Part shown: positions 1 to 64,000 of the stretch, one piece after another | How the letters are laid out: the number at the start of each line of letters is the position of its first letter | Numbering within the stretch: the stretch's first letter is position 1 | DNA from: a virus | Lineage: Duplodnaviria > Heunggongvirae > Uroviricota > Caudoviricetes | Reading direction: 5' to 3' (one strand) | Length of the DNA: 64,000 nt | Virus record (IMG/VR): IMGVR_UViG_3300028364_000020 | Location: 41,510-105,509 of that record | Notes under the pieces: generated by a model | Database searches by the model: none | What the model was told of the DNA's origin: nothing | The model's input: only the letters and a program-made list of their open reading frames with translations | Made by a program: the position numbers and the translations under genes

Positions 1-38
1 TTGAATATATTGATTTTAGAAACTACAGAAAAGGTGGT

Positions 39-1589
39 GTGATTGTGGGTGATAAGAACTTTGGACAATACGAAAACTCATATTATTTTTATTTTGGTTT
101 ATCTCCAAGAAAAAATAGTTTAGGTAAATTGAAACAATCATTTTTTAATTATTGTGACCCAACAATTGTCTCTGAATTCAATATTTTAATTTCAACTACT
201 GCGGTTTCGGCAATCGGGACATTAGATGGTACAGTTGTAATAACATTTGTTGGTGGTTCACCAAACTATACTTTTGTTTTAAGTGGCCCGAATGGGTATA
301 GTTTTAGTGGTTCAACTGAATCAACTGTAACAATTACTGGTTTAACTATAGGAATATATACAATATCTTCTAGTGATTCAAACGGTGTACCTGTAAATCA
401 ATCGTTTACTATTAGTAACCCACTTAGTTTATTTGCTGACGCAAGTGTTAATAAAAATAGTACAAGTGTTTTATCTCCCGATGGAGAAATTAGTTTATCT
501 AATATTGGTGGTGGTACTTCCCCATATACTTATACTTTAAAAAATAGTAGTGGTGATAATATAATTACTAATGAACTCTATGTGTCACCTATAACTATAC
601 GTGATTTACCCCAAGATGATTATAGATTAATTGTTTTTGATTCAGTTGGTGGGTCGATAATAATTACGGGTTTAGTTGTTTCAGGTGCATCATTATTTAC
701 GTTAGCACTCACTAAACAGGATAATCTTTGTTTTGGTGATACAATCGGTATAATAAACACTTTAATAGTAGGTGGTCAACGACCGTTTGTTACCTATGTG
801 ACTGCTGATAATGGTTACGAGAATTTTGATTTGTCTAATCAAAATTTAGCAAATGGTCGATACACCATTAAGGTTACTGATAATTTTAATACGACTGTAC
901 AAGAAGAGATAGAAATTATCAGTATTACACCATTTATGGAAATAGAAAAAGCAGATGAGACTACACTAGCTCGTCAATGTAGTGCAACTGAGTATGTTAT
1001 TAAATTTAAAGTTACTTCACCTTACAGTGGGTCACAAGTTTATATTCAGTATTCATTAAATTCTTCTGAAGATTGGAAACGAATAACTGTTAATGGTTAC
1101 ATTGATAGTGATAGTGTTTTAACCTTTAACATACCAAGAACTAAACTCCCGTTTGGTGGTATGGAACTAAGGATGGCCAACATTGAATATACATGCTTTA
1201 GTGAAATAATAGAAATTGATACTTCAGAAATGATACTCCCATTAGTTCCATTAATGATAGTTGCGGGTAACCAAGTTATACAACTTTCAAATTCAACAGT
1301 TAAGTTTAAATTTAATATTAGTCATTTATTGTCAAATGAAGTAAATAGAGGACCTTACGAGGTGAAATATCAAGTAACAGCAAGAAGACTAATTGGTGGT
1401 CAAACACCTAGTCAAGTTATTGGTTCTGAACAAACAACAACAATGATTACTAACGAACAATTAATTACTGGAAACGTTGCACAAGTTAATGGTCAAAACG
1501 CCACTAACTGTACAGTAAAAGTAAGAGTAATAGATAATAAGGGTTGTGTTTCAAATACCATATCCATTAACATAACCCTACCACAATGA
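39..1589 (+). CDS. hypothetical virion structural protein (Asn/Thr/Ser-rich), GTG start
   Basis: Long ORF in the structural-gene block. Composition is N/T/S/G-rich, typical of Bacteroidota phage tail and baseplate proteins. No catalytic motif was recognised. Confidence 0.5.
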   Translation: MIVGDKNFGQYENSYYFYFGLSPRKNSLGKLKQSFFNYCDPTIVSEFNILISTTAVSAIGTLDGTVVITFVGGSPNYTFVLSGPNGYSFSGSTESTVTITGLTIGIYTISSSDSNGVPVNQSFTISNPLSLFADASVNKNSTSVLSPDGEISLSNIGGGTSPYTYTLKNSSGDNIITNELYVSPITIRDLPQDDYRLIVFDSVGGSIIITGLVVSGASLFTLALTKQDNLCFGDTIGIINTLIVGGQRPFVTYVTADNGYENFDLSNQNLANGRYTIKVTDNFNTTVQEEIEIISITPFMEIEKADETTLARQCSATEYVIKFKVTSPYSGSQVYIQYSLNSSEDWKRITVNGYIDSDSVLTFNIPRTKLPFGGMELRMANIEYTCFSEIIEIDTSEMILPLVPLMIVAGNQVIQLSNSTVKFKFNISHLLSNEVNRGPYEVKYQVTARRLIGGQTPSQVIGSEQTTTMITNEQLITGNVAQVNGQNATNCTVKVRVIDNKGCVSNTISINITLPQ

Positions 1590-3379
1590 GAATTCAACAA
1601 AGATTAAATAATGAGAAATCAAAAGATTCCGTTAATAAAGATGTTTTATTAAATTTAAATATTAGTGGTAAAAATAAACTTCTACCAACTAACGAGATAA
1701 ATCGAATAGTAAATCTTGCAGATAGGTTTAATACTGAAAGACAAAGATGTAGTTTCTATCGTTTAATTGGAACAATAAACCCATTGGTTTCTAACCCATT
1801 GTTTAATTTAACTAATTCAATTTTATTAGATAAAAACACCATAGCTGGGTTTAATAAAATTGAATTTTTAGATAAAACATTACCTAAAAATAACAGCATA
1901 ATGGATAGTAACGATTTATATTTTAATGAATCCATTACTAATAATCTAAAAGAAAAAGATGGTTGGTTCGGTTATTACGAACCAAACAAAAATATAAAGG
2001 GGGTTTGTGGTTTTAATGATATGGAGCCAAAAAGAAGTAGATTTTCGTTTCTACCAGACAATAACCCACTAATAAAAACATCAGAAAATACTCCAGTAAA
2101 AAACTGGGAAATTGTGATAACATATCCAAAATCGGCTGATAGAGCACACCCAATGGTTAACGGTGGTCTTCTAATTATTGAAACTAAAACAGTAACTGTT
2201 TCAACAAAAGAAATGACTGCATTTGGGATAGCTTGTAACCATAATTTAACTATTGGGGATACCGTTAAAATTACTGGAACTAGTGGGTATAATGGTATTC
2301 ACGAAGTGGTTTCAGTTGGTTTAGATAATGGTGATTACAAAAATTATTATTTTACAATTAATGCTCCAAATACAGGTGCGATAAGTAATTCATCTAGGTT
2401 TAAAAAAATAGTAAACGAATCAGAATCTGAATATTATTTTAGAAAATTTTCAAAAATAAAAACTAGATTGTCGGAATATATGGAATCAGATGATTATGAA
2501 TCTTATCAATTAGGTTTTAGTCAAAATATCTTTAATGACCAAATAGTTCAATATGTTTTAAATGAAGATATTGATGTTAATGGTTTAACCGATAATCTAG
2601 GTAGACCTATTAGCGAGATTTACGTTACTACTATAAAAACCTCTAGTAATGGTTTATTTACGAATGTATCTTCTGGGATTGAAACACCCTTTTTAGAAAG
2701 ATTAAACGATAGTGGGTTTCATGAGTATTTACAATCAGTTCCAGTTATAAACAAAATTCATAATGGTGGTTCTATTCCTTTTAAATCACATACACCATTT
2801 GAAAATAACGTTATGATAGATAATAATAATGGGTTTACGAATAATAACGAATTTTATGGGGATTTAGTGGAGTACAATGAAACATTATTGGATGAAACTA
2901 TTTTAGCTGTTATTTCACATAGATTTAACACAATAAATAGAGAATCGTCATCACCTATCACCTACTTAAAAAATAAGTTATTTAACACTAACGAACAAAT
3001 AAACCTAGGACCAAGACAAGAAGGATATTTTTATCAACCGCATCATAAAATAAAAATTAGGGAGTTTTCCAATTACATAGAAGAGGGTGATTCGGATACG
3101 GATGGGATTCCATTATATGCTAAAGAAATGGATGATGGTAGAATTTTATGGAGGGATTTATTAGATATTGGTTTTAACGAAACGGATTCTCAATCGATTG
3201 ATTACCCATTTTTAAATGGTGTTCACTATTTATATAATAGTCAAACCTTTGCATTAACAAGACAAGACCAATTTGGGTTATGGAAACTTTACTACAGTAA
3301 ATTCCCAGCCGACCCTACTGGTGATAGAATAACAGATAGATTTTCAATTAATACAGAAAGTACAGCAGATGAATGTTAA
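1586..3379 (+). CDS. hypothetical virion structural protein
   Basis: Its start overlaps the stop of the upstream gene (ATGA), so it is in the same operon. Asn-rich composition. Confidence 0.5.
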   Translation: MRIQQRLNNEKSKDSVNKDVLLNLNISGKNKLLPTNEINRIVNLADRFNTERQRCSFYRLIGTINPLVSNPLFNLTNSILLDKNTIAGFNKIEFLDKTLPKNNSIMDSNDLYFNESITNNLKEKDGWFGYYEPNKNIKGVCGFNDMEPKRSRFSFLPDNNPLIKTSENTPVKNWEIVITYPKSADRAHPMVNGGLLIIETKTVTVSTKEMTAFGIACNHNLTIGDTVKITGTSGYNGIHEVVSVGLDNGDYKNYYFTINAPNTGAISNSSRFKKIVNESESEYYFRKFSKIKTRLSEYMESDDYESYQLGFSQNIFNDQIVQYVLNEDIDVNGLTDNLGRPISEIYVTTIKTSSNGLFTNVSSGIETPFLERLNDSGFHEYLQSVPVINKIHNGGSIPFKSHTPFENNVMIDNNNGFTNNNEFYGDLVEYNETLLDETILAVISHRFNTINRESSSPITYLKNKLFNTNEQINLGPRQEGYFYQPHHKIKIREFSNYIEEGDSDTDGIPLYAKEMDDGRILWRDLLDIGFNETDSQSIDYPFLNGVHYLYNSQTFALTRQDQFGLWKLYYSKFPADPTGDRITDRFSINTESTADEC

Positions 3380-4217
3380 TAAATTTAAGATACCTCTATC
3401 TTCATTTAATGGGGTCTCAGCGACAACAATAAATTTCACGATACCAATGGAATATCAAGTAGTTGATAATTCTGAGTTAATTGAAAAAGAATTTGTTGAA
3501 GTTGAAGTTGAAAAAGCGATTAATTCGATATTAGATTATGATAGAACTAGGTTTTCACCAATAAATTCAAGTGGTAGACCTTTAGATAAAATTATCTATA
3601 AAATTAATATGTTAAATGAAGGACAATATGTGGATACATTTGGTCTTATTGGTTTCGATAACGAAGATATTAAATTCAGAAAAAGTTCATTTAAACAAAC
3701 ATTTTTAAGTTTACTTTTTTATGATAGTGATAATCCAATGACTCAAAATATAGTAACCAATGCAAGTTTGTATGCTAATTTAAACACTGGAGATTTTTTA
3801 CCATCTAGTCAATCTATCTCAAGTTCAGGACAACCAAAAGACGTATCAAATATACCAATAAATTTTATATTGGACAACCCATTAACTTCACCAAGAGGTT
3901 TCGCAGAAGGTTATTATTTATACGATTATAAAGATAGTTTAAAAATAGGTGAAGAAAAATATCTTTACATGAGAGCTGGTTTTAAAAATGCTAAAACAGG
4001 TAAGTCAACTAACTTAATGGTTAAAAACACACCACAATTTATAGATAAATTATTACACGAACTTTATACTAGATTTATATTGACTAGAACTAGTAAGGGA
4101 TACTTTTACGAAGTTGATTCTACTTATCAAGGTAATCTTAGTGTTGGTGCGTTCACTAATGTTGAACACACGACTAAAAATACAATAATAAATTTATATC
4201 AAATAAATGCATTATAA
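3369..4217 (+). CDS. hypothetical structural protein
   Basis: Overlapping ORF in the same operon. No recognisable motif. Confidence 0.45.
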   Translation: MNVNKFKIPLSSFNGVSATTINFTIPMEYQVVDNSELIEKEFVEVEVEKAINSILDYDRTRFSPINSSGRPLDKIIYKINMLNEGQYVDTFGLIGFDNEDIKFRKSSFKQTFLSLLFYDSDNPMTQNIVTNASLYANLNTGDFLPSSQSISSSGQPKDVSNIPINFILDNPLTSPRGFAEGYYLYDYKDSLKIGEEKYLYMRAGFKNAKTGKSTNLMVKNTPQFIDKLLHELYTRFILTRTSKGYFYEVDSTYQGNLSVGAFTNVEHTTKNTIINLYQINAL

Positions 4218-5077
4218 TGGAAACAATTAAAAGAAAAATACATTTGGAGTCTAGCATAAATAGAGAAGCAGGAAGTGAAAATTGGGGAACTTTAACAGCA
4301 ACTACATTCTATATTAAAGTTATGTTGACTCAAAATATAGATGATATGGGTTTATTTACCGATATTGATTTTATTCCTAAAAACAAGGTAAATGAAATCC
4401 CAGACTATTCTATTTTGGTTTCAAAACTAAATGAATCAAATTTAACGTTTCCATTTATGAGTGTACCAACTAGATACCCAATTAATCTAAGTGAAACAGA
4501 AAAAGTGACTTTAAGGGTCCCAAGTATTGACGAAACGTCTTACTACTCAACTTTAAATAAAAGATTAAGCGGGACGACTGATAGTAAATTAGAGGACTTA
4601 AGAACATATAAAACATCAGACCCATTTAGAACAAATTTTAACGTAGGGAGTGAAACCTATGTTAACTATAAGGATTTAAGTGTTATAGGTGTAAATAGGA
4701 TTATTTCAATGAATGAACCTAAAATATATGTATTTGATACAGTAGATGACGATAAAATAGGTACTTTAGAGCAAACTAACGGTATTCAATACATGGATTT
4801 TTATAGTGAACCTCAAAATCCCAATACGAACAGAAATATCCCCTATAGTACTTTTATGTTTGTTAATGAAGGTTGGAATATGACGAATACTTCATTATCT
4901 GCATTAATTAAAAAAAATTATTTATTTGGCATTATTTCTACGCCAGAAATAAAAAACGATATCTTTATAGATAGAGGGGCAATAAACCTTTTAGGACCAC
5001 ATTTAAGATTAGCAGAAATAGGAAACATCTCAGAACTAGTTAGATACGGTAATGGTTATTATAATATAAATAAATAA
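4217..5077 (+). CDS. hypothetical structural protein
   Basis: ATGA-type start/stop overlap with the upstream ORF. Composition is structural-like. Confidence 0.45.
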   Translation: METIKRKIHLESSINREAGSENWGTLTATTFYIKVMLTQNIDDMGLFTDIDFIPKNKVNEIPDYSILVSKLNESNLTFPFMSVPTRYPINLSETEKVTLRVPSIDETSYYSTLNKRLSGTTDSKLEDLRTYKTSDPFRTNFNVGSETYVNYKDLSVIGVNRIISMNEPKIYVFDTVDDDKIGTLEQTNGIQYMDFYSEPQNPNTNRNIPYSTFMFVNEGWNMTNTSLSALIKKNYLFGIISTPEIKNDIFIDRGAINLLGPHLRLAEIGNISELVRYGNGYYNINK

Positions 5078-5153
5078 ACAACAAATGAATCTTTTTAATT
5101 AAACATGTATTTTTAATTAAAAAGAGTTATGTTAAATAAAAACAGAAACAAAC

Positions 5154-6080
5154 ATGTATTTTGCAACAGGAAATTATGGCGTAGTAAGACCAGCAGATAT
5201 ATCTCCAGAAGATGTTGAGATATTTTATCACTACAGCCCTTCTAGGGATTCTCAAGGAGAAACAACTTTAAATAGATTAGTACCATCAGAGGTATTAATT
5301 AAAATTGACCACCCAAACAAAACTGTTACTGGTTTTGAGGTATTTGGTGGTATGTATACTTTAAAATTACCAGTAGCAACATTTGGTGCTAAAGGTTTTT
5401 ATTCAATAATTATTAAACCTGTTGAAATCAGAACAAAAATAGTTGACGTTGGTGTATTATCAGCATATCCAGATATAAAAGGACTTGTTTTTGACATCTC
5501 TAATTTACCAGCACAATTTCTCAGTAAATTCGAAAATGATGGTTTAGTTGGTTATAGAATAGAATATTTGAAAAGCGATAACCCCAATAGTACTTCAGAT
5601 GCTAAATTAAACGGGTTATTTAGAGTAATAACCTCGAATAACAGAGCGGAACCAGTAAACCAGAATTTAAGTAACGTAATGCAAAAAGCGATTAGGTATC
5701 GTTTTAATGATAGTTCTTCACTTTCCTTTTGTACTGTATCACCAGCGTCTGCGTCTAATGTAAGACCAAACGCTTTACCATTTATTGGTCAACCTGACCA
5801 ACAAATAATTTTAACCAACACATTATTTAATCCAATAATGATTGAGGTTGAGATGGTTGAACACGATATTGAAACTTTAGCGTATGCTTTATTAGGAAAT
5901 CAAACAAAAAGCCTTGATGATGGTATTTATACTATATACAATTTTAATAATGATATTTATAAGCAATTTAATTTGTATGAAATAAAAGATAGATTTACTG
6001 GTAAACCATTGTTCGAAGTTAGAGAAGAAAGAACTGGAATTGATTTTACTAAAACATTTAATAATGTTACTAATATATAA
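5154..6080 (+). CDS. hypothetical structural protein
   Basis: Long ORF in the structural block. Confidence 0.45.
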   Translation: MYFATGNYGVVRPADISPEDVEIFYHYSPSRDSQGETTLNRLVPSEVLIKIDHPNKTVTGFEVFGGMYTLKLPVATFGAKGFYSIIIKPVEIRTKIVDVGVLSAYPDIKGLVFDISNLPAQFLSKFENDGLVGYRIEYLKSDNPNSTSDAKLNGLFRVITSNNRAEPVNQNLSNVMQKAIRYRFNDSSSLSFCTVSPASASNVRPNALPFIGQPDQQIILTNTLFNPIMIEVEMVEHDIETLAYALLGNQTKSLDDGIYTIYNFNNDIYKQFNLYEIKDRFTGKPLFEVREERTGIDFTKTFNNVTNI

Positions 6081-6086
6081 AAATAA

Positions 6087-9000
6087 ATGGAGAAATTTAA
6101 AGCTGTTGGGTATGTAAAAAAACATGTATATAACGGTAACATTGAATATAGAAATTTTACACCAGACTTAGTTGGTTTACAACTAACTAGTGATGGTGGT
6201 ACCCCATTGTTTACTATGGGTAATTTTTCTATTACCACAAACATGGAAGCTAAAAATACGAAAATTTTTAATGTGGATAAATTTTCTGATTTTTATTCTT
6301 TATCTACATTAGACGTAACTGAAGAACAGACAAAAATGTTACTGGCTAATAATACTGGAACTTATTTAAACTTAGATAAAACTAAATTAAAATATTATGC
6401 TTTATTTGGTTCTTTAACTGAATTTATTAGAGTGAATTTAGAAGAAGTAATCACTAAATGGCCAGCTTCATTATATGTAACTTCTTTAAATACAAACACT
6501 CTTGGTTTAGTTGAGAATCTAGATACTATGGGTGACTATTTGTATGATAACATCACCGATACTTCTACTTTTTTAGTAAATACTAATTTAATAACAAATA
6601 AATTTATAATAAATTACTTAAAAAGTGGGTCTATTGTCGAAACATTTAGTGAGACTAATGATTTAAGGAATTTAGTAAGTAATTATAGGTCTTATGTGAT
6701 ACTGGTTAATGGTGTTGAATTTCCCATTATTGGGTTTGTTGGTTCAAATAATGTTTCTTCAGATTTTTTGTCTTTAACAGTAAAAGGTGATGTATTGAAG
6801 GACAAAAGCACTAAAATTAGTTACCATATAAAACCTAATAAATTAATTGAAGGGTTATTTTACAACGATTTAAGTGAATTTAATGGCTATTTATTAAATA
6901 GATATTCGTTTCCAAAATATAAATCTTACTTTAATACCCCAAAGAGAACCGATAGTGGTTTGGTTATTTATTCTAATGAATCTTTAACATGGCCAGTTAC
7001 CGATGGGTATAATATTGATTACGATAGTACTGAGTACATTTCTTTCGCTTCAAAATTATTTAATATTGCAGAAAATAGTGATTCAATTAATAGTAATTTA
7101 ATGACTAGGTTTTTAGTGTCAGAATCTATATCAGCTTTTGACACGGTACCCGTTCATTTAGCTGAAGAACACATTGATACTTCAGGACAAAAAGTTAATA
7201 AAACGCTACAAATATATGGGGTTAGTTTTGATGAAATAAATAAATTTATTACTGGTATTTCATTTGCTAATACAGTAACTTATAATAAATTAGATAATAC
7301 ACCAGATAAATACTTAAAGACCCTAGCAAAGGTTTTAGGGTGGGAATTGGTTGCACCTGTATTAGATAATAACTTACTGACTAACTATATTGCGACATCA
7401 GACAAACAATACGGGGGTGAATCAGTTGGCTTATCACCAGTAGATGCAGACATTGAACTTTGGAGAAGGATTATATTAAATACGCCTTGGATTTGGAAAT
7501 CAAAAGGTACTAGAAAAACAATTGAATTTCTATTAAAATTTATTGGAGCACCGCAAGGATTAATCGAATTTAACGAATATGTCTATGTTGTAGATAAACC
7601 ATTAGATTTAGAAATTTTTAGTAAAGTCTTAGAATTAAATGGGTTAGATACAGAGTTAAGTTTTTATCCTATTGATTCTGAAGGCTTTCCTTTCTTTTCA
7701 AGTAATACACCAGACTTATATTTTCAGAATAAAGGTTTATGGTATAGAGAAACTGGCGGTAGTGGTTCTACTATAGATATTTCATCTGGTAATAACCCAC
7801 ATTCAGGTCCTTACGATGGTGGGAGTACATACATTAATCAATTAAAAAATTTAATACCTAATTTTTCGGCTGTTACGATTAGTGGTGAAACATCTTCAAC
7901 GGAAACAACTAATTTATTCTTGAATTATTCTATGGGTGAGATAACTGGATATAGTGGCGAAACGTTTGTCAATGTTGTTAACGTTGATGGAAGTGAGTTA
8001 ACTGATTGTACGGAGGTTATTATAGAAATAGTTTCCGACCCAATATCAGAGGAGAATTTGGACTTATGTGGCTGCCCTACTGGTCTTAGTGATGACGCTT
8101 TAAGTATTTGTATCAAAGCGACACTTAGGCTTGTTGAACCAACCTTACTTTGTGATAACTTAGTTAGCCCCCCAACAAATAATACCGATACGGACATGTA
8201 TGTTTTTGAAAAATATCAATACAATTCTGATGGGTCTATTTTTATGGTTAATGGTGCTGTAGTCCCGTTCGTAACTAATTTCATTGATAGAGCGTGTTGT
8301 GAATTTTTGGGTGGTTTACCCACATTAGTTGAATATTATAATCAAGTAACCGATGAAAGAATAAACGGCTACATTTGTTGCACTGGACCAAACTGTAACG
8401 TTCAAGTGGATTGTAAATGTGGTTGGTTACTTTCTGATAAAATAAATACGTATAACGACTTTTTAGTTTTCGTAGATAATTCTGGGATTGAGACAATTCT
8501 TGTACCTAATAATTCATTTTGTCCACTATTATGGTCTAATGCGGAAGTTGATGTAACCGAACCAAGCACTGGATTTACAGGTATTGCTTGTCGAATAACT
8601 ATACCATCTGATGGTTTTACTGAAAATATTGCCTTATTAAGAATCGAATACGAAAGACGAAGTAGTTTACCTGATTGTTGTGATTTTACTTTTCAACCAC
8701 CACAAGTAACAGGTTGTCAATGTGGGTGGTTACTTTCTGATGAAATAAATATAGGTAGCGAATTTTTAATTTTTATAACTGATATTGTAGATAATTCTGG
8801 GTTTAGAATTGAGACAATTCTTGTGCCTAATAATTCATTTTGTCCACCATTATGGTCTGTTGCAGAGTCTGGTGTAACCGACCCAACTACTGGAGTTATA
8901 GGTATTGGGTGTAGAATAATTATACCATCTGATGGTTTTACTGAAAATATTGACTTATTAAGAACCGAATACGAAATTAGAAGGCGTTCAACTGATTGTT

Positions 9001-10091
9001 GTGATTTTACTTTTCAACCACCTCAACCAGTAGAACCAAGTTGTTTATGTTACACTTTAACTCCGACTGAGGGTCAGGACGAACCACTAATTTCTGGTAG
9101 AATATTTACTTTCACTAGATGTGGAGAGGATGTAGCGGAGGTTATGGCTATTGAATTTGGTCAAAGTATTAATGTTTGTTTATCGTCACCAGTTATTAGT
9201 GTTAATGGTGGTGCAGAGATAGGACTAAGTATTAACAATTGTTGTATAGTAATACCAGACCCAGAAATTGGTTGTGTGGTCCAACCAAATGCAGGGACAA
9301 ACGGAACACTAACAGTTGGGGTAGTTTGTGTAGGAACTACCCCAACAAATGCAGATTTATTTGCAGCATTGTTAGGAACACCAGCATCTGGTGGCACGTG
9401 GAGTAATGTTGGATTGGTTTATACCTATACAGTCACTGGAGTCGCTCCTTGTGTAAATGCAACGGCAACAGTAACCGTTACAGAGCAAGCTCAACCAGTA
9501 GAACCAACAACAGCTTGTTACGAAACAGCAATATTCAATAATACAACTTGTGCTTGGGAAGTAACAGGAACACAACCAGTAGAACCAACAACTGCATTAG
9601 AATGTTGGGAAACTAGAGGGTTTAACGATACAACTTGTGCTTGGGAAGTAACAGGAACACAACCAGTAGAACCAACAACTGCATTAGACAGTTGGGAAAC
9701 TAGAAGCTTTAACGATACAACTTGTGCTTGGGAAGTAACAGGAACACAACCAGTAGAACCAAATTGTGTATGTTACGATTTAACTTCTATTCCAATAGCA
9801 GACCCAACCCAAACACAACCTTTTGGGACTAGATTTACTGTCTATAGATGTGGACAGGATGTAGCGGAATCTATATTTGTTTTACTTGATGAAACTGTTT
9901 GTGTATCAGCTCGTCCACAAGGTGTTGCGATAGCATTAGATGAGCGTAACGGTAATGGAACAATAGATGAGCCTAACGGTAATGGAACAATAGAAGTAAA
10001 TACTAACAATTGTTGTACAGAAACAGAACCACCACCAAGAGGTTGTGAGGGACCTAATGGTGATTTTGATATAAGCCATTGTCTAGAATAA
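6087..10091 (+). CDS. large Cys-rich repeat-containing protein, putative tail fibre or adhesin
   Basis: 1334 aa. It contains an internal duplicated module of about 100 aa (CxCGWLLSD...NSFCP.LWS...CCDFTFQPPQ, present twice). It also contains three tandem copies of a 31-aa repeat (NDTTCAWEVTGTQPVEPT). The C-terminal third is Cys-rich. Confidence 0.55.
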   Translation: MEKFKAVGYVKKHVYNGNIEYRNFTPDLVGLQLTSDGGTPLFTMGNFSITTNMEAKNTKIFNVDKFSDFYSLSTLDVTEEQTKMLLANNTGTYLNLDKTKLKYYALFGSLTEFIRVNLEEVITKWPASLYVTSLNTNTLGLVENLDTMGDYLYDNITDTSTFLVNTNLITNKFIINYLKSGSIVETFSETNDLRNLVSNYRSYVILVNGVEFPIIGFVGSNNVSSDFLSLTVKGDVLKDKSTKISYHIKPNKLIEGLFYNDLSEFNGYLLNRYSFPKYKSYFNTPKRTDSGLVIYSNESLTWPVTDGYNIDYDSTEYISFASKLFNIAENSDSINSNLMTRFLVSESISAFDTVPVHLAEEHIDTSGQKVNKTLQIYGVSFDEINKFITGISFANTVTYNKLDNTPDKYLKTLAKVLGWELVAPVLDNNLLTNYIATSDKQYGGESVGLSPVDADIELWRRIILNTPWIWKSKGTRKTIEFLLKFIGAPQGLIEFNEYVYVVDKPLDLEIFSKVLELNGLDTELSFYPIDSEGFPFFSSNTPDLYFQNKGLWYRETGGSGSTIDISSGNNPHSGPYDGGSTYINQLKNLIPNFSAVTISGETSSTETTNLFLNYSMGEITGYSGETFVNVVNVDGSELTDCTEVIIEIVSDPISEENLDLCGCPTGLSDDALSICIKATLRLVEPTLLCDNLVSPPTNNTDTDMYVFEKYQYNSDGSIFMVNGAVVPFVTNFIDRACCEFLGGLPTLVEYYNQVTDERINGYICCTGPNCNVQVDCKCGWLLSDKINTYNDFLVFVDNSGIETILVPNNSFCPLLWSNAEVDVTEPSTGFTGIACRITIPSDGFTENIALLRIEYERRSSLPDCCDFTFQPPQVTGCQCGWLLSDEINIGSEFLIFITDIVDNSGFRIETILVPNNSFCPPLWSVAESGVTDPTTGVIGIGCRIIIPSDGFTENIDLLRTEYEIRRRSTDCCDFTFQPPQPVEPSCLCYTLTPTEGQDEPLISGRIFTFTRCGEDVAEVMAIEFGQSINVCLSSPVISVNGGAEIGLSINNCCIVIPDPEIGCVVQPNAGTNGTLTVGVVCVGTTPTNADLFAALLGTPASGGTWSNVGLVYTYTVTGVAPCVNATATVTVTEQAQPVEPTTACYETAIFNNTTCAWEVTGTQPVEPTTALECWETRGFNDTTCAWEVTGTQPVEPTTALDSWETRSFNDTTCAWEVTGTQPVEPNCVCYDLTSIPIADPTQTQPFGTRFTVYRCGQDVAESIFVLLDETVCVSARPQGVAIALDERNGNGTIDEPNGNGTIEVNTNNCCTETEPPPRGCEGPNGDFDISHCLE

Positions 10092-10181
10092 CCACCACCA
10101 TTTACTGGCGGTATTTGACCTAATGGTAATTATTATTGTGCACCATAATAAAATAAATAAATAAATAAATAAATAAATAAA

Positions 10182-11933
10182 ATGATTGAAGGGGGAAAAA
10201 ATTGGTGTGATGATTTATGGTCTACTGTTATGGAAAACCGTGGTGAGTATTTGGTTTATAACCCAAATGGGTCGATATCAATTTATTTACCAAATGGTGA
10301 TGGTATATTAACACCTAGAGTTGTTTCCGAAGAATGTTGTTTATTCTTAAATGGTTCAGAACTTGTCAAAGGTGTGCTCCATTACGATTTAGATGCACAA
10401 ACGTGTATGTGGAAAACAAAAGAAGAACCAGAAGTAGAATGTGCTGTTCCAGAACAAATTAAAATAATATTAAACACAAAAGAGGAAGATGGAACATTGT
10501 ATTCATCTGATATTAACGATAACTGTTCATTGAGAATTGATTTTGATTACTTATTTAAATTAAAATGTGAAAGTTTAAATAATTTAGTTCGTAATCAATC
10601 ACTCCCTAGGTCAATATTACGTATATTAGAATCAATAAACTTAACAATGTCGCTTGAGATTATAGAAAACGATGATTTAGTTTCAGTTGACTCAAGTTCT
10701 GTTTTTAGCAAAATTGGTTCTGGTAACATGTATGATTACCTTACGATTCACCCTAATAATAGTGGTTTTTTTATTTCACCAACCAATAGTACGCAATCTA
10801 TTATTTTTAATGAATTAACATTTACTGGCGAAACTACTATTGAGGACTCAAACCCAAATGTTTGTTCGGTAGTAAAACTAATCATATTACGAGAATTATT
10901 TGATGAATCTGGGTTAGTTACTCAATCAAACGGTGAATCAGTTTTTAATAAATCATTAGCATCTACAATAATGGGGTCTACTTGGTTGAACCATAGTACT
11001 TTAATTACTGACCAAGCGGTTATTCGTAGGATAGAAAATAAGAAAATTAAATTATCCTTAACGTTAAATGATAGTTATGGCGAATTTTGTGTTTTGATTG
11101 ATAACATTTCAATTAATAAAGAATGTGTTCAAGTTGAGCGTGAAGATATTTTGATTACAGAATCACCTGGATTTAATTTAACTAGGGTAATTGACAACAA
11201 GAAATCTTGGGTAGACGGTAGTTCGGATGATAGAGAATTTGAGATTAAAAATGTAAACAATACTGAAGTTATTAGAATAACTGATTATGTGGTTCCAGAC
11301 GATAGGTTAATTATTAACTCAAAGGAAATTGATTTAGATATTAACATTGCGAAAGCAATTGAGTATGATGTATGGAAATCCATTTTAAATAACCCATGTA
11401 TTTTAAATCCAGAAATTAGTACAGATACTTGTAACAATGAGGTTTCTAACAAGGGTTGTGGTGATTACGTTGACTTTAACAATTTAGTTTCTATTAACTT
11501 TGACGAAGAACAAAGTCTTAGTAAAATAAGAGAATTTTTTAGTAAAGAATTGATTGATGTAAAAAATAGGCAAACAATTAATTCTTATGCAACACTAAGA
11601 ACACTTTACGATAGGTATAATAACAACAACGAATGTGGTGTAATTACTTCTGGTTTTAATTATTATACAATAGAAGAGTTTGCTAAACTAATGGGTGACT
11701 ATTGGGTGGACTTAATAGAACAAGTTATTCCATCAACGACAATTTGGGGTAGTGTTAAAATTTACGGTAACACTATTTTTGACCAACAAAAATTTACTTA
11801 TAAACAAAGTACTTTATTTTCTTGTGTTGAAGCTAGACCTAGTAGTGGTTGTAATCTAGTGTTAAATAATTTAAATTTAGTAAATGAATGTTTAGGTAAT
11901 TTATTAGATACTTTTATAGACGAATGTCCGTAG
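10182..11933 (+). CDS. hypothetical structural protein
   Basis: 583-aa ORF. It is preceded by an (AAAT)8 repeat that abuts the ATG. Confidence 0.45.
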   Translation: MIEGGKNWCDDLWSTVMENRGEYLVYNPNGSISIYLPNGDGILTPRVVSEECCLFLNGSELVKGVLHYDLDAQTCMWKTKEEPEVECAVPEQIKIILNTKEEDGTLYSSDINDNCSLRIDFDYLFKLKCESLNNLVRNQSLPRSILRILESINLTMSLEIIENDDLVSVDSSSVFSKIGSGNMYDYLTIHPNNSGFFISPTNSTQSIIFNELTFTGETTIEDSNPNVCSVVKLIILRELFDESGLVTQSNGESVFNKSLASTIMGSTWLNHSTLITDQAVIRRIENKKIKLSLTLNDSYGEFCVLIDNISINKECVQVEREDILITESPGFNLTRVIDNKKSWVDGSSDDREFEIKNVNNTEVIRITDYVVPDDRLIINSKEIDLDINIAKAIEYDVWKSILNNPCILNPEISTDTCNNEVSNKGCGDYVDFNNLVSINFDEEQSLSKIREFFSKELIDVKNRQTINSYATLRTLYDRYNNNNECGVITSGFNYYTIEEFAKLMGDYWVDLIEQVIPSTTIWGSVKIYGNTIFDQQKFTYKQSTLFSCVEARPSSGCNLVLNNLNLVNECLGNLLDTFIDECP

Positions 11934-12536
<603 letters not shown>

Positions 12537-12557
12537 AACATAAAAAAAATAAGTATA

Positions 12558-12800
12558 ATGGCTAAATTAGTTAATAGAATAGAGGGTAATATTTTAAATC
12601 ATGTGGTTACGAACACAAATTATTTAACAGGTATTACTGGGGAGTTACAAGATGGTATCCTCATCAACATTTCTGGTTTTATGGGTGTTTTACAAGACCT
12701 AAGAAATACTGAAAAAACTAGTGCGATTAATACACCTGTAATTTTCGGTTTACCGAACGAAAAGAACTTAGAGATGATAATAATTGAAATGAATTACTAA
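12558..12800 (+). CDS. hypothetical small protein
   Basis: 80-aa ORF. It is translationally coupled to the next gene through an overlapping TAATG. Confidence 0.35.
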   Translation: MAKLVNRIEGNILNHVVTNTNYLTGITGELQDGILINISGFMGVLQDLRNTEKTSAINTPVIFGLPNEKNLEMIIIEMNY

Positions 12801-14218
12801 TGAGATATCAAGAACCAATATATACCAATAGTGGTATTTATACAAATAGAACTACATCAAACGTAAATATGAGTTCGGATATGTATATATTCGAAACACC
12901 TATCTATAATATGGACAACGCAATTAAAATTAATTGTGGTGGTAGTGTTACGGGTGGTATTCACATATTAAACCCTACTTTAACTACAATCTCCATTAAT
13001 TTTAATATAACAAACAATTTCGATAGTATTATTGATACAAACGCTAAGTTTAGGTATGAGGTCTACAAGTATTCAGATTTATTAAATGAATTTTCTGCAA
13101 CACCAGTTTATAAATCAATTGAGTTTGAACAAGACTCTTTTACCTCGCTAAATACACTATCCGATGATATCCCCATTGATAAATTAGGTATCGATGGAGA
13201 ATATCTAATAAAAGGTTATTATCGTTTTGAAAATCACACTGATTTTCTGAAAAAAATAGGTAAAACTGTTGATACAAGAAGCTATATACATGGAAAAGAG
13301 TACGGAATTTATAACAGCGAATACGATTACTATTTTGCGGCAATAAATCAAGCTCAAATACCACTATTTACGCAAAATAATAGTGATTCACCGCAAATTG
13401 GTGGATTAACCCAACAAGTTTTCATCCCAACGGATGGTCAAACACAATTTTTAAGTCAAACTGGTCTTAGTAGTCAATTTATAGTTACATTAAATGGGTT
13501 GGTTTTATCTTTAGGTTATGATTATAGCTATAGCGACAACTTGATTACACTGAATGAACCAACATACCCAGATGATATTATCTCAATTGTCTATTCATCA
13601 GTAGGTGGAATTAAACTAGTTAGTGATTCCATAGTTATTGAGTCACCAATATTGAGTGGTATTACGGATAATCAAGGATTTGAGTTAGTATATTTCAACA
13701 CTACTAGTGAAAAATATGAAATATATACATCAATTAATTCAAACGGTAGCGTAATGGTGATTTTGAATGGTGTTACGCTAGCTGAAAACTTAGATTACTA
13801 TAAATCAATAACAAACCCAAATAGACTAATTTTTAATGGGGATTTACTTTTTGGTGATATAGTTACGATGATTTATTACCCTAATACTGGCGTGTCAATG
13901 GGTTTGTCTACTAGGACACCAGAAATAACGTGGAAAATAGATAAAGCACCATCAAAAATTAATGGTTTTTTTATACTTGAAGTAGCGTTAGACAAAGAAT
14001 TTTCTAACATACATTATAGTGGGGAAACTGAGTATGTTATCGGTTCAAATTATTATAGTCATGTTTTTGACCTTCAAGGGCAATTTGGTACCAAGTTATA
14101 TTATAGAGTAATTAACAATAAAAGATATGAAACGATTTGTGGTGAAATAATTGACGATTCAATCGTGAGTGAGATTATTTCAATAGTTATTGCCACTAAT
14201 TCGATAAATTCATATTAA
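12800..14218 (+). CDS. hypothetical structural protein
   Basis: 472-aa ORF, N/S/Y-rich. Confidence 0.45.
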   Translation: MRYQEPIYTNSGIYTNRTTSNVNMSSDMYIFETPIYNMDNAIKINCGGSVTGGIHILNPTLTTISINFNITNNFDSIIDTNAKFRYEVYKYSDLLNEFSATPVYKSIEFEQDSFTSLNTLSDDIPIDKLGIDGEYLIKGYYRFENHTDFLKKIGKTVDTRSYIHGKEYGIYNSEYDYYFAAINQAQIPLFTQNNSDSPQIGGLTQQVFIPTDGQTQFLSQTGLSSQFIVTLNGLVLSLGYDYSYSDNLITLNEPTYPDDIISIVYSSVGGIKLVSDSIVIESPILSGITDNQGFELVYFNTTSEKYEIYTSINSNGSVMVILNGVTLAENLDYYKSITNPNRLIFNGDLLFGDIVTMIYYPNTGVSMGLSTRTPEITWKIDKAPSKINGFFILEVALDKEFSNIHYSGETEYVIGSNYYSHVFDLQGQFGTKLYYRVINNKRYETICGEIIDDSIVSEIISIVIATNSINSY

Positions 14219-14311
14219 AATTATTTACTATTGAATATTTATGACTATGATAACCATGATAACCATGATAACCAAAAGGTCTTATAAAAATAAATTAAAA
14301 CAAACAAAATT

Positions 14312-16456
14312 ATGTCATATATTATTAAATCAACATCACCGTTCGTTAGTATAAAACTAACAGAAAAGGGTCGTGAAAAATTAGCTTTAGGAAATTTAAA
14401 TTTTAAATCTTGGGTTATTGGTGATTCTGAAATTAACTACAGTAGAGAATCGATTATAGATGGGAATGAAGGTATGTTAGGTTCTAGTATGGTGTTAAAA
14501 CCTTTTGATAGACAACCGAACATCAAATCATTTATAACTAGAGGTACATCCGTACCGTTTCAAGAAATTAATAGTTCAGTGATGAGTGTAGTTAAAGCGG
14601 TGGTAAACAACCAAGCAAAGGAAAGAGGGTTCTTTATTCGAGTTGGTGATTTAGATGTTAGCACTTTAACGGTAATTGATTATTACCAAGATTCAATTAT
14701 AGTAAATAATTCGACCATCGATGGAACTATGAATATTGTATTTCCAGTAACGGCTGGAAACACAATTAACACTGGTGATTTATTGCTATTAAAATTGGGT
14801 AACGAAACAACAGGTAATGTTAACACATTAGAAAACTTAAGAGCTTTACCAAATCTTTGGTTTAAAGTACAATCAACATCAACTAGTGGTGGAGAGTTAA
14901 CAATTGGGCTTGATAGAAACCTACCAAATATGGAGAACGATACAGCAGAGTCAGTATTGGTTTTCTATAAAGGTGGTGAAGTCCATGAAGTATCAAATAG
15001 TGAAACAACAACAGCACAATGGGATTCTGGAACATTGTCTTTTAATTCAAATATCAATATTAATTGTAGCGATATTCCAGTTTGGAATATGAATAATGTA
15101 TGGAGTGAAAACTTAGCTGGTGTTACGGGTTTAACGTCAACAAATTTATTTGAAGATTTCACTAAGTTTGGTTCTTATAAATACTTAGGGACTAAAAGAC
15201 CGTATTTGGAATATTTCGCTAGTTCTACAGAAGATTCTTCAACACCTACTAATTGTGATTTAACCACTAGTAGTTATTTAGATAATACAAATAAATCGAT
15301 TTCTATAATACATTATACTAATAATTCGATTTCTAATTTATATGGTGAATTTTTCTATACTGACGTACCAAACGGTAAATATTTGAGTTTATATATGCCA
15401 ACCCTAATGTACCACAGAGCTATTGGAAGCACAGGTACTACGATGGGAATGACCTTCGTTGCTACTGGTCCAACTAAATTGATACCTAATTCTGATATTG
15501 AGTACATCGATTTAATAGAAAAACCATCACTTATTCCAACATCGGCTACACCTTTGGTTATTGGTCGAATTTACCCACAACTTAAAACTTGTGTAATTCA
15601 TGATGATGAAATCGTTATGGCCAATTCATATAAATCAAATAGAAATTGGACATTACCAGAATTGAGTGCAAATTTAGAATCTCCATCAACTGGGATAAAT
15701 ACTGGTGTTCTTGGCAGTACTCAAACAATGTATATGACATATATTTTAGAAAATTCAGATAATTCTGGTTTATTGACAGCAATGCCTTGTCAAAAATACA
15801 CTAAAGTAACTAACAACACCGCATCAAGTAAGAACGTTTCATTTAAAATTAGTGAAATTGATTTGTTACCATATATGCGTAAAAAAGAAACATCATCAGA
15901 CGGTTTAGGTTTCTATGCAAATAAATTCAAATTTATTTATCAAATTGTTCAAAATGCTAATGATAGACCAGACCCTACGCAATGGAGTGAAGTTGATTTC
16001 ACTTCTAATGCAATAACTGTTGGGGCTGGAGAATTTATTGACCCTATATTATTAGAGAATCAAAACCCGTTAATTACTGGATTTGTTTTAGATTCTACCA
16101 AGAATGATACAGCCATTCCATTTAGTATTATTGAAAAACTAAACTTACCACCAAACACAGAACCAGATTATTTACAATTTGGTGATGAAAAATTCTTTTA
16201 CGGGAATTTAACAACACATATTGGGGCCACAATCTATAAAACGATTTTTGATATACGAGTAAATGGAAGTGAATTCAATACAACTAGTAATCCAACTAGG
16301 AGTAAAAACCCTTTGACAAACCCACCGAATATTAAAATATCGGAAGTAGGGGTTTATGATTCTACTAATACACTTGTTTGTATTGGTAAACTATCAAACC
16401 CAGTTTCGTTAATTGGTAACAACACAATAATGCTTGAAATTAGTATGGACTTTTAA
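14312..16456 (+). CDS. hypothetical structural protein, paralogue of the next gene
   Basis: Its N-terminus (IKLTEKGREKLALGNLNFKSWVIGDSEINY) aligns with the N-terminus of the 16516 ORF (AKLTPLGRSRMMSGTGKINSFVLGDSDANY). Confidence 0.5.
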   Translation: MSYIIKSTSPFVSIKLTEKGREKLALGNLNFKSWVIGDSEINYSRESIIDGNEGMLGSSMVLKPFDRQPNIKSFITRGTSVPFQEINSSVMSVVKAVVNNQAKERGFFIRVGDLDVSTLTVIDYYQDSIIVNNSTIDGTMNIVFPVTAGNTINTGDLLLLKLGNETTGNVNTLENLRALPNLWFKVQSTSTSGGELTIGLDRNLPNMENDTAESVLVFYKGGEVHEVSNSETTTAQWDSGTLSFNSNININCSDIPVWNMNNVWSENLAGVTGLTSTNLFEDFTKFGSYKYLGTKRPYLEYFASSTEDSSTPTNCDLTTSSYLDNTNKSISIIHYTNNSISNLYGEFFYTDVPNGKYLSLYMPTLMYHRAIGSTGTTMGMTFVATGPTKLIPNSDIEYIDLIEKPSLIPTSATPLVIGRIYPQLKTCVIHDDEIVMANSYKSNRNWTLPELSANLESPSTGINTGVLGSTQTMYMTYILENSDNSGLLTAMPCQKYTKVTNNTASSKNVSFKISEIDLLPYMRKKETSSDGLGFYANKFKFIYQIVQNANDRPDPTQWSEVDFTSNAITVGAGEFIDPILLENQNPLITGFVLDSTKNDTAIPFSIIEKLNLPPNTEPDYLQFGDEKFFYGNLTTHIGATIYKTIFDIRVNGSEFNTTSNPTRSKNPLTNPPNIKISEVGVYDSTNTLVCIGKLSNPVSLIGNNTIMLEISMDF

Positions 16457-16515
16457 CAATAATTAACCAAAACGGTAAATACAATATATTTATATAATAA
16501 TAATAGATTTTTAAT

Positions 16516-17709
16516 ATGGGATACAATAGCTTAACACCAAATATTACCTTAACAGCTAAACTAACACCTTTAGGTAGAAGTAGAATGATGTCTGGTACGG
16601 GAAAAATAAATTCATTCGTCTTGGGTGATTCTGACGCAAATTACAACATACCAGAAGTACTTACTAGTGGTGATATACCTAGTTCCGCTGGAAACATAGG
16701 GACAAACTCAACAATAAGTAATAGTACAACACAAACTATTAACATTAAATCAAAGTTAATCTTAAACTCTAATGGTATTTCTATGAAACCAATTTCAAAT
16801 AATAGTATTGACGTTTCATCGGAAGTGGTTTCAAATGGTGTAAATATTATTGGTTCTGGACTATTAAGACAAGACGTAATCGATAGGTCTTCTACGACAG
16901 ATAGTCTTGTTAATTTATACTATACTTTCGGTTTACCTTTGAATGCTACAGAAGATTTTAACTATACAACAAGATTAAATAGACAAGGTGGTTTTGGTGA
17001 CACCGCTTTGAGTGGTTTAGGTGTTTCTAAAATTTTAGTTATTGGAATTAATAACTCAGAATATGGTGAATGTATTGATGGTAAAACTGTGAAGATAGAT
17101 ATACCAACATCAGCTGGAACATATACGATTTATTCTACTTTCCAATCTGGGGTAAACACACCAAACAAGATGGATGCGTTAATCGCTGATACATCACCAC
17201 AAACTAAAAATCAAGGAGATAACGTAGCAATGTTATTTTGTGATGCAATAAAAAAACCTAGTGGCAATGCTGATATGAGTTGGGCGACTGGATATGGTAA
17301 TACGAAACCGTTCTCACAAAATAATAAAAAAAGTTATAATTTCCAATCATTACCAAATTTGGGTGTTGTTGTGGATGAATCGGTGGGTGTAGTTTACTTA
17401 GATAAAGGCTTCGTTGTTATTACCAACCAAGTAATTGTTAACCATTTTGATATTTCAACCGCAAATGGAACCACAATTGAATTTAATAGTGTATCAACTA
17501 ATATTAACCAAAACATTATATGTATTGCAGATAGAGGTGAATTTGGATTATCAAACAATAGAACATTCAATTTAGGTGACACACCTAGAATTAGTGAGGT
17601 TGGGTTATATGATGAGTTAGATAACTTAATTGCGATTGCTAAACCCGACAGACATGTTATTAAAAACATAAACGAATTTTTAGCGATTGGTGTTAAAATT
17701 GTAGTTTAA
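16516..17709 (+). CDS. hypothetical structural protein, paralogue of 14312..16456
   Basis: Shares a conserved N-terminal domain with the upstream gene. Confidence 0.5.
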   Translation: MGYNSLTPNITLTAKLTPLGRSRMMSGTGKINSFVLGDSDANYNIPEVLTSGDIPSSAGNIGTNSTISNSTTQTINIKSKLILNSNGISMKPISNNSIDVSSEVVSNGVNIIGSGLLRQDVIDRSSTTDSLVNLYYTFGLPLNATEDFNYTTRLNRQGGFGDTALSGLGVSKILVIGINNSEYGECIDGKTVKIDIPTSAGTYTIYSTFQSGVNTPNKMDALIADTSPQTKNQGDNVAMLFCDAIKKPSGNADMSWATGYGNTKPFSQNNKKSYNFQSLPNLGVVVDESVGVVYLDKGFVVITNQVIVNHFDISTANGTTIEFNSVSTNINQNIICIADRGEFGLSNNRTFNLGDTPRISEVGLYDELDNLIAIAKPDRHVIKNINEFLAIGVKIVV

Positions 17710-17760
17710 TCTTTATTTTTTAAAATAAAATGTTAACATTAATAAAAATTTACAACACAA

Positions 17761-18414
17761 ATGGAACCAAATAAAAAAGAGTATATCCTAGCATTAGATG
17801 TATCATCAACAACAATAGGTATTTCTATTTTTGAAGACTTAGGTAGTAAAGGGGTAATTAAACTATTACACCATGTATCACCTAAAGTAAAACCGAAACC
17901 AAAAACAAAACTAGAAGAGTTATTTTTAAAAGTTGAATTATTTGAAAAAGAATTTTTATTAAATTATAAAGATTTCGGTATAACTAGAGTAATAATCGAA
18001 GAACCTTTATTACAATCAAATAATATTTATACGGTTGCTACCTTATTAAAATTTAATGGAATCATCTCAAAATCAATTTATGATGTTTTAGGGGTAGTAC
18101 CAGATTTCATTTCTTCTTACGATGCACGTAAATACGCATTTCCAGAACTTATGGGGGTTAGAATCGCTAAAAAGGATGGAACACCTCTAACTGAAAAACA
18201 AATAGCTAAAAACACCCCTGTGTTATTTGGTGGTTACCCATTTAATGTAGATAAAAAATATGTTATTTTCGAAAAAGTGTGTGATTTAGAACCACAAATA
18301 ATGTGGTTTTATGATAAATACAATAAACTTAAGAAAGAAAACTTTGACATGACAGATAGTTATGCTGTTGGGTTGGCTTTTTTTAACATGAGAAAATTAA
18401 ATTTAATCAATTAA
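17761..18414 (+). CDS. putative RuvC/YqgF-like RNase H-fold nuclease (Holliday-junction-resolvase-like)
   Basis: The N-terminal ILALDVSSTTIGISIF motif resembles the first catalytic-Asp strand of RuvC/YqgF-family proteins. The assignment is tentative. Confidence 0.35.
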   Translation: MEPNKKEYILALDVSSTTIGISIFEDLGSKGVIKLLHHVSPKVKPKPKTKLEELFLKVELFEKEFLLNYKDFGITRVIIEEPLLQSNNIYTVATLLKFNGIISKSIYDVLGVVPDFISSYDARKYAFPELMGVRIAKKDGTPLTEKQIAKNTPVLFGGYPFNVDKKYVIFEKVCDLEPQIMWFYDKYNKLKKENFDMTDSYAVGLAFFNMRKLNLIN

Positions 18415-18432
18415 AATCAGTACCTTTGCGGT

Positions 18433-19386
18433 ATGGATTTTTTTATAGTAAATGTATTAGAGAGTTTTCTAGGGGATAATAGAAAATTAAACGAAGAAAC
18501 TGGACAAATTCAATTTGATTGTCCAGCATGTTCTCATGAAAAAGGTATGGTCGAAGGTGATGGTAAGGGAAACTTAGAAATCAATTATCATCGTAACGTC
18601 TTTAAATGTTGGGTATGTGGTGACACAAACAACATGAAGGGTTCAATAATGAAGCTATTAAAAAAATATGCTACACCTAAAAATATACGTGACTATCTAC
18701 TTGTTAAACCAGATGCTGATAGCTTTGTTGGTGTTTATAGAGAAAGACCCATATTAAAATTACCGATTGGTTATAAAAGATTAACTGATTGCACTAAAGA
18801 AGATTTTAAATCAGACATAGCTTTAAGTTATTTAAAAAAAAGAGGGATTACTGATGAAATAATCGATGAATTTGACATTGGTTATACTTATAAGGGTGAT
18901 TTTTTTAATAGAATAATAATTCCGTCATACGATTCTGATGGGGTATTAAATTATTTTATTGCTAGATGGTTTGACAAACAAAAAACAAACCTAAAATACC
19001 TAAACCCAGATGCGGAAAAACAAGAAAATATTTTTAACGAAGGGTTATTAAATCTAGATGCAACAATCTACATTGTAGAGGGTGTTATGGAACATATAAT
19101 TATACCAAATTCAATACCTCTTTTAGGTAAAGTTCTATCAGTAAACCTATTATCTTTCTTACATGATAAGTCAAATGGTTTAATAGTTATTTGTCTAGAT
19201 GGTGATGCATATCTAGACGCTAAATTATTATATTGGAAATTAAATTTTGGGAATTTAAGACATAGAATTCGTATAATAGAAACACCAAAAGAATATGACC
19301 CTAGCCTTATATATGAAAAAGAAGGTAGTAAAGGTATTATTAATTTATTACGTACCAGTAAAAAATTAAATGAAGGAGATTATTAA
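18433..19386 (+). CDS. DNA primase (zinc-finger plus TOPRIM)
   Basis: Has CPAC...x...CWVCG zinc-ribbon motifs. TOPRIM signatures are present downstream (IVEGVMEH glutamate and LDGDAYLD DxD). It lies next to the helicase and nuclease genes. Confidence 0.7.
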   Translation: MDFFIVNVLESFLGDNRKLNEETGQIQFDCPACSHEKGMVEGDGKGNLEINYHRNVFKCWVCGDTNNMKGSIMKLLKKYATPKNIRDYLLVKPDADSFVGVYRERPILKLPIGYKRLTDCTKEDFKSDIALSYLKKRGITDEIIDEFDIGYTYKGDFFNRIIIPSYDSDGVLNYFIARWFDKQKTNLKYLNPDAEKQENIFNEGLLNLDATIYIVEGVMEHIIIPNSIPLLGKVLSVNLLSFLHDKSNGLIVICLDGDAYLDAKLLYWKLNFGNLRHRIRIIETPKEYDPSLIYEKEGSKGIINLLRTSKKLNEGDY

Positions 19387-19889
19387 AGATTGTCGATAAA
19401 ATAAACATACACACTACAATCTCCATTAACGTCAAAAGTTTCGTTCTCACAATTTCCAGTTGGTGTAAAAACTCCTTGTCTACTAAATGAAGCTGGTTGG
19501 TTAAAATATGCAGCTGGATAATATTTAAAATCATCGGCAGCTAAATATTCAGCAGTCAAGTCAAAATTAACTCCGTTGATAGTATTCCAAGCATGACCAC
19601 AATACGTTTTTCCTATTCCAATCATCCCAAGAACGACTTCTACCTTAAGTTCTGGTGCTTTTACGATAAGTGTTTTTAAAATTGATAACGCATTATGGAA
19701 ACACATACTTTCATATATGTTTATACCACCTAAAACTTCTTGCAAATCTTCATCCAGTTCTTCTGAATGTGATACATCTATTCGATTATTTTCGGTAATT
19801 ACTTTATTGTTAACCCAATAAGCGTATTCATCTTTTCTGTCATTTGTTGCAACTAATTCTTTTAGCAATTTTTTTATCTCTTCTTTCAT
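19383..19889 (-). CDS. hypothetical protein (possible Cys/His enzyme)
   Basis: The only clean minus-strand ORF in this block. It contains CFHNA and CGHAWN motifs. No confident family assignment. Confidence 0.4.
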   Translation of the reverse strand: MKEEIKKLLKELVATNDRKDEYAYWVNNKVITENNRIDVSHSEELDEDLQEVLGGINIYESMCFHNALSILKTLIVKAPELKVEVVLGMIGIGKTYCGHAWNTINGVNFDLTAEYLAADDFKYYPAAYFNQPASFSRQGVFTPTGNCENETFDVNGDCSVYVYFIDNL

Positions 19890-19975
19890 AAGTTTATTTT
19901 GATAATAAATAGTCTATTTCAAAAATAAAGCTTTAATAGCGATTAAAAAATAGTACTTTTGTAAAAAAAGATAAA

Positions 19976-20755
19976 ATGAGTAAAGCAAAATTATGGGTAG
20001 GTCCATGTTATTTAGAACCAATTGAACACAAGTACCACCATAGAGTTACTGGTAAAATATATAAATCAGTTACTACCACTCTATCATCTATCGAACCACA
20101 CTTTGATTCTGAATCAGTAGCCTCGGCTATCGCAAAACAATCGAATTCATCTAAGCAAGAACGTTATATCGGTTTAAGTCAACCACAAATTTTAGAATAT
20201 TGGCAAAAATTAAATGATGATGCAAACGTCTATGGGACGAAAGTACATGATGTTGTTGAAAGATACTTACTAGCTAATAAATGGTATTTCCCAGATGATA
20301 CTGAAAATGGTTTATTTGAACAAAAAGTAATTGAAAGTTTAGGTGAATTAAATATTGATGAAGGTATAGCCATGTGGCCAGAAAGAATTATGTTTAGCGA
20401 AGAACATGAACTAGCGGGTATGGCCGATTTAATAATAGATTTAGATGAAGAATTTTTCTCAGTTTGGGACTGGAAAACAAATAGAGTATTTAACTTTTTT
20501 AACGAATTTGGAAATCAAACACTATTTAAACCTTTCAACCATTTGCAAGCTTGCCACTACAGTATATACACATTGCAATTAAGTGTTTATGCTTACATGT
20601 ATGAGCTTGAAACGGGTAAAAAATGTAGGGATATAACAATTGGGTATTGGACAAAAGAAACCTCAAAATTTAGTCGTATCCCTATTATGTATTTGAAAAA
20701 AGAAGCAAAACAATTAATTGAATTACATCACTATAACCTTATTAAAAACAGATAA
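19976..20755 (+). CDS. PD-(D/E)xK family nuclease (RecB/Cas4-like exonuclease)
   Basis: The motif GMADLIIDLDEE...VWDWKTN matches the D...(D/E)xK core with the (I/V)DYKTG-like signature. It is adjacent to a helicase. Confidence 0.55.
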   Translation: MSKAKLWVGPCYLEPIEHKYHHRVTGKIYKSVTTTLSSIEPHFDSESVASAIAKQSNSSKQERYIGLSQPQILEYWQKLNDDANVYGTKVHDVVERYLLANKWYFPDDTENGLFEQKVIESLGELNIDEGIAMWPERIMFSEEHELAGMADLIIDLDEEFFSVWDWKTNRVFNFFNEFGNQTLFKPFNHLQACHYSIYTLQLSVYAYMYELETGKKCRDITIGYWTKETSKFSRIPIMYLKKEAKQLIELHHYNLIKNR

Positions 20756-20758
20756 CAT

Positions 20759-22153
20759 ATGAACGAAATATCATTAGAAGAAAACTTTTATAAATTACCA
20801 GAACTTGTCACAAAAGAAGATATTGTGAAAAAGAAAATTATAACAAAACCTAACATAGATACGTTAACTGAAGAACAGCTACTTATTTTCAATGAGATAA
20901 CAGAACTACCTTTAGGTGTTTTTTCACAATCTTTATTAACTGGTTACTCTGGTACTGGTAAGAGCTTTTTAGTTTCTAAAATAATAGAACAAATGTTATG
21001 GAAAAACAAAAAATTAAAGATAGCTATTACAGCTCCAACGAACAAAGCTGTTCGTGTATTGAAAGAGTTATCTCAAATAAGCGAAGATAGTGAAAATGTG
21101 GATTTTATAACACTACATTCTTTGTTAGGTCTAAAACGTGTCATTACTCAAGATGGTAAAGAAATTTTTAGTCCTACTTACGGTGAAAGTGGTGTGGAAT
21201 CTTATAATATTGTTTTAGTGGATGAAGTCTCCATGTTGGATAATGAGTTGTACACCATTTTAAAAACTGAAACTAAAATGAATGCCATCGTAGTCTTATT
21301 TATCGGTGATAGGGGTCAAATACCGCCAGTAAATGGTGGTGAATCAGTTTTATTTAGTCATAAGTTGAATAATAATTATAATCTAACTAAAATAATAAGA
21401 CAAGCTAATGATAACCCAATAATTGAATTAGCTCAATTAATCAGAACTAACCAAACTTTTAATAGAGAATTAAACATAAATGAAAATAATCAAGGGGTTG
21501 TTTTTATGAAAATAAATACAGAAGACAAACTATTAAAGACTTATTTCACTTCTAAAAATTTTAATAAAGATGCAAATTTTGTCAAAGTTTTAGCTTGGAC
21601 AAATAATGCCGTAAATTATTATAATGACAAAATAAGAGAAATGATTTACGGTGAAGACATTGGTAGGTTATGTGTTGGTGAAAAGATGGTCTGTAATAAA
21701 CCAATTGTAAACACAACAAAAAGAGTTTTAATGAATAATAATGATGAATTTGAAGTATTATCTTTCATCAAGAAAAAAGAAAACAGAGCGTTTACTTTTT
21801 ATTATTATGAAGTCAAAGCTAAATGCGATAAAAAAGAACCTATCATAATTAAAATCCTAGCAGAAGAATCAGAAATTAGTTATGATAAAGAATTAAAGTC
21901 GTTAGAAAAAACTGCTGTAGAGGCTCACCCTATGCTTAAAAGAAATGCTTGGACTAAGTTTTACGCCTTAAAAGAACGATATGCTGATGTTAAATACAAC
22001 TATGCGTTGACAGTACATAAATCACAAGGTAGTACTTTTGATAACGCAATCGTAATTGAATGCGACATTAAAAGGTTGAAAAACAAGTTAGAAAAAGATA
22101 AATTATTATATACTGCTGTAACCAGAGCAAAAGATAAATTATTTGTTATTTAA
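20759..22153 (+). CDS. dda: Dda/RecD-like SF1 DNA helicase
   Basis: Walker A GYSGTGKSF is present. Walker B is LVDEVSMLD. The motif TVHKSQGSTFD matches the RecD/Dda motif VI region. Confidence 0.8.
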   Translation: MNEISLEENFYKLPELVTKEDIVKKKIITKPNIDTLTEEQLLIFNEITELPLGVFSQSLLTGYSGTGKSFLVSKIIEQMLWKNKKLKIAITAPTNKAVRVLKELSQISEDSENVDFITLHSLLGLKRVITQDGKEIFSPTYGESGVESYNIVLVDEVSMLDNELYTILKTETKMNAIVVLFIGDRGQIPPVNGGESVLFSHKLNNNYNLTKIIRQANDNPIIELAQLIRTNQTFNRELNINENNQGVVFMKINTEDKLLKTYFTSKNFNKDANFVKVLAWTNNAVNYYNDKIREMIYGEDIGRLCVGEKMVCNKPIVNTTKRVLMNNNDEFEVLSFIKKKENRAFTFYYYEVKAKCDKKEPIIIKILAEESEISYDKELKSLEKTAVEAHPMLKRNAWTKFYALKERYADVKYNYALTVHKSQGSTFDNAIVIECDIKRLKNKLEKDKLLYTAVTRAKDKLFVI

Positions 22154-22188
22154 TTATAATATTTGTACTTTTGTAATAAATAAACCAC

Positions 22189-22884
22189 ATGGAAAATAAT
22201 AAGATAAAAAAAGTAATTCATTTAGCAGATATTCATCTTAGAACATATAGAATGCATGATGAATATAAAGAAGTGTTTCAAACACTTTTAGTTGACTTAA
22301 ACCAACTACTAAATAGCTATGTTAGAGAAGAAATTAGAATTGTAATTGCTGGAGACCTTGTTCACCAGAAGATTGTCATTTCCAACGAACAGTTAATGAT
22401 AGGTACTTGGTTCTTAAGAGAATTAGAAAAAATAGCCCCATTAATTATTATTGCTGGAAACCATGATTTATTAGAGAACAATAAAGATAGAATGGATAGC
22501 ATCTCGCCAATGGTTCAATTTTTGCCAGATAAAGAAATAAGTTTTTTTAAAGAAACAAAAGCTTATTTAGATAACAATATCGTTTGGTGTGTTTACTCTA
22601 TTTTTGAGGGTAATACTAGACCAAACATTGAGGCTGCTAGATTGGAATTTGGTGATGATAAAACATATATTGGTTTGTACCATGCAGCAGTAATGAATGC
22701 TAAAACGGATATAGGTTATGAAATAAATCATGGGGCCAGTTTATCTATCTTTGAAGGATGTGATTTGGTGATGTTAGGTGATATACATAAAAGAAATTTA
22801 TTTTTACATCAAGAAACATTAGAAATTTATGAAGATGATTTAAGTAAATATATGGAAATGGGTTGGGAAATTGATAACGATTAA
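22189..22884 (+). CDS. sbcD: SbcD/Mre11-like nuclease (gp47-like), N-terminal part
   Basis: Calcineurin-like phosphoesterase motifs are present: ADIHL (I), GDLVH (II), AGNHD (III) and GDIH (V). The ORF stops prematurely at 231 aa. Confidence 0.75.
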   Translation: MENNKIKKVIHLADIHLRTYRMHDEYKEVFQTLLVDLNQLLNSYVREEIRIVIAGDLVHQKIVISNEQLMIGTWFLRELEKIAPLIIIAGNHDLLENNKDRMDSISPMVQFLPDKEISFFKETKAYLDNNIVWCVYSIFEGNTRPNIEAARLEFGDDKTYIGLYHAAVMNAKTDIGYEINHGASLSIFEGCDLVMLGDIHKRNLFLHQETLEIYEDDLSKYMEMGWEIDND

Positions 22885-23119
22885 AAATATGGAAAAGAAA
22901 AAAATAAAAATTAAGAAAATAATCCCAATATGTTATAGTGGTTCTTTAATTCAGCAAAATTTTGGTGAAAAAATTTCCAATCATGGTTTTTTGTTATGGG
23001 ATGTACAAACAAAAACATTTACAGAACATGAAGTCGCAAACAATTCACCTTATTATCAATTTAAAATCACGTCTTCTGATGACATAGAAAACGGATTAGA
23101 AAAAATAACAAACTTATAA
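22871..23119 (+). pseudogene. sbcD: SbcD C-terminal continuation in the +1 frame (frameshift or split gene)
   Basis: The +1 frame encodes IIPICYSGSLIQQNFGE, which matches the conserved YPGS region that follows motif V in SbcD/Mre11. A frame change is therefore implied near 22840-22900. Confidence 0.5.
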
Positions 23120-23343
23120 TGAAACTAATAGAATTTAAACAATATTTAAACACGTTAAGTGACGAATACGATGAGTTACTTGTGGTTAACGGTGAATTTG
23201 GTATGGATAAAGATGGTAACACCTTTGTAATGAAAAACCATGAAGTTATGACGGTATACGTTGATATAAATAATTCGGAAATACAATTACTTCACCAAAC
23301 AGAAAAAGATGTTAAAGATATTTTATTTGATATAAATGATTAA
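23119..23343 (+). CDS. hypothetical small protein
   Basis: 74-aa ORF between sbcD and sbcC. Confidence 0.35.
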   Translation: MKLIEFKQYLNTLSDEYDELLVVNGEFGMDKDGNTFVMKNHEVMTVYVDINNSEIQLLHQTEKDVKDILFDIND

Positions 23344-23677
23344 TAATATAACGATTCCAGAAAAATTAAACGCTGATATTTGGGAGTTTTGTCGAGCAAA
23401 TAATATAACAAATATAGAAGCTTTTATTAACAAAATTTTACAACAAGGTTTCACTGCTGAAAAATTTGGTTCCGTACCAATGTTTAAAGATAATAACTTA
23501 GATAAAAAAATAGAAGTTAAAGAAGAAATAGTTAAACCTAACGACAAAGAAAATAAAACGTTAAATAAGACAATTAATTCCTTAGAAAAAGAATTAAAAG
23601 AAACACTTGAAAAATTAGAAAATGTTAAAATTGAATTAGTAAAAGAAAAAAATAAAAAAGATATATATGGTGAATAA
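23336..23677 (+). CDS. hypothetical protein with a charged coiled-coil C-terminus
   Basis: 113-aa ORF with a K/E-rich C-terminus. Confidence 0.35.
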   Translation: MINNITIPEKLNADIWEFCRANNITNIEAFINKILQQGFTAEKFGSVPMFKDNNLDKKIEVKEEIVKPNDKENKTLNKTINSLEKELKETLEKLENVKIELVKEKNKKDIYGE

Positions 23678-26468
23678 TTTAATTTCTCCTTCTTCTAAAA
23701 TTAAAGTGTACTGGGATGACCAACCACACAATTACAGTAAAGAAGCTAAGATAAAAATAAGAAATTCAATTGCGAATAAATATGGTGTTAATAAAAACAA
23801 CATAACTATCATTTATCGACCTATTAAGATAAATGAAAATGGTGAAGTTATTGAAATAACTGGTGCTGGTATTGACAATATCATGGACATCAACTATCAA
23901 AGGTCACTAATGTTAGAATTGGTAACTAGAGATGGTAAAACTATTGATTTTAAACGCATATTAGCATTAGATGATAAAGTTAATGGTGAATTAAATTTAG
24001 ATTTAAATTCTACAAGTCAAAAAAGTTGGTCTATTAAATGGTTAATGATTGATAACTTTTTATCTTTTGGTGATGAAAATTTTATTCAATTCAGCAAACT
24101 AAATGGTTTAACTATTGTAAATTCAATTCCAGAAAATCAAGGTGGTAAGTGTTTGCGAGAAAATACTGACATAACGATAAGATATGATAAAGATGAAATA
24201 ATAAAAAAATTAGGTTTTTTACCAGATGAATTAAACGAAGAAATAACGATAGGTGAATTAAACGCTATTTATGAAAAATATGGAGATTTAGGGTTTAAGG
24301 TAGATACACCTTATGGTTTTAAAGATATTACTTGGTGTGGTATAACAGAAGAAAATGCTGATGTATATAGATGTGAACTTGAGGATGGAAAGTATGTAGA
24401 GGGTGCTGATTACCATAGGTTAAAAAAAGAAGATGGGGATTTTGTTGTTTTAAAAGAAATAGAAATTGGAACACCGATACAAACTATTGATGGGTTAAGT
24501 AAAGTTAAATCGATAGAATTAATGGATTTTAAAGATACCCTTTATGACATTCAAGTAGCTGAGGTACATCAGTATTATAGTAATGGTATTGTTTCACATA
24601 ACACAACTTTGACAATAGATGCAATAAAGTTTTTATTACACGGTAATACAACTAAAACAGATACTAATGAGCAAATATTTAATTCGTTCAGTGGTAAAAA
24701 TGAATTTACTGTTAGGGGTATGGTTGAAATAGATAGCGATGAAGTAATTATTGAAAGAAAACTAAAACGTAATGCTAAAAAAGGTGGTGGTTGGACAATA
24801 ACTAACAAAGTTAAATATTATAAATTACTACCAGATGGTGAAGAAGAAGAATTAAACGAAGAAAATGCTATTCAGACAAATAAAAAGATAAGGGAATCTA
24901 TTGGTTCTGAAAAAGACTTTGAAATGTTAGTTTTAGCTACAGAAAAAAATTTAGAGGACCTTATAGGACTTACAACTACTGAATCTGGTAAATTGTTAAC
25001 TAGACTTATTGGTTTAGAAGTATTAGAACATAAAGAAAAAGTTGTTAGAGAAATGTACAATCTTTTTTCTAAGAAAAAAAAGTCTAATGATTTTGACGTT
25101 GTTACTTTAACCACGGACATTGAAGACACTAATCTAAAGTTAATAGAATTAGAGAAATTAAATGTTGAGTTGTCAAATAAACTAACTGACACAAAGTTAA
25201 ATATAGAAAATAGTGTGAAAAAAGTTGAAAGTCACATTAATAATAAAGAAAAGATTGATGTTACGATAACTAATATGAATCCAGAATCTTTGGAAGCCGA
25301 CATTAAAATAATTACAGAAAAGGGAAAACTTCTAAATTTTACCATCTCTAACTTAAAAGAAAACTTAACGAATGTTGGTACTATTATTTACGATGAAGAC
25401 GAACATATTGAAGTAAACAAAAAATATAATGAATTAATAACTCAAAAAGTACTTACTACTTCCGATATTACACGCATTCGAAAAGTTGTTAGTAATTTAA
25501 TTAGTAGTGGTATCTGTCAAACTTGTGAGAGAAAATTAGATGACATTGACAACACAGCACACATCAACAAACATGAAATAGAACTAAATCTGTTAATATC
25601 TAAACTATCTAAAATAGAAAAAGAAGTTTATAACACAAATTTATCTTTATTGGCGTTTAATGATATTAAAAAAAGTGTTGATGATAAAAATAAATTAGAA
25701 TTAACAATAGATAGATATAGTGTTGATTTGGGAGCATTGCGTAATGATGTTGTGTCTAAAATGAATGACTTTAAGAAGTATAACATGAATTTAGACGCTA
25801 TCAGTTTAAACAAAAAATTAGATATCGAGATAAGTTACATCAAGACCGAATTAATCGTTCTGGAACGCTCAAAAGATGATACAATGAATAGTATTCAAAG
25901 AATATCCATTGATACAAAATCAGCTGCTGAGTCAATAATCATTAAAACCGATTTGATTGAAGTAATTAAGAAAGAAGAGGAAGTAGAAAAAATATTTAAA
26001 TTTTACATTGAACTAGTTGGTAAAAAAGGTATTAGCAAATTAGTCTTACGTTCTGTTTTACCTATTATTAACTCTGAAGTTCAAAGATTATTAGAGGATA
26101 TCGTAGATTTTGAGGTCGAGATTTTCATTAATGATAAAAACGATGTTCAGTTTCTAATAGTAAAAGATGAGGTATCTAATTTATTGAAATCTGGGTCTGG
26201 TTTAGAAAAAACGATAGCTAGTCTTGCACTTAGAGCTGTTTTGGGTAAAATTTCTTCCCTTCCAATGCCAAACTTTATTACCTTTGATGAAGTATTAGGT
26301 AAAATAGCCCCAGTAAATTTAGAAAAGTTAAGATTGTTATTTGATAAAATTAAAGACATGTATGATATTGTATTTTTTATTACTCACAACGACTTGGTCA
26401 AAGATTGGACAAAAAACATTATCACTGTAATTAAAAAAGATAATATCTCTAGTATTAATATAAAATAA
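23667..26468 (+). CDS. sbcC: SbcC/Rad50-like ATPase (gp46-like) containing a mini-intein in the P-loop
   Basis: The N-terminal Walker A is interrupted (...ENQGGK|C...HN|TTL...). There is a long central coiled coil. The C-terminal part carries an ABC signature (SGSGLE), a Walker B (ITFDEVLG) and an H-loop (FFITHN). Confidence 0.8.
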   Translation: MVNNLISPSSKIKVYWDDQPHNYSKEAKIKIRNSIANKYGVNKNNITIIYRPIKINENGEVIEITGAGIDNIMDINYQRSLMLELVTRDGKTIDFKRILALDDKVNGELNLDLNSTSQKSWSIKWLMIDNFLSFGDENFIQFSKLNGLTIVNSIPENQGGKCLRENTDITIRYDKDEIIKKLGFLPDELNEEITIGELNAIYEKYGDLGFKVDTPYGFKDITWCGITEENADVYRCELEDGKYVEGADYHRLKKEDGDFVVLKEIEIGTPIQTIDGLSKVKSIELMDFKDTLYDIQVAEVHQYYSNGIVSHNTTLTIDAIKFLLHGNTTKTDTNEQIFNSFSGKNEFTVRGMVEIDSDEVIIERKLKRNAKKGGGWTITNKVKYYKLLPDGEEEELNEENAIQTNKKIRESIGSEKDFEMLVLATEKNLEDLIGLTTTESGKLLTRLIGLEVLEHKEKVVREMYNLFSKKKKSNDFDVVTLTTDIEDTNLKLIELEKLNVELSNKLTDTKLNIENSVKKVESHINNKEKIDVTITNMNPESLEADIKIITEKGKLLNFTISNLKENLTNVGTIIYDEDEHIEVNKKYNELITQKVLTTSDITRIRKVVSNLISSGICQTCERKLDDIDNTAHINKHEIELNLLISKLSKIEKEVYNTNLSLLAFNDIKKSVDDKNKLELTIDRYSVDLGALRNDVVSKMNDFKKYNMNLDAISLNKKLDIEISYIKTELIVLERSKDDTMNSIQRISIDTKSAAESIIIKTDLIEVIKKEEEVEKIFKFYIELVGKKGISKLVLRSVLPIINSEVQRLLEDIVDFEVEIFINDKNDVQFLIVKDEVSNLLKSGSGLEKTIASLALRAVLGKISSLPMPNFITFDEVLGKIAPVNLEKLRLLFDKIKDMYDIVFFITHNDLVKDWTKNIITVIKKDNISSINIK
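24150..24602 (+). mobile_element. mini-intein (151 aa) inserted after the Walker A lysine of SbcC
   Basis: It starts with Cys (CLRENTDITI, block A). It ends with block G (NGIVSHN) and is followed by Thr as the +1 residue. The splice product would restore a GK-TT(L) P-loop. There is no homing-endonuclease domain because the element is too short. Confidence 0.7.
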
Positions 26469-26475
26469 AAAAAAA

Positions 26476-26964
26476 ATGAACTTTAAAAATTATTGTATTG
26501 TAATAATGGGTGAAACAGAAAATGCTGTTAGTGAAATAGAAAAAGTAAGCGAAACAAAACCAAACATATTAAACGCAAAAGGAATAATTATAGCCACAAT
26601 AACAACTTTTGTTGATGTGAAAGAATTAACGGCTTGGTTTACATTAAACAATAGAAGTTTTTTAGTCTTTGATTTAAACCCAGAAAATTCTGGTGTTTTT
26701 ATCACTAATAAAAAAGTCTATGATGGGTTATTTGGTTTTATTAGTAAACAAACCAACAATAATGACTTAATTAACAAAACAAATGATTTACTAAGTGAAA
26801 TAAATGATAAAAACAATAAAATAATAGAAATACAAGACATAGAGGGTGATATTAGTGTAATGTCAGAAAAAGAAAAAGAAAATATGTTAAATGAAATCAT
26901 GGATAAAGGAGTAGTAAACATGACAGATTATGATAAAAAAATAATGATGTATTTAAGTAAATAA
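26476..26964 (+). CDS. hypothetical protein
   Basis: 162-aa ORF. Confidence 0.4.
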   Translation: MNFKNYCIVIMGETENAVSEIEKVSETKPNILNAKGIIIATITTFVDVKELTAWFTLNNRSFLVFDLNPENSGVFITNKKVYDGLFGFISKQTNNNDLINKTNDLLSEINDKNNKIIEIQDIEGDISVMSEKEKENMLNEIMDKGVVNMTDYDKKIMMYLSK

Positions 26965-27046
26965 TATATAACCCATTTACTTTAAAGTATTTATAGTTAT
27001 ATTTATATGTAAAATATAATAAAAAAAAATTAACAAATAATTATTA

Positions 27047-27874
27047 ATGAATAAGAGATTTTTGAATTTTGATATTGAGGACAGTATATCAAAATATTTT
27101 AAAGAAGTTAAAAAAACAAATATTTTAACACAAGAAAAAGAAATTGAGTTGGCTATTAGAATTAGAAATGGTGATAATAAAGCAGTAGATGAATTAGTTA
27201 GTTCTAATTTGAAATTTGTTATATCTGTCGCAAAAGACTATCAAAATCAAGGTTTGGACCTACAAGATTTAATCAACGAGGGAAATTATGGTTTAATAAA
27301 AGCAGCACATAGATTTGACCACGATAAGGGTTTTAGATTTATTTCGTATGCTGTTTGGTGGGTTAAACAATCAATAATTAAAAGTTTAAACGACAATGCT
27401 AGAGTTGTTAGATTACCAACAAATGTTATAAATAAAATAAACAAATTAAATAAAGAAATATCTAAATTTGAGAATACGAACGAGAGAGAACCAATTTACC
27501 AAGAAATGCTGAGTGATGGGACCCTAATGGATAAAATGGTGTTCTTCCCAAAAGCAAGTTCTCTAAACCAAGTAATAAACGAAGATGGTGATGAGTTAAT
27601 TGAACTTATTCAAATAGAAGACGAAGAAGATGATTTAGAAATTAAAGATGATGTAAGAAACGAATTAAAAAAAACGTTGCTTATCTTAGATGAAAGAGAA
27701 AGAATTATAATTCAATCTTATTTTGGTATCAATTTAAATGAAGAAGAAATGACATTAGAAAAAATAGGTGAAACATACGATTTAACTAAAGAACGAATTC
27801 GTCAAATAAAAGAAAAAGCGATTAGGAAATTAAGATTTAACTCAAGTAGTTTACAACTATTAATTAAAAAGTAA
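27047..27874 (+). CDS. sigma-70 family RNA polymerase sigma factor
   Basis: Region 2 is present (DLINEGNYGLIKAAHRFDHDKGFRFISYAVWWVKQSI). Region 4 HTH is present (TLEKIGETYDLTKERIRQIKEKAIRKL). Confidence 0.85.
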   Translation: MNKRFLNFDIEDSISKYFKEVKKTNILTQEKEIELAIRIRNGDNKAVDELVSSNLKFVISVAKDYQNQGLDLQDLINEGNYGLIKAAHRFDHDKGFRFISYAVWWVKQSIIKSLNDNARVVRLPTNVINKINKLNKEISKFENTNEREPIYQEMLSDGTLMDKMVFFPKASSLNQVINEDGDELIELIQIEDEEDDLEIKDDVRNELKKTLLILDERERIIIQSYFGINLNEEEMTLEKIGETYDLTKERIRQIKEKAIRKLRFNSSSLQLLIKK

Positions 27875-27881
27875 AAAAAAA

Positions 27882-28931
27882 ATGAAAATCAAATTTAAAT
27901 ACATAACATTAATTTTAGCACTATCAGTTGCTGGTTGTGCGGCTTATTTTTCGGTTTGGGGATTAAGTCAGCTATTCGCTGGTGCTAGTACGGCAGTCAT
28001 AATAATGGCGACTGTACTAGAGGTAGGTAAAATAGCTACAACGACTGCTTTACATACTTATTGGGGTAAATTATCTAAAGGTTTAAGGATTTATTTAACA
28101 CTAAGTGTTGGTATTTTAATGTTAATAACATCAGCTGGTATTTATGGTTTTTTATCAAATGCTTATCAAATGACAGCAAATAAATTAGAAATACAAGATG
28201 CAGAACTAAGTATTTTAAGTGATAAAAAAGAAGTCTTCGATAAAAAAGTTTTAAGTAATCAAATAATAATTGATAACAAAACAATACGCATTAATCAATT
28301 ATCAAGCCTTAGATTAACACAAGAAACTAGACTCGATAATAACAAGTCAAATAGAGCCAAGAGTAATGCTCGTGGTGATATCACAATCGCTAATACTGAA
28401 ATACAAAAACTAACAAACGAAATTGATGAGTTGAATATCAAAAACGGTGTTTTATCAGACTCAATAAGTTCCTATGCTGTTAAATCGTTAGAATTGAACT
28501 CTAATAGTGAAATTTCTGGTGAAGTTGGTCCATTAAAATATATCGCTGAATTGTCTGGTATGTCCATGGCAAATATAGTTAATTATATGATTCTTTTGAT
28601 TATTTTTGTTTTTGACCCATTGGCTGTTGCGTTAGTTATAATGACCAATAAAATCTTTATGATAGAATCTGAATTATACTTAGAAAGAAATTATAACATA
28701 TCTACACCCAACTTAAATAAAGAATCACTAACAAATTCCGTTGAGGGGGGTAGTTCAGATATTAGGAAGAAAATAGAACTACAAGATATCAAAGAGATAA
28801 GAGAAAGTAATCGAGGTTTTTCCGTTAACATCCCAAAACCAGCAAATTCAGTAGAACGAATTGGTTCAAATAAAATCCTAAAAGATGGAGATAATAACAA
28901 AGTTTATTATAATCGTGGATATGAAGATTGA
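27882..28931 (+). CDS. membrane protein with N-terminal TM helices and a coiled-coil region
   Basis: The N-terminus is hydrophobic (LILALSVAGCAAYFSVWGL...). It has a second TM segment and a central coiled coil. Confidence 0.45.
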   Translation: MKIKFKYITLILALSVAGCAAYFSVWGLSQLFAGASTAVIIMATVLEVGKIATTTALHTYWGKLSKGLRIYLTLSVGILMLITSAGIYGFLSNAYQMTANKLEIQDAELSILSDKKEVFDKKVLSNQIIIDNKTIRINQLSSLRLTQETRLDNNKSNRAKSNARGDITIANTEIQKLTNEIDELNIKNGVLSDSISSYAVKSLELNSNSEISGEVGPLKYIAELSGMSMANIVNYMILLIIFVFDPLAVALVIMTNKIFMIESELYLERNYNISTPNLNKESLTNSVEGGSSDIRKKIELQDIKEIRESNRGFSVNIPKPANSVERIGSNKILKDGDNNKVYYNRGYED

Positions 28932-29538
28932 AGAAAATAAATATTTACTGTCAGATAGAAATTTTGTTCAAAATGAGACAGAAAAAAAACAAATAATTTT
29001 ATCTAATTCGTTTAATCACGATATGCGACATGTTATTGGTTGGTCTAATAGATTGAATGGGGAATACACTAAAACAGCTGCATTTACAATAGACGTTGCT
29101 GGTGTTATACACAAACACTTTAACCCTATCTATTATTCAAATTATTTAGATAATCAAACACTAGACAAAAAATCCATAGTTATTTTAATCGAAAATGATG
29201 GGTGGTTACATCTTAACGAAAAAAATAAATTCGTTAATTGGTTTGGAGATATTTATAAACATCAGACCAAAGTATTTACCAAAAAATGGCGTAATAAAGA
29301 ATACTGGTCTATTTATAATAAAAAACAATTAAAAAGTGCTATTGAACTAACTAAAAAATTGTGCTTAGATTTTAACATTCCTTTTAATGTTATGGAACAT
29401 AACGTAAAAGTTAATTTTATTGAAGAGTTTAATGGGGTTTGTTACAAAGGGAATTTAGGGAAACATTATATTGATTTAAACCCATCGTGGGATTATCAAG
29501 AATTTAAAAAAAACGTAGAAGATGAAAGACAGAATTAA
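28885..29538 (+). CDS. hypothetical protein
   Basis: 217-aa ORF with no confident motif. Confidence 0.35.
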   Translation: MEIITKFIIIVDMKIEENKYLLSDRNFVQNETEKKQIILSNSFNHDMRHVIGWSNRLNGEYTKTAAFTIDVAGVIHKHFNPIYYSNYLDNQTLDKKSIVILIENDGWLHLNEKNKFVNWFGDIYKHQTKVFTKKWRNKEYWSIYNKKQLKSAIELTKKLCLDFNIPFNVMEHNVKVNFIEEFNGVCYKGNLGKHYIDLNPSWDYQEFKKNVEDERQN

Positions 29539-29968
29539 TGAATACGACATGACAAAGAAAATGACTGAAATGATTAGAAGCGGTTATAAGAAAGCTTTGT
29601 TTGAGGATGATTCAATGAGAAAAGAAAAAGACACTGTAACCCCAGTGATAGGTGATGCAGTATTCAATGATGAACTACAAAAATTAAGAGATACTGTTAG
29701 CCCTAGAATAAAGATTACTAAATTTAAGATTTATCCAATAGATGAAAATGTGATTATTGAGGGGGTGATGGAATACAAAGAAAATGAAGGGTCTGGTATT
29801 ATTTTTAAAATGTCTCTAGCTGCTGGTGAAATTGAAACCACTATGAATGATGTCGAACTGAATGATAACGTTAGTACATTATTAAAAAAATTAAAAGGTT
29901 ATTACGAAAACTTTAGAATCGAATGGGGTAAAAAATTACCTACTGAATATAGACCTAAAACAGAATAA
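29522..29968 (+). CDS. hypothetical protein
   Basis: 148-aa ORF. Confidence 0.35.
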   Translation: MKDRINEYDMTKKMTEMIRSGYKKALFEDDSMRKEKDTVTPVIGDAVFNDELQKLRDTVSPRIKITKFKIYPIDENVIIEGVMEYKENEGSGIIFKMSLAAGEIETTMNDVELNDNVSTLLKKLKGYYENFRIEWGKKLPTEYRPKTE

Positions 29969-29973
29969 AATAG

Positions 29974-30330
29974 ATGAAGATAAAAAACAAAAACGAATAT
30001 ATTTTTATTGCAATTATCATATTATTAATTGGTGTTATATTTTATCTAAGTCAAAAACCAAATAAAATAATGAGAAGTTCTGGTTTAAACACTATAAATA
30101 ATAATTTACGTGTTGAAAACGATAGTTTAAAAATTGAGTATAAAAAAATTGATTCTTTAATTTTAGGAATACGGAAACAAAGAATTTTAAAAGATTTAGA
30201 ACTTAAAGATAACGAAAAATTAATTAATAAATTAAAAAATAAAAAAAATGAAACAAATTATTATGTTAATAGCTTGTCTGCTAACGATGTTGCAGATGAC
30301 TTCTCAAAATACCTTGAAGAAAGAAAATAG
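29974..30330 (+). CDS. hypothetical membrane-anchored protein
   Basis: N-terminal TM segment (YIFIAIIILLIGVIFYL). Confidence 0.35.
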   Translation: MKIKNKNEYIFIAIIILLIGVIFYLSQKPNKIMRSSGLNTINNNLRVENDSLKIEYKKIDSLILGIRKQRILKDLELKDNEKLINKLKNKKNETNYYVNSLSANDVADDFSKYLEERK

Positions 30331-30718
30331 GGTAACCACGATTATAACCAAACAAGGCGACACTCTAATTCAATTTAAACTTTCAGATGCTAAACTTATT
30401 TTATCTGATGTATTAAATAAAAAAGTGTCAGATAGTTTAGTTGAGGTATTAATTGATAGAGATATAATGAATAGAGGTGTAGTTGAATTACAATTAAGTG
30501 AAATAAACGCATTGGTGAAAAAAAATAATAAAAAAGCTGTAGAAATATCCAACAATGAAAAAATGTTAGTCAACTACCAAATAATAACAAAAGAACTTGA
30601 AGTAGAAATAATAGGTTATAAAAAAGAGGTCAAAAAACAATCATCTCTAAAGGTGTTAGGTTTTTCAGCAGCAATTTTATTACCAATAATAGTAGCAATC
30701 TCATTTTTAATACCATGA
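30248..30718 (+). CDS. hypothetical protein with a signal/TM N-terminus and a C-terminal TM
   Basis: Hydrophobic N-terminus and C-terminus. It overlaps the previous ORF in another frame. Confidence 0.3.
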   Translation: MKQIIMLIACLLTMLQMTSQNTLKKENRVTTIITKQGDTLIQFKLSDAKLILSDVLNKKVSDSLVEVLIDRDIMNRGVVELQLSEINALVKKNNKKAVEISNNEKMLVNYQIITKELEVEIIGYKKEVKKQSSLKVLGFSAAILLPIIVAISFLIP

Positions 30719-31164
30719 TAAGAGAATACATTAGAAGAAACGTTAATAAGGTAATAAAACCTAAAAATAAGAGTAAAAATGCGTCCTCAATTGGTTCAGA
30801 TATATTTCTTAAAAAACATTTAACATTAGAATTTCCAGAAGAATTAGGTTTAAAACCAGAGTTCGTCTCAAACATATATCTACCTACCATTACGACAAAA
30901 AACTATATGAGTTCACCTGAAATAGGTTATTTATCTTTTAATATCTTAATAGATGGTAAAAGCCCTATATTTGACATCATAATGGAAAATTTAATAACTA
31001 ATAAATTTAAAAAATTTGACATCTATGCAATCTTTAAATCTAAAGATTTAGTTATTAATAGAAAAATAAAATATAGTGGTTGTAGTTTCGTTTCGTTAAA
31101 CCATTTACCCACAAAAAAACTTAAATATAAATTGGTTATTAACGTAGAACATTTAACCTTATAA
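30715..31164 (+). CDS. hypothetical protein
   Basis: 149-aa ORF followed by a strong terminator hairpin. Confidence 0.35.
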   Translation: MIREYIRRNVNKVIKPKNKSKNASSIGSDIFLKKHLTLEFPEELGLKPEFVSNIYLPTITTKNYMSSPEIGYLSFNILIDGKSPIFDIIMENLITNKFKKFDIYAIFKSKDLVINRKIKYSGCSFVSLNHLPTKKLKYKLVINVEHLTL

Positions 31165-31174
31165 ACAATAAATA

Positions 31175-31199
31175 AAAAACCCTAATATAGGGTTTTTTT
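31175..31199 (+). terminator. rho-independent terminator hairpin
   Basis: The sequence aaaaaccctaatatagggttttttta is a perfect stem followed by a T-run. Confidence 0.7.
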
Positions 31200-31230
31200 A
31201 TTATTTATTACTATTTATATTTAAATAACA

Positions 31231-31470
31231 GTGGATAAAACAAAAAACAACAGTAGTACAGTAAATACTTCTAAAGAGATTAAGATTTATATGGATTCTG
31301 ATGCATTTAAACTTAAAATAGAAAAAATAGTAAAAGACAGAATCAAAAACGAAAAAGAACTTGAGGACAAAGTGGTTGAAATAACCAAAAATGTTTTAAC
31401 TCAATTATTTAAAGCTCTTTGGGTTAAAAAAAGTTTTTGGCGAGATAATTTAAATAACAAACAAAATTAA
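31231..31470 (+). CDS. hypothetical small protein
   Basis: 79-aa K/E-rich ORF. Confidence 0.35.
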   Translation: MDKTKNNSSTVNTSKEIKIYMDSDAFKLKIEKIVKDRIKNEKELEDKVVEITKNVLTQLFKALWVKKSFWRDNLNNKQN

Positions 31471-31471
31471 A

Positions 31472-33211
31472 ATGGGTAATATTAAAAAATTAAAAATATC
31501 AAAACAGCAATATAATAGGATATTTGCAAATGGAGTAATTAACGAAAATTTAGTTAAAGGTGGTGTTAATAGAGTTGCAGATGCATTTAAAAACCAAACC
31601 AAAGGAAAAGGTATTGTCTCAACAAATGAAGGGTTACTAGATTCTAACGATTTATCTCAAGAGGTAACTAAATTGCTACAATTTTTATATCGTGAATCAA
31701 ATGTTCTTTCTACTTTTTGGGAAGAAAATGGGGTTGAATATAATGATATTATTTCTAAATTAGAAAAGGCGAAACTAATTACGAGTAAAAATGGTTTATA
31801 TTCTGTAAATAAAGTAGGTTCAGCTGAAGAAGTTAAAGATAAAATAAAAACTGAACTACAAAGTATGTTACCCAATACTAAAACAGAGTTAGAAGAAGAG
31901 AATTACTCAATGAATTCTACATCTGAAAACAATAATAGAGGTAATCCTACAAACAATATTAGTTTTAAGGCAATTGCTATGAATGATGAATTCGTAATAC
32001 TTAAAACAAACAATGGTGAGTTATTTATATTTGATTATTTAGCAATTGATAGAGAAGAATTTAAAGAATACTCTGAAAGAGAAGTTTTAGATAAATATCC
32101 AAATACTGATGGTGGTTACGACATCGATTACGATGACTATTTCGAATTAGATGAAAATTCAATTAATGGTTTTCTTGATGATAATTATGGTAACGTTGAG
32201 ACGGGTGAAGGACTAAGTGACTGGGAAAGCGGTAATTTTCCATTGGTTAAAGTAGATGAAGAATTAAAAGATTTCATTAAAAACATGTATGACAAGAATC
32301 AAGTAGTATTAAACTCTTTAACTGAAATGGACGATGACAGATTAATTGATACTACTGCAATGTTTAAAAAAGATAACCAAAGAGGTTTTGATTTACCAAA
32401 AGCCCCAATAGATAAAAAAAGGATTTTAGATAAACTTAATGCGATTAGAGCTGAAGAATTAGCAAGAAGAGATTTAGAAAAAACAAGTGATGAAGAATTA
32501 GATGAAATGTCTTCTACTGGTTCTGTTGGTGGTAGTTACACTGCTTCTTTTGGTGGTGAGAATGTGATGAGAAAATCAATGCCGAATACCCCAATAATTA
32601 GAGAAGAAAAGGATTTAGGTAAAGGTTACACACACTTTGCGATATTTAAAAGCGATACTAAAATAGCTAACGGTTGGGATTATAGTAGTTTATATGACAA
32701 AGACTCAAAAAGTTATGATGATGATAGTGTTTTAGAATATGCTAGAGAAGATATGTTTAATGATTTCCCTGATAATAAATTAAGTGACTTTAAAATAGTT
32801 ACTTTAAATTACTTAAACAAAAAAGGTATCAACTCGAACGATACTAATAATTGGTATAAATATAATTTAGATGAATCAGATATTGCTGGTGCTGGGAATT
32901 TTGATTATGATAGTCCTGGTGGTTTGACAATGGATTTAGGTAAAAACAACGCTAAATCTAAAGCTGAGAAAAAAACACAATATGCTGGTGGTTCTTTTGT
33001 TGAATTTAATGATTGTACTAAATTCAACAATGAAGTAGCTTCTACTGGTTGTAGTAGTGGTGCCGTAGACAATGTAGTAAAATTAAAAAAAACTAACGGG
33101 AATATAAATGCCCCTTCATTACACGAAAGTAAAATTTTACAACTAATCGCTAAAAAAACTGGTAAAAGCGTTCGTCAGGTTATGAATATTGTAAATAAAA
33201 AAAATAAATAA
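31472..33211 (+). CDS. highly charged low-complexity protein (possible internal virion or ejected protein)
   Basis: 579 aa, D/E/K/N-rich. No enzymatic motif. Confidence 0.4.
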   Translation: MGNIKKLKISKQQYNRIFANGVINENLVKGGVNRVADAFKNQTKGKGIVSTNEGLLDSNDLSQEVTKLLQFLYRESNVLSTFWEENGVEYNDIISKLEKAKLITSKNGLYSVNKVGSAEEVKDKIKTELQSMLPNTKTELEEENYSMNSTSENNNRGNPTNNISFKAIAMNDEFVILKTNNGELFIFDYLAIDREEFKEYSEREVLDKYPNTDGGYDIDYDDYFELDENSINGFLDDNYGNVETGEGLSDWESGNFPLVKVDEELKDFIKNMYDKNQVVLNSLTEMDDDRLIDTTAMFKKDNQRGFDLPKAPIDKKRILDKLNAIRAEELARRDLEKTSDEELDEMSSTGSVGGSYTASFGGENVMRKSMPNTPIIREEKDLGKGYTHFAIFKSDTKIANGWDYSSLYDKDSKSYDDDSVLEYAREDMFNDFPDNKLSDFKIVTLNYLNKKGINSNDTNNWYKYNLDESDIAGAGNFDYDSPGGLTMDLGKNNAKSKAEKKTQYAGGSFVEFNDCTKFNNEVASTGCSSGAVDNVVKLKKTNGNINAPSLHESKILQLIAKKTGKSVRQVMNIVNKKNK

Positions 33212-33257
33212 GATTAATTTTTACTAAAAAATAACATATTTATAATTAAATTATAAC

Positions 33258-35465
33258 ATGGATAAAAACATAATTAAAAATGGGGTGACTAGAAAACTCA
33301 TTAAAGAAATAGCGGATACAACCCCAGGAATTACTGTTACCAATGCTATTCATAAAAAATCTGGTACTGAAAACAAAGTTGGTCTTAAAGCTATAGCTAA
33401 AGATGTAACCACTTATGATAAAAAATCAAAACAAGATTCTGAAACTTCAAAAGTACCTAGAAACAAAATGAATTATGAAGGTGAAGATGAGGTTGAATTT
33501 CATGAACAAATGGAAATTATGAATGGTTTAATAATGAACCAATATGATAGAGACCCATCACAAGAGTTCAAAGATAGGGCCAAAGAAGCTATTGTAGGTA
33601 GTTCTAGAATGGGAAATAAAGGTGGTGAGGGTATGGGTAACGCTGAAGCAATGGAAGGTGTTTCATCAGATGATTTTGGTGAAAAATTAGTTAAAAACGC
33701 ATCTTCTTCTATGAAAAAAAGACAAGATGCCGCTAAAGGTGTTACTAGTTTCGGTGATGACATTGAAATGGTACCTAAAGGTTATGCTCCTATGACTAAA
33801 TTTTCAGCATTAAAAGAAATGTTTAACGACTTGCTTGATGAAAACCTTATGGGTTTAACTTTTGAAAAAGGTGATTTAGTAAACATGACCAATAAAAATA
33901 GCGATAAAGCCTATCAAGCTACTTTTGTTGACACTGTAGATGGAATACACAGATTTAAAAATAAAGCTGGTGATTGGGTTACCACTAGTGGTATGGGTAG
34001 CAATTGGGTACTTAAAAAAGCTAATATAAATGAGGTTTCTAATGAAGAAACTTCTCCTTATGGTTCTGAAGAAGAATACGAATTTAATAACAGTGATGAT
34101 GCAAAAAAACCATTGGAAACTGACAACAATTTTAATAACAGTGATGATGCAAAAAAACCATTGGAAACTGACAACAATAAAAAAACAAAAGTAAAGGAAG
34201 CAATGAAAAGACTTAAATTTAAAAAAGAATTCAATGGATTTGGTAACGCATTAAAATTAATACCAGAAAGTTATAAAATAGATAACAAAACTTTTAAAAT
34301 GACTGATGGTAACGAAAATTATACTATCCGTTGGGAAGGTACATTATCTGAAGGTAAAGCAATCATATTAAAAGCTTCTGATAATCAAATTGTAAACGAA
34401 GACTTACAAAGAATCAAACACTTCATGCATTACAAATCAAAAGACACTTTAGGTTTAGTTAAAGGTGGTGCTAGATTGTTAGAGAACAAAGTATTTGATA
34501 CTTCATATAAAACTATTAAAAACTTGTTTGAAAATGAAAATATTGAAGGTCATACAGCTAAAGAAGGTGATTTGAACAAAGCTGTAAAAAAAGCACCAGA
34601 GGCACAAAAACACATCCAAGGTAGTGTTTCAAAAGATAAAGGAACGAAGGCACCAGCACCTAAAACTGGTAATATGAAATCCTTACAAACAGTAAAAAGT
34701 CAAGCCCCAGAAGCTAAGAAACACGTTCAAGGTAGTGTAGATTCCAAAATAGGTATGGGGTTAGGTGTTGAAGCACCAGAAGGTGAGTGGAGTGATATAG
34801 ATACACCACAAGGTGCTGCTCATGGGACCGTTCAATCAACAACGTATGCAAAAACACCAACAACTGGTATGTGGGATAAAATTTCTGTACCACAAGCTAA
34901 TGACGCTAAAAAACATGTCAATATGATGGAGAAATTAGAGTTAAATGGGATGATTTTTGAAACGATGTATGAAGAAGAAGAATTGGCAACTTCCAGTGGG
35001 TCGGAGACAGAAGAACAAATCTTAGCCCGTGCTGTTGCTGAAATTGAAAATGACCCAAAGCTACCTCAAGTGGTAAAACAAATTATGAATGACCCAAAAG
35101 CAATGGCTGAATTAAAAGTGTTAGCGGATAAAATAAATTTACCATTGAACGAAAATGCTGATATCAACACACAACAAGTAGCAATGGCTTTGAGTAAAAC
35201 TTTAGGTGGGTTAAATGAAGAAGAAAAAGTTGGAGTTGGTAATAAAATTATAAACGCAGGGCTGTTAGGTGGTATTGTTGGTGGTACATTAGGTCATTAT
35301 ATTATCAGATTACCAAGAACTGACACATGGACAGATGCAGTTGAGATGGTAAGTGACAAAGGTGATTTAATGTTGATTACTTTTGCTTCTGCCGCTATAG
35401 CAGCGATATTAGCAAGTGTTTATTACCTTGGTAAAAAAAAGCAGATGTATGAAGGTACTGAATAA
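33258..35465 (+). CDS. highly charged repeat-containing protein with a C-terminal TM anchor
   Basis: 735 aa. It has a tandem repeat FNNSDDAKKPLETDNN x2 and repeated APEA(Q/K)KH(I/V)QGSV motifs. The C-terminal hydrophobic helix is LITFASAAIAAILASVYYLGKKK. Confidence 0.45.
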   Translation: MDKNIIKNGVTRKLIKEIADTTPGITVTNAIHKKSGTENKVGLKAIAKDVTTYDKKSKQDSETSKVPRNKMNYEGEDEVEFHEQMEIMNGLIMNQYDRDPSQEFKDRAKEAIVGSSRMGNKGGEGMGNAEAMEGVSSDDFGEKLVKNASSSMKKRQDAAKGVTSFGDDIEMVPKGYAPMTKFSALKEMFNDLLDENLMGLTFEKGDLVNMTNKNSDKAYQATFVDTVDGIHRFKNKAGDWVTTSGMGSNWVLKKANINEVSNEETSPYGSEEEYEFNNSDDAKKPLETDNNFNNSDDAKKPLETDNNKKTKVKEAMKRLKFKKEFNGFGNALKLIPESYKIDNKTFKMTDGNENYTIRWEGTLSEGKAIILKASDNQIVNEDLQRIKHFMHYKSKDTLGLVKGGARLLENKVFDTSYKTIKNLFENENIEGHTAKEGDLNKAVKKAPEAQKHIQGSVSKDKGTKAPAPKTGNMKSLQTVKSQAPEAKKHVQGSVDSKIGMGLGVEAPEGEWSDIDTPQGAAHGTVQSTTYAKTPTTGMWDKISVPQANDAKKHVNMMEKLELNGMIFETMYEEEELATSSGSETEEQILARAVAEIENDPKLPQVVKQIMNDPKAMAELKVLADKINLPLNENADINTQQVAMALSKTLGGLNEEEKVGVGNKIINAGLLGGIVGGTLGHYIIRLPRTDTWTDAVEMVSDKGDLMLITFASAAIAAILASVYYLGKKKQMYEGTE

Positions 35466-35558
35466 TTGACTGGTAACCAAGATGAGTTAGATGTTGAACC
35501 AGAAGGTGGAGATGGTGATATTGACGCTAACGATTTTGAAGAACTTAGAAAATAAAAC

Positions 35559-35592
35559 AAAAAAAAGGTACTAACATTAGTACCTTTTTTTA
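35559..35592 (+). terminator. rho-independent terminator hairpin
   Basis: The sequence aaaaaaaaggtactaacattagtacctttttttat is a stem followed by a T-run. Confidence 0.6.
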
Positions 35593-35638
35593 TTTGATTA
35601 TATTTATGGTTAAATAATATAATCAAATAAAAAACAAA

Positions 35639-36253
35639 ATGAGTTTAATAAATTTACAAACTAAAATTGGTGCAAAAGCAGATGGTGTGTTTGGACCAAA
35701 TACATTAAGAAAAGCTATGGAATTTTATAAGTTAACACCAATAACCGCTGCCCATTTTTTTGGACAAGTAAGTCATGAAACTGGAAATTTTAGGTTATTT
35801 ACAGAAAACTTAAACTACTCAGCAAGTGGTTTAAGAAAAACTTTTAGAAAATACTTTCCTGGTAAACTAGCCGAACTATACGCCAGAAACCCAGAGAAGA
35901 TTGGCTCAAGAGTTTACGCCAATAGAATGGGTAACGGGAATGAAGAATCAAAAGAAGGATTTTTTTTTAGAGGCCGAGGGGCCTTACAATTAACTGGAAA
36001 ATTAAATTATATTGCTTTTTCAAAATATTTAGAAAACCCATCTGTAGTTACCGAACCAGATTTGGTAACCACTGAATATGCTTTTGAATCAGCAATGTTT
36101 TTTTTCAAAAGAAACAAGTTATGGTCAATCTGTAGTAAAGATGTAAGTGATAAAAGCATTACAGCTTTAAGTAGGAGAATAAACGGTGGTATTAATGGTT
36201 TAGAAGATAGAATCGAAAAAACTAACAGGTATCATGGTTGGTTGGTTGACTAA
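35639..36253 (+). CDS. endolysin: N-terminal peptidoglycan-binding domain plus a GH19 chitinase-like lysozyme domain
   Basis: A PG_binding_1-like segment is present (DGVFGPNTLRKAMEFYKL). GH19 signatures are present (FFGQVSHETGNF ... FRGRGALQLTGKLNY). Confidence 0.75.
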   Translation: MSLINLQTKIGAKADGVFGPNTLRKAMEFYKLTPITAAHFFGQVSHETGNFRLFTENLNYSASGLRKTFRKYFPGKLAELYARNPEKIGSRVYANRMGNGNEESKEGFFFRGRGALQLTGKLNYIAFSKYLENPSVVTEPDLVTTEYAFESAMFFFKRNKLWSICSKDVSDKSITALSRRINGGINGLEDRIEKTNRYHGWLVD

Positions 36254-36302
36254 AAAATAGTAACTATTTATTTTTTAATTTTTAGTCATATATTATATTA
36301 AA

Positions 36303-36764
36303 ATGAATAAAAATAATTCAAGTTTCTTAGATTATATAAACAAACCGATGTCGTTGGAAGACATTCGTGTAACATATACTACTAACAACATATATTCAGA
36401 AAAATGTGAATTGTACGGTGATTTTGTACAGTCGTTGTTGTTAGTAGTATTTGATACATATTTGGGTGATGACGCATTAAATTACGACAACCAGTTTAAG
36501 CATTTTGAATGGTGTTGGAACAAAGTCGTTAAAGATTTTGAATTAGAGGGGGTTCGAATCGATAACCCTAAACTTTATAATTACTTTTTAGAATTCACTT
36601 TTGAGGTCTTCTACCTTTATCCAGATAAAACACCATTTTATTATAAAGACCAAGCTATATTAAACATATGGGTTGAATTGTTTAACTTTACCAATTTAAA
36701 AACAAATTCAGAACTAGACGCTTTGGTCGAAATATACAAATTATTTGAAAATTCATTAAAATAA
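36303..36764 (+). CDS. hypothetical protein
   Basis: 153-aa ORF. Confidence 0.35.
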   Translation: MNKNNSSFLDYINKPMSLEDIRVTYTTNNIYSEKCELYGDFVQSLLLVVFDTYLGDDALNYDNQFKHFEWCWNKVVKDFELEGVRIDNPKLYNYFLEFTFEVFYLYPDKTPFYYKDQAILNIWVELFNFTNLKTNSELDALVEIYKLFENSLK

Positions 36765-37426
36765 TGTTTATTTTTTTAAAAACATTAGTATACTTGTGTA
36801 TGGAAACAGATAAACTTTTTAACGTAATTATTTTAGATTGGACAACCGAAAAAATGAAAATAGATATTGACCTGCAATCTATTGTTAATTCCAATCAAAA
36901 AACAAAAAAAAAATCTAAACTAATTAGAAAATTAGTAAACAAACTATTAATGATAGAATTAAACATTGAGAAATTTAATACAATGATTAACACAAATGAA
37001 AATAAAATAAAAGAACAATAAAACTATGGAAAAATTTAATAAACTAAAAAGCCTTGTTGAAAATATGGAAAACGACACCACAAATTATTACCTTAAAGGT
37101 AATAAATCCGCTGGGGTTAGAATTAGAAAAGAATTATTATTAATTAAAGCATTAACCCAAGAAATTAGGTTAGAAGTGTCAGCAAAAAATAAAGAAGATA
37201 AAAAAAATAAATTATAATGATTACAGAAATGTTGGATAAACTTTTAATTATGTTATTTTTTTTAAGTCTTTTAAATACAATTAGACACATGTATTATTTA
37301 ATCCAAACTTTTTTATTATCGACAAAGGAATATCCGATAAGATATATAATATCCAATAATAGTTTATGTTTATTGGGGTTATCGATATCCTTCATATTAA
37401 CATTCATATTCACAAATATATAAAAA

Positions 37427-38098
37427 ATGTCAGATTTACAACAAACCTTAGAAGCCCTACAACCATATGTGGTTGGGATTAGATATGTGGAATCAACACC
37501 AGTAATTGATGTCGTATATAAAGACGGCTGGACAATAGTTTCAGATAAGAACATTAAAATGGTTAAAGGGGAGAATAAACTTAACTTAAACTATTATATG
37601 TTATTTGGTGAAACAGATAATATAGGTATAGATGACTTATTAGCGAATGTTACTTTAGTGATAGAAATTAATCAAGAACGTGAAAAAAAACATGAGATGT
37701 TTAAAGAAACGGTAAATGATTTGAAAAACTTATTTAAAAAACATTCGTTAACTGAATTAAAACGATTAAAAATATCTATTGTAGAAGAAGATTTTGGTGA
37801 GGACCTTAATAGCTTTAATGAATTCGATGCCTTCGATACAAACGTTGATGAAAGCTATGATTTGACACCAAAGGTTGATTACGTTGAGGAAAATGTTTTA
37901 CTTGAAGAACCTAAAGATACCCCAAAATTAAAAGTTATTGAATATTTAGATGAAAATAATCAACCAATTAAATTTACAAGCGAGGAATTAGAAGAAATGG
38001 AAGAAGAAGCTAGAGGTAAAAGAAACATTGAGTTACAAAAAGAAAAATCGATTAATAAATCTTTAAGGCAAAAAGTGGAATTACCACCAAAAAAATAA
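37427..38098 (+). CDS. hypothetical acidic protein
   Basis: 223-aa E/D-rich ORF. Confidence 0.4.
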   Translation: MSDLQQTLEALQPYVVGIRYVESTPVIDVVYKDGWTIVSDKNIKMVKGENKLNLNYYMLFGETDNIGIDDLLANVTLVIEINQEREKKHEMFKETVNDLKNLFKKHSLTELKRLKISIVEEDFGEDLNSFNEFDAFDTNVDESYDLTPKVDYVEENVLLEEPKDTPKLKVIEYLDENNQPIKFTSEELEEMEEEARGKRNIELQKEKSINKSLRQKVELPPKK

Positions 38099-38162
38099 TT
38101 ATAATAAAATAAATCGTATAAAGAATGTAGGCTGCGAGAGATGCATGGATATATAGGTAATA

Positions 38163-38188
38163 AAAATAGCCTCAAACGAGGCTATTTT
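38163..38188. terminator. bidirectional terminator hairpin between convergent genes
   Basis: The sequence aaaatagcctcaaacgaggctatttt is a perfect palindrome flanked by A and T runs. Confidence 0.65.
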
Positions 38189-38191
38189 ATA

Positions 38192-38521
38192 TTAATTATT
38201 TTCGGTAAATACTCTTTCTAAAGCTTCTTGTAAGGTATGAATCAACCATACACTTCCACTACTAAGTAAACCACATAAAAAAATTGTTAAATAAATGTTG
38301 TCGGTTGTTATTGGTGTTTTAGTATTAAAATAGATTAATGTACCCGAAACAACAAAGCCTATCCAAGTAGATAAACACATAAAACAAGTAAACAACTTAT
38401 ATAAGCTATAACCACCAGTACCAAAACGTTTTAAAAAGTTCCTATAACCTTCAAAAATAGAGCCATAAATTAAGTTATTAGTCGCACCGTAACATATTAT
38501 AATAAAAATAATTGCATTCAT
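38192..38521 (-). CDS. small integral membrane protein (3 predicted TM helices)
   Basis: 109 aa with three hydrophobic segments. It is a minus-strand gene that converges on the terminator. Confidence 0.45.
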   Translation of the reverse strand: MNAIIFIIICYGATNNLIYGSIFEGYRNFLKRFGTGGYSLYKLFTCFMCLSTWIGFVVSGTLIYFNTKTPITTDNIYLTIFLCGLLSSGSVWLIHTLQEALERVFTENN

Positions 38522-39066
38522 AATTTTTACTTAAAGATAATGTAATAATGGTGAAATGTAAATAAAAAACAAAATAAAAATGGGTAAAGCAATAGAATCC
38601 GAAATATCAAAATTAGAAAATGAGGTTTTGATGGAAAAATTCAAAACTGAATTAAACAATGCTAAATTAATTAGAGACTTAAGAGGTAGTTTAGGTGTTG
38701 AGATTAAAAAAAATCCAAGAAAAATTAAATTAAAGAAAATATCGTTTTTAGATAAATTAATGGTTACCTTAAGAAATATGTTTACAAAATTTTAATATGA
38801 AATACCAAGATTTACTTAACTCTATTTCATCTATATTAATAGACGAAAAAATAATAAAAGAAGGGTTACTATTAACTTATGAATTAAATGAAGAAGACCA
38901 TAGAAACCTTAACGAAGAAGTTTTTTATATGTTTAACAGAATGACAGAAGAATTTATACCAGACAAAGAATTTGAGATATCTTATTCTGGTATTGTTGTT
39001 AAATTTGTTAAAAAAGTTGTGGAGGTAAATTAAAATATTTAATTTTGTGATTAAACTATATAAAAC

Positions 39067-39687
39067 ATGAAATTAAGTAAAATATTACCTAACCACCCAG
39101 ACTATTGTCAAGACTTTAATTTTATTGCTGGTGTTGATGAATCGGGTAGAGGTTGCGGTGCTGGTCCAATAGTTACTGCTGCTGTTATTTTACCTAAAAA
39201 TTTTGAATCAAATTTACTAAGAGATTCCAAAAAATTAAACGATAAACAAAGACAAGAAGCTTATGATTTAATAATTAAAAATTGTATAAGTTTTTCTTGT
39301 ACTGCTAGTTCTGTTGTGACAATTAACAATCATGGGATAGATAAAGCAATCTTCATTAGTTTTAATAAATCATTAAATGAATTACACATAAAACCAGACC
39401 ATGTTTTAGTTGATGGAAACCGATGGGATGATGAAGGAAAAATTAAATTTGTTAATATTGTTTCCTTAGTAGTTAAGGGTGACGATAGCTATTCATGTAT
39501 AGCGGCAGCTTCTATAATCGCTAAAGTAAAACGTGATGAATATATGATTACATTATCTAAACAATTTACAGAATATAGATGGGATAAAAATAAAGGATAT
39601 CTAACAGCAGAACATATAACAGCTATTAGTAAGATTGGAGTTAATAAATACCACAGAAAAAAATTCGTTAGAAATTTCGTTAAATAA
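39067..39687 (+). CDS. rnhB: ribonuclease HII
   Basis: The GVDESGRGCGAGPIV motif is present (catalytic D-E-S-G-R-G). A downstream DSK motif is present, and the length is typical. Confidence 0.85.
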   Translation: MKLSKILPNHPDYCQDFNFIAGVDESGRGCGAGPIVTAAVILPKNFESNLLRDSKKLNDKQRQEAYDLIIKNCISFSCTASSVVTINNHGIDKAIFISFNKSLNELHIKPDHVLVDGNRWDDEGKIKFVNIVSLVVKGDDSYSCIAAASIIAKVKRDEYMITLSKQFTEYRWDKNKGYLTAEHITAISKIGVNKYHRKKFVRNFVK

Positions 39688-39744
39688 AACTTGTTAATCA
39701 AAAAAAAAATAGTACATTTGTTGAAATAACTTAAAAAATAAATT

Positions 39745-41175
39745 ATGAGTACATTATTATCTGCTATGCAAACAAAGGATAAACTTACCTCTAACGGTAT
39801 GGTAACTAATTCTACATCATTAAACCATTGTGTTGATTTATTTTTTAATTTTGGTTCAATGAGAGGTAAGGATAAAAATAGGTTGATTAACTTGTTTGTA
39901 AAAGCCTATGATGAAGACCCTTTAACCGCTATGCGTTTATTATTTTGGGTTAGAGACGTTAGAAGCGGTGCTGGTGAGCGTCAGATATTTAAGGATATTA
40001 TGGTTTATTTGGCTTTGAATCGCACTAACGTTATGGGTAAAAACTTAAGTTTAGTTAGTGAATTTGGTAGATGGGATGATTTATTACCTCTATTTGGAAC
40101 ACCATTACAACTAAACGCTTTGACCTTAATTGAAGAAGCTTTAATCAATAAAGATTCTCTTTGTTCAAAATGGATGCCAAGACCAAATTCTAATGTATTG
40201 ATTAAAAGAACTCAAGCAAATACGTTAAGAAATCATTTACGTTTATCACCTAAAGAATATCGTAAAATGTTAGCTGAAAATTCAAACACAGTAGAACAAT
40301 TAATGTGTGGTAAAGAATTTGATAAAATAGAGTATTCTAAATTACCATCTAAAGCGATGAGTGATTTAATGAAAACTTTCTATAGAAACGATTATGTTCG
40401 TTTTAAAAATTACTTGGAAAGTGTTAATAAAGGGGAAAGTAAAATAAATGCTGGTGCGTTATACCCATATGATGTAATAAAAAACCTTAAACAAGGTAAT
40501 TTTATTGGTGCTAATTCACAATGGAATGCTTTACCTAACTATATGGAAGGTTCGTTAGAAAGATTATTACCAATCGTAGATGTTTCTGGGTCTATGTCTT
40601 GTTCAGCTGGTGGTAGTGATTCTATAAGTTGTATGGATGTCGCTATTTCACTAGGTTTATATATTTCTGAAAGAAACATAGGTGTGTTTAAAGATTCTTT
40701 CATCACATTTTCTAGTTCACCAACACTACAAGTCCTTAAAGGGTCTTTACTAGAGCGTCATAACCAATTAAAGTTAAGTGATTGGGGTATGAACACAAAT
40801 ATCGAAGCTACATTTAACTTAATATTAGAAAAAGCTATTGAGGGTAATGTACCAGAGAGTGAAATGCCAACTATGATTATTATTTTATCAGATATGGAAT
40901 TTGACTATTGTAGTTCTAATAATAACGACACAGCTTTAGATATGATAAACTCTAACTTTGAAAAAGCTGGGTATAAGACACCTAAAATTTCTTTTTGGGA
41001 TTTAAATTCATCAAATTCAAATTCTCCAGTTAAATTTGACGAAAAAGGAACATGTTTAGTTTCAGGTTTTTCCACTTCTATTTTAAAGAGTTTATTATCT
41101 GGTCAATCTATGACACCATTATCTATGATGATGTCCGTAATTGGAGAAGAAAGATATTCAAAAGTTTCGATATAA
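39745..41175 (+). CDS. vWA-domain protein with a MIDAS motif, N-terminal region possibly TROVE/Ro-like
   Basis: The IVDVSGSMS motif matches the DxSxS MIDAS site. The N-terminal region has LFWVRDVRSGAGERQ. The domain order resembles Ro60/DUF2828-type proteins, but the TROVE assignment is uncertain. Confidence 0.5.
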   Translation: MSTLLSAMQTKDKLTSNGMVTNSTSLNHCVDLFFNFGSMRGKDKNRLINLFVKAYDEDPLTAMRLLFWVRDVRSGAGERQIFKDIMVYLALNRTNVMGKNLSLVSEFGRWDDLLPLFGTPLQLNALTLIEEALINKDSLCSKWMPRPNSNVLIKRTQANTLRNHLRLSPKEYRKMLAENSNTVEQLMCGKEFDKIEYSKLPSKAMSDLMKTFYRNDYVRFKNYLESVNKGESKINAGALYPYDVIKNLKQGNFIGANSQWNALPNYMEGSLERLLPIVDVSGSMSCSAGGSDSISCMDVAISLGLYISERNIGVFKDSFITFSSSPTLQVLKGSLLERHNQLKLSDWGMNTNIEATFNLILEKAIEGNVPESEMPTMIIILSDMEFDYCSSNNNDTALDMINSNFEKAGYKTPKISFWDLNSSNSNSPVKFDEKGTCLVSGFSTSILKSLLSGQSMTPLSMMMSVIGEERYSKVSI

Positions 41176-41193
41176 TAAATCAATTATAAACAA

Positions 41194-41226
41194 AAAAAAT
41201 CCCCAAATATTTGGGGATTTTTTTGT
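41194..41226 (+). terminator. rho-independent terminator hairpin
   Basis: The sequence aaaaaaaatccccaaatatttggggatttttttg. Confidence 0.7.
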
Positions 41227-41264
41227 TTATGGTCTTTACATATCAAATATAAATCGTTATTTTT

Positions 41265-41753
41265 ATGAAAACATATAAAATGGATATAAAGGTAAAAGAG
41301 ATTTCTAGAATATTAAAGGATGATGGGTTAACAACATCAGAATATCTAGTTTATTTATTAATTGATAACAAGAATATTGAATGTCATGAAGTTTATGGGG
41401 AAACGGAGTTAGATGAAACATTATTAACATTATTTAATCAGTTTTTGTTAGATACAAATAATGTAACCTATGAAAGAATTAAAGAACCAATTAAAGATTA
41501 TCCATTGATTATTGTCTTTTATTTAGATGTTGATTTAATGAAAAACTCGGCTATTATCACACCATTTGTTGAGGCTGTAAACAACCTACTAGATTTTAAA
41601 AAAGCTAACGCAATTGCCTTATTTCTCCCTACAAACGGTGAAGAACGTGTTGAGTGTATTAACCCTATTTTAGTTCCAGAACTAGATATGAATAAAATAA
41701 ATAACATGATTGATGATATTAAAAAGCAATTTTCAATCGGTACTGAAAAGTAA
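41265..41753 (+). CDS. hypothetical protein
   Basis: 162-aa ORF. Confidence 0.35.
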   Translation: MKTYKMDIKVKEISRILKDDGLTTSEYLVYLLIDNKNIECHEVYGETELDETLLTLFNQFLLDTNNVTYERIKEPIKDYPLIIVFYLDVDLMKNSAIITPFVEAVNNLLDFKKANAIALFLPTNGEERVECINPILVPELDMNKINNMIDDIKKQFSIGTEK

Positions 41754-41970
41754 AATATAATTAAACAAATAAAAAAAATGGATAATCAACAAAAAGCAGA
41801 AATTTACGATGAATGTATAAGGGAAAGCGATAAATTACAGAATATTAACAGTAAAATAAAAGCACAATATGTTACTAACATTCCTTCGGAATTGCAAGAG
41901 ACAATAGATAAAAATAATGAGAAAATAAGTAAACTAGTTTTAAAATTAGAAAATTTATTTAAATAAACAC

Positions 41971-42007
41971 AAGAAGAACCAATTACGGGCGTGTACTGGT
42001 TCTTCTT
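41971..42007. terminator. bidirectional terminator hairpin
   Basis: The aagaagaacca and tggttcttctt arms form an inverted repeat between convergent ORFs. Confidence 0.55.
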
Positions 42008-42636
42008 ATTTTTAGATTACCCCAACCAGTTTTATCGGCTATCATATTATATAATAAAGTAGTAGTTGCTGGACCAGCTGTACCCATAAACAATAAATTC
42101 TTTATTTTCTGTTTATTTGCTATTTTTGCTAAAGTATGATGTAGTCTTTGAGCTTCATTTTTATTTTTACATATAACCATATCAAATTGACTTTCAGTAT
42201 AAATAATCAGTTTATTATTAACTACTATTATTTGCTTTACTGAATTCTTAGCATATACATTAACCATTAACCTTTTAATTACTTCAGTAATAGTTGGTCT
42301 GGAATCACCTACAAAACCATAGATATAGAATGTTTCCTCGACTTCATATTTACTAGAAGTAATTACAGTTAAATCACCAATATTCTTTTCCACATATAAT
42401 TTACCGTAATCGTCACGAAGTAATCTATTTACATCATCTGGTTCAGTTTTTTTGGTTAAACAAATTTCATATTTAACTTTTTTAATCACAACACTATTCA
42501 GATATCTCTTTGGGAATAATACCTTATTGTTTTCCACCAATCGATTAAAATTAATAAACGCTGTTTTTCTTTTTTTTGATGTATGTAACGTTTTTTTGTG
42601 TATGCCGTTAGAAAGTAAAATAATACTAAAATCCAT
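41983..42636 (-). CDS. hypothetical protein
   Basis: 217-aa minus-strand ORF converging on the terminator. It has a C-terminal LFMGTAGPATT motif of unknown family. Confidence 0.4.
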   Translation of the reverse strand: MDFSIILLSNGIHKKTLHTSKKRKTAFINFNRLVENNKVLFPKRYLNSVVIKKVKYEICLTKKTEPDDVNRLLRDDYGKLYVEKNIGDLTVITSSKYEVEETFYIYGFVGDSRPTITEVIKRLMVNVYAKNSVKQIIVVNNKLIIYTESQFDMVICKNKNEAQRLHHTLAKIANKQKIKNLLFMGTAGPATTTLLYNMIADKTGWGNLKIRRTSTRP

Positions 42637-42692
42637 TAAATGTTTGTTTTATTGAATAAAGTTACGTACTTTTACGTCAAAATAAAGAACAT

Positions 42693-43739
42693 ATGACAAA
42701 TAAAGATTATTATGAAGTACTAGAGGTAACAAAACAATCAAATAGTGCTGAAATAAAAAAAGCTTATCGAAAAAAAGCCATTGAATACCATCCAGATAAA
42801 AACCCAGATGTAAAAGAAGCCGAAGAAAACTTTAAAATTATTGCTGAAGCCTATGAAGTGCTAAGTAATAAGGATAAAAAAGCTTTATATGACCAGATTG
42901 GACATAAACAATATAAAGCCAATGGTGGAAGTAAAAATCAAAGTCAGGGGTTTAATCAATCTATGCGTGATAGTTTTAATAATTTTTTTAATAGAAAAAA
43001 AATTAGGGTGGGGTCCAATTTAAGTATTGCTATTACTTTAACTTTAGAAGAGATATTTTCTGGGGTTAATAAAACCTACACTTACAAGCGAGAAACATCT
43101 TGCACAGATTGTGGAGGACATGGAGGTAGTGACGCATACGACTGTCCTGAATGTGATGGTACTGGTATAGTTAATAAAGTTTATCATACTCCAATGGGTT
43201 ATATACAACAAGAACAAACTTGTAACTCATGTAATGGAACTGGAATTAAAACTAAAGTTTCTTGTAAAACTTGTAATTCAACAGGTTTAGTCACTACAGA
43301 AGAAACTGTTGAAATAACAATCCCTAGTGGTGTTATGAATGGTATGGTGTTGGTCAATGAAGGTAAAGGTAATGCGATAAAGTCTGGTGGGTATGGGGAT
43401 TTACATATTAAAATTTTTGAAAAACCCCATGAATATTATACTAGATTAGGTAAAGACTTAAAATTAGCACTTAAACTAGATTATCATCAATTAGTTTTTG
43501 GTGATAAAGTGGAAATAAAAACAATTGAAGAGACTAAAATTAGAATTAATATCCCAGAGGGTAGTGATGTGGGTTCAAATCTGAAAATCCCTTTTAAAGG
43601 TATAACACAATATGGTAAACAAGGACGTGGTGACGTTATTATAACACTAAGCGTGAACATACCAAAAAACATAAATCAAGAGCTTAAAACGGCTGTTAAT
43701 GCGTTAAAAGAAATTTTTGAAAAGACTACGATAGAATAA
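42693..43739 (+). CDS. dnaJ: DnaJ-like co-chaperone (J domain plus four CxxCxGxG zinc-finger repeats plus a C-terminal domain)
   Basis: The J domain carries the HPD motif (DYYEVLEV...[15 protein letters not shown]). The four repeats are [25 protein letters not shown] and CKTCNSTG. Confidence 0.85.
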
Positions 43740-43788
43740 CTTGTTATATTAACTTAATGTAGTATCTTTGAACAAATAAATATAAAAT

Positions 43789-44223
43789 ATGGCCAAGTAC
43801 GAACAACCTTTCGAGGAAACAACAGATTTATTTAGTGAACTAATAGTTAAAACTGGATTAGACCAAGTAATGACTATTACTATCATAGTAGATAATAAAC
43901 TAAAAAAAATTACCAATGTAACCAAAGCAAGTCCTCTTTTACAATATAGGGCTGGTGACGATATTGTTATCTTTTTAAATGAAAACATCTTTGAACAATT
44001 AACCGAGCTTCAAAGACACATTGTTGTTGAAGAAGCATTAGCAAATATTCATTATGATAGTGAAAAAGATAAAATTATTATCACCAAACCAGATGTTGTT
44101 ACTTATAGTGGTGTATTATCAAAATATACTTATGAAACTTGGAATATTCTAAGTGAAACAATAAAAACTCTTTACAATGTTGAAAAACAAGCTGAGGATG
44201 AATCTTCATCAATAACTAAATAG
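43789..44223 (+). CDS. hypothetical protein
   Basis: 144-aa ORF. Confidence 0.35.
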   Translation: MAKYEQPFEETTDLFSELIVKTGLDQVMTITIIVDNKLKKITNVTKASPLLQYRAGDDIVIFLNENIFEQLTELQRHIVVEEALANIHYDSEKDKIIITKPDVVTYSGVLSKYTYETWNILSETIKTLYNVEKQAEDESSSITK

Positions 44224-44639
44224 TGGATATCAATAAAATTATTGAATTAAGCCCAACTGCAATTACTTGGGCTGGTTTTGATGAAGCAATTGTTTGTTTG
44301 GCAGATAGAACAGAAAAATCACAAACCACTTTTTATACCGATGAAGGTGAATTCTTAATAGAGTTAGATGATGAAGATGAAGATGAAGATGAAGACGAAG
44401 ACATCTATGACAGATGGTCTAGGGATAAGTTTAGTGGGGTAATAGTATACGATTTAAATAAATGTCTTGAAATTTTAATTAAAGATATGGAAGTAGATAT
44501 AAATACTTTGGACCCAGATGAAACACTTGAAGACGAAACTTATCTCACGGCATTAGAATATTTAGAATTTAATGTAGTAGGGGCATACGTAGGGGAAAAA
44601 ACTCCAATATACGTAAAAACAAAAAAAACAGAAATATAA
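44223..44639 (+). CDS. hypothetical acidic protein
   Basis: 138 aa with a poly-(ED) stretch. Confidence 0.35.
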   Translation: MDINKIIELSPTAITWAGFDEAIVCLADRTEKSQTTFYTDEGEFLIELDDEDEDEDEDEDIYDRWSRDKFSGVIVYDLNKCLEILIKDMEVDINTLDPDETLEDETYLTALEYLEFNVVGAYVGEKTPIYVKTKKTEI

Positions 44640-44657
44640 ACAAATAAATAAAAAAAA

Positions 44658-45371
44658 ATGGTAGATTCAAGTATGTATAATGAATTCAAAGATTATGCTA
44701 GTAAACACATGGGTATTAGTAGTATGCAATTATATTATTGGGAACGATTACAAGATAGCCTTTACACACACACTACTGTTAGTAACAGTTTAACTCCAAT
44801 GATTTTGGAAGAAAGACAATTAAATGTTACCCAGATAGATGTTTTCTCAAGAATGATGATGGATAGAATTTTATGGTTGTGTGGTCCAGTAAATGATAGG
44901 ATGTCAACAGTTGTTCAAGCACAATTAATGTACTTAGATACAATAGACCAAACTGACATCACTTTACACATAGATAGTCCAGGAGGTAGCGTAAAATCAG
45001 GTCTTGGAATTGTAGACGTGATGGATTACGTCAGTTCTGATGTTATGACAATAAACACAGGTATGGCCGCAAGCATGGGAGCTATTCTATTAGGTGCTGG
45101 AACCAAGGGTAAAAGACTTATGTTACCAAACAGTAGAGTAATGATTCACCAAGTTTCTGCTGGTGCTCAAGGTACTATGGCTGATATTGATATTTCTATT
45201 GCGGAGGGGAGAAAATATAACACTAAACTATTCAATATGTTGAGTGACTATACTGGAAAAACAGCAAAAAAGATTATGAAAGATGCGGACCGTGATATGT
45301 GGCTTGATGCTGAAGAAGCTAAGGGTTATGGTATTATTGATTCAATAATAACAAAAAAAATAAAAAAATAA
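44658..45371 (+). CDS. clpP: ATP-dependent Clp protease proteolytic subunit
   Basis: The catalytic Ser sits in a GMAASMGA context. The His is in MIHQ. Full length and ClpP-like throughout. Confidence 0.85.
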   Translation: MVDSSMYNEFKDYASKHMGISSMQLYYWERLQDSLYTHTTVSNSLTPMILEERQLNVTQIDVFSRMMMDRILWLCGPVNDRMSTVVQAQLMYLDTIDQTDITLHIDSPGGSVKSGLGIVDVMDYVSSDVMTINTGMAASMGAILLGAGTKGKRLMLPNSRVMIHQVSAGAQGTMADIDISIAEGRKYNTKLFNMLSDYTGKTAKKIMKDADRDMWLDAEEAKGYGIIDSIITKKIKK

Positions 45372-45406
45372 TTAAACTAAAGGTACTTGTATTATTTAAA
45401 TAAATG

Positions 45407-45417
45407 TAGTACCTTTG
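45407..45417 (+). promoter_or_regulatory. Bacteroidetes-type -7 promoter element (TAnnTTTG) upstream of the tmRNA-like gene
   Basis: The motif tagtacctttg is present. The same motif recurs upstream of many genes in the window. Confidence 0.45.
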
Positions 45418-45429
45418 TTCAAGATTTAA

Positions 45430-45460
45430 AATATGTGGACGTTTATAAAATTTCCACATA
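45430..45460 (+). terminator. terminator hairpin after clpP
   Basis: The atatgtgga and tccacatat arms form a 9-bp stem. Confidence 0.5.
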
Positions 45461-45489
45461 TTTATAAATCACAAGTTCTTAGACATAAT

Positions 45490-45852
45490 GGGGTATACAT
45501 GGCATTGACTGGATATAGGACATGGATTGTAAGCACGTAGTGTTAAATTTGGAAGCACTTAAAATCTACTATTAAACAATTGAATTGACAACGTTTTCAA
45601 CGTATCAGAAAATTTCCTTAACGAGGCTACATGTAGCTTTGCGGGAGAGGTAGCAGTAGCCTAACATACAGCAAATGATAGTAGCCTATCGAACAGAATA
45701 AAAATAGTAGTAAACTACTGGTGGAAACAAATTACCACGGCAAAAAAATATTGTAGAGGTTTGTTAGAATTACAACTTAATAAAAACTAACTAAACGTGA
45801 AGAAAGCTTTTCGGCTGTAGACAAGAAGAGGGTTCGAATCCCTCATACTCCT
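45490..45852 (+). ncRNA. ssrA: tmRNA-like gene (ssrA-like)
   Basis: The 5' end GGGGTAT..GGCATTGAC resembles the tmRNA 5' consensus. The 3' end has a canonical T-arm (GAGGGTTCGAATCCCTC) followed by ATACTCC. That 3' strand pairs 7/7 with the 5' GGGGTAT, with one G-U. The length of 363 nt is right. A candidate tag frame ends GEVAVA-stop at 45662. Confidence 0.45.
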
Positions 45853-45967
45853 TACTTAGACTTTTGTATCTGTTAATAATTTATGTATAAACATACAGAA
45901 ATAAACAAGATATTAAGAGAAAAAATATACATTACCTGTATAAACCCGTGTTATTTAACAAAAAAAA

Positions 45968-45994
45968 AACTCTGTATATATTATACAGAGTTTT
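45968..45994 (+). terminator. rho-independent terminator hairpin
   Basis: The sequence aactctgtatatattatacagagtttt. Confidence 0.65.
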
Positions 45995-46121
45995 ATTTTA
46001 CTTACTAGTAGGTTTTGTAGTTAATGTACTAGGTTTTGTTTTCGGTTTTCCGCATCCACAAGCCATAATTAAATTTTGTTTAGTTAATGTTATTTTATTA
46101 TAAATAGTTAAAAAAATATAA

Positions 46122-46328
46122 ATGTTTACAAGAAAATATAAGGTCACTTTGATGTATAGTAAATGGGAAGTCTTAAAAAAAGATTTAAAATTTACTATTA
46201 TACCTAAAAAAAATGAATATATTTTTTTTGAGGGGACTTACTACTTAGTGGTAAGTGTTATACACGTAATTAATAAAAATCAACTGGTTTACATAATCGT
46301 TGAAGAACAAGAAAATAAAGAAAGTTAA
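46122..46328 (+). CDS. hypothetical small protein
   Basis: 68-aa ORF. Confidence 0.3.
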   Translation: MFTRKYKVTLMYSKWEVLKKDLKFTIIPKKNEYIFFEGTYYLVVSVIHVINKNQLVYIIVEEQENKES

Positions 46329-46389
46329 AAATAAGTTAAATTACTTGACTTTTAATAAAAATAATAGTACCTTTGATTAGAATTAAAAA

Positions 46390-46858
46390 TTAAAGTGAAA
46401 AAAAATACCTAAAAAGATGGTTTCAGCAAAACCTAAAAAAAAACAGAGAAAAAAATTTAATACTCAGTAGAAATACTAAATGTGTTAAGAGAGCGTTGGT
46501 ACCGTTTCCACATGAATAAAAAACGAAGTCTACTTTCTGAAATAATTTGATATACTCTGCATCGGGATGATGTGGTTTAATAAAAAATTAAGACTTTAAA
46601 TGGGATAATCCGCTGGGATGAAAAACACAAAAAATCATCTTGGGGTAAATACATTGGTAAAAGAGTTTTTCCAGCAAAAATAAAAAAAACTTTAAATTTT
46701 AAAAAATAAACTCTGACCAAAATGCACAAGTGGGTAGGCCCATACTTGAAAAAGTGACTGTTTCGAAACAGTCTTGTGTACTAAATTGCGATAAATTGTA
46801 AAGGTTGCATGATAGTCTCATAAGCTATACGGGGTGGTTCGAGTCCACAATTCGCTAC
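46390..46858 (+). ncRNA. unassigned structured RNA candidate with a tRNA-like T-arm at its 3' end
   Basis: A non-coding gap of about 590 nt. It is preceded by an AGTACCTTTG promoter motif at 46366. Internal palindromes are present, including gactgtttcgaaacagtc. It ends in GGTGGTTCGAGTCCACA followed directly by a terminator at 46885. Confidence 0.3.
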
Positions 46859-46884
46859 TAAAAGAATACTTTATTTAAATATTA

Positions 46885-46913
46885 AAAACCATTAGAAATA
46901 ATGGTTTTTTTTA
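46885..46913 (+). terminator. rho-independent terminator hairpin
   Basis: The sequence aaaaaccattagaaataatggtttttttt. Confidence 0.7.
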
Positions 46914-46920
46914 TTTACCT

Positions 46921-47460
46921 TTGTTAATAAAAAAATTAAAAATGGAAAACTATAAAACACCTAGTATATTAGTATTAGGTTCAGCCAGACACGGAAAAGA
47001 TACATTTGCCGAAATACTTAAAGCTGAATTCGGGTTACGATTTATGTCTTCTTCACAAGCATCATCAGAAATTTTTCTGTATGATTTATTAAAGGACAAA
47101 TATGGGTATTCCAATTCTGTTGAATGTTTTGAGGACAGAGTAAATCACAGAGATGAATGGTATAACGCTATTTGCGAATATAATATAAACGATAGAGCTA
47201 GGTTAGCCAAGAAGATATTGGAGTTTAGTCAATGCTACGTAGGGATGCGAGATAGAGCTGAGGTTAATGAATGTATTAAACAAGGGTTGTTTGATATTAT
47301 TATTTGGGTTGATGCCAGTGAAAGACTTCCATTGGAACCAAAAACTTCATTTAACATTGATAAGTCGTGTTCTGATATCATAGTTGATAACAACGGTACG
47401 GAAGCCGAGTTCAGAGAAAGAACAATTAGATTAGGTAAACTATTATTCGGTCTATTATAA
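46921..47460 (+). CDS. deoxynucleoside monophosphate kinase-like protein (T4 gp1-like)
   Basis: The P-loop ILVLGSARHGKDTFAEIL resembles T4 dNMP kinase (LSGVKRSGKDTTADFI). The length of 179 aa is compatible. Confidence 0.55.
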   Translation: MLIKKLKMENYKTPSILVLGSARHGKDTFAEILKAEFGLRFMSSSQASSEIFLYDLLKDKYGYSNSVECFEDRVNHRDEWYNAICEYNINDRARLAKKILEFSQCYVGMRDRAEVNECIKQGLFDIIIWVDASERLPLEPKTSFNIDKSCSDIIVDNNGTEAEFRERTIRLGKLLFGLL

Positions 47461-47484
47461 TAACTTAAAATCTATAAAGGTGGA

Positions 47485-47800
47485 CTACCCACCCACGCCA
47501 AAGGCGATGGGGTGGGCTTCAAGGGTCAACGCTCCAACTAATGTTGGCAACTTACCTTGATTTTTTCTGTCAGTTCCTGACAAAATATTTATTAATGCAA
47601 AATTCTTAATATTTATGGCTGCATTTACATCTCTATTTAACAAAGTCCCACATCTATTACAAGTCCATTCACGGTCTTTTAGGGTTAGTTCTTTGTTGAT
47701 TTTACCGCAACAAGAACAGGTTTTTGATGATGGTTCAAATGTTCCAATCTTCAATATGTTCTTACCTTGCCATTTTGCTTTATAGTCAGAAATAATGAAA
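47485..47800 (-). pseudogene. tnpB: C-terminal remnant of a TnpB (OrfB) gene with a GC-rich structured 3' region
   Basis: The remnant carries a zinc ribbon (CSCCGKIN...CNRCG) and a RuvC-III motif (DVNAAINI). The N-terminal two-thirds of the protein are missing. The 3' 80 nt (47481-47560) are about 60% GC and hairpin-rich. Confidence 0.6.
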
Positions 47801-47883
47801 AGTTTAAAGAAATAACAAAATTTATGTAAAATTAGGTTTATAGATAACTTAAGTTTACCTTTATAAAATAAATAATAAATAAC

Positions 47884-48489
47884 ATGGGATATTACGGAAA
47901 AACAATTACTGGGTCTGATAATTATCACGATTTCACAGCGGATTTTTATTATTTTTTTGGTTATAAAGATACAGACGATATTGATGATGAATATATCACT
48001 AAAGAAATGGTTGAAGCTAAATTCGATGATATGGTCAAATGGTTTAACAGTAACTTTGGTCACCAAAATGAACTACAATTTTTAGCTTATCATTTACTCA
48101 GAATTGGTGTTGATTTGTCCGATGATAGAATTGATTTATTTATATCCGAATTTGAAACAGATTCTTGGAGTAAAGAAGATTTAGAACGTAGAATTTATAT
48201 GTCTGAATGTGTCGAAAAATTAAAAAAATATAAAACGGATAAATCACCAATCGATATTGATTCCGATGAAATAGATTTTGAATATTACTTTATTAAAAAA
48301 AGAACTGAACAGTCAGTAAAAATAGCTAATGTTGATGAAATAAAAAAAATGTTTGAAGATAAATGTGACATTGTTATTAAAGACGTTTTAACGGATAACT
48401 ATAATTTAATTTTTACCTTATCAGACGATGATTTCAAAAAAACAAATGGGAGTTTATTTGGAGTTAAATTCCTAATGTATGTTGAATAG
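47884..48489 (+). CDS. hypothetical acidic protein
   Basis: 201-aa ORF. Confidence 0.4.
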   Translation: MGYYGKTITGSDNYHDFTADFYYFFGYKDTDDIDDEYITKEMVEAKFDDMVKWFNSNFGHQNELQFLAYHLLRIGVDLSDDRIDLFISEFETDSWSKEDLERRIYMSECVEKLKKYKTDKSPIDIDSDEIDFEYYFIKKRTEQSVKIANVDEIKKMFEDKCDIVIKDVLTDNYNLIFTLSDDDFKKTNGSLFGVKFLMYVE

Positions 48490-48540
48490 GTAGTAGAAAA
48501 AAATTATATTTTTTTTTATTATTTTAGTCTATTTATCTAT

Positions 48541-49317
48541 ATGGGTGAAGAAATAGAAGAAGGGAAAAAATTAATTAAAAAACTATTAAGAGAACAACTA
48601 TTAAACGAAAAGTTGATTGATGTAGATAGTGATGTTGATTTATTATATAATATGTTTTTTAGTGATGATTTAACTAAATTAAATAAAACCAGAATATTAA
48701 ACTATGATATGTTTCGTAGTGAAAAAACGGATACTTCAATATTAACATCACCCTTAGCTAAAAAAGCACACTCGATTAACCCATGTAACATTATCACTAA
48801 TATTGGTGGTAATGGTTATATTCCTGGTCAATTCAAGATTAATATATCGATTAACCACAATGCAATTAATGCGGTAAATAACGCTTCATTAAATAAAAAT
48901 ATCGATTTAGTTTCAGATTATTTAGGGGTACCTACTTTTTTACAAGAATTTAAACCGAATAAAATTAAAGGTTCGATTCACCATGAATTATCACATTGGA
49001 TTGATGATACATTAAATAATAGACACATCACTAAATTAATTAATAAAAACGTCTCTAGGGGGGTGAAATTAGGTAATAAGGGTCAAAATATTAATGCTGA
49101 CAAGATGGAAATCCAAGCACAAATCCATAATATCCACCAATTAAAAAAAGAATACGAATCACAATGGGATTATTTAACTCTTGATAGTTTATTCAATTTA
49201 TCACCAACATTAACGACAGTTAATAAATCGTTAACTGGGGATGTTAAAACTAAATGGAGAACTGAATTATTTCATAGGATGGCTCGTGAAGGTCTTTTGG
49301 GTAAAAATATGCGATAA
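48541..49317 (+). CDS. hypothetical protein with an HExxH motif (possible zinc metallopeptidase)
   Basis: The SIHHELSHWIDD segment contains an HExxH motif. No further family support. Confidence 0.3.
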   Translation: MGEEIEEGKKLIKKLLREQLLNEKLIDVDSDVDLLYNMFFSDDLTKLNKTRILNYDMFRSEKTDTSILTSPLAKKAHSINPCNIITNIGGNGYIPGQFKINISINHNAINAVNNASLNKNIDLVSDYLGVPTFLQEFKPNKIKGSIHHELSHWIDDTLNNRHITKLINKNVSRGVKLGNKGQNINADKMEIQAQIHNIHQLKKEYESQWDYLTLDSLFNLSPTLTTVNKSLTGDVKTKWRTELFHRMAREGLLGKNMR

Positions 49318-49355
49318 TATTTTTATAATTAAATTAATTACATTACTTTTACATC

Positions 49356-50519
49356 ATGAAAAAATTTATTAAGGAAATACTAAGTGAAGGATTGGCTAAG
49401 GAAGTTAGAGTAAAATTTAACTTACCCATAAGTTCAGATATTCAACAAATTCAAAGTGTGTTCAAAAAAAATAACTTTAAACTATATATAGTTGGTGGTG
49501 CGGTCCGTGATGCGATAATGAATAAGGTACCCAAAGATTTCGATTTGACTACAGATGCTCTTCCAGACCAAGTAGAACAAATAATGACTGCTGCTGGGTT
49601 TAGAACAATACCAACTGGTAAAGCATTTGGTGTTATTAACGTTTTTACAGAGGAAAATGAGTACGAAATTGCCACATTTAGGTCAGATGGTGAATACACA
49701 GATAATAGACGACCAGATTCAGTAACATTTGGTGATGTTATTGCGGATTCTAAACGTAGAGATTTGACCATTAATGCGTTGTTCTACGACATAGAAACCA
49801 AAGAGATTATTGATTTGGTTGGTGGTATTTCAGATATTAAAAATGGTATTATTAGGACAGTTGGTAAATCAGAAGATAGGTTTGGAGAGGATAGACTCAG
49901 AATTTTGAGAATTATAAGATTTGCTGGAAGGTTTGGTAACGACATAAGTGATGAAGCTGATTTGGCTTTGAGAAAAGATTCTTCCCTTGAAGGTATTTCT
50001 GGTGAAAGAATTAGAGATGAGTTCATAAAAGGAATAAAGTCAGCTAAATCCGTAAAACAATTCTTACTTATGTTGGATAGATACAATTTGTTTGATTGGG
50101 TTTTAAAGGGGTTAACAGTAAATAAAAAATTTATAGATAATTCTGACCCAATGATTGTTATTTCAACACTCCTAATTGGTAATGACTTCAATTCATTAAG
50201 TAAAAAGCTAAATGGTTTGAAATACCCATCCGATGAAGTCAGTACGATAGTGTTTTTAAATGGGTTATTAAAACTATCAGTAAAAACTGCTTTTTCTCTT
50301 AAAAAAACACAAAAGTTTTCTAAGGTAACGAAAGAACAGATACAGAAGTTTGGTGAATTTAACAATATCAACAGTAAAATATTAAATGCGTTCCTTCAAT
50401 TTGAATTAAGTGTTTCTGGAGGTGAACTGATTACTAAAATGAGTTTAAAATCTGGACCAGAAGTTGGTATTATGGTTCAAAAAATAGAAACAGAAAATTT
50501 TACCAAATTGATGGTTTAA
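49356..50519 (+). CDS. cca: tRNA nucleotidyltransferase (CCA-adding enzyme), class II
   Basis: The head-domain motifs are present: LYIVGGAVRDAIM, DFDLTTD (DxD) and RRDLTINALFYD. Confidence 0.85.
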   Translation: MKKFIKEILSEGLAKEVRVKFNLPISSDIQQIQSVFKKNNFKLYIVGGAVRDAIMNKVPKDFDLTTDALPDQVEQIMTAAGFRTIPTGKAFGVINVFTEENEYEIATFRSDGEYTDNRRPDSVTFGDVIADSKRRDLTINALFYDIETKEIIDLVGGISDIKNGIIRTVGKSEDRFGEDRLRILRIIRFAGRFGNDISDEADLALRKDSSLEGISGERIRDEFIKGIKSAKSVKQFLLMLDRYNLFDWVLKGLTVNKKFIDNSDPMIVISTLLIGNDFNSLSKKLNGLKYPSDEVSTIVFLNGLLKLSVKTAFSLKKTQKFSKVTKEQIQKFGEFNNINSKILNAFLQFELSVSGGELITKMSLKSGPEVGIMVQKIETENFTKLMV

Positions 50520-50570
50520 ACTTTATTTTTAAGAACTTTTTCGTATACTTATAAAAAAAAACATAATATT

Positions 50571-50909
50571 ATGACAAAATTTTTAGCCACCTATAGTGAA
50601 GTTATAGATAATATTGAAATAAATGGTTTTGTTGTAATGACAGAAAAAGAAATGCTAAACTATGAGAGATTAGCTAATGAAATAAATTGGCCATTTTATT
50701 TTAATTGGGGAGATGAAGAAATAGAATATAGTTCTGGTGATGATTTGCTAACCAGAATTGACTTTAAGGAAATAACTTCTGATGAGAGTAAATTATTTAA
50801 AAGATTATTTGAGAACTCATTTGGTGCTTTTGTTTCAGAAAAAGTTTTAATTGAAGCGGTCAGTGATGATGATGATAACAGTGGTGATGACGATGATTGG
50901 AGAGAATAA
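50571..50909 (+). CDS. hypothetical acidic protein
   Basis: 112 aa with a D-rich C-terminus. Confidence 0.35.
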   Translation: MTKFLATYSEVIDNIEINGFVVMTEKEMLNYERLANEINWPFYFNWGDEEIEYSSGDDLLTRIDFKEITSDESKLFKRLFENSFGAFVSEKVLIEAVSDDDDNSGDDDDWRE

Positions 50910-51185
50910 CTAAAATAATAAAAAAAAACAATTAAAGAGTTGTTTTTTAAAAATAAAGTCGTACCTTTGTACTGTGTTAGAGAAAAAATAATTAATTTTT
51001 AACTTTTTACAAAAACGATATATTTATTAAGAACAAAGAGGAAACTCATAAATTTAGACACTATGAAAACAAATAATACACATATGATTTCGAATTCGAA
51101 TTGGAGACGCATTAGTCACCTTGAATCGGGTATTTTAAATTGTGAAGGCGGTACAGAAGTGTAAAGCTATTTGTAAAAACAACTT

Positions 51186-51219
51186 AAACCCGATTATAAA
51201 TTTATAATCGGGTTTTTTT
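51186..51219 (+). terminator. rho-independent terminator hairpin
   Basis: The sequence aacccgattataaatttataatcgggttttttt. Confidence 0.7.
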
Positions 51220-51404
51220 ATTAAATAAATTATGGAATTAGTTAGAAATATAGGAAAAGAAAAAAGACTTACGCTAATAAACGACTTTGATATGATTGTT
51301 GATAAGTATAGAAAGATAGCAGACGCTTCTGGATATTTTGGAGAACTTAGATTCAAAAAAGAGGGTGGTTATACAATAGTTTTTGTTGTGATATAAAAAT
51401 AAAT

Positions 51405-51492
51405 GGAGAGCATCTGGTCGGATGAAGAGCTTGTTTTGAAAACAAGTAAGTCGGGTAATACTGGCTTGAGGGTTCGAATCCCTCGCTCTCTT
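51405..51492 (+). tRNA. tRNA-Ser (anticodon TGA), class II with a long variable arm
   Basis: The acceptor pairs GGAGAGC with GCTCTCT (G1-U72). The anticodon arm is cttgt-tttgaaa-acaag (U33, anticodon TGA, A37). The variable arm is about 20 nt. The T-arm is GAGGGTTCGAATCCCTC. Confidence 0.6.
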
Positions 51493-51528
51493 CAATAAAA
51501 TCATTAATATATTTTATTAAATTAATAT

Positions 51529-51598
51529 ACATCGCTGGTGAAATGTTATCATTTTAATGGCCAAAATTAAAGTTCTGAGTTCGATTCTTGGTTGATGT
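51529..51598 (+). tRNA. tRNA-like sequence (irregular, possible pseudo-tRNA)
   Basis: The T-loop is TTCGATT. The acceptor-like pairing is acatcgc with ttgatgt (6/7). A candidate anticodon loop ggccaaa lacks U33. Confidence 0.25.
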
Positions 51599-51696
51599 GC
51601 AAAAAGATTAAAAAGTTTTTAAATGGTTGAAATTACCATACTTGATACGGTAAAGTCCGATAACTTAGTTAATCTATATATGGTGATTGTAGTCCG

Positions 51697-51770
51697 TAAT
51701 GGTAGCGGGGTTGGTTGTGAGCCAATTGTCAGGAATGACCTTGCGGGTTCGAGTCCCGTTTTTCACCAAC
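51697..51770 (+). tRNA. tRNA-like sequence with a long variable arm (anticodon loop ttgtgag, possibly GTG), irregular acceptor
   Basis: The T-arm is GCGGGTTCGAGTCCCGT. The D-loop cgtaatggtag is Leu/Tyr-like. A candidate anticodon stem-loop is gttgg-ttgtgag-ccaat. The acceptor pairing has two U-U mismatches. Confidence 0.3.
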
Positions 51771-51804
51771 TTTCGATGTTAACTCACCCCCACTTGGTGA
51801 AAGT

Positions 51805-51859
51805 TGGAAACAGATAATGCTGGCTAAGTAGTTAATAAACGTTCATTGATGTATTGGTT
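51805..51859 (+). repeat. conserved ~55-nt post-tRNA element, copy 1 (tggaaacag...gctggcta...ttaataaa...ttcattgat..attggtt)
   Basis: It is near-identical to 52314..52371. It is preceded by an extended hairpin at 51763-51803. Confidence 0.6.
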
Positions 51860-51957
51860 ATAATATTTAAATACTTTTGAGATGTAGATGGTTTAAAATA
51901 ATTTTGGTTTGATGTCTTAATTACTATAAAGAAATACACGATGAAGAGAATAATGGG

Positions 51958-52037
51958 TAGTACGCAGACCATCCTGATAAGATGGATAACTTGTATCGGT
52001 GTTGAAAAAGATGGGTTCGACTCCCTCCTACCCAACA
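51958..52037 (+). tRNA. tRNA-like sequence (candidate anticodon GAT, irregular D and T arms)
   Basis: The acceptor pairs TGGGTAG with CTACCCA perfectly. A clean anticodon arm ccatc-ctgataa-gatgg would give GAT. The other arms are non-canonical. Confidence 0.3.
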
Positions 52038-52098
52038 AAGCATGATGGTTTTGTATTTTGGGTTCGAGGGCCAATATACCTACTAAATTAAAATAAAT

Positions 52099-52171
52099 AC
52101 GGGATAGCATAATGGTATGCACCAAGACTCCAAATCTTCGGAAGGATAGAGTTCGTTTCTCTAATCTCGTG
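52099..52171 (+). tRNA. tRNA-Trp (anticodon CCA)
   Basis: The acceptor pairs ACGGGAT with ATCTCGT (one G-U). The D-arm is cata-atgg-tatg. The anticodon loop is ctccaaa (U33, CCA, A37). The T-arm is tagag-ttcgttt-ctcta. Confidence 0.5.
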
Positions 52172-52205
52172 CTAATAAATTGAAACAACAATTTAAATAA
52201 ATAAT

Positions 52206-52276
52206 TCTTCTATGGTGAAATGGTATCACGTTTGATTGTTAATCAATTATTTCCAGTTCGAGTCTGGATGGGAGAG
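52206..52276 (+). tRNA. tRNA-Asn (anticodon GTT)
   Basis: The acceptor pairs TCTTCTA with TGGGAGA (two G-U). The D-arm is gtga-aatggta-tcac. The anticodon loop is ttgttaa (U33, GTT, A37). The T-arm is tccag-ttcgagt-ctgga. Confidence 0.55.
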
Positions 52277-52313
52277 GGTCGTCAAAATTAATCTACTTCC
52301 ACGAAGTGACGAC

Positions 52314-52371
52314 TGGAAACAGGTAAAGCTGGCTAGACGATTAATAAAAATAGTTCATTGATAGATTGGTT
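52314..52371 (+). repeat. conserved ~55-nt post-tRNA element, copy 2
   Basis: It is near-identical to 51805..51859. It is preceded by a perfect hairpin gtcgtca...tgacgac at 52278-52313, immediately after tRNA-Asn. Confidence 0.6.
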
Positions 52372-52380
52372 ACATGGCGT

Positions 52381-52445
52381 AGCTTATTGGAAAAGATTCA
52401 TCACTCATAAGGATGAACAAATGTGTTCGACTCACATATACGCTA
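52381..52445 (+). tRNA. tRNA-like sequence (candidate anticodon CAT, reduced D-arm)
   Basis: The acceptor pairs agcttat with atacgct (6/7). The T-arm is atgtg-ttcgact-cacat. The anticodon loop is ctcataa (U33, CAT, A37) with an A-G closing pair. Only 65 nt. Confidence 0.3.
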
Positions 52446-52493
52446 CTTTTATTTTTTTTTTATGTTTAATACATTTATAAATAAAATAAACTT

Positions 52494-52566
52494 GGGGATA
52501 TAGTTTAAATGAATAAAATTCTGGTCTACGGAATCAGTGATTTGGGTTTGAATCCCAATAACCCTA
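52494..52566 (+). tRNA. tRNA-like sequence (anticodon ambiguous, possibly TCT)
   Basis: The T-arm is ttggg-tttgaat-cccaa. The acceptor pairs ggggata with taaccct, with one mismatch. The anticodon stem cannot be assigned cleanly. Confidence 0.3.
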
Positions 52567-52572
52567 CAAATT

Positions 52573-52645
52573 GGCTCTATAATGTAATTGGATAACATAT
52601 ATCTCTTCTAAAGATATATTCTAGGTTCGAATCCTAGTGGGGTCA
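52573..52645 (+). tRNA. tRNA-Arg (anticodon TCT)
   Basis: The acceptor pairs GGCTCTA with TGGGGTC (three G-U). The D-arm is atgt-aattggata-acat. The anticodon arm is tatct-cttctaa-agata (U33, TCT, A37). The T-arm is CTAGGTTCGAATCCTAG. Confidence 0.6.
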
Positions 52646-52709
52646 CAAAATAAAAAAAAATATTTATTAAAATTAATCACTAAATACTTTTTTTTATGAA
52701 AGATTACTT

Positions 52710-52718
52710 GTACCTTTG
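52710..52718 (+). promoter_or_regulatory. Bacteroidetes-type -7 promoter motif GTACCTTTG
   Basis: The consensus TAnnTTTG. It sits upstream of the tRNA-Ser(GCT) region. Confidence 0.4.
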
Positions 52719-52816
52719 TACAAGCAAAAAAAGAAAGCCTAATATCTTAGTTGCTCAGAGCATCTAATAGGTAGAAAAGTTTTTAGTCATTGAAATATTA
52801 GTTTATAATAAAACAT

Positions 52817-52898
52817 AGTGAGGTGCTAGAATGGTAATAGAAAATTCTGCTAAAGTTTGGTCGGAAACGGCTTATGGGTTCGAATCCCATTCTCACTA
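52817..52898 (+). tRNA. tRNA-Ser (anticodon GCT), class II
   Basis: The acceptor pairs AGTGAGG with TCTCACT (one G-U). The anticodon arm is aaatt-ctgctaa-agttt (U33, GCT, A37). The long variable arm is gtcg-gaaa-cggc. The T-arm is ATGGGTTCGAATCCCAT. Confidence 0.6.
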
Positions 52899-52976
52899 CT
52901 AAGGTAGATTTAAATAAAACGTTAAAATAAATAAAAAAATCATTTTTTTTTTTATTGATTATCAAAAAAAAAGTAA

Positions 52977-52985
52977 GTACCTTTG
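52977..52985 (+). promoter_or_regulatory. Bacteroidetes-type -7 promoter motif GTACCTTTG upstream of the 53017 gene
   Basis: The motif lies about 30 nt upstream of the ATG. Confidence 0.45.
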
Positions 52986-53016
52986 TACAAATAATAACAA
53001 GTAAATATAATTAAAT

Positions 53017-53262
53017 ATGAGAACAGAAGTTACAGAATTAGAGAAGTCTACAAACACTCACACCACAAAAAGTGATGTATTGGTTGTAAAGGAATTAGCA
53101 AACATGACAACAATCGTTATTGAAGCTAAAAATAACGCAATGATTGTGGAGCATGGACATCACAATACAGTTGCAACTGAAAGTGATACTAAACATATCA
53201 TTAAAATCACACAACAAGAGTTTAACCCAATTTTGAAATCGTTTCAAAATTCATTTGATTAA
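53017..53262 (+). CDS. hypothetical small protein
   Basis: 81-aa ORF. Confidence 0.35.
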   Translation: MRTEVTELEKSTNTHTTKSDVLVVKELANMTTIVIEAKNNAMIVEHGHHNTVATESDTKHIIKITQQEFNPILKSFQNSFD

Positions 53263-53280
53263 TTTTTAAATAAATAAATT

Positions 53281-53586
53281 ATGTTATCAGAATTAGTAGG
53301 AAAGTCGGTAATGATTAGAACATATTCGGCAGGTGTTCATTATGGTATTTTAGATTCATACGAAACCAATGGTAGTGACTTTTCAGTTAAGTTAATAAGC
53401 TCAACTAGAGTTTATTCTTGGAGTGGAGCTTGCTCACTATCTCAACTATCTGTTGAGGGTAGTAAAAACAAAGACAGTAAACTGTCTGTTAAAGTACCTT
53501 CAATTTACTTAAAAGCTATTGAAGTCATTGAAATGACAGACTTAGCGGTAAAAAATCTTGATGAACACATAATCTGGAAATCTTGA
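53281..53586 (+). CDS. hypothetical protein
   Basis: 101-aa ORF. Confidence 0.35.
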   Translation: MLSELVGKSVMIRTYSAGVHYGILDSYETNGSDFSVKLISSTRVYSWSGACSLSQLSVEGSKNKDSKLSVKVPSIYLKAIEVIEMTDLAVKNLDEHIIWKS

Positions 53587-54290
53587 TTAATTTAAGTTCA
53601 TTATTAATTGAATCAGCACCTTCTTATGAAGAAGGTGCTAAATTTCTAAACACTAAATATCGAAATAATCAAAAAAGAATTGGTGAAAGGTTTTTTAAAC
53701 CATTAAAGGAGTTTTTAACTATGAACGAATGTAAAAATAGCGATGATGTAGTCAGCTTTTACATTAATTTATGCAAAGATTACAAAGCATATTCATACGA
53801 AGAAGCATTTAAAATCGAAAACCAAGAATTTAGAGCCTCAATTTTTTCATTAATTGATGTTTCTAAAATGATTGATAATTTAGGTCATGAAAGGTTAGTC
53901 ACTGAAGGAATCGAATTAGTTAACAAAACATTTGTTAACGGAACCTTTAAAGAAGAAAAATTAACTCAAATATATGAGTTACATAAAGTTTTTGGTGAAA
54001 AGTTAGAATTAAACGAAGATTTATTTGCCATTAAATGCTGGTGCACATCAACAAATGAAGAGCATTGGTTATGGGTGAATACTGAAGAAGGGTTAAAAAA
54101 CGACCCATTATCTGCAATTGCGTCAACTTGTAAAGTCTATCGCAATATGTTAGGAAAAATAAAACATATTATTAGACAAGGGGATGTTTTTCTATTTGAA
54201 ATGAAAGAAAAAGTAGACGTTAACGAAAATGATGAGGTGGTATCCATGGATAAAGAAAGTTATTTTTCACTATTGAAATCACAATCTTAA
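53583..54290 (+). CDS. hypothetical protein
   Basis: 235-aa ORF followed by a strong terminator. Confidence 0.4.
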   Translation: MINLSSLLIESAPSYEEGAKFLNTKYRNNQKRIGERFFKPLKEFLTMNECKNSDDVVSFYINLCKDYKAYSYEEAFKIENQEFRASIFSLIDVSKMIDNLGHERLVTEGIELVNKTFVNGTFKEEKLTQIYELHKVFGEKLELNEDLFAIKCWCTSTNEEHWLWVNTEEGLKNDPLSAIASTCKVYRNMLGKIKHIIRQGDVFLFEMKEKVDVNENDEVVSMDKESYFSLLKSQS

Positions 54291-54292
54291 TT

Positions 54293-54325
54293 AAAAAAAA
54301 AGCCCCATATGGGGCTTTTTTTATT
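54293..54325 (+). terminator. rho-independent terminator hairpin
   Basis: The sequence aaaaaaaaagccccatatggggctttttttatt. Confidence 0.7.
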
Positions 54326-54369
54326 TACAGTGATTATTAAAAAATTAAATTAATAATATATAAAAATAT

Positions 54370-54651
54370 ATGGAAGTAATTAGCAATGGTAATGGCTATG
54401 GTAATGGCTATGGTTCTGGTGATGGTTATGGTAATGGTAATGGTTCTGGTAATGGTACTGGTTATGGTTTTGGTAATGGTTATGGTAATGGTACTGGTTC
54501 TGATTATGATTATGGTACTGGTGATGGTTATGGTTATGGTAATGGTTATGGTGATGGTTATGGTTCTAGTTTTGGTGATGGTTCTTTTTGGGGTGATGGT
54601 TCTTCTTGGGGTTTGGGTAGTGGTTCTGGTGATGGTAATGGTGGTGGATAA
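54370..54651 (+). CDS. Gly/Asn/Tyr-repeat low-complexity small protein (93 aa), paralogue 1
   Basis: It starts MEVISNG and continues with (G-N/Y/S/D-G) repeats and aromatic residues (Y, F, W). Confidence 0.45.
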   Translation: MEVISNGNGYGNGYGSGDGYGNGNGSGNGTGYGFGNGYGNGTGSDYDYGTGDGYGYGNGYGDGYGSSFGDGSFWGDGSSWGLGSGSGDGNGGG

Positions 54652-54661
54652 AATAAAGTAT

Positions 54662-54823
54662 ATGGAAGTAATTAGCAATGGTTCTGGTAATGGTTCTGGT
54701 AATGGTTCTGGAAATGGTAACGGTTTTGGTTCTGGTACTGGAACTTATTATGGTAATGGTTCTGGTAATGGTTATGGTAATGGTACGGGTAATGGTGGTG
54801 GACATGGTGATGGTAATGGATAA
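54662..54823 (+). CDS. Gly/Asn/Tyr-repeat small protein (53 aa), paralogue 2
   Basis: Same conserved 5' leader and same MEVISNG start, followed by GSGNG repeats. Confidence 0.45.
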   Translation: MEVISNGSGNGSGNGSGNGNGFGSGTGTYYGNGSGNGYGNGTGNGGGHGDGNG

Positions 54824-54835
54824 AATAAATAGGTA

Positions 54836-54892
54836 TGGAAGTAATTAGCAAGGGTGGTGGTAATTATGACTATAGGATTATAACTAGATAAT
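54836..54892 (+). CDS. truncated third copy (MEVISKGGGNYDYRIITR)
   Basis: The same leader nucleotide sequence recurs with a short Gly-rich ORF. Confidence 0.25.
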
Positions 54893-54930
54893 TTTATTTT
54901 TATAATAGTTTATGATATTTATAATAAACT

Positions 54931-55962
54931 ATGATTAATATTATAAAAAATACACAGTCAGCAAAATACTTTGGTTCTACATACGGTCAAGATGTTGAAC
55001 CAACTGGTACCTATGTTATTGAAAAAGATAATGATTCAATAACTAAACACCCTTGGATAGAAGGTAAAGCGGATATTAAAAACCCTTTAGAAATAATAGT
55101 TAATGAAGATACATTAATATCATACAAATATGACCTCGCTAAAAAGTTTAAGCGTAAGGGTAAAAAATTAACTGAAAAATTAATGACCATTGGTTATGAT
55201 GCCATTATAACCAAATATGAAAATGGTGATAGTGGCGAAATAATACTTTTCCCAAATTGTAATTTTATGTTAGGAATTAATGAAAACAAAAAAAAAATAA
55301 AATCTCTACTTAGAGAAGATTTTAGTTCAGAACCATATGAAATATTAGAAACACTTATGGTTGAAGATTACCCAAACAGTTTTGATATGGAATATTTCAA
55401 AACACTTGTAAAATTCACTGAAAGGATTAAATACTGTGAGGAAAACCTAAAAAGAATCTCTTCTGGTTCCGCTAGGATTGTTTATATGATTGATAATGAA
55501 AAAGTTTTAAAACTAGCTAAAAATAAAAAAGGTTTAGCACAAAATGAAACAGAAATACAATGGGGTAACGATGGTTATTTCGGAAGCATATTAGCTAAAA
55601 CTTTTAATTATGATGACAATAATTTATGGGTCGAAATGGAATTAGCTAAAAAAGTTAATAAAAATACATTTTTAACCCTTGCTGGATGTAAAATCGATGA
55701 TATGTATAATTATTTAGATAATGTTTACAATGTAGCAAATGGTGGTAGAAAACTGCATTCTCAATCTCCAGAAATAATTGAAATGTTAAACGAAAACCAT
55801 TTTGTTGATTTGATTAGAGATTTTATGATGAATATTGACGTTAGACCTGGAGATTTTGGTAGATTAAATAGTTATGGTTTAGTTCAAAGAAATGGTCAAG
55901 ACGACATTGTCTTAATAGATTTTGGATTAACAAATTCTATTTATGATACATATTATTCTTAA
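54931..55962 (+). CDS. protein-kinase-like fold protein
   Basis: It has a Gly-rich loop plus beta3-Lys context (SSGSARIVYMIDNEKVLKLAK). A catalytic-loop-like DVRPGDFGRLN is present. A DFG motif (IVLIDFGLT) is present. No nucleotidyltransferase KxDG motif. Confidence 0.4.
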   Translation: MINIIKNTQSAKYFGSTYGQDVEPTGTYVIEKDNDSITKHPWIEGKADIKNPLEIIVNEDTLISYKYDLAKKFKRKGKKLTEKLMTIGYDAIITKYENGDSGEIILFPNCNFMLGINENKKKIKSLLREDFSSEPYEILETLMVEDYPNSFDMEYFKTLVKFTERIKYCEENLKRISSGSARIVYMIDNEKVLKLAKNKKGLAQNETEIQWGNDGYFGSILAKTFNYDDNNLWVEMELAKKVNKNTFLTLAGCKIDDMYNYLDNVYNVANGGRKLHSQSPEIIEMLNENHFVDLIRDFMMNIDVRPGDFGRLNSYGLVQRNGQDDIVLIDFGLTNSIYDTYYS

Positions 55963-55990
55963 TAATATTTTTTTATTCGATTAAAATAAT

Positions 55991-55999
55991 TTACCTTTG
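55991..55999 (+). promoter_or_regulatory. Bacteroidetes-type -7 promoter motif TTACCTTTG upstream of the kinase-CPDase gene
   Basis: The motif lies 8 nt upstream of the ATG at 56007. Confidence 0.4.
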
Positions 56000-56006
56000 T
56001 TTCATT

Positions 56007-56924
56007 ATGAAAGAAATAAACAAATTAGGTAAATTAGTTACTAGACCAAATCAAGAATTAATTATAATTCGTGGCATACCAGGAGCTGGTAAATCAACAA
56101 AAGCTAAAGAGCTAGTCGGCTCAAACGGTAAAATTCACTCAACAGATTCAATTATTGAAGCCACTGGAGATTACAGAGGTTTTTTTTCATCTATGGTGGA
56201 AACAAAAGATTTTTCACCATTATCAAATGCACATTCCTTAAATGTTTTAAATGCAATTGAATCAATTAATCAAGGGTTTTCCCCAGTAATACTTGATAAT
56301 ACTAACATTAAACAAAACGAACCTAAAAAAATGGTTGAAAAAGCCTTAGGAATGGGGCTATCTGATTCTAATATAAAAATAGTTGATATTGGAACAAATG
56401 GCTTATCAGCTAATCAACTATTTGAAAGAAATACACATGGGGTTCCATTAGCAAAAATTAAAGCTATGATTGATAGTCACAAAGGTCAGGGTGTGCTTAC
56501 TTTAGATAGTATTTTATCTTCAAAAGACCTTTATAGTAATTCGGATATATTATATTCAGAAGTTGTGTTGGATGATTTATCAAAAAATAACTTATTATCA
56601 GCGGTTAAAGATTTTATTCCAGATGGGTGGGTAATTTTTGCTCATCACATGACAATTGCATATGGTAAAGATATACCTAAAAAAGAAGATATTGGTTTAG
56701 AAGTATCATTAAATGTTACTGATATTGGTTCAACTGACATGGCTTTAGCTGTTAAGGTTTATGGTTATGAGTCAACAAATGATGTCGCACACATAACTAT
56801 AGCAGTAAATCCAAATGGTGGTAGACCAGTGATGAGTAACAATATAACTGAATGGGAACAGATTAAAACCCTTAAAGTAAAAGGTACAGTAAATGAAAGT
56901 TCTATGAAAACCAATCCCAAGTAA
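56007..56924 (+). CDS. RNA end-healing enzyme: P-loop polynucleotide kinase fused to a 2H phosphoesterase (2',3'-cyclic phosphodiesterase)
   Basis: The N-terminal Walker A is IIIRGIPGAGKSTKA. The C-terminal half has two H-x-T-x motifs (AHHMTIAY and AHITIAV), which define the 2H/LigT/CPDase superfamily. Confidence 0.65.
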   Translation: MKEINKLGKLVTRPNQELIIIRGIPGAGKSTKAKELVGSNGKIHSTDSIIEATGDYRGFFSSMVETKDFSPLSNAHSLNVLNAIESINQGFSPVILDNTNIKQNEPKKMVEKALGMGLSDSNIKIVDIGTNGLSANQLFERNTHGVPLAKIKAMIDSHKGQGVLTLDSILSSKDLYSNSDILYSEVVLDDLSKNNLLSAVKDFIPDGWVIFAHHMTIAYGKDIPKKEDIGLEVSLNVTDIGSTDMALAVKVYGYESTNDVAHITIAVNPNGGRPVMSNNITEWEQIKTLKVKGTVNESSMKTNPK

Positions 56925-57035
56925 TGTCACAAGAAAAATAAATATTAACAGTTTATTAACTTTAAATATTTGTGTGATGTGTAATTAACTAGTACTTTTG
57001 TATCAATAATTAAAACAATTAAAAAATAATAAATT

Positions 57036-57131
57036 ATGAAAGGAGCATTGGGGTTATTTGCAATCGTTGCAATCGTGTACGTTTTTTGGCTGACGTATGT
57101 GTTTATTAAAAGAACAAGAAAAAAAGATTAG
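57036..57131 (+). CDS. small hydrophobic peptide (31 aa) with a basic tail
   Basis: The product MKGALGLFAIVAIVYVFWLTYVFIKRTRKKD has one TM helix. It is too short for the ORF track. Confidence 0.25.
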   Translation: MKGALGLFAIVAIVYVFWLTYVFIKRTRKKD

Positions 57132-57252
57132 TATGGGTTTATTTATTTACTTACTTGGAGCTTTTTTTGGGTGTTGTGTACGTAGTTAATAAAACATATA
57201 AAAACATATAAAAATATATTGTCTTTTTTCTTTTATTAACATATTTATTAAT

Positions 57253-57828
57253 ATGGTACAAAGATACATTAAATTATCAGAATACGCAAGTAAAAAATCA
57301 ATTACTTACACAACAGCTTGGACACACTTTAAAAAGGGGTTAATTAAGAATGCTTTTAAAGATGAATCTGGACACGTACTTATTCCTTTAACTAATTTAA
57401 TTAACTATAATGATATTGTTATTTACTCCAGAGTTTCATCTAATGAAATGAAAGAAAACTTAATTAGACAAGAAGAAAGATTATTAGCTTACGCTAATAA
57501 AAATGATTATAATATACTTAAATCAGTTAAAGAAATTGGTTCTGGAATGAACGATAATAGACCTAAATTAATTAATTTATTAAACGATAACACATGGAAT
57601 GTCTTACTAATCGAAAATAAAGATAGACTAACTAGATTTGGTTTTAATTATATAAAAACATTGTTATTATTACAAAATAAAAAGATAATAATTGTTAACG
57701 AAAATGAAAATGATAACCATTCATTAATGGAAGATTTAATCTCTATAATATATTCATTCTCTGCGAGAATGTATGGGTTAAGAAGAAAAAAAAATAAAAA
57801 AGATATAATTAATTTTATAGAATCATAA
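57253..57828 (+). mobile_element. tnpA: IS607-family TnpA serine recombinase
   Basis: It has an N-terminal MerR-like HTH. The resolvase catalytic region (VIYSRVSSNEMKENLIRQEER) contains the nucleophile Ser. Confidence 0.7.
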
Positions 57829-58994
57829 TGATTAGAACCTCTAAACATATTATATCAAATACTAATCAAGGGAAGCTTGCTTCCCTTGACCAACTATTTA
57901 TTGATTACAAACATGATTTAGAAATATATGTTAATTATATCATAGAAGGTATATTACCCCTTAAACCTAATTTATCTAGTAAATTACTTCCTACAGAAGT
58001 AATAAAACATTCTAAATATAAAAGAGAAATATATAAGCAAGCTAGTTCTATTATAAGGAGTCAATTAGATAAAAGTAAAAAGAAAAGATATTCATCATAT
58101 AAAAAAATATATACATATATGATGAAGAATCATCCTGATTCTTTATTCTGTAAAACTAAATTTTCTGACCTATCATTAAATAATATATTAAAAACTAAAT
58201 ATTTCACTAAACCTAACCTAAATAATATTAGTATTAATCTAACAAATGAATTTTTTAACATACAAAATGGGAACCATTTTGATAACTTTGTTAATCTTAA
58301 ATTACCTTATTTTAATGAAAAGGGCACTCGTGCCCTACAAATAAATATCCCATTTAATCATCATAAACATTCGTTATCATTTAAACATAATACGTTTAAA
58401 TTAAGAAATAATATACAAATTAAGAAGGTAAACGGTAATTATTATATTGCATTAATTTGGGAAAAAGAGATTGATATTAAAACCAATGGCAAAGCCATTG
58501 GAATTGATATGGGTTATAAAAAATTAATTGTTACATCTGATAATCAGTTTATTAATGGTGATTTAAGTGATATATATTCTAAAATAAGTAGATGTAAACA
58601 AGGTAGTAATGGTTTTAAACGAAGTTTAAATCATAGAGATAATGAAATAAATAGGCTGTGTAATTTAATTAACATCGAAGATGTTAATAATATAATAATA
58701 GAAGATTTAGTATCGGTTAAAACTGGTAAAAAATATTTTACAAATAAAATACAAAGATGGTCTTACGCCAAGACCATTGATAAAATAAATAGAATATGTG
58801 AGGATAACGGTATTATGCTGGTGAAGGTTTCACCAGCATATACCTCACAAACATGTTCTAGTTGCGGTCATGTAGATAAGAAGTCTCGCCAAGGCGAGAA
58901 CTTCAAATGTACAAGTTGTGAATATGAAATAGATGCAGATTATAATGCAAGTATTAATATTTATGATAGAGGAATTTACAGTTTCTCTAACTAA
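57828..58994 (+). mobile_element. tnpB: TnpB (OrfB) RNA-guided nuclease of the IS607-type element
   Basis: The C-terminal zinc ribbon is CSSCGHVDKKSRQGENFKCTSC. The RuvC-III motif is DADYNASINI. It is translationally coupled to tnpA through an ATGA overlap. Confidence 0.8.
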
Positions 58995-59221
58995 AAAAAA
59001 CTAAATTTATATATTTTTATATGAAATTAGTAACTGTTATTTATCTTATAAAAAATATTACCCAGAAATACAAAGTAGAACAGGTTATGATACTTGGGTT
59101 GATACAAGCGGTTTCTGGAAGATTGTAGGGATAACAATTTCGTGGCCAATTTTCGTACCACTTGCGTTAATGTGGAGATTATTAGATTATTTTTTTAACA
59201 AATTAACAAAAAAAGATTAAC

Positions 59222-60037
59222 ATGAAGAACATTTTAGGGTTATTGGGTGTATTGACAATATTGTCATTAGGAAGTTGTACAACAGTCGATTCAGGACATA
59301 AAGGAATTGAGGTTAGTTGGGGTGGAGAGACAAACATGAAAGAGATTTATCCAGAAGGGATGTCAGGTGGTTTACATTGGGTGTGGGATGACATGGTTGA
59401 GTATGACGTTAGGGAACACACAATCGTAAAGGTTTTCGAGTTCAATGATAAAAATGATATGGTTACTAAAGTTCAACTAGCTTTAGACTATAACTTAAAT
59501 CCAGAGCAGTTGCAACTTTTACATACGAAAATAAATGATGTCGCAATTAAAATTGAGACTTCTTTATCATCTGCTGCAAAGGAAGTAGTACCACAATATT
59601 CAGCAACAGATTTAAATAGAAACCAGAGGGCTGTAGCAGAAAAAGCGTTAAGTAAAATATTAGAACAAGAGTTACCAGAATTTTACGTTCAATTCAAGCG
59701 TGTAAGAATCACTGATGTTGACATCCCATTAGCTGTTTCTAAATTAGCCACACAAACGGCAGTTCAAATAGGTAAGAATGAGTTAGCGTCAAAGAAAGAA
59801 GAAGAACAAAAGAATTTAGCTTCAGCTAGAATTGCTAAATCAAAAGGAGATTTTGAGTCCGCTCAATATGATGCAAAGACTAAAGACATTTTATCTCAAC
59901 CTAAAATGCTAGAACTACAACGTGTAGAGAATGAAAGGATTATAGCAGAAGGTTTCAAAGCCCATGGAAAATCTATTTATGGTGAGAATAATTATTTTGG
60001 AGCGGGAGCACCAGTTTTGTTAAAAAGCTTAAAATAA
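59222..60037 (+). CDS. SPFH/band-7 domain lipoprotein
   Basis: A lipoprotein signal is present (LTILSLGSC). A prohibitin-like core is followed by an E/K/A-rich coiled coil. Confidence 0.6.
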   Translation: MKNILGLLGVLTILSLGSCTTVDSGHKGIEVSWGGETNMKEIYPEGMSGGLHWVWDDMVEYDVREHTIVKVFEFNDKNDMVTKVQLALDYNLNPEQLQLLHTKINDVAIKIETSLSSAAKEVVPQYSATDLNRNQRAVAEKALSKILEQELPEFYVQFKRVRITDVDIPLAVSKLATQTAVQIGKNELASKKEEEQKNLASARIAKSKGDFESAQYDAKTKDILSQPKMLELQRVENERIIAEGFKAHGKSIYGENNYFGAGAPVLLKSLK

Positions 60038-60697
60038 GAAAATAAGAAACTATGTGTATGTAGCAAATATTACACATAGTTTCGAATCTTAATCTAGTAG
60101 GTTGCTCAACAACAGAACGAAGTCCCTAAAGTAAATAATTTTTTAATAAAACAAATATTATGTCAAAACAAACTAGCGGAAACGCAAATGCATTCCAAAG
60201 AGATTATTTGGAAGCCAATTTAAAAGGTACTAAATTCAAAGGTAGTGAAGTAACTTCAGTGAGTAATAAATACATTCACACTAAAGAAGCTTCACATCTA
60301 AAAGCAGGAAAAACTGTAAGTTTTACACCTAAAGAAGGAACAGAAAGAATGTTAAGAAGTGATTCATCTGGGGATACGGAAGGAGATAGGCTTTAAAATA
60401 AACAGGTTAAACATTTAATACCTTTGTAGAAATGTGATTAAGAAAGGATGCAACAGAGATGTTAAGTACAAATTCGCTAAAACTACATAAAGATACTAGC
60501 AGTAATGTTAGACGTATTGTCACCTTGAGAAAGTGATGCCGAAAATAGTGAACATAGTAACCACTACAATACGAATGAGTTCTCGGCAAGTGGTAGAACT
60601 TCTACCACGTGACCCAAACAGATTATTAAGAAAGAATTGAAACTTTAGAAACTTTCTTTCAATATAATGCTGTGGGTGCTAAATAAATTAAATAACA

Positions 60698-61126
60698 ATG
60701 GAAAATGAATTTTTACCTTATGAACAATCATTAGATTTAAAAAAATTAGATTTTAATGAGCCTTGTTTTGGGTATTATGATGGAAACTATAATTGGCAAT
60801 GTATGTATAACGGAAAACCTGAAAAGTTTTCTGAAAGGCGAATGGGTGTTTCTAATTCAGCATGGGTTGGTTGGGTTTCAGCACCACTTTATCAACAAGC
60901 TTTTAGATTTTTTAGAGAAAAGTATGAATTACTAAATCACATAACAGCACATCTTAATCCCTTCGGTGAAGATAATGCTTTAGAAGAAAGTTATGGTTAT
61001 CGTATTATAGTTAACAAAGATGGTTGGAAATGTGAACTTTTGGAAAAACATTCATTATATGATACTTACGAAGAAGCACAAATACAATGTCTTAAAAAAT
61101 TAATAGAAATAGTAAAAAAAGTTTAA
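60698..61126 (+). CDS. hypothetical protein
   Basis: 142-aa ORF. Confidence 0.35.
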   Translation: MENEFLPYEQSLDLKKLDFNEPCFGYYDGNYNWQCMYNGKPEKFSERRMGVSNSAWVGWVSAPLYQQAFRFFREKYELLNHITAHLNPFGEDNALEESYGYRIIVNKDGWKCELLEKHSLYDTYEEAQIQCLKKLIEIVKKV

Positions 61127-61151
61127 GGTTAGCAGTTTATTCACAATTAAA

Positions 61152-61234
61152 TAGGGAGAAATAGCTCAGTTGAATAGAGCATCAGTTCGTTAGGGGACAG
61201 AATGTATCGAGGGTTTGAACCCCTCTTCTTCCAC
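61152..61234 (+). tRNA. tRNA-like or pseudo-tRNA
   Basis: It has a canonical D-arm TAGCTCAGTTGAATAGAGC and a T-arm GAGGGTTTGAACCCCTC. The acceptor pairing is gggagaa with ttcttcc. No anticodon stem can be formed. Confidence 0.3.
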
Positions 61235-61709
61235 GAATCAACAATACGAATCATTGTAGTATCTACTTTGGAGGGCAAACCTCATTAAAAAATGGATTGT
61301 AGTTTGCGATTGAATTTCAAAAAGACCAAATGCTTTAACAGTATCAAGATTGAGAATAGAAATAAATTCTATTTAGATACCTCAACGTTCTGTATAAAAG
61401 TGATTGGAGAGAGTGTATTTTTAACTATGAGCAAAATTTTTTAACTCTTATTTTTTATTTTCGGTGAAAAAATTTAAAAACAAACTAATGACAACAAAAC
61501 AAGGTAAGGATAGTTATTCAGAAGAAGATATAAGAAAGGCTGTAATTTTTTGACAAAGTGTTGAGCTAACTTTTGTAACAGAAGAAGGGAAAGAAATCTT
61601 GACTAATGAGTTCATAGAGAAGTTAAAACAAGAACCCGCTTTTTGCCAAACACTTGTTATGTGAGGTTGCCGAAAAAACACATACCAAACTTTAAATTAA
61701 ATACAGATT

Positions 61710-62093
61710 ATGAAAGTACAAAACCAAGATTCAGTTCAAGACCAAGGTGGCAATATCTCAAAACCATTGTTAGCAAATCGTATTTTACGCTTTCGTGTTT
61801 GGGATAAAATTTCAAAAGAGATGTATCAATGGTCGCAAATTGCATCAATATCACTTGTCGATTTTGAACTTGAACATTATACTTTAATGCAATTCACAGG
61901 ATTAAAAGACAAAAACGGAATTGATATTTACGAAGGAGATAAAATAAAATATAAAAATTACAATGGCTATTCTAAAATAGTTTTTGAAAATGGGTCTTTT
62001 GGTTATTATGGAATTTCTTGTTTTATAACTCTTTTAGACACAAATATAAGCTACATAGAAGTAATCGGTAACGTCTTTCAGGATTCTGAATAA
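61710..62093 (+). CDS. YopX-like phage protein
   Basis: The motif FTGLKDKNGIDIYEGDKIKY matches the conserved YopX core. Confidence 0.55.
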   Translation: MKVQNQDSVQDQGGNISKPLLANRILRFRVWDKISKEMYQWSQIASISLVDFELEHYTLMQFTGLKDKNGIDIYEGDKIKYKNYNGYSKIVFENGSFGYYGISCFITLLDTNISYIEVIGNVFQDSE

Positions 62094-62146
62094 TATGTTT
62101 GCTAACTTCCTGTGGCTTTGTCTTGTTGCCGAAAAAATAAGACCAA

Positions 62147-62470
62147 ATGTTTAAATTTAACACTATGAAACCAAGTACAAAAAAATCTTTAAATGATGCC
62201 GAATGTGGCAATAAGTCAAAACCGCTGTTAGGTGCAGTTATTTCTAACGAGATAACTTCAATTGATAATAGAATAAAATCTTGTATTATTGAAAATCCTG
62301 ATGACGAAAGTAATGAGTATTACGTGAAGATTTGGTTTGCTTATAAAATGGATTGTGGAAATCCTCATCCTGACGGCAGACAAGAATTTTTAACAGAAAC
62401 AAAACAACAGTTACTTTACGAAATAAAAGATTTTATGATGTCCGATAAAAATGGATGGTGTATTTTATAA
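62147..62470 (+). CDS. hypothetical protein
   Basis: 107-aa ORF. Confidence 0.35.
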   Translation: MFKFNTMKPSTKKSLNDAECGNKSKPLLGAVISNEITSIDNRIKSCIIENPDDESNEYYVKIWFAYKMDCGNPHPDGRQEFLTETKQQLLYEIKDFMMSDKNGWCIL

Positions 62471-62839
62471 TTGCACCTAACGGAATGCAGCTACCCGAAG
62501 GAGGGGAATACGAAGAACAAATTTTGAATTAAACACAAATGTATAACCGAAGCACAAAACTCCATATAACCACTGAAGACCCTCTTTTGGGTAGGTGCTG
62601 TTATAAGCCGTTTTTCTTCACAAATTTTAAATAAGATGGATAAAGATTATTTTGGAAACGTATGGATTAAAGCCGATAAAGATGTTCGGGAATATCCAAT
62701 TGGAACAAAATTCAAAGCATTAATGGGAGGTCATTGGATAAAAGTCGAAAGAGGTTTTAAATGGTGTAATGGTTCAACGTTTCCGAATGTAGGAGGTGAT
62801 TGGACTGGCGAGGTGTGTCTGCCTTAAAATGGCTTATAA

Positions 62840-62960
62840 CTAGTAGATATATGCATAAACTTGCGTTTTTAACAAATAAAAAATAAAATTATGCGGACAA
62901 ACTAAATATCAATTAACCAACAAGCCCGTAATAGCTCAAAACTAGTGTTATATGATGGCT
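62840..62960 (+). repeat. ~120-nt intergenic repeat cassette, copy 1 (terminator hairpin plus conserved leader ending aaaattATG)
   Basis: It is near-identical to 63883..64000 and partially to 63561..63617. It contains the acgcataaacttgcgttttt hairpin. Confidence 0.7.
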
Positions 62961-62989
62961 TTTTATTTACTAACAAAAAAATAAACATT

Positions 62990-63076
62990 ATGAAAAAACA
63001 AAAAACACAAATTGAAAAAACACTTGATTTATTAGGAACAGCATCAATAATAGTTTTCTTTACGTCAGTTGCGTGA
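62990..63076 (+). CDS. small hydrophobic-tail peptide (28 aa) downstream of the repeat cassette
   Basis: The product is MKKQKTQIEKTLDLLGTASIIVFFTSVA. It is below the ORF-track cut-off. Confidence 0.25.
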   Translation: MKKQKTQIEKTLDLLGTASIIVFFTSVA

Positions 63077-63115
63077 ATTAAACACTAATATTAACAAAAA
63101 TAAAACAAACTTAAA

Positions 63116-63553
63116 ATGAGCGAAAATATTTCAGATACAAACCAAGCCGAGCAATTGCGTGAAAATGCTGTTAGCGGTTCGGTCTTGTGTCACCCAAAAG
63201 GTTCTGCTAAAAAAGTATTTAATGAGTTTTGGAAAGAAGCAAAAAAAGATACTTGTGATAGAAAAACACTTGCGTCAATTTCTTTCGATGCTGGACATTC
63301 ATTAAGACACCAAGAATATGAGAAAGCACTTTGGTGGTATAATTTGCCATTATTAAAAAAGAAACAAGTATTTCAAAACCGTTTTTTTGATGATAAATTT
63401 GATATGAATAAAATCCATAAAGAAACAATTACAATATTATATGATTTGCATCTCTTACCAAAAGAAAGTAAAGAAGAGATTGCTTTAAAAAGAGCAGAAA
63501 CAGCTAAAATTATAAAAGATTTTAAAGATAGTGGTCGAACGATATGTATTTAG
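63116..63553 (+). CDS. hypothetical protein
   Basis: 145-aa ORF. Confidence 0.35.
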   Translation: MSENISDTNQAEQLRENAVSGSVLCHPKGSAKKVFNEFWKEAKKDTCDRKTLASISFDAGHSLRHQEYEKALWWYNLPLLKKKQVFQNRFFDDKFDMNKIHKETITILYDLHLLPKESKEEIALKRAETAKIIKDFKDSGRTICI

Positions 63554-63560
63554 ACTGACC

Positions 63561-63617
63561 GCTAACTAGTAGATATACGCAGGTTTATGCGTTTTTAACA
63601 AATAAAAAATAAAATTA
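63561..63617 (+). repeat. intergenic repeat cassette, copy 2 (variant hairpin)
   Basis: The sequence ctaactagtagatatacgcaggtttatgcgtttttaacaaataaaaaataaaattATG is the same leader driving a different ORF. Confidence 0.6.
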
Positions 63618-63882
63618 TGAATTTACAAGATTTACACGAAAAGACAATAAAATGGGGAGAAGATAGAAATTTCTACAATCCCGAACATTATAGCGAGCAA
63701 TATGAAATCAGAAATAACAAATAGGAAAATAGAAATAAGAAAATCTTGGTGGTATGGAATAACACCTTTTTGTTTATTCAAATACTCAAGAGATAAAATT
63801 ACATATACAGATGCAAGAGAAACAAACTATAATTTTATGATTGGTTGGTTTCAATTACGAGTGTCTGTCGTAAATAACGCCT

Positions 63883-64000
63883 AACTAGTAGATATACGCA
63901 TAAACTTGCGTTTTTAACAAATAAAAAATAAAATTATGCGGACAAACTAAATATCAATTAACCAACAAGCCCGTAATAGCTCAAAACTAGTGTTATATGA
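63883..64000 (+). repeat. intergenic repeat cassette, copy 3 (runs off the window end)
   Basis: It is identical to copy 1 over about 118 nt. Confidence 0.7.

Follow-up and report, generated by a model that had tools for sequence, protein, structure and literature searches.

The locus and its host protein

The DNA analyzed here, referred to as the window, is a 64,000-nucleotide stretch from the IMG/VR record of a member of the Caudoviricetes. At the locus of interest a frame of 933 codons, which encodes both parts of a Rad50/SbcC-like ATPase, continues uninterrupted through an insert that separates them (Table 1). The insert lies in frame between the Lys and the Thr of the Walker A motif (NQGGK/TTLTIDA). 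A preliminary description had placed it at 24150-24602 with a length of 151 aa and had read the segments IPENQGGK, CLRENTDITIRYD, YYSNGIVSHN and TTLTIDAIKF; the translated reading frame contains every one of these strings and gives exactly these limits. In silico removal of the insert yields NSIPENQGGKTTLTIDA and a spliced product of 782 aa, in which a contiguous GK-TT is rebuilt.

This position agrees with the homologs. Among the 120 best-scoring ones (64-68% identical, 782-792 aa against the 782 aa of the spliced product), 119 contain an uninterrupted GGK[TS][TS] that runs into the C-extein [LMF][TS]ID[AS]. The only insert carrier among them, P0001 (935 aa, extein 94% identical), is interrupted at the identical point. 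The homologs thus do not share an equivalent retained insertion of about 150 aa, the observation that had been named beforehand as speaking against an intein. Across the IMG/VR Rad50 loci the intein is missing from about 48 of 54. Its GC and GC3 show no notable difference from those of the exteins, so that composition does not support a foreign origin, and no second intein was found elsewhere in the window.

Judged from its sequence, the host protein is a Rad50/SbcC-like ATPase encoded beside an SbcD-like gene. The proposed SbcC/Rad50-like identity is supported by a match of the spliced sequence to phrog_77 ('SbcC-like subunit', E 2.9e-42), by matches of an extein-family profile to the Rad50 ATPase 3AUX (E 4.4e-6) and, weakly, to the Rad50 hook 1L8D in the PDB, and by the head motifs together with the CxxC hook. 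As a single sequence the spliced extein found no match in the PDB with phmmer, and Pfam SbcC_Walker_B was matched only at E 0.2, so the protein is a divergent member of the Rad50/SbcC group. An N-terminal extension of about 118 aa is kept in all homologs among those listed and can be aligned to the uncultured phage LR756501.

Table 1. Features of the intein-bearing gene and its neighbor. Positions are nucleotides of the window unless given as residues (aa) of the spliced protein.
Feature	Position	Strand	Remarks
SbcD/Mre11-like partner nuclease gene (putative)	22189..23119	+	phrog_100 'SbcD-like' matches both pieces
Precursor gene, Rad50/SbcC-like ATPase with intein	23667..26468	+	single ORF, 933 aa
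N-extein, aa 1-161	23667..24149	+	N-terminal extension, Rad50 head start, first Walker A half
First Walker A half, NQGGK	24135-24149	+	Lys161 is the -1 residue
Predicted class-1-type mini-intein, 151 aa	24150..24602	+	residues 162-312
Intein residues 1-29 (β1-β2, helix α1, loop ...GFLPDELN)	24150..24236	+	corresponds to the separate 29-aa N-intein of split alleles
Intein Cys1 (TGT)	24150-24152	+	
Intein residues 30-151 (EEITIGEL...IVSHN)	24237..24602	+	corresponds to the separate 122-aa C-intein of split alleles
Intein block B His89	24414-24416	+	
Intein block F Asp133	24546-24548	+	
Intein His150-Asn151	24597-24602	+	final codon AAC (Asn)
C-extein, aa 313-933	24603..26468	+	coiled coil with CxxC hook, C-terminal ATPase lobe
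Thr313 (ACA), predicted +1 nucleophile	24603-24605	+	completes Walker A GGK-TT
Walker A, spliced protein	aa 157-163		
CxxC hook, spliced protein	aa 466-469		
SGSGLE, spliced protein	aa 691		
Walker B FITFDE, spliced protein	aa 719-724		
H-loop FFITH, spliced protein	aa 752-756		

The insert as a Hint-domain intein

Profiles, sequence matches and the predicted fold all agree with the proposal that the insert is a Hint-domain intein. It scores 23.5 bits against TIGR01443 (intein_Cterm; cut-off 15.6), and Pfam Intein_splicing (PF14890) matches its C-terminal half only, with 27.8 bits (E 2.6e-6) and thus without reaching the gathering score of 35.8; the HMM matches whose lack would have argued against a Hint domain were accordingly obtained. 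In a phmmer search of the PDB the VidaL intein is the best match (E 2.5e-7), and the gp41-1 (E 3.5e-5), Cat and DnaE inteins are matched as well. Inteins in the large terminases of T4-like, Campylobacter and Vibrio phages, some of them annotated as inteins, are 27-37% identical to the insert, and PHROGs yielded no family for the intein itself. An AF2 model forms one compact Hint fold (pLDDT 89.3). When this model was compared with the PDB by Foldseek, the top 50 matches were inteins throughout, with VidaL as the best (E 8e-10, TM 0.69-0.72). The strength of these matches is far beyond chance and points to an intein. With 151 aa and a single Hint fold in the model, it is too small to hold an endonuclease domain, as its earlier designation as a mini-intein implied.

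The sequence motifs can be followed along most of the insert. No profile or sequence search aligned its first ~30 residues (the Pfam and PDB matches span ~30-151), and block A is therefore recognized from Cys1, from the pattern of the sequence and from the predicted fold, which support the block-A-like start described initially. Block B, read as GADYHRL, aligns with CSEEHLF of gp41-1 and CAFNHMI of VidaL; the Thr of the TxxH motif is Ala in the window intein and in VidaL, and Ala or Ser within the family. Blocks F and G read LYDIQV...NGIVSHN, with Asp133 in LYD133IQV, and the block G and the Thr at +1 that had been pointed out are both present. A nine-sequence intein-only alignment of the family shows His89, Asp133, His150 and Asn151 to be invariant, while Cys1 is found in every allele having an N-part and Thr+1 is replaced by Ser in more distant alleles. 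Assignment to class 3, prompted by a 'WC' dipeptide, was rejected, as Cys1 is present and WC is not conserved in the family.

Split relatives and the endonuclease-like cassette

Related loci were drawn from IMG/VR and other metagenome contigs. Most of those with an intein carry the same element at the same site, naturally split after residue 29, a point that lies beyond helix α1 in the secondary structure of the AF2 model. The halves are separate ORFs in L001, L002 and L010-L027, whereas in the window one continuous ORF covers both. Fractured alleles consist of a 29-aa IntN, an ORF of about 336 aa, which in L001 spans 2068-3078, and a 122-aa IntC. In L001, L002, L010-L017 and L019-L027 the N-piece ends in ...GFLP(D/E)ELK-stop, and a Vsr/DUF559-like, presumably free-standing endonuclease ORF is located between the halves, forming a 'fractured gene' in which the endonuclease gene is preceded by a conserved hairpin-like element. 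The separate C-inteins begin with M(E/N/K)K(E)I.IG.L.

The assignment of the ~336-aa ORF as a candidate nuclease is weak. Since single-sequence and profile searches of the PDB gave nothing significant (best the DUF559 protein 3HRL, E 0.28), it rests on sub-threshold Pfam matches to DUF559, MTES_1575 and Vsr in 6 of 13 members, the best of which, to DUF559, has an E of 1.8e-4 and stays under the Pfam cut-off.

Other alleles have no endonuclease gene, and some of those appear re-fused. Remnants of the cassette persist in two split alleles, as the 5' motif in L009 and as the 3' end of the ORF in L018. Contiguous alleles have differing junctions at the residue-29 point, for instance ...ELKKLENAMKKIITI in L028. 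The window allele is contiguous and endonuclease-free: a search of the 64 kb found no homolog of the family's free-standing endonuclease anywhere, and the conserved hairpin motif of the cassette is absent.

Origin of the contiguous allele

Horizontal exchange is indicated by the conflict between the intein tree and the extein tree. In the former, the window allele and the endonuclease-bearing L010 allele are sisters, their inteins being 89% identical and their exteins 40%. The host of L003 is 94% identical to that of the window and its intein only 81%, with a dS of 1.0 for the intein against 0.31-0.38 for the exteins. For the direction of evolution the evidence consists of an NJ tree computed from 118 residues and of the junction patterns. 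On this basis we slightly favor descent of the window allele from a split allele by re-fusion over the view that it is a pre-invasion form.

Many related uncultured phages have an intein of the same family at this site, and the window element is one of its alleles. In most of them the intein would have been split after residue 29, an atypical site of the 'S2-type', by the gene of a free-standing homing endonuclease that is Vsr/DUF559-like. We give about an even chance to the full scenario, in which the window intein was re-fused from such an atypically split intein and the Rad50/SbcC site preserves every stage of the cycle. This cycle would start from an empty site (stage 1) and proceed through an intein that the Vsr-like endonuclease gene fractured after residue 29 (stage 2) and a split intein from which the endonuclease was lost (stage 3) to a re-fused, cis-splicing mini-intein that would be immune to the endonuclease (stage 4). 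Because the P-loop coding sequence is interrupted, the intein probably also removes the endonuclease target.

Alternatively, the contiguous mini-intein might be ancestral, the cassette having entered the loop after α1 in other lineages only, a course of events that we regard as quite possible though somewhat less probable than a coin toss. In its favor, the three most distant alleles, L028, L029 and L060, are all contiguous; against it, the junction lengths of contiguous alleles differ, and that of L028 resembles the read-through of a stop-spacer-Met. The window junction, DEL/NEEITIG, is equally well explained by insertion of 'K-stop...Met', but the window allele itself is nested among endonuclease-bearing alleles. 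The similarities of endonuclease and IntC are partly incongruent (L014 and L017 share 89% in the endonuclease but 79% in IntC; L014 and L015 share 92% in IntC but 59% in the endonuclease), which suggests cassette movement among existing inteins, whereas cassette loss is directly documented by the remnants in L009 and L018.

Predicted splicing and its consequences

Irrespective of its origin, the insert at 24150-24602 is very probably a contiguous, endonuclease-free class-1 mini-intein that is predicted to splice and represents one allele of a mostly split family. We infer the individual steps from the canonical intein pathway. Assisted by block B His89, Cys1 would undergo an N-S acyl shift on the Lys161 carbonyl, and attack by the Thr+1 hydroxyl would lead to a branched ester. 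Cyclization of Asn151, assisted by His150 and block F Asp133, would release the 17-kDa intein. A final O-N shift would create the native Lys-Thr bond and restore NQGGKTT and an active 782-aa ATPase. The unspliced precursor is expected not to bind ATP properly. Indeed, retention of the insert would very probably abolish ATP binding, because it splits a GK/T element that is otherwise uninterrupted in 119 of the 120 best homologs. The intein is under purifying selection, with a dN/dS of 0.145 over 151 codons in comparison with the P0001 allele; the flanking exteins have values of 0.05-0.10.

Since the intein sits in the ATP-binding loop, activity would be strictly splicing-dependent, and the intein might serve as a switch by which Rad50 activation in infection is conditionally delayed or gated, as proposed for RadA and DnaB inteins. 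Conditional splicing of P-loop and ATPase inteins has been reported (PMC4513877, PMC5790916, PMC6195587), and Cys1 and three further intein cysteines could in principle be redox-sensitive. We nevertheless consider such a switch improbable: nothing in the sequence requires it, about 90% of the related phages do without the intein, and its sporadic distribution and the discordant trees fit a selfish element. Less likely still is that the Hint-like domain is degenerate or inactive and is retained or merely cleaves, in a pseudogene or a tolerant ATPase, as the Pfam match under the gathering score and the block B Ala might suggest, given that no nucleophile or assisting residue is missing and none of them varies within the family, that the 933-codon ORF is intact with low dN/dS in both intein and exteins, and that VidaL, with the same Ala, is reported to be active and fast-splicing (PMC13014065).

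Relation to known inteins

VidaL (PDB 6VGV/6VGW), a naturally atypically split intein of metagenomic origin, is the best match of the window intein in both sequence and structure, at an identity of only ~26%. The two share an Ala-x-x-His block B, a GIVSH(N) C-terminus and a predicted dependence on cysteine. VidaL is split after β2 (S1 site, 16-aa N-intein; PMC13014065), whereas the split relatives of the contiguous window element are interrupted after α1, which leaves a 29-aa N-intein. By secondary-structure position and published description, this site corresponds to the S2 site after the first α-helix at which AceL-TerL and GOS-TerL are naturally split (PMC13014065). The host of the latter two is a terminase, while the window intein resides in a Rad50/SbcC-like protein and its allele is predicted to be cis-splicing.

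The 'fractured genes' of Dassa et al. (2009) combine a split intein with a free-standing endonuclease, GIY-YIG or Vsr-like, that is located between the gene halves; the hosts named there include gp41 helicase, IMPDH, DnaE, NrdA, NrdJ, DNA ligase and terminase (PMC2677866). Exactly this organization is found in the relatives with an intervening endonuclease-like ORF, which also lie in phage DNA-metabolism genes; the sbcC of the window, in contrast, is not fractured. In split inteins of the earlier type, for example gp41-1 (88 + 37 aa), the break lies at the canonical endonuclease-insertion site and not near the N-terminus.

The position between the Lys and Thr of a P-loop is a 'classic' insertion site (PMC5050341). 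Like the window intein, mycobacteriophage TerL1-a and archaeal RadA inteins are inserted at Lys/Thr, so that splicing is needed to rebuild the ATP site, but they belong to another intein lineage and their hosts are terminase or RecA-type ATPases instead of an ABC/SMC-type Rad50 head. The element is of an ordinary kind, in a host protein for which no reported intein was found. In the article texts covered, the literature search returned none in Rad50, SbcC or gp46; 'Rad50' is absent from the intein papers listed by it, including the surveys PMC4760082 and PMC5050341, and the text of PMC2677866 mentions neither Rad50 nor SbcC nor gp46. Phage Rad50/SbcC thereby joins the P-loop ATPases invaded at the classic Lys/Thr site, and nothing in the current understanding is overturned.

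In annotation, the gene would be described as giving rise to a Rad50/SbcC-like ATPase of 782 aa and an intein of 17 kDa rather than to one protein of 933 aa; the 90% cluster representative of the window protein is named "hypothetical protein". Among the related loci, a single site is found empty, fractured together with an endonuclease gene, split but lacking that gene, and occupied by a contiguous intein; an allelic series of this completeness is unusual and bears on the rise and decay of split inteins. Only a few natural split inteins have N-fragments that are short enough to be made by peptide synthesis (15-37 aa; PMC13014065). If the re-fusion reading is true, the family enlarges this very small set. 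Its split members with their 29-aa N-fragment are candidates for engineering, with the contiguous window allele as a putative natural cis-splicing reference.

Neighboring gene and phage context

The SbcD-like gene lies about 550 nt upstream of the precursor gene, with two small ORFs in between. In the window it is divided between two ORFs of different frame, 22189-22884 and 22871-23119, that overlap, and in most relatives it is one contiguous frame. The preliminary description had called the phage T4-like, which is unsupported by the ORFs scanned, as 8 of 10 large ORFs have no PHROG match. In a phage collection the best extein match is an uncultured 735-kb phage with 26% identity, and megablast, run with the 5-kb surroundings of the gene on 50,697 phage records, returned nothing beyond a chance-like match of 36 nt. 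Relatives are carried on contigs of up to ~360 kb. In L007/8 and L025 an insert of ~0.9 kb separates the pieces of the SbcD-like gene; that of L007/8 is a 299-aa endonuclease-like ORF.

A mini-intein in the P-loop of a Rad50-like ATPase

The bond between Lys and Thr of the P-loop is a commonplace intein insertion point. In the window, a single unbroken ORF of 933 aa carries a 151-aa insert between the invariant Walker A Lys and Thr, and deletion of residues 162–312 leaves a 782-aa protein reading ...NSIPENQGGKTTLTIDAIKF.... Searching 5.8 billion proteins with this spliced sequence yielded 1248 relatives, the best 120 of which were examined (64–68% identical). All but one of these 120 are 782–792 aa long and run from a contiguous GGK[TS][TS] directly into conserved C-extein sequence. 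The sole interrupted protein, P0001 (935 aa, extein 94% identical), is broken at exactly the same peptide bond. Among the IMG/VR matches listed for an extein-profile search, the element is present in 6 of 54 loci. Because 119 of 120 relatives and most listed IMG/VR loci are uninterrupted, and P0001 shares the bond, the insertion reads as sporadic and precisely bounded, as a mobile intervening sequence would be and a lineage-specific domain would not.

The insert scores 23.5 bits against TIGR01443, the intein C-terminal splicing region (cut-off 15.6), and in its C-terminal half only it matches Pfam Intein_splicing (E 2.6e-6, under the gathering score). The top phmmer matches in the PDB are all inteins, including VidaL (6VGV, E 2.5e-7), gp41-1 (3.5e-5), the consensus Cat intein and Npu DnaE. 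A tblastn search of phage genomes found 193 records at 27–37% identity; nearly all matches listed lie in large-terminase genes, several annotated with Hint/intein signatures. An AlphaFold2 model built on an 11-sequence alignment forms one compact β-rich domain (mean pLDDT 89.3), and inteins account for 50 of its 50 top Foldseek matches in the PDB, VidaL first (E 8e-10, TM 0.69–0.72). H89, D133, H150 and N151 are invariant in the family alignment. VidaL, reported to be a fast-splicing intein (PMC13014065), has Ala at the Thr position of TxxH, as does the window intein.

Signature, PDB matches, modelled Hint fold and catalytic residues support the mini-intein reading of the preliminary description: the insert has those class 1 features that could be tested and is predicted to work like such an intein. 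The sequence strings and coordinates quoted there were all found exactly, and the size argument holds, as 151 aa leaves no space for an endonuclease domain. Following the canonical class 1 pathway, splicing would proceed by an N-S acyl shift at Cys1, transesterification onto Thr+1, cyclisation of Asn151 and an O-N shift, releasing a free 17-kDa intein and a 782-aa Rad50-like ATPase with its P-loop restored. Between the window intein and the related allele L003, dN/dS is 0.145 (dN 0.147, dS 1.01); for the flanking exteins it is 0.05–0.10 (dS 0.31–0.38). The intein is thus under purifying selection.

Features of the Rad50-like locus and of the surrounding window
Feature	Position	Strand	Details
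SbcD/Mre11-like ORF, first part	22189–22884	+	231 aa
SbcD/Mre11-like ORF, second part	22871–23119	+	82 aa
Rad50-like precursor ORF	23667–26468	+	933 aa
N-terminal extension	23667–24020	+	~118 aa
Cys, codon 162	24150–24152	+	TGT; ORF reading
Asn, codon 312	24600–24602	+	AAC; ORF reading
Thr, codon 313		+	ACA; ORF reading
Cys1	intein residue 1		nucleophile position
Block B			G-A-D-Y-H89; aligned to CSEEH (gp41-1) and CAFNH (VidaL)
Block F			L-Y-D133-I-Q-V
Block G			N-G-I-V-S-H150-N151
Thr+1			first C-extein residue
Walker A	spliced-protein residues 157–163
CxxC	spliced-protein residues 466–469		mid coiled coil
Sigma-70-family gene	27047–27874	+	L003-5 (related loci) counterparts match Pfam Sigma70_r2/r4
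476-aa ORF	39745–41175	+	phrog_850 ('RNA-binding protein'), E 1e-149
Seven tRNA genes	51405–52899	+	Ser-tga, His, Trp, Asn, Arg-acg, Arg-tct, Ser-gct

Host protein and related phage inteins

The host had been described as SbcC/Rad50-like, and this assignment stands. Among PHROG families, the spliced sequence finds phrog_77 ('SbcC-like subunit of palindrome specific endonuclease', E 2.9e-42), and a profile built from 24 family members matches the Rad50 ATPase 3AUX in the PDB (E 4.4e-6) in the part that holds the signature, Walker B and H-loop and, weakly, the Rad50 zinc hook. The motifs SGSGLE, FITFDE and FFITH are all present in the spliced protein. Upstream, at a distance of ~550 nt and beyond two small ORFs, is an SbcD/Mre11-like gene. 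A single-sequence PDB search with the spliced extein gave no match and Pfam matches are weak; the family is divergent. The 90% cluster holding the protein is labelled 'hypothetical protein', and the earlier point that its annotated length needs splicing considered is correct. Ahead of the Rad50 head lies an N-terminal extension without family assignment, kept in 120 of the 120 best homologues and alignable to the uncultured 735-kb phage LR756501 (26% identity over residues 1–417).

The insertion point is the 'classic' P-loop position of Kelley et al. (PMC5050341). A full-text literature search for inteins with SbcC, Rad50 or gp46 found no such intein described. 'Rad50' is absent from the text of the intein literature searched, including the surveys PMC4760082 and PMC5050341, and 'Rad50', 'gp46' and 'SbcC' are all absent from the text of the fractured-genes paper of Dassa et al. 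(PMC2677866). Judged from main texts, Rad50/SbcC is probably a new intein host. Across 50,697 deposited phage genomes, relatives of the window intein among the matches listed are terminases plus one other, gp204 of Salicola phage SCTP-2 (L067 2812–4782, MF360958), annotated 'hypothetical protein'. By its P-loop, gp204 reads as a UvsX/RecA-like protein with two unannotated candidate inteins (...FAGDSG/CLPEDA...GIVSHN/SGKS... and ...ISGG/CLVADT...NVVSHN/SGQIF...), the first being the nearest cultured-phage relative among the matches listed (E 1e-8).

Fractured alleles and an endonuclease-like cassette

An intein-only search returned short proteins whose initial Met falls at intein position ~30; from there they read on past ...YYSNGIVSHN to the Rad50 C-extein. 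Locus arrangements were read from the contigs of these proteins and from 61 IMG/VR loci. About 20 loci (L001, L002, L010-L017, L019-L027) have a fractured Rad50 gene made up of three ORFs: the N-extein with a 29-aa N-intein ending ...GFLP(D/E)ELK-stop, a free-standing ORF of ~336 aa, and Met followed by a 122-aa C-intein and the C-extein. This layout matches the 'fractured genes' of Dassa et al. 2009 (PMC2677866), in which a free-standing endonuclease gene separates the halves of a gene with a split intein. The ~336-aa ORF joins an HTH-like N-terminal region to a C-terminal region reading ...IIEYNGDxYHGNP...WDSEY, with sub-threshold Pfam matches to DUF559 (6 of 13 members, best E 1.8e-4), REase_MTES_1575 and Vsr. 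Its assignment as an endonuclease is weak because it has no significant match in the PDB.

The split falls past helix α1 and the next loop of the AlphaFold2 model, which corresponds by secondary-structure position to the atypical 'S2' split site reported for AceL-TerL and GOS-TerL; it differs both from the S1 site of VidaL (PMC13014065) and from the canonical endonuclease-insertion site of inteins. Genes fractured at such an atypical position give the window intein a family context of moderate interest for intein specialists and for protein engineering.

Immediately behind the stop codon that ends the N-intein, endonuclease cassettes carry a conserved element ...TTACCTTTTTGGTTAAAAGGTTATATTTATA... 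(L001 1994–2067; same position in L010, L011, L013-L017, L019, L025 and L027, and also in the L009 spacer), consisting of an inverted repeat ACCTTTT/AAAAGGT and then an AT-rich box. It may be of the same kind as the hairpin or gene-control element that Dassa et al. describe upstream of free-standing endonuclease genes. In L013, L014, L016 and L017 an extra 220–520 nt lies between the endonuclease ORF and the C-intein start, which hints at a further small ORF or element within the cassette.

Origin of the contiguous window allele

Several alleles have lost the endonuclease gene: L009 retains the cassette's conserved 5' hairpin-like motif without the ORF, L018 just the final ~25 nt of the ORF, and L006 has a 39-nt spacer. 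The contiguous alleles (window, L003-5, L007/8, L028, L029, L060) vary in their junction exactly at the split point, which reads DEL-NEEITIG in the window, DE-ITIG in L007 and ELK-KLENA-MKKIITI in L028. In neighbour-joining trees, one from the C-intein and one from the C-extein, contiguous and endonuclease-free alleles are dispersed among endonuclease-bearing ones. Sequence comparison slightly favours that the window allele descends from a fractured one by cassette loss and in-frame re-fusion. That its contiguous cis form is instead ancestral is a serious possibility, if short of probable: all three of the most divergent alleles are contiguous, and similarity between endonucleases tracks that between C-inteins only in part (Spearman 0.66, with clear exceptions). 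Neither a copy of the endonuclease gene nor a second intein was found in the 64-kb window, and the TTACCTTTTTGGTTAAAAGGTTATATTTATA hairpin-like motif is absent from it.

Disagreement between intein and extein trees and identities indicates that the intein moves horizontally between phage Rad50 genes. The endonuclease-bearing L010 is the sister of the window intein (89% identical) with exteins 40% identical; the L003 intein is only 81% identical to the window's, though the host is 94% identical; and contiguous L007 and split L009 have nearly identical exteins with inteins in different clades.

A split SbcD-like gene upstream

The SbcD/Mre11-like gene is divided into two ORFs that overlap in different reading frames and carry additional residues where the gene breaks (...EIYEDDLSKYMEMGWEIDND-stop / MITIKNMEKKKIKIKK...); it is contiguous in a single frame in >50 related loci. 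Exactly at this break L007/8 hold a 299-aa Vsr/DUF559-like, endonuclease-like ORF, and L025 has a ~0.9-kb gap at the same point. The window gene looks like a 'fractured gene' after endonuclease loss, resembling the intein-less 'SbcD-like' fractured locus of Dassa et al. (PMC2677866). Because the Rad50-like gene holds an intein and the SbcD-like gene is split, both endonuclease-free, both window sbcCD genes appear to carry traces of endonuclease-associated elements whose endonuclease gene is gone.

Phage lineage

The phage had also been called 'T4-like', which the ORFs scanned do not support: 8 of 10 large window ORFs lack a PHROG match, and the best extein match within the deposited phage collection is the uncultured 735-kb phage at 26% identity. 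Contigs of relatives reach ~360 kb and so suggest a jumbo-phage lineage; with most other large ORFs lacking PHROG matches, the lineage looks little characterised and is probably jumbo. Its G+C content is 29.4%. Downstream of the Rad50-like gene, at a distance of ~580 nt and past one 162-aa ORF, comes the sigma-70-family gene.

Follow-up and report, generated by a model that had tools for sequence, protein, structure and literature searches.

The 363-nt stretch at positions 45490-45852 (plus strand) of the 64-kb DNA analyzed here, referred to as the window, is very probably a one-piece tmRNA (ssrA) gene of the Bacteroidota type. It resides in a large uncultivated phage and belongs, as judged from sequence comparison, to a phage-specific tmRNA family. 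The gene includes a discriminator U at position 45852, and CCA is not encoded. The Rfam tmRNA model (RF00023) aligned exactly over 45490-45852 and covered model positions 1-374 of 374, with a score of 38.5 bits and an E value of 6.7e-14 in a search of 651 nt. Because this score is below the gathering score of 47 bits set for RF00023, the gene is missing from a default Rfam scan at the gathering threshold and surfaced only with an E-value cut-off on the sub-region, and membership of the window copy in RF00023 rests on homologs that pass the threshold together with structural tests. ARAGORN made no call at 45490-45852 when run on the window or on the sub-region, and it was still silent after in silico repairs (U73 to A, CCA added, helix 2a repaired, and GGCATT to GGTATT). 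The stability of a single-sequence fold of the window copy was not unusual (z = -1.5). The region was identical in three independent assemblies, i.e., the window and two other metagenome assemblies. A preliminary description of this DNA had proposed a tmRNA-like gene beginning with GGGGTAT, and the 5' end, GGGGTAT...GGCATTGAC, was confirmed at 45490-45509. The proposed identity is supported; none of the outcomes that the description had named as refuting it (no covariance-model hit, no pseudoknot and tag frame, or a fold into two ordinary tRNAs) refutes it.

Forty-two distinct homologs were found in uncultivated viral contigs, with contigs of up to 362 kb; long ones include IMGVR_UViG_3300042502_001233 (362 kb), 3300032268_000832 (306 kb), and 3300033984_000473 (233 kb). 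All five relatives tested exceeded the Rfam threshold of 47 bits, scoring 48.5-68.5 bits, and ARAGORN called a tmRNA with a homologous tag in 17 of the 42 unique relatives, missing the other 25. The two software checks named in the preliminary description therefore came out differently for the window copy: RF00023 gave a full-length match, with the tested relatives above threshold and the window copy itself below it, whereas ARAGORN did not call it. Scores within the family ranged from 120 to 345 bits, compared to at most 45 bits against cellular tmRNAs, where only the termini matched. No family member was present among the 50,697 deposited phage records searched, in which the only hits were T-arm-length matches to Enterococcus phage tmRNAs, and an exact 24-nt search of viral contigs with the window's own 3' end returned no match. 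When loci were collected by a pattern scan of the tag region, 42 of 96 proved to be an unrelated protein-coding gene matched by chance, and these were discarded.

Structure and tag counts were obtained from 40 parsed copies, comprising the window copy and 39 relatives. The 77-pair structure of the family was 91.3% paired, compared to 81.4% in shuffles (reached in 0 of 500) and 40-46% when the pairing partners were slid, and compensatory changes were seen in 54 of the 77 pairs against 27.9 expected. Since MAFFT alignments misregistered the acceptor G-run and anchoring on the leader did not correct this, the acceptor was scored from the true RNA ends. Its 5' strand, GGGGUAU (45490-45496), pairs 7/7 with AUACUCC (45845-45851), forming six Watson-Crick pairs plus G3-U70 in the window copy; the stem was fully paired and G3-U70 invariant in 40/40 copies, which carry 16 different stem sequences with covariation at positions 4-7. 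The T-arm, GAGGG-UUCGAAU-CCCUC (45828-45844), has a 5-bp stem that was 100% paired in all 40 copies with 5/5 pairs covarying, and this arm with its tRNA-like T-loop lies directly 5' of the acceptor 3' strand, an anticodon arm being absent. Thus, the T-arm followed by ATACTCC and the complementarity of this strand to the 5' end stand as previously claimed, and the alanine identity element G3-U70, which the earlier account had left to be checked, is present. No tRNA model matches the region, so the alternative of two ordinary tRNAs was not borne out and was rejected. The discriminator was A in 35 of the parsed copies, U in three (the window copy and relatives L044 and L060), and G in two (L042 and L119). 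Neither the discriminator A73 nor an encoded 3' CCA was found in the window copy, and as no family member encodes ACCA after the acceptor, CCA must be added posttranscriptionally.

Helix 2 is formed by a 5' strand of four segments, 2a-2d (45510-45538), which pairs with 45795-45823; across the family, these segments were 92-99% paired, with 14 covarying pairs. In the window copy, five consensus pairs are broken and replaced by alternative ones; the resulting duplex energy, -12.0 kcal/mol, falls in the middle of the family range. Compensatory changes specific to the window lineage were found at pairs 47-395 (U-A to A-U) and 63-376 (U-A to C-G). Pseudoknot 1 (PK1) occupies 45539-45566, and its stem 1, AGUGUU/AGCACU (45539-45544 with 45554-45559), was 99% paired with four covarying pairs. 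A candidate PK1 stem 2, joining loop 45545-45550 to 45562-45566, was 78% paired, showed covariation at a single pair, and is mismatched at two positions in the window copy. Of the expected pseudoknot and tag-frame architecture, PK1 stem 1, helix 2, and a conserved tag frame were found, and PK1 stem 2 is the weakly supported part. Downstream, a structured domain at 45677-45794 takes the place of PK2-PK4 and consists mostly of simple hairpins, of which A (45677-45690; 100% paired, 5/5 pairs covarying), B, C (45706-45719), and E covary in the family, although the alignment is unreliable in this domain. Hairpin B of the relatives is deleted in the window copy, where it appears as an alignment gap. 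A candidate pseudoknot, predicted from the sequence 3' of hairpin C, would combine a GUGG/CCAC stem with a loop AACAAA pairing to UUUGUU. A U discriminator, a remodelled helix 2, and the loss of one hairpin set the window copy apart as the family's most divergent member.

The tag frame extends on the plus strand over 45587-45664, from the resume codon GAC (45587-45589) through 25 codons encoding DNVFNVSENFLNEATCSFAGEVAVA to the stop codon TAA (45662-45664), at which the in-frame ...ATCSFAGEVAVA ends. The preliminary description had read a possible divergent degradation tag of 12 residues here; the frame is real, conserved, and bears a coding signature, but it comprises 25 residues counted from GAC 45587. 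It was open for 25-26 codons in 40/40 copies, which encode 29 distinct peptides, all ending in GE(L/V)AVA, and the stop codon was TAA in 39 copies and TGA in one. All indels inside the frame are multiples of three, the entropy was 0.77 at third codon positions compared to 0.42 and 0.40 at the others, and synonymous codon differences amounted to 32% in frame compared to 14% and 12% in the shifted frames. A(-4) (position 45583 in the window) and G(+1) at the resume codon were invariant in all 40 copies, with GAC, GGC, or GGA serving as the resume codon. The frame is the sole conserved one, is internal, and has neither a start codon nor a ribosome-binding context, and a small protein gene was rejected on these grounds. 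Hairpins run through the frame at 45591-45603, 45613-45617 with 45644-45648, 45626-45637, and 45653-45655 with 45670-45672, the last of which holds the tag stop codon in its loop. Pairs in these hairpins covary, partly via amino-acid-changing substitutions; a UUUCC/GGAGA helix never varies and is therefore uninformative on structure. Conservation of the tag is thus owed partly to RNA hairpins and not to the peptide alone.

Upstream of the gene, a Bacteroidota-type promoter candidate (45386-45417, plus strand) combines a -33-like CTTG (45386-45389), a 20-nt spacer, and a -7 box TACCTTTG (45410-45417), and it ends about 73 nt before the mature 5' end. TACCTTTG occurs 12 times in the window, 11 of them on the plus strand, against 3.0 expected, and 0 of 100 shuffles reached 12. 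The general pattern TAnnTTTG was not enriched in the window (111 observed compared to 119 expected); its enrichment as a host signal was rejected, as only the specific TACCTTTG is enriched. The CTTG...TAnnTTTG arrangement is kept at the same upstream place in most family members, and the CTTG/TACCTTTG element presumably acts as a promoter. A 5' precursor leader (45431-45489, plus strand) contains a hairpin ATATGTGGA/TCCACATAT at 45431-45461, ATATTTATAA at 45458-45467, and GTTCTT..ATAAT at 45475-45489, a conserved stretch that abuts the mature 5' G. Relatives show covariation in the leader hairpin, nearly every family member retains the ATATTTATA and GTTCTTTAAnTTAT blocks, and RNase P would be expected to process the precursor at 45489/45490. 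Centered on a 13-bp stem with T runs, a bidirectional intrinsic terminator lies at 45966-45994, 114 nt beyond the 3' end of the tmRNA; three terminator-like sites were found compared to 0.3 expected in shuffles. Both flanking signals noticed in the preliminary description, the upstream promoter motif and the downstream terminator, are accordingly present as a TACCTTTG element enriched in the window and a strong hairpin.

The helix-2/T-arm signature was found in Bacteroidota genomes in 77 of 80 cases among the matches listed, and the window encodes a SprB-repeat protein, which points to a Bacteroidota host. Like cellular Bacteroidota tmRNAs, the phage RNA has a tRNA-Ala-like domain with G3-U70, the T-loop GTTCGAnTC, the helix-2 3' strand CATGTAGAAAR, PK1 stem 1, and a resume codon starting with G (Gly/Asp). 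The two differ in that the phage profile aligns to cellular Bacteroidota genes over the terminal roughly 70 nt only, and in that cellular tags are 9 aa long in 94 of 107 ARAGORN calls, of the GENNYALAA type and ending in LAA or MAA, whereas tags of the phage family are 25-26 aa long and end in (L/V)AVA. The phage RNAs are 350-375 nt in length with a 3' domain of mostly simple hairpins, compared to roughly 350 to more than 400 nt for the cellular calls. Tags of about 27 aa that end in FAFA and are degraded by Lon occur in tmRNAs of Mollicutes, so a long tag is compatible with trans-translation. The resemblance lies in the length of about 25-27 aa and the hydrophobic non-LAA C terminus; the Mollicutes RNAs are unrelated in lineage and sequence, and in the phage family the tag frame runs through covarying RNA hairpins.

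Phage tmRNAs are well established, also from huge phages (PMC7162821, PMC4131195), which sometimes carry SmpB too (PMC7162821). Their rarity, asserted in the preliminary description, is roughly right, given a survey in which 402 of 18,146 phage genomes (2.3%) carried one (PMC9004378), but they are not new as a class, and the window gene adds a member to the class. Like those of Bacillus phage G, the Bxz1-like mycobacteriophages, and the huge phages of Al-Shayeb et al. (2020), the gene is complete and sits in a large lytic-type genome with tRNAs and other translation-related genes; unlike them, it has a Bacteroidota-type fold. The phage G tag is 13 aa long (AKLNITNNELQVA), and that of the present family is twice as long. 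Phage G also has ClpP, with its tmRNA and ClpP/ClpX genes far apart (PMC12484599), whereas the present family has the tmRNA downstream of clpP in all loci with enough upstream sequence. The tmRNAs of Melnitz-type marine myophages are two-piece, in contrast to the one-piece gene described here, and most members of the present family escape ARAGORN, the detector behind the known surveys of phage tmRNAs. Mycobacteriophage DS6A carries a tmRNA fragment with only the tRNA-like domain (TLD-only) (PMC4131195), which resembles the present gene as a phage-borne tmRNA-related element depending on host SmpB; because a full message domain and conserved frame are kept here, the present gene is not a TLD-only decoy of that kind.

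The gene upstream of the tmRNA (44658-45371, plus strand) encodes a probable cellular-type ClpP proteolytic subunit of 237 aa, about 43 of which form an N-terminal extension, and 118 nt separate the clpP stop codon from the tmRNA. Its product has a full-length ClpP fold: it matches Pfam PF00574 (CLP_protease) with an E value of 2e-60 and 204 bits against a cut-off of 20.2, and in an alignment to solved ClpPs (173 bits) the GMAASMG, MIHQ, and DRD motifs (Ser-His-Asp) are conserved. Among NCBIfam models, it scored 259.7 bits with ClpP NF011091 (strict cut-off 361) compared to 75.7 with a head-maturation protease model (cut-off 120); in PHROGs, phage proteins with the ClpP fold are listed as head maturation protease. 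In every family locus with enough upstream sequence, clpP lies upstream of the tmRNA on the same strand, at spacings from about 118 nt in the window to about 2 kb with inserted genes, and the syntenic block reads DnaJ, metallopeptidase, ORF138, ClpP, tmRNA, and, further on, a CCA enzyme. ORF138 (44223-44639) was considered as a divergent SmpB or Clp adaptor and rejected; it is strongly acidic, has a DE repeat and no Pfam match, and its sole hit is to a PHROG of unknown function. A gene at 49356-50519 (plus strand), kept in synteny on the downstream side of the tmRNA in relatives, encodes a CCA-adding-type tRNA nucleotidyltransferase (Pfam PolyA_pol head domain, E value 5e-38; best NCBIfam match CCA tRNA nucleotidyltransferase, with 218 bits against a cut-off of 290). 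This enzyme could add CCA to the tmRNA and to the phage tRNAs, whose genes lack it. Searches of the 64-kb window and of the related loci turned up neither an SmpB gene nor a ClpX homolog. An SmpB probe scan of viral contigs was uninformative for this tmRNA family, because the kept matches were swamped by smpB genes at E. coli prophage edges. At a distance of 12 kb downstream of the tmRNA, there is an IS607-like resolvase/TnpB pair. The co-location with clpP that had been described as striking is therefore upheld as to ClpP itself and to conserved synteny in one phage clade, and functional coupling between the two genes is hypothetical.

We give even chances to the explanation that the adjacency is merely inherited gene order, with the tmRNA using host proteases and ClpP doing an unrelated job in DnaJ proteostasis or virion maturation. 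Since the whole block from DnaJ to the CCA enzyme is syntenic, the linkage is not specific to the clpP-tmRNA pair; the spacing varies, with other genes inserted, and no tmRNA was found within about 4-6 kb of a related clpP in more distant phages; the clpP neighborhoods examined were those of LR745206, Lak-B4, and four more distant viral contigs, and none had a tmRNA. The lack of ClpX, the PHROGs label, and the distance between the corresponding genes of phage G (PMC12484599) point the same way. Against this, the adjacency holds in every adequately flanked locus, these loci having been found independently of clpP, the protein scores higher as a cellular-type ClpP than as a prohead-type protease, and the family tag ends in a hydrophobic Ala-rich C terminus. 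Such a C terminus is characteristic of ClpXP degrons (ssrA tags).

The other alternatives concern the RNA itself. Decay of the window copy into a nonfunctional gene under relaxed selection, within a family that is itself real, is unlikely: its 24 of 29 core pairs are the fewest among confidently aligned members (27-29 in 37 of 39 relatives), and its U discriminator, lost hairpin B, two PK1 stem 2 mismatches, and 38.5 bits compared to 48.5-68.5 for the tested relatives fit such decay, yet the 25-codon frame, stop codon, A(-4), G3-U70, T-arm, and promoter and leader are intact. Moreover, lineage-specific compensatory changes have occurred, helix 2 is re-paired with a stability within the family range, a non-A discriminator is shared by four otherwise intact relatives (U in L044 and L060, G in L042 and L119), and the sequence is fixed across the three assemblies. 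We consider it very improbable that the RNA serves mainly to titrate SmpB of the host or to block its trans-translation, as a decoy or competitor without productive tagging. TLD-only phage molecules such as that of DS6A (PMC4131195) are the proposed precedent, the non-A discriminators of several members could lower charging, and with no phage SmpB found the phage tmRNA must compete for that of the host; a decoy, however, needs no message, whereas the 25-26 codon frame, resume context, and stop codon are kept in 40/40 copies with coding-type substitutions, and the pseudoknot and helix architecture appears to be retained. Scarcely any weight is left for a host-derived attachment-site fragment, two ordinary tRNAs, or a small protein gene, the latter two of which were rejected above. 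tmRNA genes are common integration targets whose 3' ends often persist in prophages as attP/attL remnants (PMC9004378), and the IS607-like pair lies downstream; nevertheless, the full-length gene has a promoter-like element of its own, no integrase is adjacent, and the likeness to cellular tmRNAs is confined to the termini (at most 45 bits compared to 120-345 within the family), for which reason an attP remnant was rejected.

As a functional phage tmRNA, the gene would be transcribed from the host-type promoter about 70 nt upstream, RNase P would cut the leader at the GGGG 5' end, and the 3' end would be trimmed and receive CCA, possibly by the phage's own CCA-adding enzyme encoded 3.5 kb downstream. 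Host alanyl-tRNA synthetase would then charge the tRNA-like domain via G3-U70, the identity element present in all parsed copies. The charged RNA would enter stalled ribosomes with SmpB, presumably supplied by the host, since the available phage DNA yielded no gene for it. Resumption at GAC 45587, in a frame whose conservation was described above, would append Ala plus DNVFNVSENFLNEATCSFAGEVAVA, and, more speculatively, the hydrophobic ...AVA end might target each rescued protein to an ATP-dependent protease, for which phage ClpP paired with an unfoldase from the host is a plausible candidate. Overall, ribosome recycling would be kept up during infection, and truncated proteins would be cleared. 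A private phage channel of tagging and degradation, in which a 26-residue degron (Ala plus 25, ending in GE(L/V)AVA) distinct from the 9-residue GENNYALAA-type tag of the host is read by a protease containing the adjacent ClpP, is a bolder reading of the sequence that we hold to be rather doubtful.

The family is sizeable, with at least 42 distinct sequences and none among deposited phage genomes, and because ARAGORN misses most members and the window copy falls below the Rfam threshold, surveys of phage translation genes undercount tmRNAs of Bacteroidota phages. Its tag is nearly three times as long as that of the presumed host phylum, and the peptide is conserved while threaded through covarying hairpins, making the phage tag a compact case for the coexistence of message and structure constraints in a tmRNA. 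The placement of clpP and the tmRNA inside a block of DnaJ, peptidase, ClpP, tmRNA, CCA enzyme, and tRNA genes suggests that large phages may bring a coordinated module for translation rescue and proteolysis. If the private channel were true, the phage, and not host quality control, would decide the fate of the products of stalled translation.

The tmRNA gene that the preliminary description had proposed was found with all of its listed sequence features at 45490-45852 on the plus strand. The gene begins at 45490 with GGGGTAT...GGCATTGAC and carries a perfect T-arm at 45828-45844 (+; GAGGG-TTCGAAT-CCCTC), after which ATACTCC (45845-45851) pairs 7/7 with the 5′ end, as had been claimed, with a G-U at the third pair. 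The proposed internal frame indeed ends in ...AGEVAVA before a TAA at 45662-45664, and the terminator, strong and bidirectional, lies at 45966-45994. General tools at default settings missed it: ARAGORN called seven tRNAs elsewhere in the window and no tmRNA at 45490-45852, and Rfam at gathering thresholds reported tRNAs alone in the window, with no tmRNA. A permissive Rfam scan of 45350-46000 did return a full-length match to the tmRNA model RF00023 at exactly 45490-45852 (+; model positions 1-374 of 374, E = 6.7e-14), scoring 38.5 bits, below the curated 47. That the region instead holds two ordinary tRNAs was rejected because no tRNA model matches it.

The Bacteroidetes-type promoter motif reported upstream, TACCTTTG, is present at 45410-45417. 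The window contains 12 such sites where 3.0 are expected (0 of 100 shuffles reached 12), and 11 of them are on the coding strand; the generic TAnnTTTG is not enriched in the window. The sites are spread over 16934-60426 and often end just 4 to 8 nt ahead of an ORF start, as at 18421-18428 (ATG at 18433) and 55992-55999 (ATG at 56007); should TACCTTTG serve as a −7 promoter box, numerous phage transcripts would have little or no leader. A second block is found just 3′ of the tmRNA, where many relatives (loci L012, L015, L061, L003, and L016) have TTGACTTTTTTGTACCTTG...ATATTTATA in common. Window 45853-45965 holds a diverged version, CTTAGACTTTTGTATCTG...AATTTATGTATAAA, after which come a 41-codon ORF (45883-46008) and the terminator, and the ATATTTATA block is found in the tmRNA leader too (45458-45467). 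The post-tmRNA ATATTTATA block may act as a processing signal or as a second type of promoter, possibly one specific to the phage. The phage also encodes a group-1/2-like sigma-70 factor (27047-27874; regions 1.2, 2, and 4), with best NCBIfam similarities to RpoD/RpoS-type factors; a connection of this factor with the enriched TACCTTTG or ATATTTATA motifs is possible.

Among deposited phage genomes, no close relative of the window was found, and its clpP alone showed distant similarity to Lak megaphages and 630-kb uncultured phages. In a ClpP-anchored set of 28 viral-contig loci (ClpP identity, 53 to 70%), ARAGORN, run locally, placed a tmRNA just downstream of clpP in 11, with tags such as DNDLFVSENILNEVACNFAGEVAVA and GNDFVVSENFLNEAACSFAGELAVA that are plainly homologous to the window in-frame DNVFNVSENFLNEATCSFAGEVAVA, and 21 contain a full-length homolog of the window element by nhmmer. 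To remove the ClpP anchor bias, a tag-region DNA pattern was scanned over viral contigs; its 96 matches comprised 54 full-length homologs and 42 that were rejected as tmRNAs, coming from an unrelated protein gene. The family totals 42 unique sequences, on contigs of up to 362 kb, with no member in 50,697 deposited phage records. All five relatives tested pass the curated Rfam thresholds, at 68.5, 67.5, 67.0, 58.0, and 48.5 bits.

Some loci are irregular. Directly upstream of the complete tmRNA at L074 (IMGVR_UViG_3300023242_000004; 85-530, minus strand of the locus), the usual family leader runs into 44 nt from the 5′ end of another, different family tmRNA (GGGGATACCACGGTATTGACTGAATATAGTCGTAAACTGTAAGC), after which the full, more divergent gene begins; a gene replacement, or an insertion into the tmRNA gene, seems to have left this arrangement as its scar. 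Three others look damaged and are possibly pseudogenes or sequencing errors: in L009 (4833-5182) the T-loop is degenerate (CGGA-CTCATTC-TCCG), in L068 two acceptor positions are unpaired, and in L118 the 5′ G-run is one G short.

Structure and frame counts use the 40 of 42 unique sequences with parsable ends, the acceptor being broken or shifted in the other two. In all 40, the acceptor is paired 7/7, through 16 different stem sequences, the T-arm has 5 bp, and G3-U70, the alanine identity pair that the preliminary description had singled out, is invariant. Covariation was tested for a 77-pair structure (part of the acceptor, four helix-2 segments, pseudoknot PK1, hairpins in and after the tag frame, and the T-arm) on the 40-sequence alignment. 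Standard pairs formed in 91.3% of cells, compared to 81.4% in shuffled alignments (0 of 500 reached the observed value) and 40 to 46% with partners slid 1 to 3 columns; compensatory change was seen in 54 pairs, compared to 27.9 and 21 to 31, respectively, and the covariation score was 0.315, compared to 0.141 and at most 0.094. Support was strongest for helix 2, PK1 stem 1, hairpin A, and the T-arm; PK1 stem 2 was weak (78% paired, one covarying pair), and the region equivalent to PK2-PK4, where the alignment is unreliable, forms mostly covarying simple hairpins. Altogether, the results show conservation of a predicted tmRNA fold with the alanine identity pair.

An open frame runs from the alignment-defined resume codon in 40/40 copies, with 25 codons in 35 and 26 in 5. 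The resume codon is GAC in 31, GGC in 7, and GGA in 2, and 39 copies use TAA as the stop against TGA in 1; invariant in all 40 are the resume codon's first G and an A four bases before that codon, the equivalent of E. coli A86 in tmRNA frame selection. The copies encode 29 distinct peptides, nearly all with the C terminus GE(L/V/M)A(V/L)A, and indels within the frame are multiples of three. Column entropy at codon positions 1, 2, and 3 is 0.42, 0.40, and 0.77, and synonymous changes make up 32% of codon differences in frame versus 14% and 12% in the shifted frames. These patterns show a conserved resume context and predicted tag frame. One covarying hairpin holds the stop codon in its loop, and two more in-frame hairpins covary via amino-acid-changing substitutions; both peptide and RNA constraints therefore act on the tag sequence.

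A helix-2/T-arm signature scanned over 185,579 species genomes gave at least 120 loci. Among the matches listed, 77 of 80 are Bacteroidota by name. The tags of the cellular genes are 9 aa in 94 of 107 ARAGORN calls (GENNYALAA type), and the phage profile aligns to those genes only over the terminal ~70 nt, scoring at most 45 bits versus 120 to 345 bits within the family. The phage RNAs, with their Bacteroidota-type ends, are thus a separate lineage and no recent capture from a sampled host. Upstream of the family tmRNAs, promoter-like and leader elements are conserved, including a −33/−7 promoter-like arrangement, and a SprB repeat, known from the gliding-motility adhesins of Bacteroidota, occurs in the protein at window 39-1589. 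The repeat is a small extra hint on host phylum or surface binding, and together with the −33/−7 arrangement it points to a Bacteroidota host.

The ORF upstream of the gene (44658-45371) is ClpP, as had been stated (Pfam PF00574, E = 2e-60). The NCBIfam ClpP model scores 259.7 bits over residues 8-234, the ClpP-related head-maturation model scores 75.7 bits, and the catalytic motifs align to solved ClpPs; PHROGs places the fold under head maturation protease. By these similarities, the protein appears to be a cellular-type ClpP. SmpB and ClpX were not found in the window or any family locus, and ORF138 (44223-44639, upstream of clpP) was rejected as SmpB-like, being acidic. After the acceptor, a CCA 3′ end (ACCA) is encoded in none of the family members, and CCA is largely absent from the window tRNA genes too. 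Downstream of the tmRNA lie a CCA-adding-type nucleotidyltransferase (49356-50519), an array of seven tRNA genes at 51.4-52.9 kb (51405-52899), an eighth tRNA found by Rfam only (61155-61233), and a protein (56007-56924) that combines a P-loop kinase domain with a weak match to a tRNA-ligase phosphodiesterase; enzyme, tRNAs, and protein together suggest a module for tRNA repair and supply. Also within the phage genome, a serine resolvase (57253-57828) and, after it, a TnpB/Cas12f-like protein (57828-58994) form an IS607-like pair. The TnpB-type domain recurs in a second assembly of the window phage, in a called gene on the opposite strand ~2 kb downstream of the tmRNA (L128:3200-3469), so transposon content may differ between assemblies or be multicopy. 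A 933-aa ORF (23667-26468) with a weak intein splicing domain match (E = 9e-5, below the Pfam cutoff) could encode a replication or nucleotide-metabolism protein that contains an intein.

The window copy is the most divergent family member. It forms 24 of 29 core pairs, compared to 27 to 29 in 37 of 39 relatives, the others being L097 (25) and L076 (23, possibly misaligned); it lacks hairpin B, and its discriminator is U, as in two other family sequences, with G in two. Such losses might be read as decay. They are not assembly errors, since the window's ClpP protein recurs unchanged in two other metagenome assemblies, with the tmRNA region identical over the recovered stretches, and one of these covers the whole gene, unusual discriminator included. 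The window lineage has its own compensatory changes, helix 2 re-pairs by alternative pairs (duplex −12.0 kcal/mol, mid family range of −8 to −17), and the copy retains an intact promoter, leader, resume context, frame, and stop. We judge the window copy to be probably functional, if divergent, and consider decay quite improbable.

By established tmRNA biology, the 5′ end of such an RNA would be processed by RNase P, the 3′ end trimmed, and CCA added; host AlaRS would charge it, and SmpB-dependent entry into stalled ribosomes would append Ala plus 25 encoded residues. More speculatively, a protease containing the phage ClpP would read the tag. The simplest alternative is that clpP-tmRNA adjacency reflects inherited gene order only. 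clpP lies upstream on the same strand in all family loci with enough upstream sequence, clpP-independent finds included, at a gap of 118 nt (window) to ~2 kb, and the tmRNA has conserved synteny with clpP and the CCA-adding-type enzyme in a block of DnaJ, metallopeptidase, ORF138, ClpP, tmRNA, and, farther on, that enzyme. In more distant phages (LR745206, Lak-B4, and four viral contigs), no tmRNA was found within ~4 to 6 kb of the related clpP. We regard inherited order and its negation as roughly balanced.

Catalogs of phage tmRNAs date back to 2006 or earlier (PMC1475703). The 2014 list of Hudson et al. includes phage G, Bxz1-like mycobacteriophages, and, from DS6A, a TLD-only element (PMC4131195), and a 2021 survey found tmRNA in 402 of 18,146 phage genomes (PMC9004378). 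tmRNA is also present in huge phages, in some cases with SmpB (PMC7162821); a single tmRNA is found in the marine megaphage Mar_Mega_1 (bioRxiv 10.1101/2021.07.26.453748), and phage G has a 13-aa tag and nonadjacent ClpP/ClpX (PMC12484599). The window element thus belongs to a known class and is not new as such. What distinguishes it is a large family known from uncultivated contigs alone, a tag of 25 to 26 aa versus 9 aa in the presumed host phylum, Bacteroidota, placement strictly after clpP, and poor detectability, ARAGORN calling 17 of 42 members and the window copy falling below the Rfam gathering score. Expectations are not overturned; the find is solid, and the hypothesis it raises is testable.

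Follow-up and report, generated by a model that had tools for sequence, protein, structure and literature searches.

A phage kinase-2H cyclic phosphodiesterase fusion, predicted to heal RNA ends, is genetically linked to a T4 Rnl1-family ligase

A 305-residue protein encoded by a tailed phage (Caudoviricetes) probably heals RNA ends by a kinase-cyclic phosphodiesterase (CPD) route coupled to a T4 Rnl1-family RNA ligase. The gene lies in a 64,000-nucleotide stretch of phage DNA (the window; 29% GC), and its product almost certainly consists of a polynucleotide-kinase-type P-loop domain and a 2H CPD domain (Table 1). This reading draws on the folds of the two domains, their invariant catalytic motifs, the strict linkage of the gene to that of Rnl1 and the RNA-repair partners of the 2H module.

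[quoted passage not shown] RNA cut by a ribonuclease, most likely tRNA, would be the substrate. The P-loop domain is predicted to transfer an NTP phosphate to the 5'-OH through Lys29/Ser30, with Asp47 as general base and Arg141/His144 in the lid, and the 2H domain to open the cyclic phosphate with His214/Thr216 and His262/Thr264. CNPase, Trl1-CPD and ThpR provide the analogy for the product, predicted to be a 3'-OH,2'-PO4 end, a regiochemistry that we infer. Sealing of these ends would then fall to a T4 Rnl1-family ligase that the phage itself encodes. The purpose is probably the reversal of host ribonuclease attack on the translation machinery, the gene lying beside tRNAs, a CCA-adding enzyme and a tmRNA-like RNA; that it serves as a counter-defence against anticodon nucleases is suggested with less confidence than the healing itself.

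Table 1. Kinase-CPD gene, its domains and motifs, and neighbouring features, in window coordinates.
Feature	Position	Strand	Evidence or remark
Kinase-CPD gene, predicted bifunctional RNA end-healing enzyme	56007..56924	+	ORF; >560 homologues; best Foldseek match 6u05
N-terminal P-loop polynucleotide-kinase-like domain, aa ~14-170	56046..56516	+	PF13671, phrog_505, Foldseek
P-loop GIPGAGKST, aa 23-31	56073..56099	+	G23, P25, G28, K29, S30, T31 invariant
Asp47, candidate general base	56145..56147	+	18 residues past P-loop lysine; H44-S-T-D47 invariant
DNTN motif, aa 97-100, Walker-B-like	56295..56306	+	D97-N-T-N100 invariant
Lid motif R141-N-T-H144	56427..56438	+	R141, N142, H144 invariant
Compact 2H cyclic-phosphodiesterase domain, aa ~181-299	56547..56903	+	2H fold, HxT motifs
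First HxT motif H214-M-T216	56646..56654	+	Invariant; on model strand 214-219
Second HxT motif H262-I-T264	56790..56798	+	H262, T264 invariant; model strand 262-267
CCA-adding tRNA nucleotidyltransferase, 387 aa	49356..50519	+	PF01743 + PF12627; NF009814 1.7e-64
Seven tRNA genes (Ser, His, Trp, Asn, Arg, Arg, Ser)	51405..52899	+	ARAGORN, Rfam
Upstream neighbour, 343 aa, N-module (aa 1-134) and protein-kinase-like C-module	54931..55962	+	phrog_4301
IS607-type element, serine resolvase (57253) and TnpB (57828)	57253..58994	+	PF00239, PF07282

The 305-residue ORF and three motifs claimed in an earlier note on this DNA are present exactly as described: GIPGAGKST, HHMTIAY (aa 213-219) and HITIAV (aa 262-267). 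The homologues recovered by protein database search come from metagenomic contigs of up to 330 kb; the majority are 297-320 residues long with 59-66% identity, and many carry precomputed PF13671 and PF08302 annotations. Invariance was called from an alignment of 22 homologues at ~60% identity (A1), in which the P-loop, H44-S-T-D47, D97-N-T-N100 and lid residues listed in Table 1 are unchanged, as are H214-M-T216 and H262-x-T264. Because they are invariant across the family, these motifs are under selection rather than chance occurrences. A DNA search of 50,697 GenBank phage records with the kinase-CPD gene gave no match. A protein search of GenBank phages found no full-length homologue, the sole match covering the N-terminal half at 31% identity in one uncultured 595-kb phage; no relative in culture came to light. 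No NCBIfam model matched the protein.

When the PDB was searched by sequence alone, the protein and the family profile drew weak P-loop/kinase matches (T4 Pnk over the whole kinase domain, E=0.017) and no CPD match, so structure prediction was needed. An AlphaFold2 model built from A1 (mean pLDDT 85) contains two domains, with a low-confidence linker at residues 176-179. The top Foldseek match in the PDB is 6u05, the crystal structure of the Candida albicans Trl1 kinase-CPD, aligned over both domains. It is followed in rank by the Clostridium thermocellum (Cth) Pnkp kinase domain, the CNPase catalytic domain, mammalian PNKP and T4 Pnk. As the best full-length fold match, 6u05 supports the earlier proposal of a Trl1-style healing enzyme, at the level of predicted activities. 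That proposal also held that the protein has no ligase domain, and none was found by Pfam or in the AlphaFold2 model.

For the kinase half, Pfam gave PF13671 (AAA_33) over aa 18-118 (E=2.6e-7), and PHROGs gave phrog_505, 'polynucleotide kinase', over aa 16-164 (8.7e-8), with phrog_2071, 'ATPase', scoring better. The top fold neighbours are 4gp6 (the C. thermocellum Pnk domain, E=8e-5), 3zvn, 1ly1 and 4xrp, with adenylate kinases close behind (Foldseek). The elements expected of a 5'-OH kinase, a GxxxxGK[ST] P-loop, a downstream Asp and basic residues in the lid, are present as G23-x4-G28-K29-S30, D47 and R141-x-x-H144. In the Trl1 kinase (KIN), the general base Asp445 lies 20 residues after Lys425, and a lid loop ('RGNNH' in Candida) carries an essential Arg/His pair (PMC5728400). 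By position alone, Asp47 is the candidate counterpart of Asp445, and R141/H144 of 'RNTH' resemble the Arg/His pair of that lid. Judged by position and motif, not by superposed coordinates, the order of elements in the family appears to match that of Trl1 KIN/CthPnk (PMC5728400).

The C-terminal domain is ~125 residues in size. The earlier note had named beforehand a match to the 2H superfamily as the deciding check; the C-terminal half shows that match, with both HxT motifs inside the conserved fold, on strands of its central β-sheet (AlphaFold2 model). PF08302, the fungal tRNA ligase CPD profile, scored 20.6 bits on the whole protein and 22.8 on the isolated domain against a cutoff of 23, the match spanning the second-HxT region only; two relatives scored above the cutoff, at 28.9 and 33 bits. 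PHROGs has no family for this domain. A HAD DxDxT domain was looked for in the C-terminal half, and no HAD Pfam match was found; the fold is 2H. In the Candida CPD, Gln678 and Asn763 lie four residues before each catalytic His, Asn763 preceding His767, and CNPase is the closest reported structural neighbour (PMC7145591). The phage protein has the counterpart of the Asn of this clade-specific pair, N258, four residues before H262 and at least 90% conserved in A1; the position of the Gln, four residues before H214, is I210. The two histidines are spaced 48 residues apart, versus 85 in Candida Trl1. We predict from these features that the domain is a cyclic phosphodiesterase; being much smaller than its Trl1 and CNPase counterparts, it could differ from them in substrate and regiochemistry.

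A quite different use for such a domain would be the Acb1-like destruction of cyclic (oligo)nucleotide signals of CBASS, Pycsar or type III CRISPR, with a kinase that is unrelated or regulatory. This is very unlikely for the 305-residue protein, for which Acb1 (PF23474) was neither a profile match nor the closest fold. The wider distribution of the compact domain, here called the mini-2H module, likewise bears on its function. A profile of the C-terminal domain (A2), searched against 1.84 billion cluster representatives (clusters at 50% identity), matched 1,803 clusters at E<=1e-3 and 997 at E<=1e-10. By size, the best 150 representatives comprise 59 stand-alone (<=175 aa), 45 mid-size and 46 giant (>460 aa) proteins; the giants reach 2,332 aa, and in them the module is mostly C-terminal. 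Two HxT/S motifs are kept in 149 of these 150, with a median His-His spacing of 50.

Pfam annotation of 82 fusion proteins gave as partners a CCA-adding/poly(A)-polymerase (PolyA_pol) head with an RNA-binding domain (27/82), tRNA_NucTran2_2 (13/82), an AAA_33 kinase (10/82), a second LigT/Acb1-type 2H domain (7/82), HAD_SAK_1, 'Swiss Army Knife RNA repair' (6/82), ART-PolyVal (4/82) and NUDIX (2/82); PF08302 matched 17 of the 82 at E<1e-4. The mini-2H module is mobile, and its commonest fusion is with CCA-adding enzymes. The distribution argues that the module acts on RNA ends, especially those of tRNA, and not on cyclic-nucleotide signals.

The related loci tie the gene to a ligase. Three contigs (L001, L004 and L005) share the order CCA enzyme (~6-7 kb upstream), kinase-CPD, small ORF, Rnl1-family ligase (PF09511), HD_4, DNA ligase, Rnl2-family ligase (PF09414) and PARP-like ART. 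Of 79 viral loci retrieved, whose contigs reach 368 kb, the 71 in which the family is present (L014-L084) were used for a tblastn count of neighbouring genes. Rnl1 is a neighbour in 68 of the 71 loci overall and lies downstream in all 64 that have at least 3 kb of downstream sequence, at a median distance of 1.6 kb and within 0.4-8 kb of the kinase-CPD gene. Rnl2 was found in 33 of the 42 loci with at least 9 kb downstream, a DNA ligase in 48/71, HD_4 in 30/71, NUDIX in 29/71 and the CCA enzyme, upstream, in 37/71. An unannotated 113-aa ORF stands between kinase-CPD and Rnl1 in 62/71.

Within the 64-kb window, tblastn found none of the relatives' Rnl1, Rnl2, DNA ligase, HD_4, PARP or NUDIX genes; the only features conserved there relative to the other loci are the CCA enzyme and the immediate upstream neighbour. 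The IS607-type element lies directly downstream of the kinase-CPD gene, where relatives run on toward Rnl1. Identical proteins traced the phage to several metagenomes, whose assemblies break inside this element. One contig (L011) is 99.94% identical to window positions 58759-64000 and continues past the window end; a second (L093) overlaps L011 at 99.98% identity and reaches further, and the full Rnl1 gene was recovered by an exact DNA pattern scan. Together they encode a full-length 372-aa Rnl1, at positions 9225-10343 of L093 and starting at ~73,130 in window-equivalent coordinates, ~16 kb downstream of the kinase-CPD gene and followed by a DNA ligase. This protein matches PF09511 (48 bits) and T4 Rnl1 (2c5u, E=1e-13, residues 43-362), with motifs I (KEDG), III, IV and V present. 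The two genes are parted by ~16 kb of inserted DNA, the IS607-type element included.

The earlier note had reasoned that a sealing ligase should exist and had supposed it unknown, perhaps novel. A ligase is indeed encoded, just outside the window, and its supposed novelty falls away, the partner being of the T4 Rnl1 family in 64/64 loci as well as in this genome. Of the genes that the note would have sought across the full genome (Rnl1, Rnl2, RtcB and Tpt1-like), Rnl1 was thus located, and RtcB and Tpt1/KptA were not found in the scanned window ORFs and ~15 kb of continuation.

Upstream of the gene, the CCA-adding enzyme at 49356 and the tRNA cluster at 51.4-52.9 kb that the earlier note had placed there are borne out (Table 1); an eighth tRNA lies outside the cluster at 61155-61233. 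The proposed tmRNA-like gene (45490-45852) has sub-threshold support from a full-length RF00023 match (E=1.8e-13), whose score lies below the gathering score (38.5 versus 47 bits). The dNMP kinase assigned to the same island was not found: there was no Pfam match, and within 35-64 kb the kinase-CPD gene was the sole ORF found with a classical P-loop. The 54931 neighbour, which the earlier note had judged no obvious ligase and which is indeed not one, combines its N-module, elsewhere fused to a PARP-like domain, with a C-module that 30 of 63 related loci carry upstream of the kinase-CPD gene; a SteC kinase profile match aligns the G-loop and β3 lysine (E=0.004). A 476-aa ORF at 39745 (phrog_850), considered as an RtcB, was ruled out by its match to DUF2828/DUF7788. 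We take this protein to be Ro/TROVE-like; an Rfam E-value search of 36-45.4 kb found no Y-RNA-like partner for it.

The CCA-adding enzyme raises the question of whether the 305-residue protein acts mainly with it, in tRNA 3'-end repair, the kinase being secondary. The 2H domain would then act on tRNAs with truncated 3' ends, opening their 2',3'-cyclic phosphates to let the CCA-adding enzyme rebuild them, a role that overlaps with Rnl1-coupled healing. Consistent with this, PolyA_pol heads and tRNA_NucTran2_2 domains are prominent among the fusion partners of the mini-2H module. The window enzyme, 63% identical to its L004 orthologue, lies 6.6 kb upstream of the kinase-CPD gene, in synteny with the 37 loci counted above, and gave Pfam matches to head and RNA-binding domains only, with none to an HD phosphoesterase domain. 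A fused polynucleotide-kinase-type domain, however, is sensible only if 5'-OH ends need preparing for ligation; the linkage to Rnl1 is much tighter than that to the CCA enzyme; and CCA addition might still fail at a 3' nucleotide that carries a 2'-PO4. We therefore regard 3'-end repair as an unlikely main role and healing coupled to Rnl1 as the preferred one.

The Rnl1-coupled pathway poses a problem at the 2' position. 2H cyclic phosphodiesterases of the Trl1/CNPase clade leave a 3'-OH,2'-PO4 end. The Trl1 ligase domain (Trl1-LIG) needs this 2'-PO4; a His-Arg-Arg triad enforces the need, its His standing nine residues beyond the motif III Glu and its two Arg in an RxxR just past motif V (PMC11404444). 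T4 Rnl1 does not have the triad, and its substrates are described as 2'-OH,3'-OH ends (PMC10946435). In the 372-aa Rnl1 the position of the His is taken by Val, and motif V is followed by 'KMKNPAYL', so that there is no triad; an alignment of 59 linked Rnl1 sequences showed no conserved triad. Among ~48 window ORFs scanned with Pfam, none matched Tpt1/KptA, RtcB or HAD-type Pnkp; none of these, nor HD_4, was found in the scanned window ORFs or the ~15-kb continuation, and no other obvious 2'-phosphatase in the scanned parts of the phage's own genome. With an Rnl1 that lacks the triad and with no Tpt1/KptA or obvious 2'-phosphatase found, the pathway as drawn has a gap at this step.

The 2'-PO4 could be dealt with by tolerance on the part of the ligase, by a host KptA or by another phage phosphoesterase, or the regiochemistry of the mini-2H domain may differ. 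It is conceivable, though we hold it doubtful, that a large clade of uncultured, mostly jumbo-sized phages runs a hybrid repair pathway, joining yeast-type 2H CPD healing to a T4-type Rnl1 without the triad and without Tpt1/KptA. Such a pathway would need an Rnl1 that tolerates or exploits the 2'-PO4, a new 2'-phosphate remover or a different mini-2H regiochemistry. The remover might be the linked HD_4 protein, the product of the conserved 113-aa ORF or one of the neighbours that resemble PARP or a protein kinase.

Tpt1/KptA is also the source of Appr>p, and an enzyme of NAD+/ADP-ribose metabolites would be another way to read the protein. We judge this most improbable. Tpt1/KptA was not found in the scanned genome parts, the structural neighbours of the kinase are polynucleotide kinases, and the gene is retained though NUDIX and PARP are absent from the examined parts of the genome. 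The linkage to Rnl1 is also far stronger.

[quoted passage not shown] The likeness extends to the P-loop, an Asp ~20 residues on, the lid Arg/His, the dual HxT motifs, the Asn four residues before the second His and PF08302 matches in the family. Trl1, a eukaryotic enzyme, carries its ligase domain on the same polypeptide, whereas the phage protein has none and is partnered by a separate T4 Rnl1-type ligase without the triad. The phage 2H domain is about half the size of that of Trl1, has I210 in place of the Gln before the first His, and is accompanied by no Tpt1 that we found. The kinase-then-2H architecture also matches the stand-alone PNK/CPDase of Branchiostoma floridae (amphioxus) and vertebrate CNPase, which are eukaryotic and have larger 2H domains; the amphioxus enzyme partners a Trl1-like ligase, and identity to CNPase is 18%.

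T4 Pnkp and Rnl1 are likewise a phage-encoded, two-component heal-and-seal system with an Rnl1-family ligase. The kinase domains of T4 Pnk (1ly1) and the 305-residue protein are homologous, and the 372-aa Rnl1 aligns through the tRNA-specific C-domain of T4 Rnl1. The two systems differ at the 3' end, where T4 uses a HAD (DxDxT) phosphatase that gives 2'-OH,3'-OH (PMC1920235), whereas the 2H domain is predicted to leave 2'-PO4,3'-OH.

A search of a viral structure library ranked highest, over both domains, Trl1-like proteins from giant viruses of eukaryotes, namely Marseillevirus LCMAC202 'RNA ligase', CroV E3T4N1 and the Bodo saltans virus 'tRNA ligase/uridine kinase', together with a 292-aa Sylvanvirus protein close in length to the phage protein. 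The giant-virus matches span 314-382 aligned columns at E values of 4e-11 to 1e-9 and 14-19% identity. Most of these proteins, from viruses that infect eukaryotes, are ~770 aa and presumably carry an extra ligase domain. Cultured-phage proteins in the library matched the kinase half only (polynucleotide kinases) or the 2H half only (Acb1). The giant 'Swiss Army Knife' proteins share the mini-2H module, which they combine with CCA-adding, HAD_SAK_1 and second 2H domains; the 305-residue protein, unlike them, is small and two-domain, with a PNK-type kinase.

[quoted passage not shown] We found no description of a phage kinase-2H fusion in the literature searched, a body of work that left aside the 2016 survey of Burroughs and Aravind. 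RNA repair by a phage 2H protein and a ligase has thus already been predicted computationally, and the kinase-2H protein with Rnl1 is an uncharacterised variant of it.

In the textbook account, phages answer host anticodon nucleases with T4 Pnkp, a kinase with a HAD phosphatase, acting with Rnl1. Our results suggest that widespread uncultured large phages use a Trl1/CNPase-like CPD in place of the phosphatase and keep the T4-type ligase. If the predicted chemistry holds, a 2'-phosphate would be present at the junction or on the healed end, to be tolerated by the ligase or removed by another factor. A T4-type Rnl1 that faces a 2'-phosphate end marks a specific gap in RNA repair biochemistry, one open to experiment. 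Pfam, NCBIfam and PHROGs give poor coverage of the compact 125-aa 2H module, which makes up ~1,800 clusters at 50% identity, so that genome annotation misses a common RNA-repair component. The family is a prokaryotic-virus counterpart of the eukaryotic kinase-CPD module and bears on the origin of Trl1 and CNPase. If the hybrid pathway is true, the kinase-CPD and Rnl1 pair could resemble the viral raw material of the eukaryotic LIG-KIN-CPD tRNA ligase.

The kinase-CPD gene, which encodes the predicted RNA end-healing enzyme, lies between a fusion ORF on its upstream side and an IS607-type element on its downstream side (see table). The fusion ORF contains a conserved module of ~220 residues (aa ~117-343) with protein-kinase-like motifs (ISSGSxRIVY, VLKLAKN, WVEMELA and IDFG). 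The module's match to the SteC kinase is weak (E=0.004). Upstream of the kinase-CPD gene, 30 of 63 loci carry this module on its own. The N-terminal part of the fusion ORF, aa 1-134, occupies the same upstream slot in other loci, where it is joined to a domain with a PARP-like signature, 'YHG[ST]...GPGIYFT'.

Two small tandem ORFs precede the fusion ORF. Both start with MEVISNG and continue into a low-complexity peptide rich in Gly, Asn, Tyr and Ser (GNGYGNGYGSGDGYGNG...). Read in the other frames, the same DNA translates as runs of poly(VM) or poly(IT), and it is therefore a simple repeat. A direct repeat of ~231 bp (98.7-99% identity), seen in the alignment of the window with the nearly identical metagenome contig L011, brackets a 145-aa ORF; its second copy runs on past the window end.

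The IS607-type element downstream of the kinase-CPD gene comprises a serine resolvase and TnpB and is probably multi-copy or strain-variable; each independent metagenome assembly of this phage breaks off within it. A TnpB remnant of 89 aa (PF07282) is annotated at window-equivalent ~47.5 kb. In 62 of 71 related loci, the interval between the kinase-CPD gene and the RNA ligase gene Rnl1 is occupied by a 113-aa ORF that matches neither Pfam nor NCBIfam and may serve the repair module as an accessory factor. This ORF is absent from the window genome, with no tblastn match in the window, in L011 or in L093, the overlapping contig that carries the Rnl1 of this genome.

The 476-aa protein, which contains DUF2828 and DUF7788 and is taken to be Ro60/TROVE-like, matches phrog_850 ('RNA-binding protein') at 1e-149. 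An Rfam search of 36-45.4 kb (E<=0.01) gave no Y-RNA-like partner for it. Rfam also reported two tRNA signals in addition to a divergent tmRNA-like gene. The latter aligns to the full-length RF00023 model with 38.5 bits, where the gathering score is 47; the E-value is 1.8e-13 for a search of 1.7 kb. ARAGORN did not report this gene.

Coordinates of the features discussed (window positions unless a related viral locus is named)
Feature	Position	Strand	Remarks
DnaJ, full-length	42693-43739		near tmRNA-like gene
Phage ClpP protease gene	44658-45371		directly upstream of tmRNA-like gene
tmRNA-like gene, divergent	45490-45852	+	
RNase HII gene	39067-39687		adjoins 476-aa protein
476-aa protein, Ro60/TROVE-like candidate	39745-41175	+	
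Weak tRNA-like signal	46787-46857	+	Rfam, 22.3 bits, below threshold
Extra tRNA	61155-61233	+	Rfam, 36.3 bits; not reported by ARAGORN
TnpB remnant	~47485-47754	-	annotated at window-equivalent ~47.5 kb
Two small tandem ORFs	54370-54851	+	
Fusion ORF	54931-55962	+	
Intervals listed alongside fusion ORF	L015:8212-8613; L080:5728-6129		
IS607-type element	57253-58994	+	immediately 3' of kinase-CPD gene
Direct repeat	62837-63067; 63882-64000		
145-aa ORF	63116-63553		
113-aa ORF	L004:11817-12158		also in 61 other related loci

The first ~17 kb of the window (39-17709) contains ten ORFs of 181-1,334 aa. Searches of nine of these against Pfam and six against PHROGs gave no matches except a borderline match to the SprB repeat and a weak match to a tail-fibre PHROG. 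The ORFs are presumably structural or tail proteins from a poorly sampled phage lineage, and the SprB repeat is a possible hint of a host among the Bacteroidota. The tmRNA-like gene, together with ClpP and DnaJ, looks like a phage-encoded trans-translation/proteolysis set.
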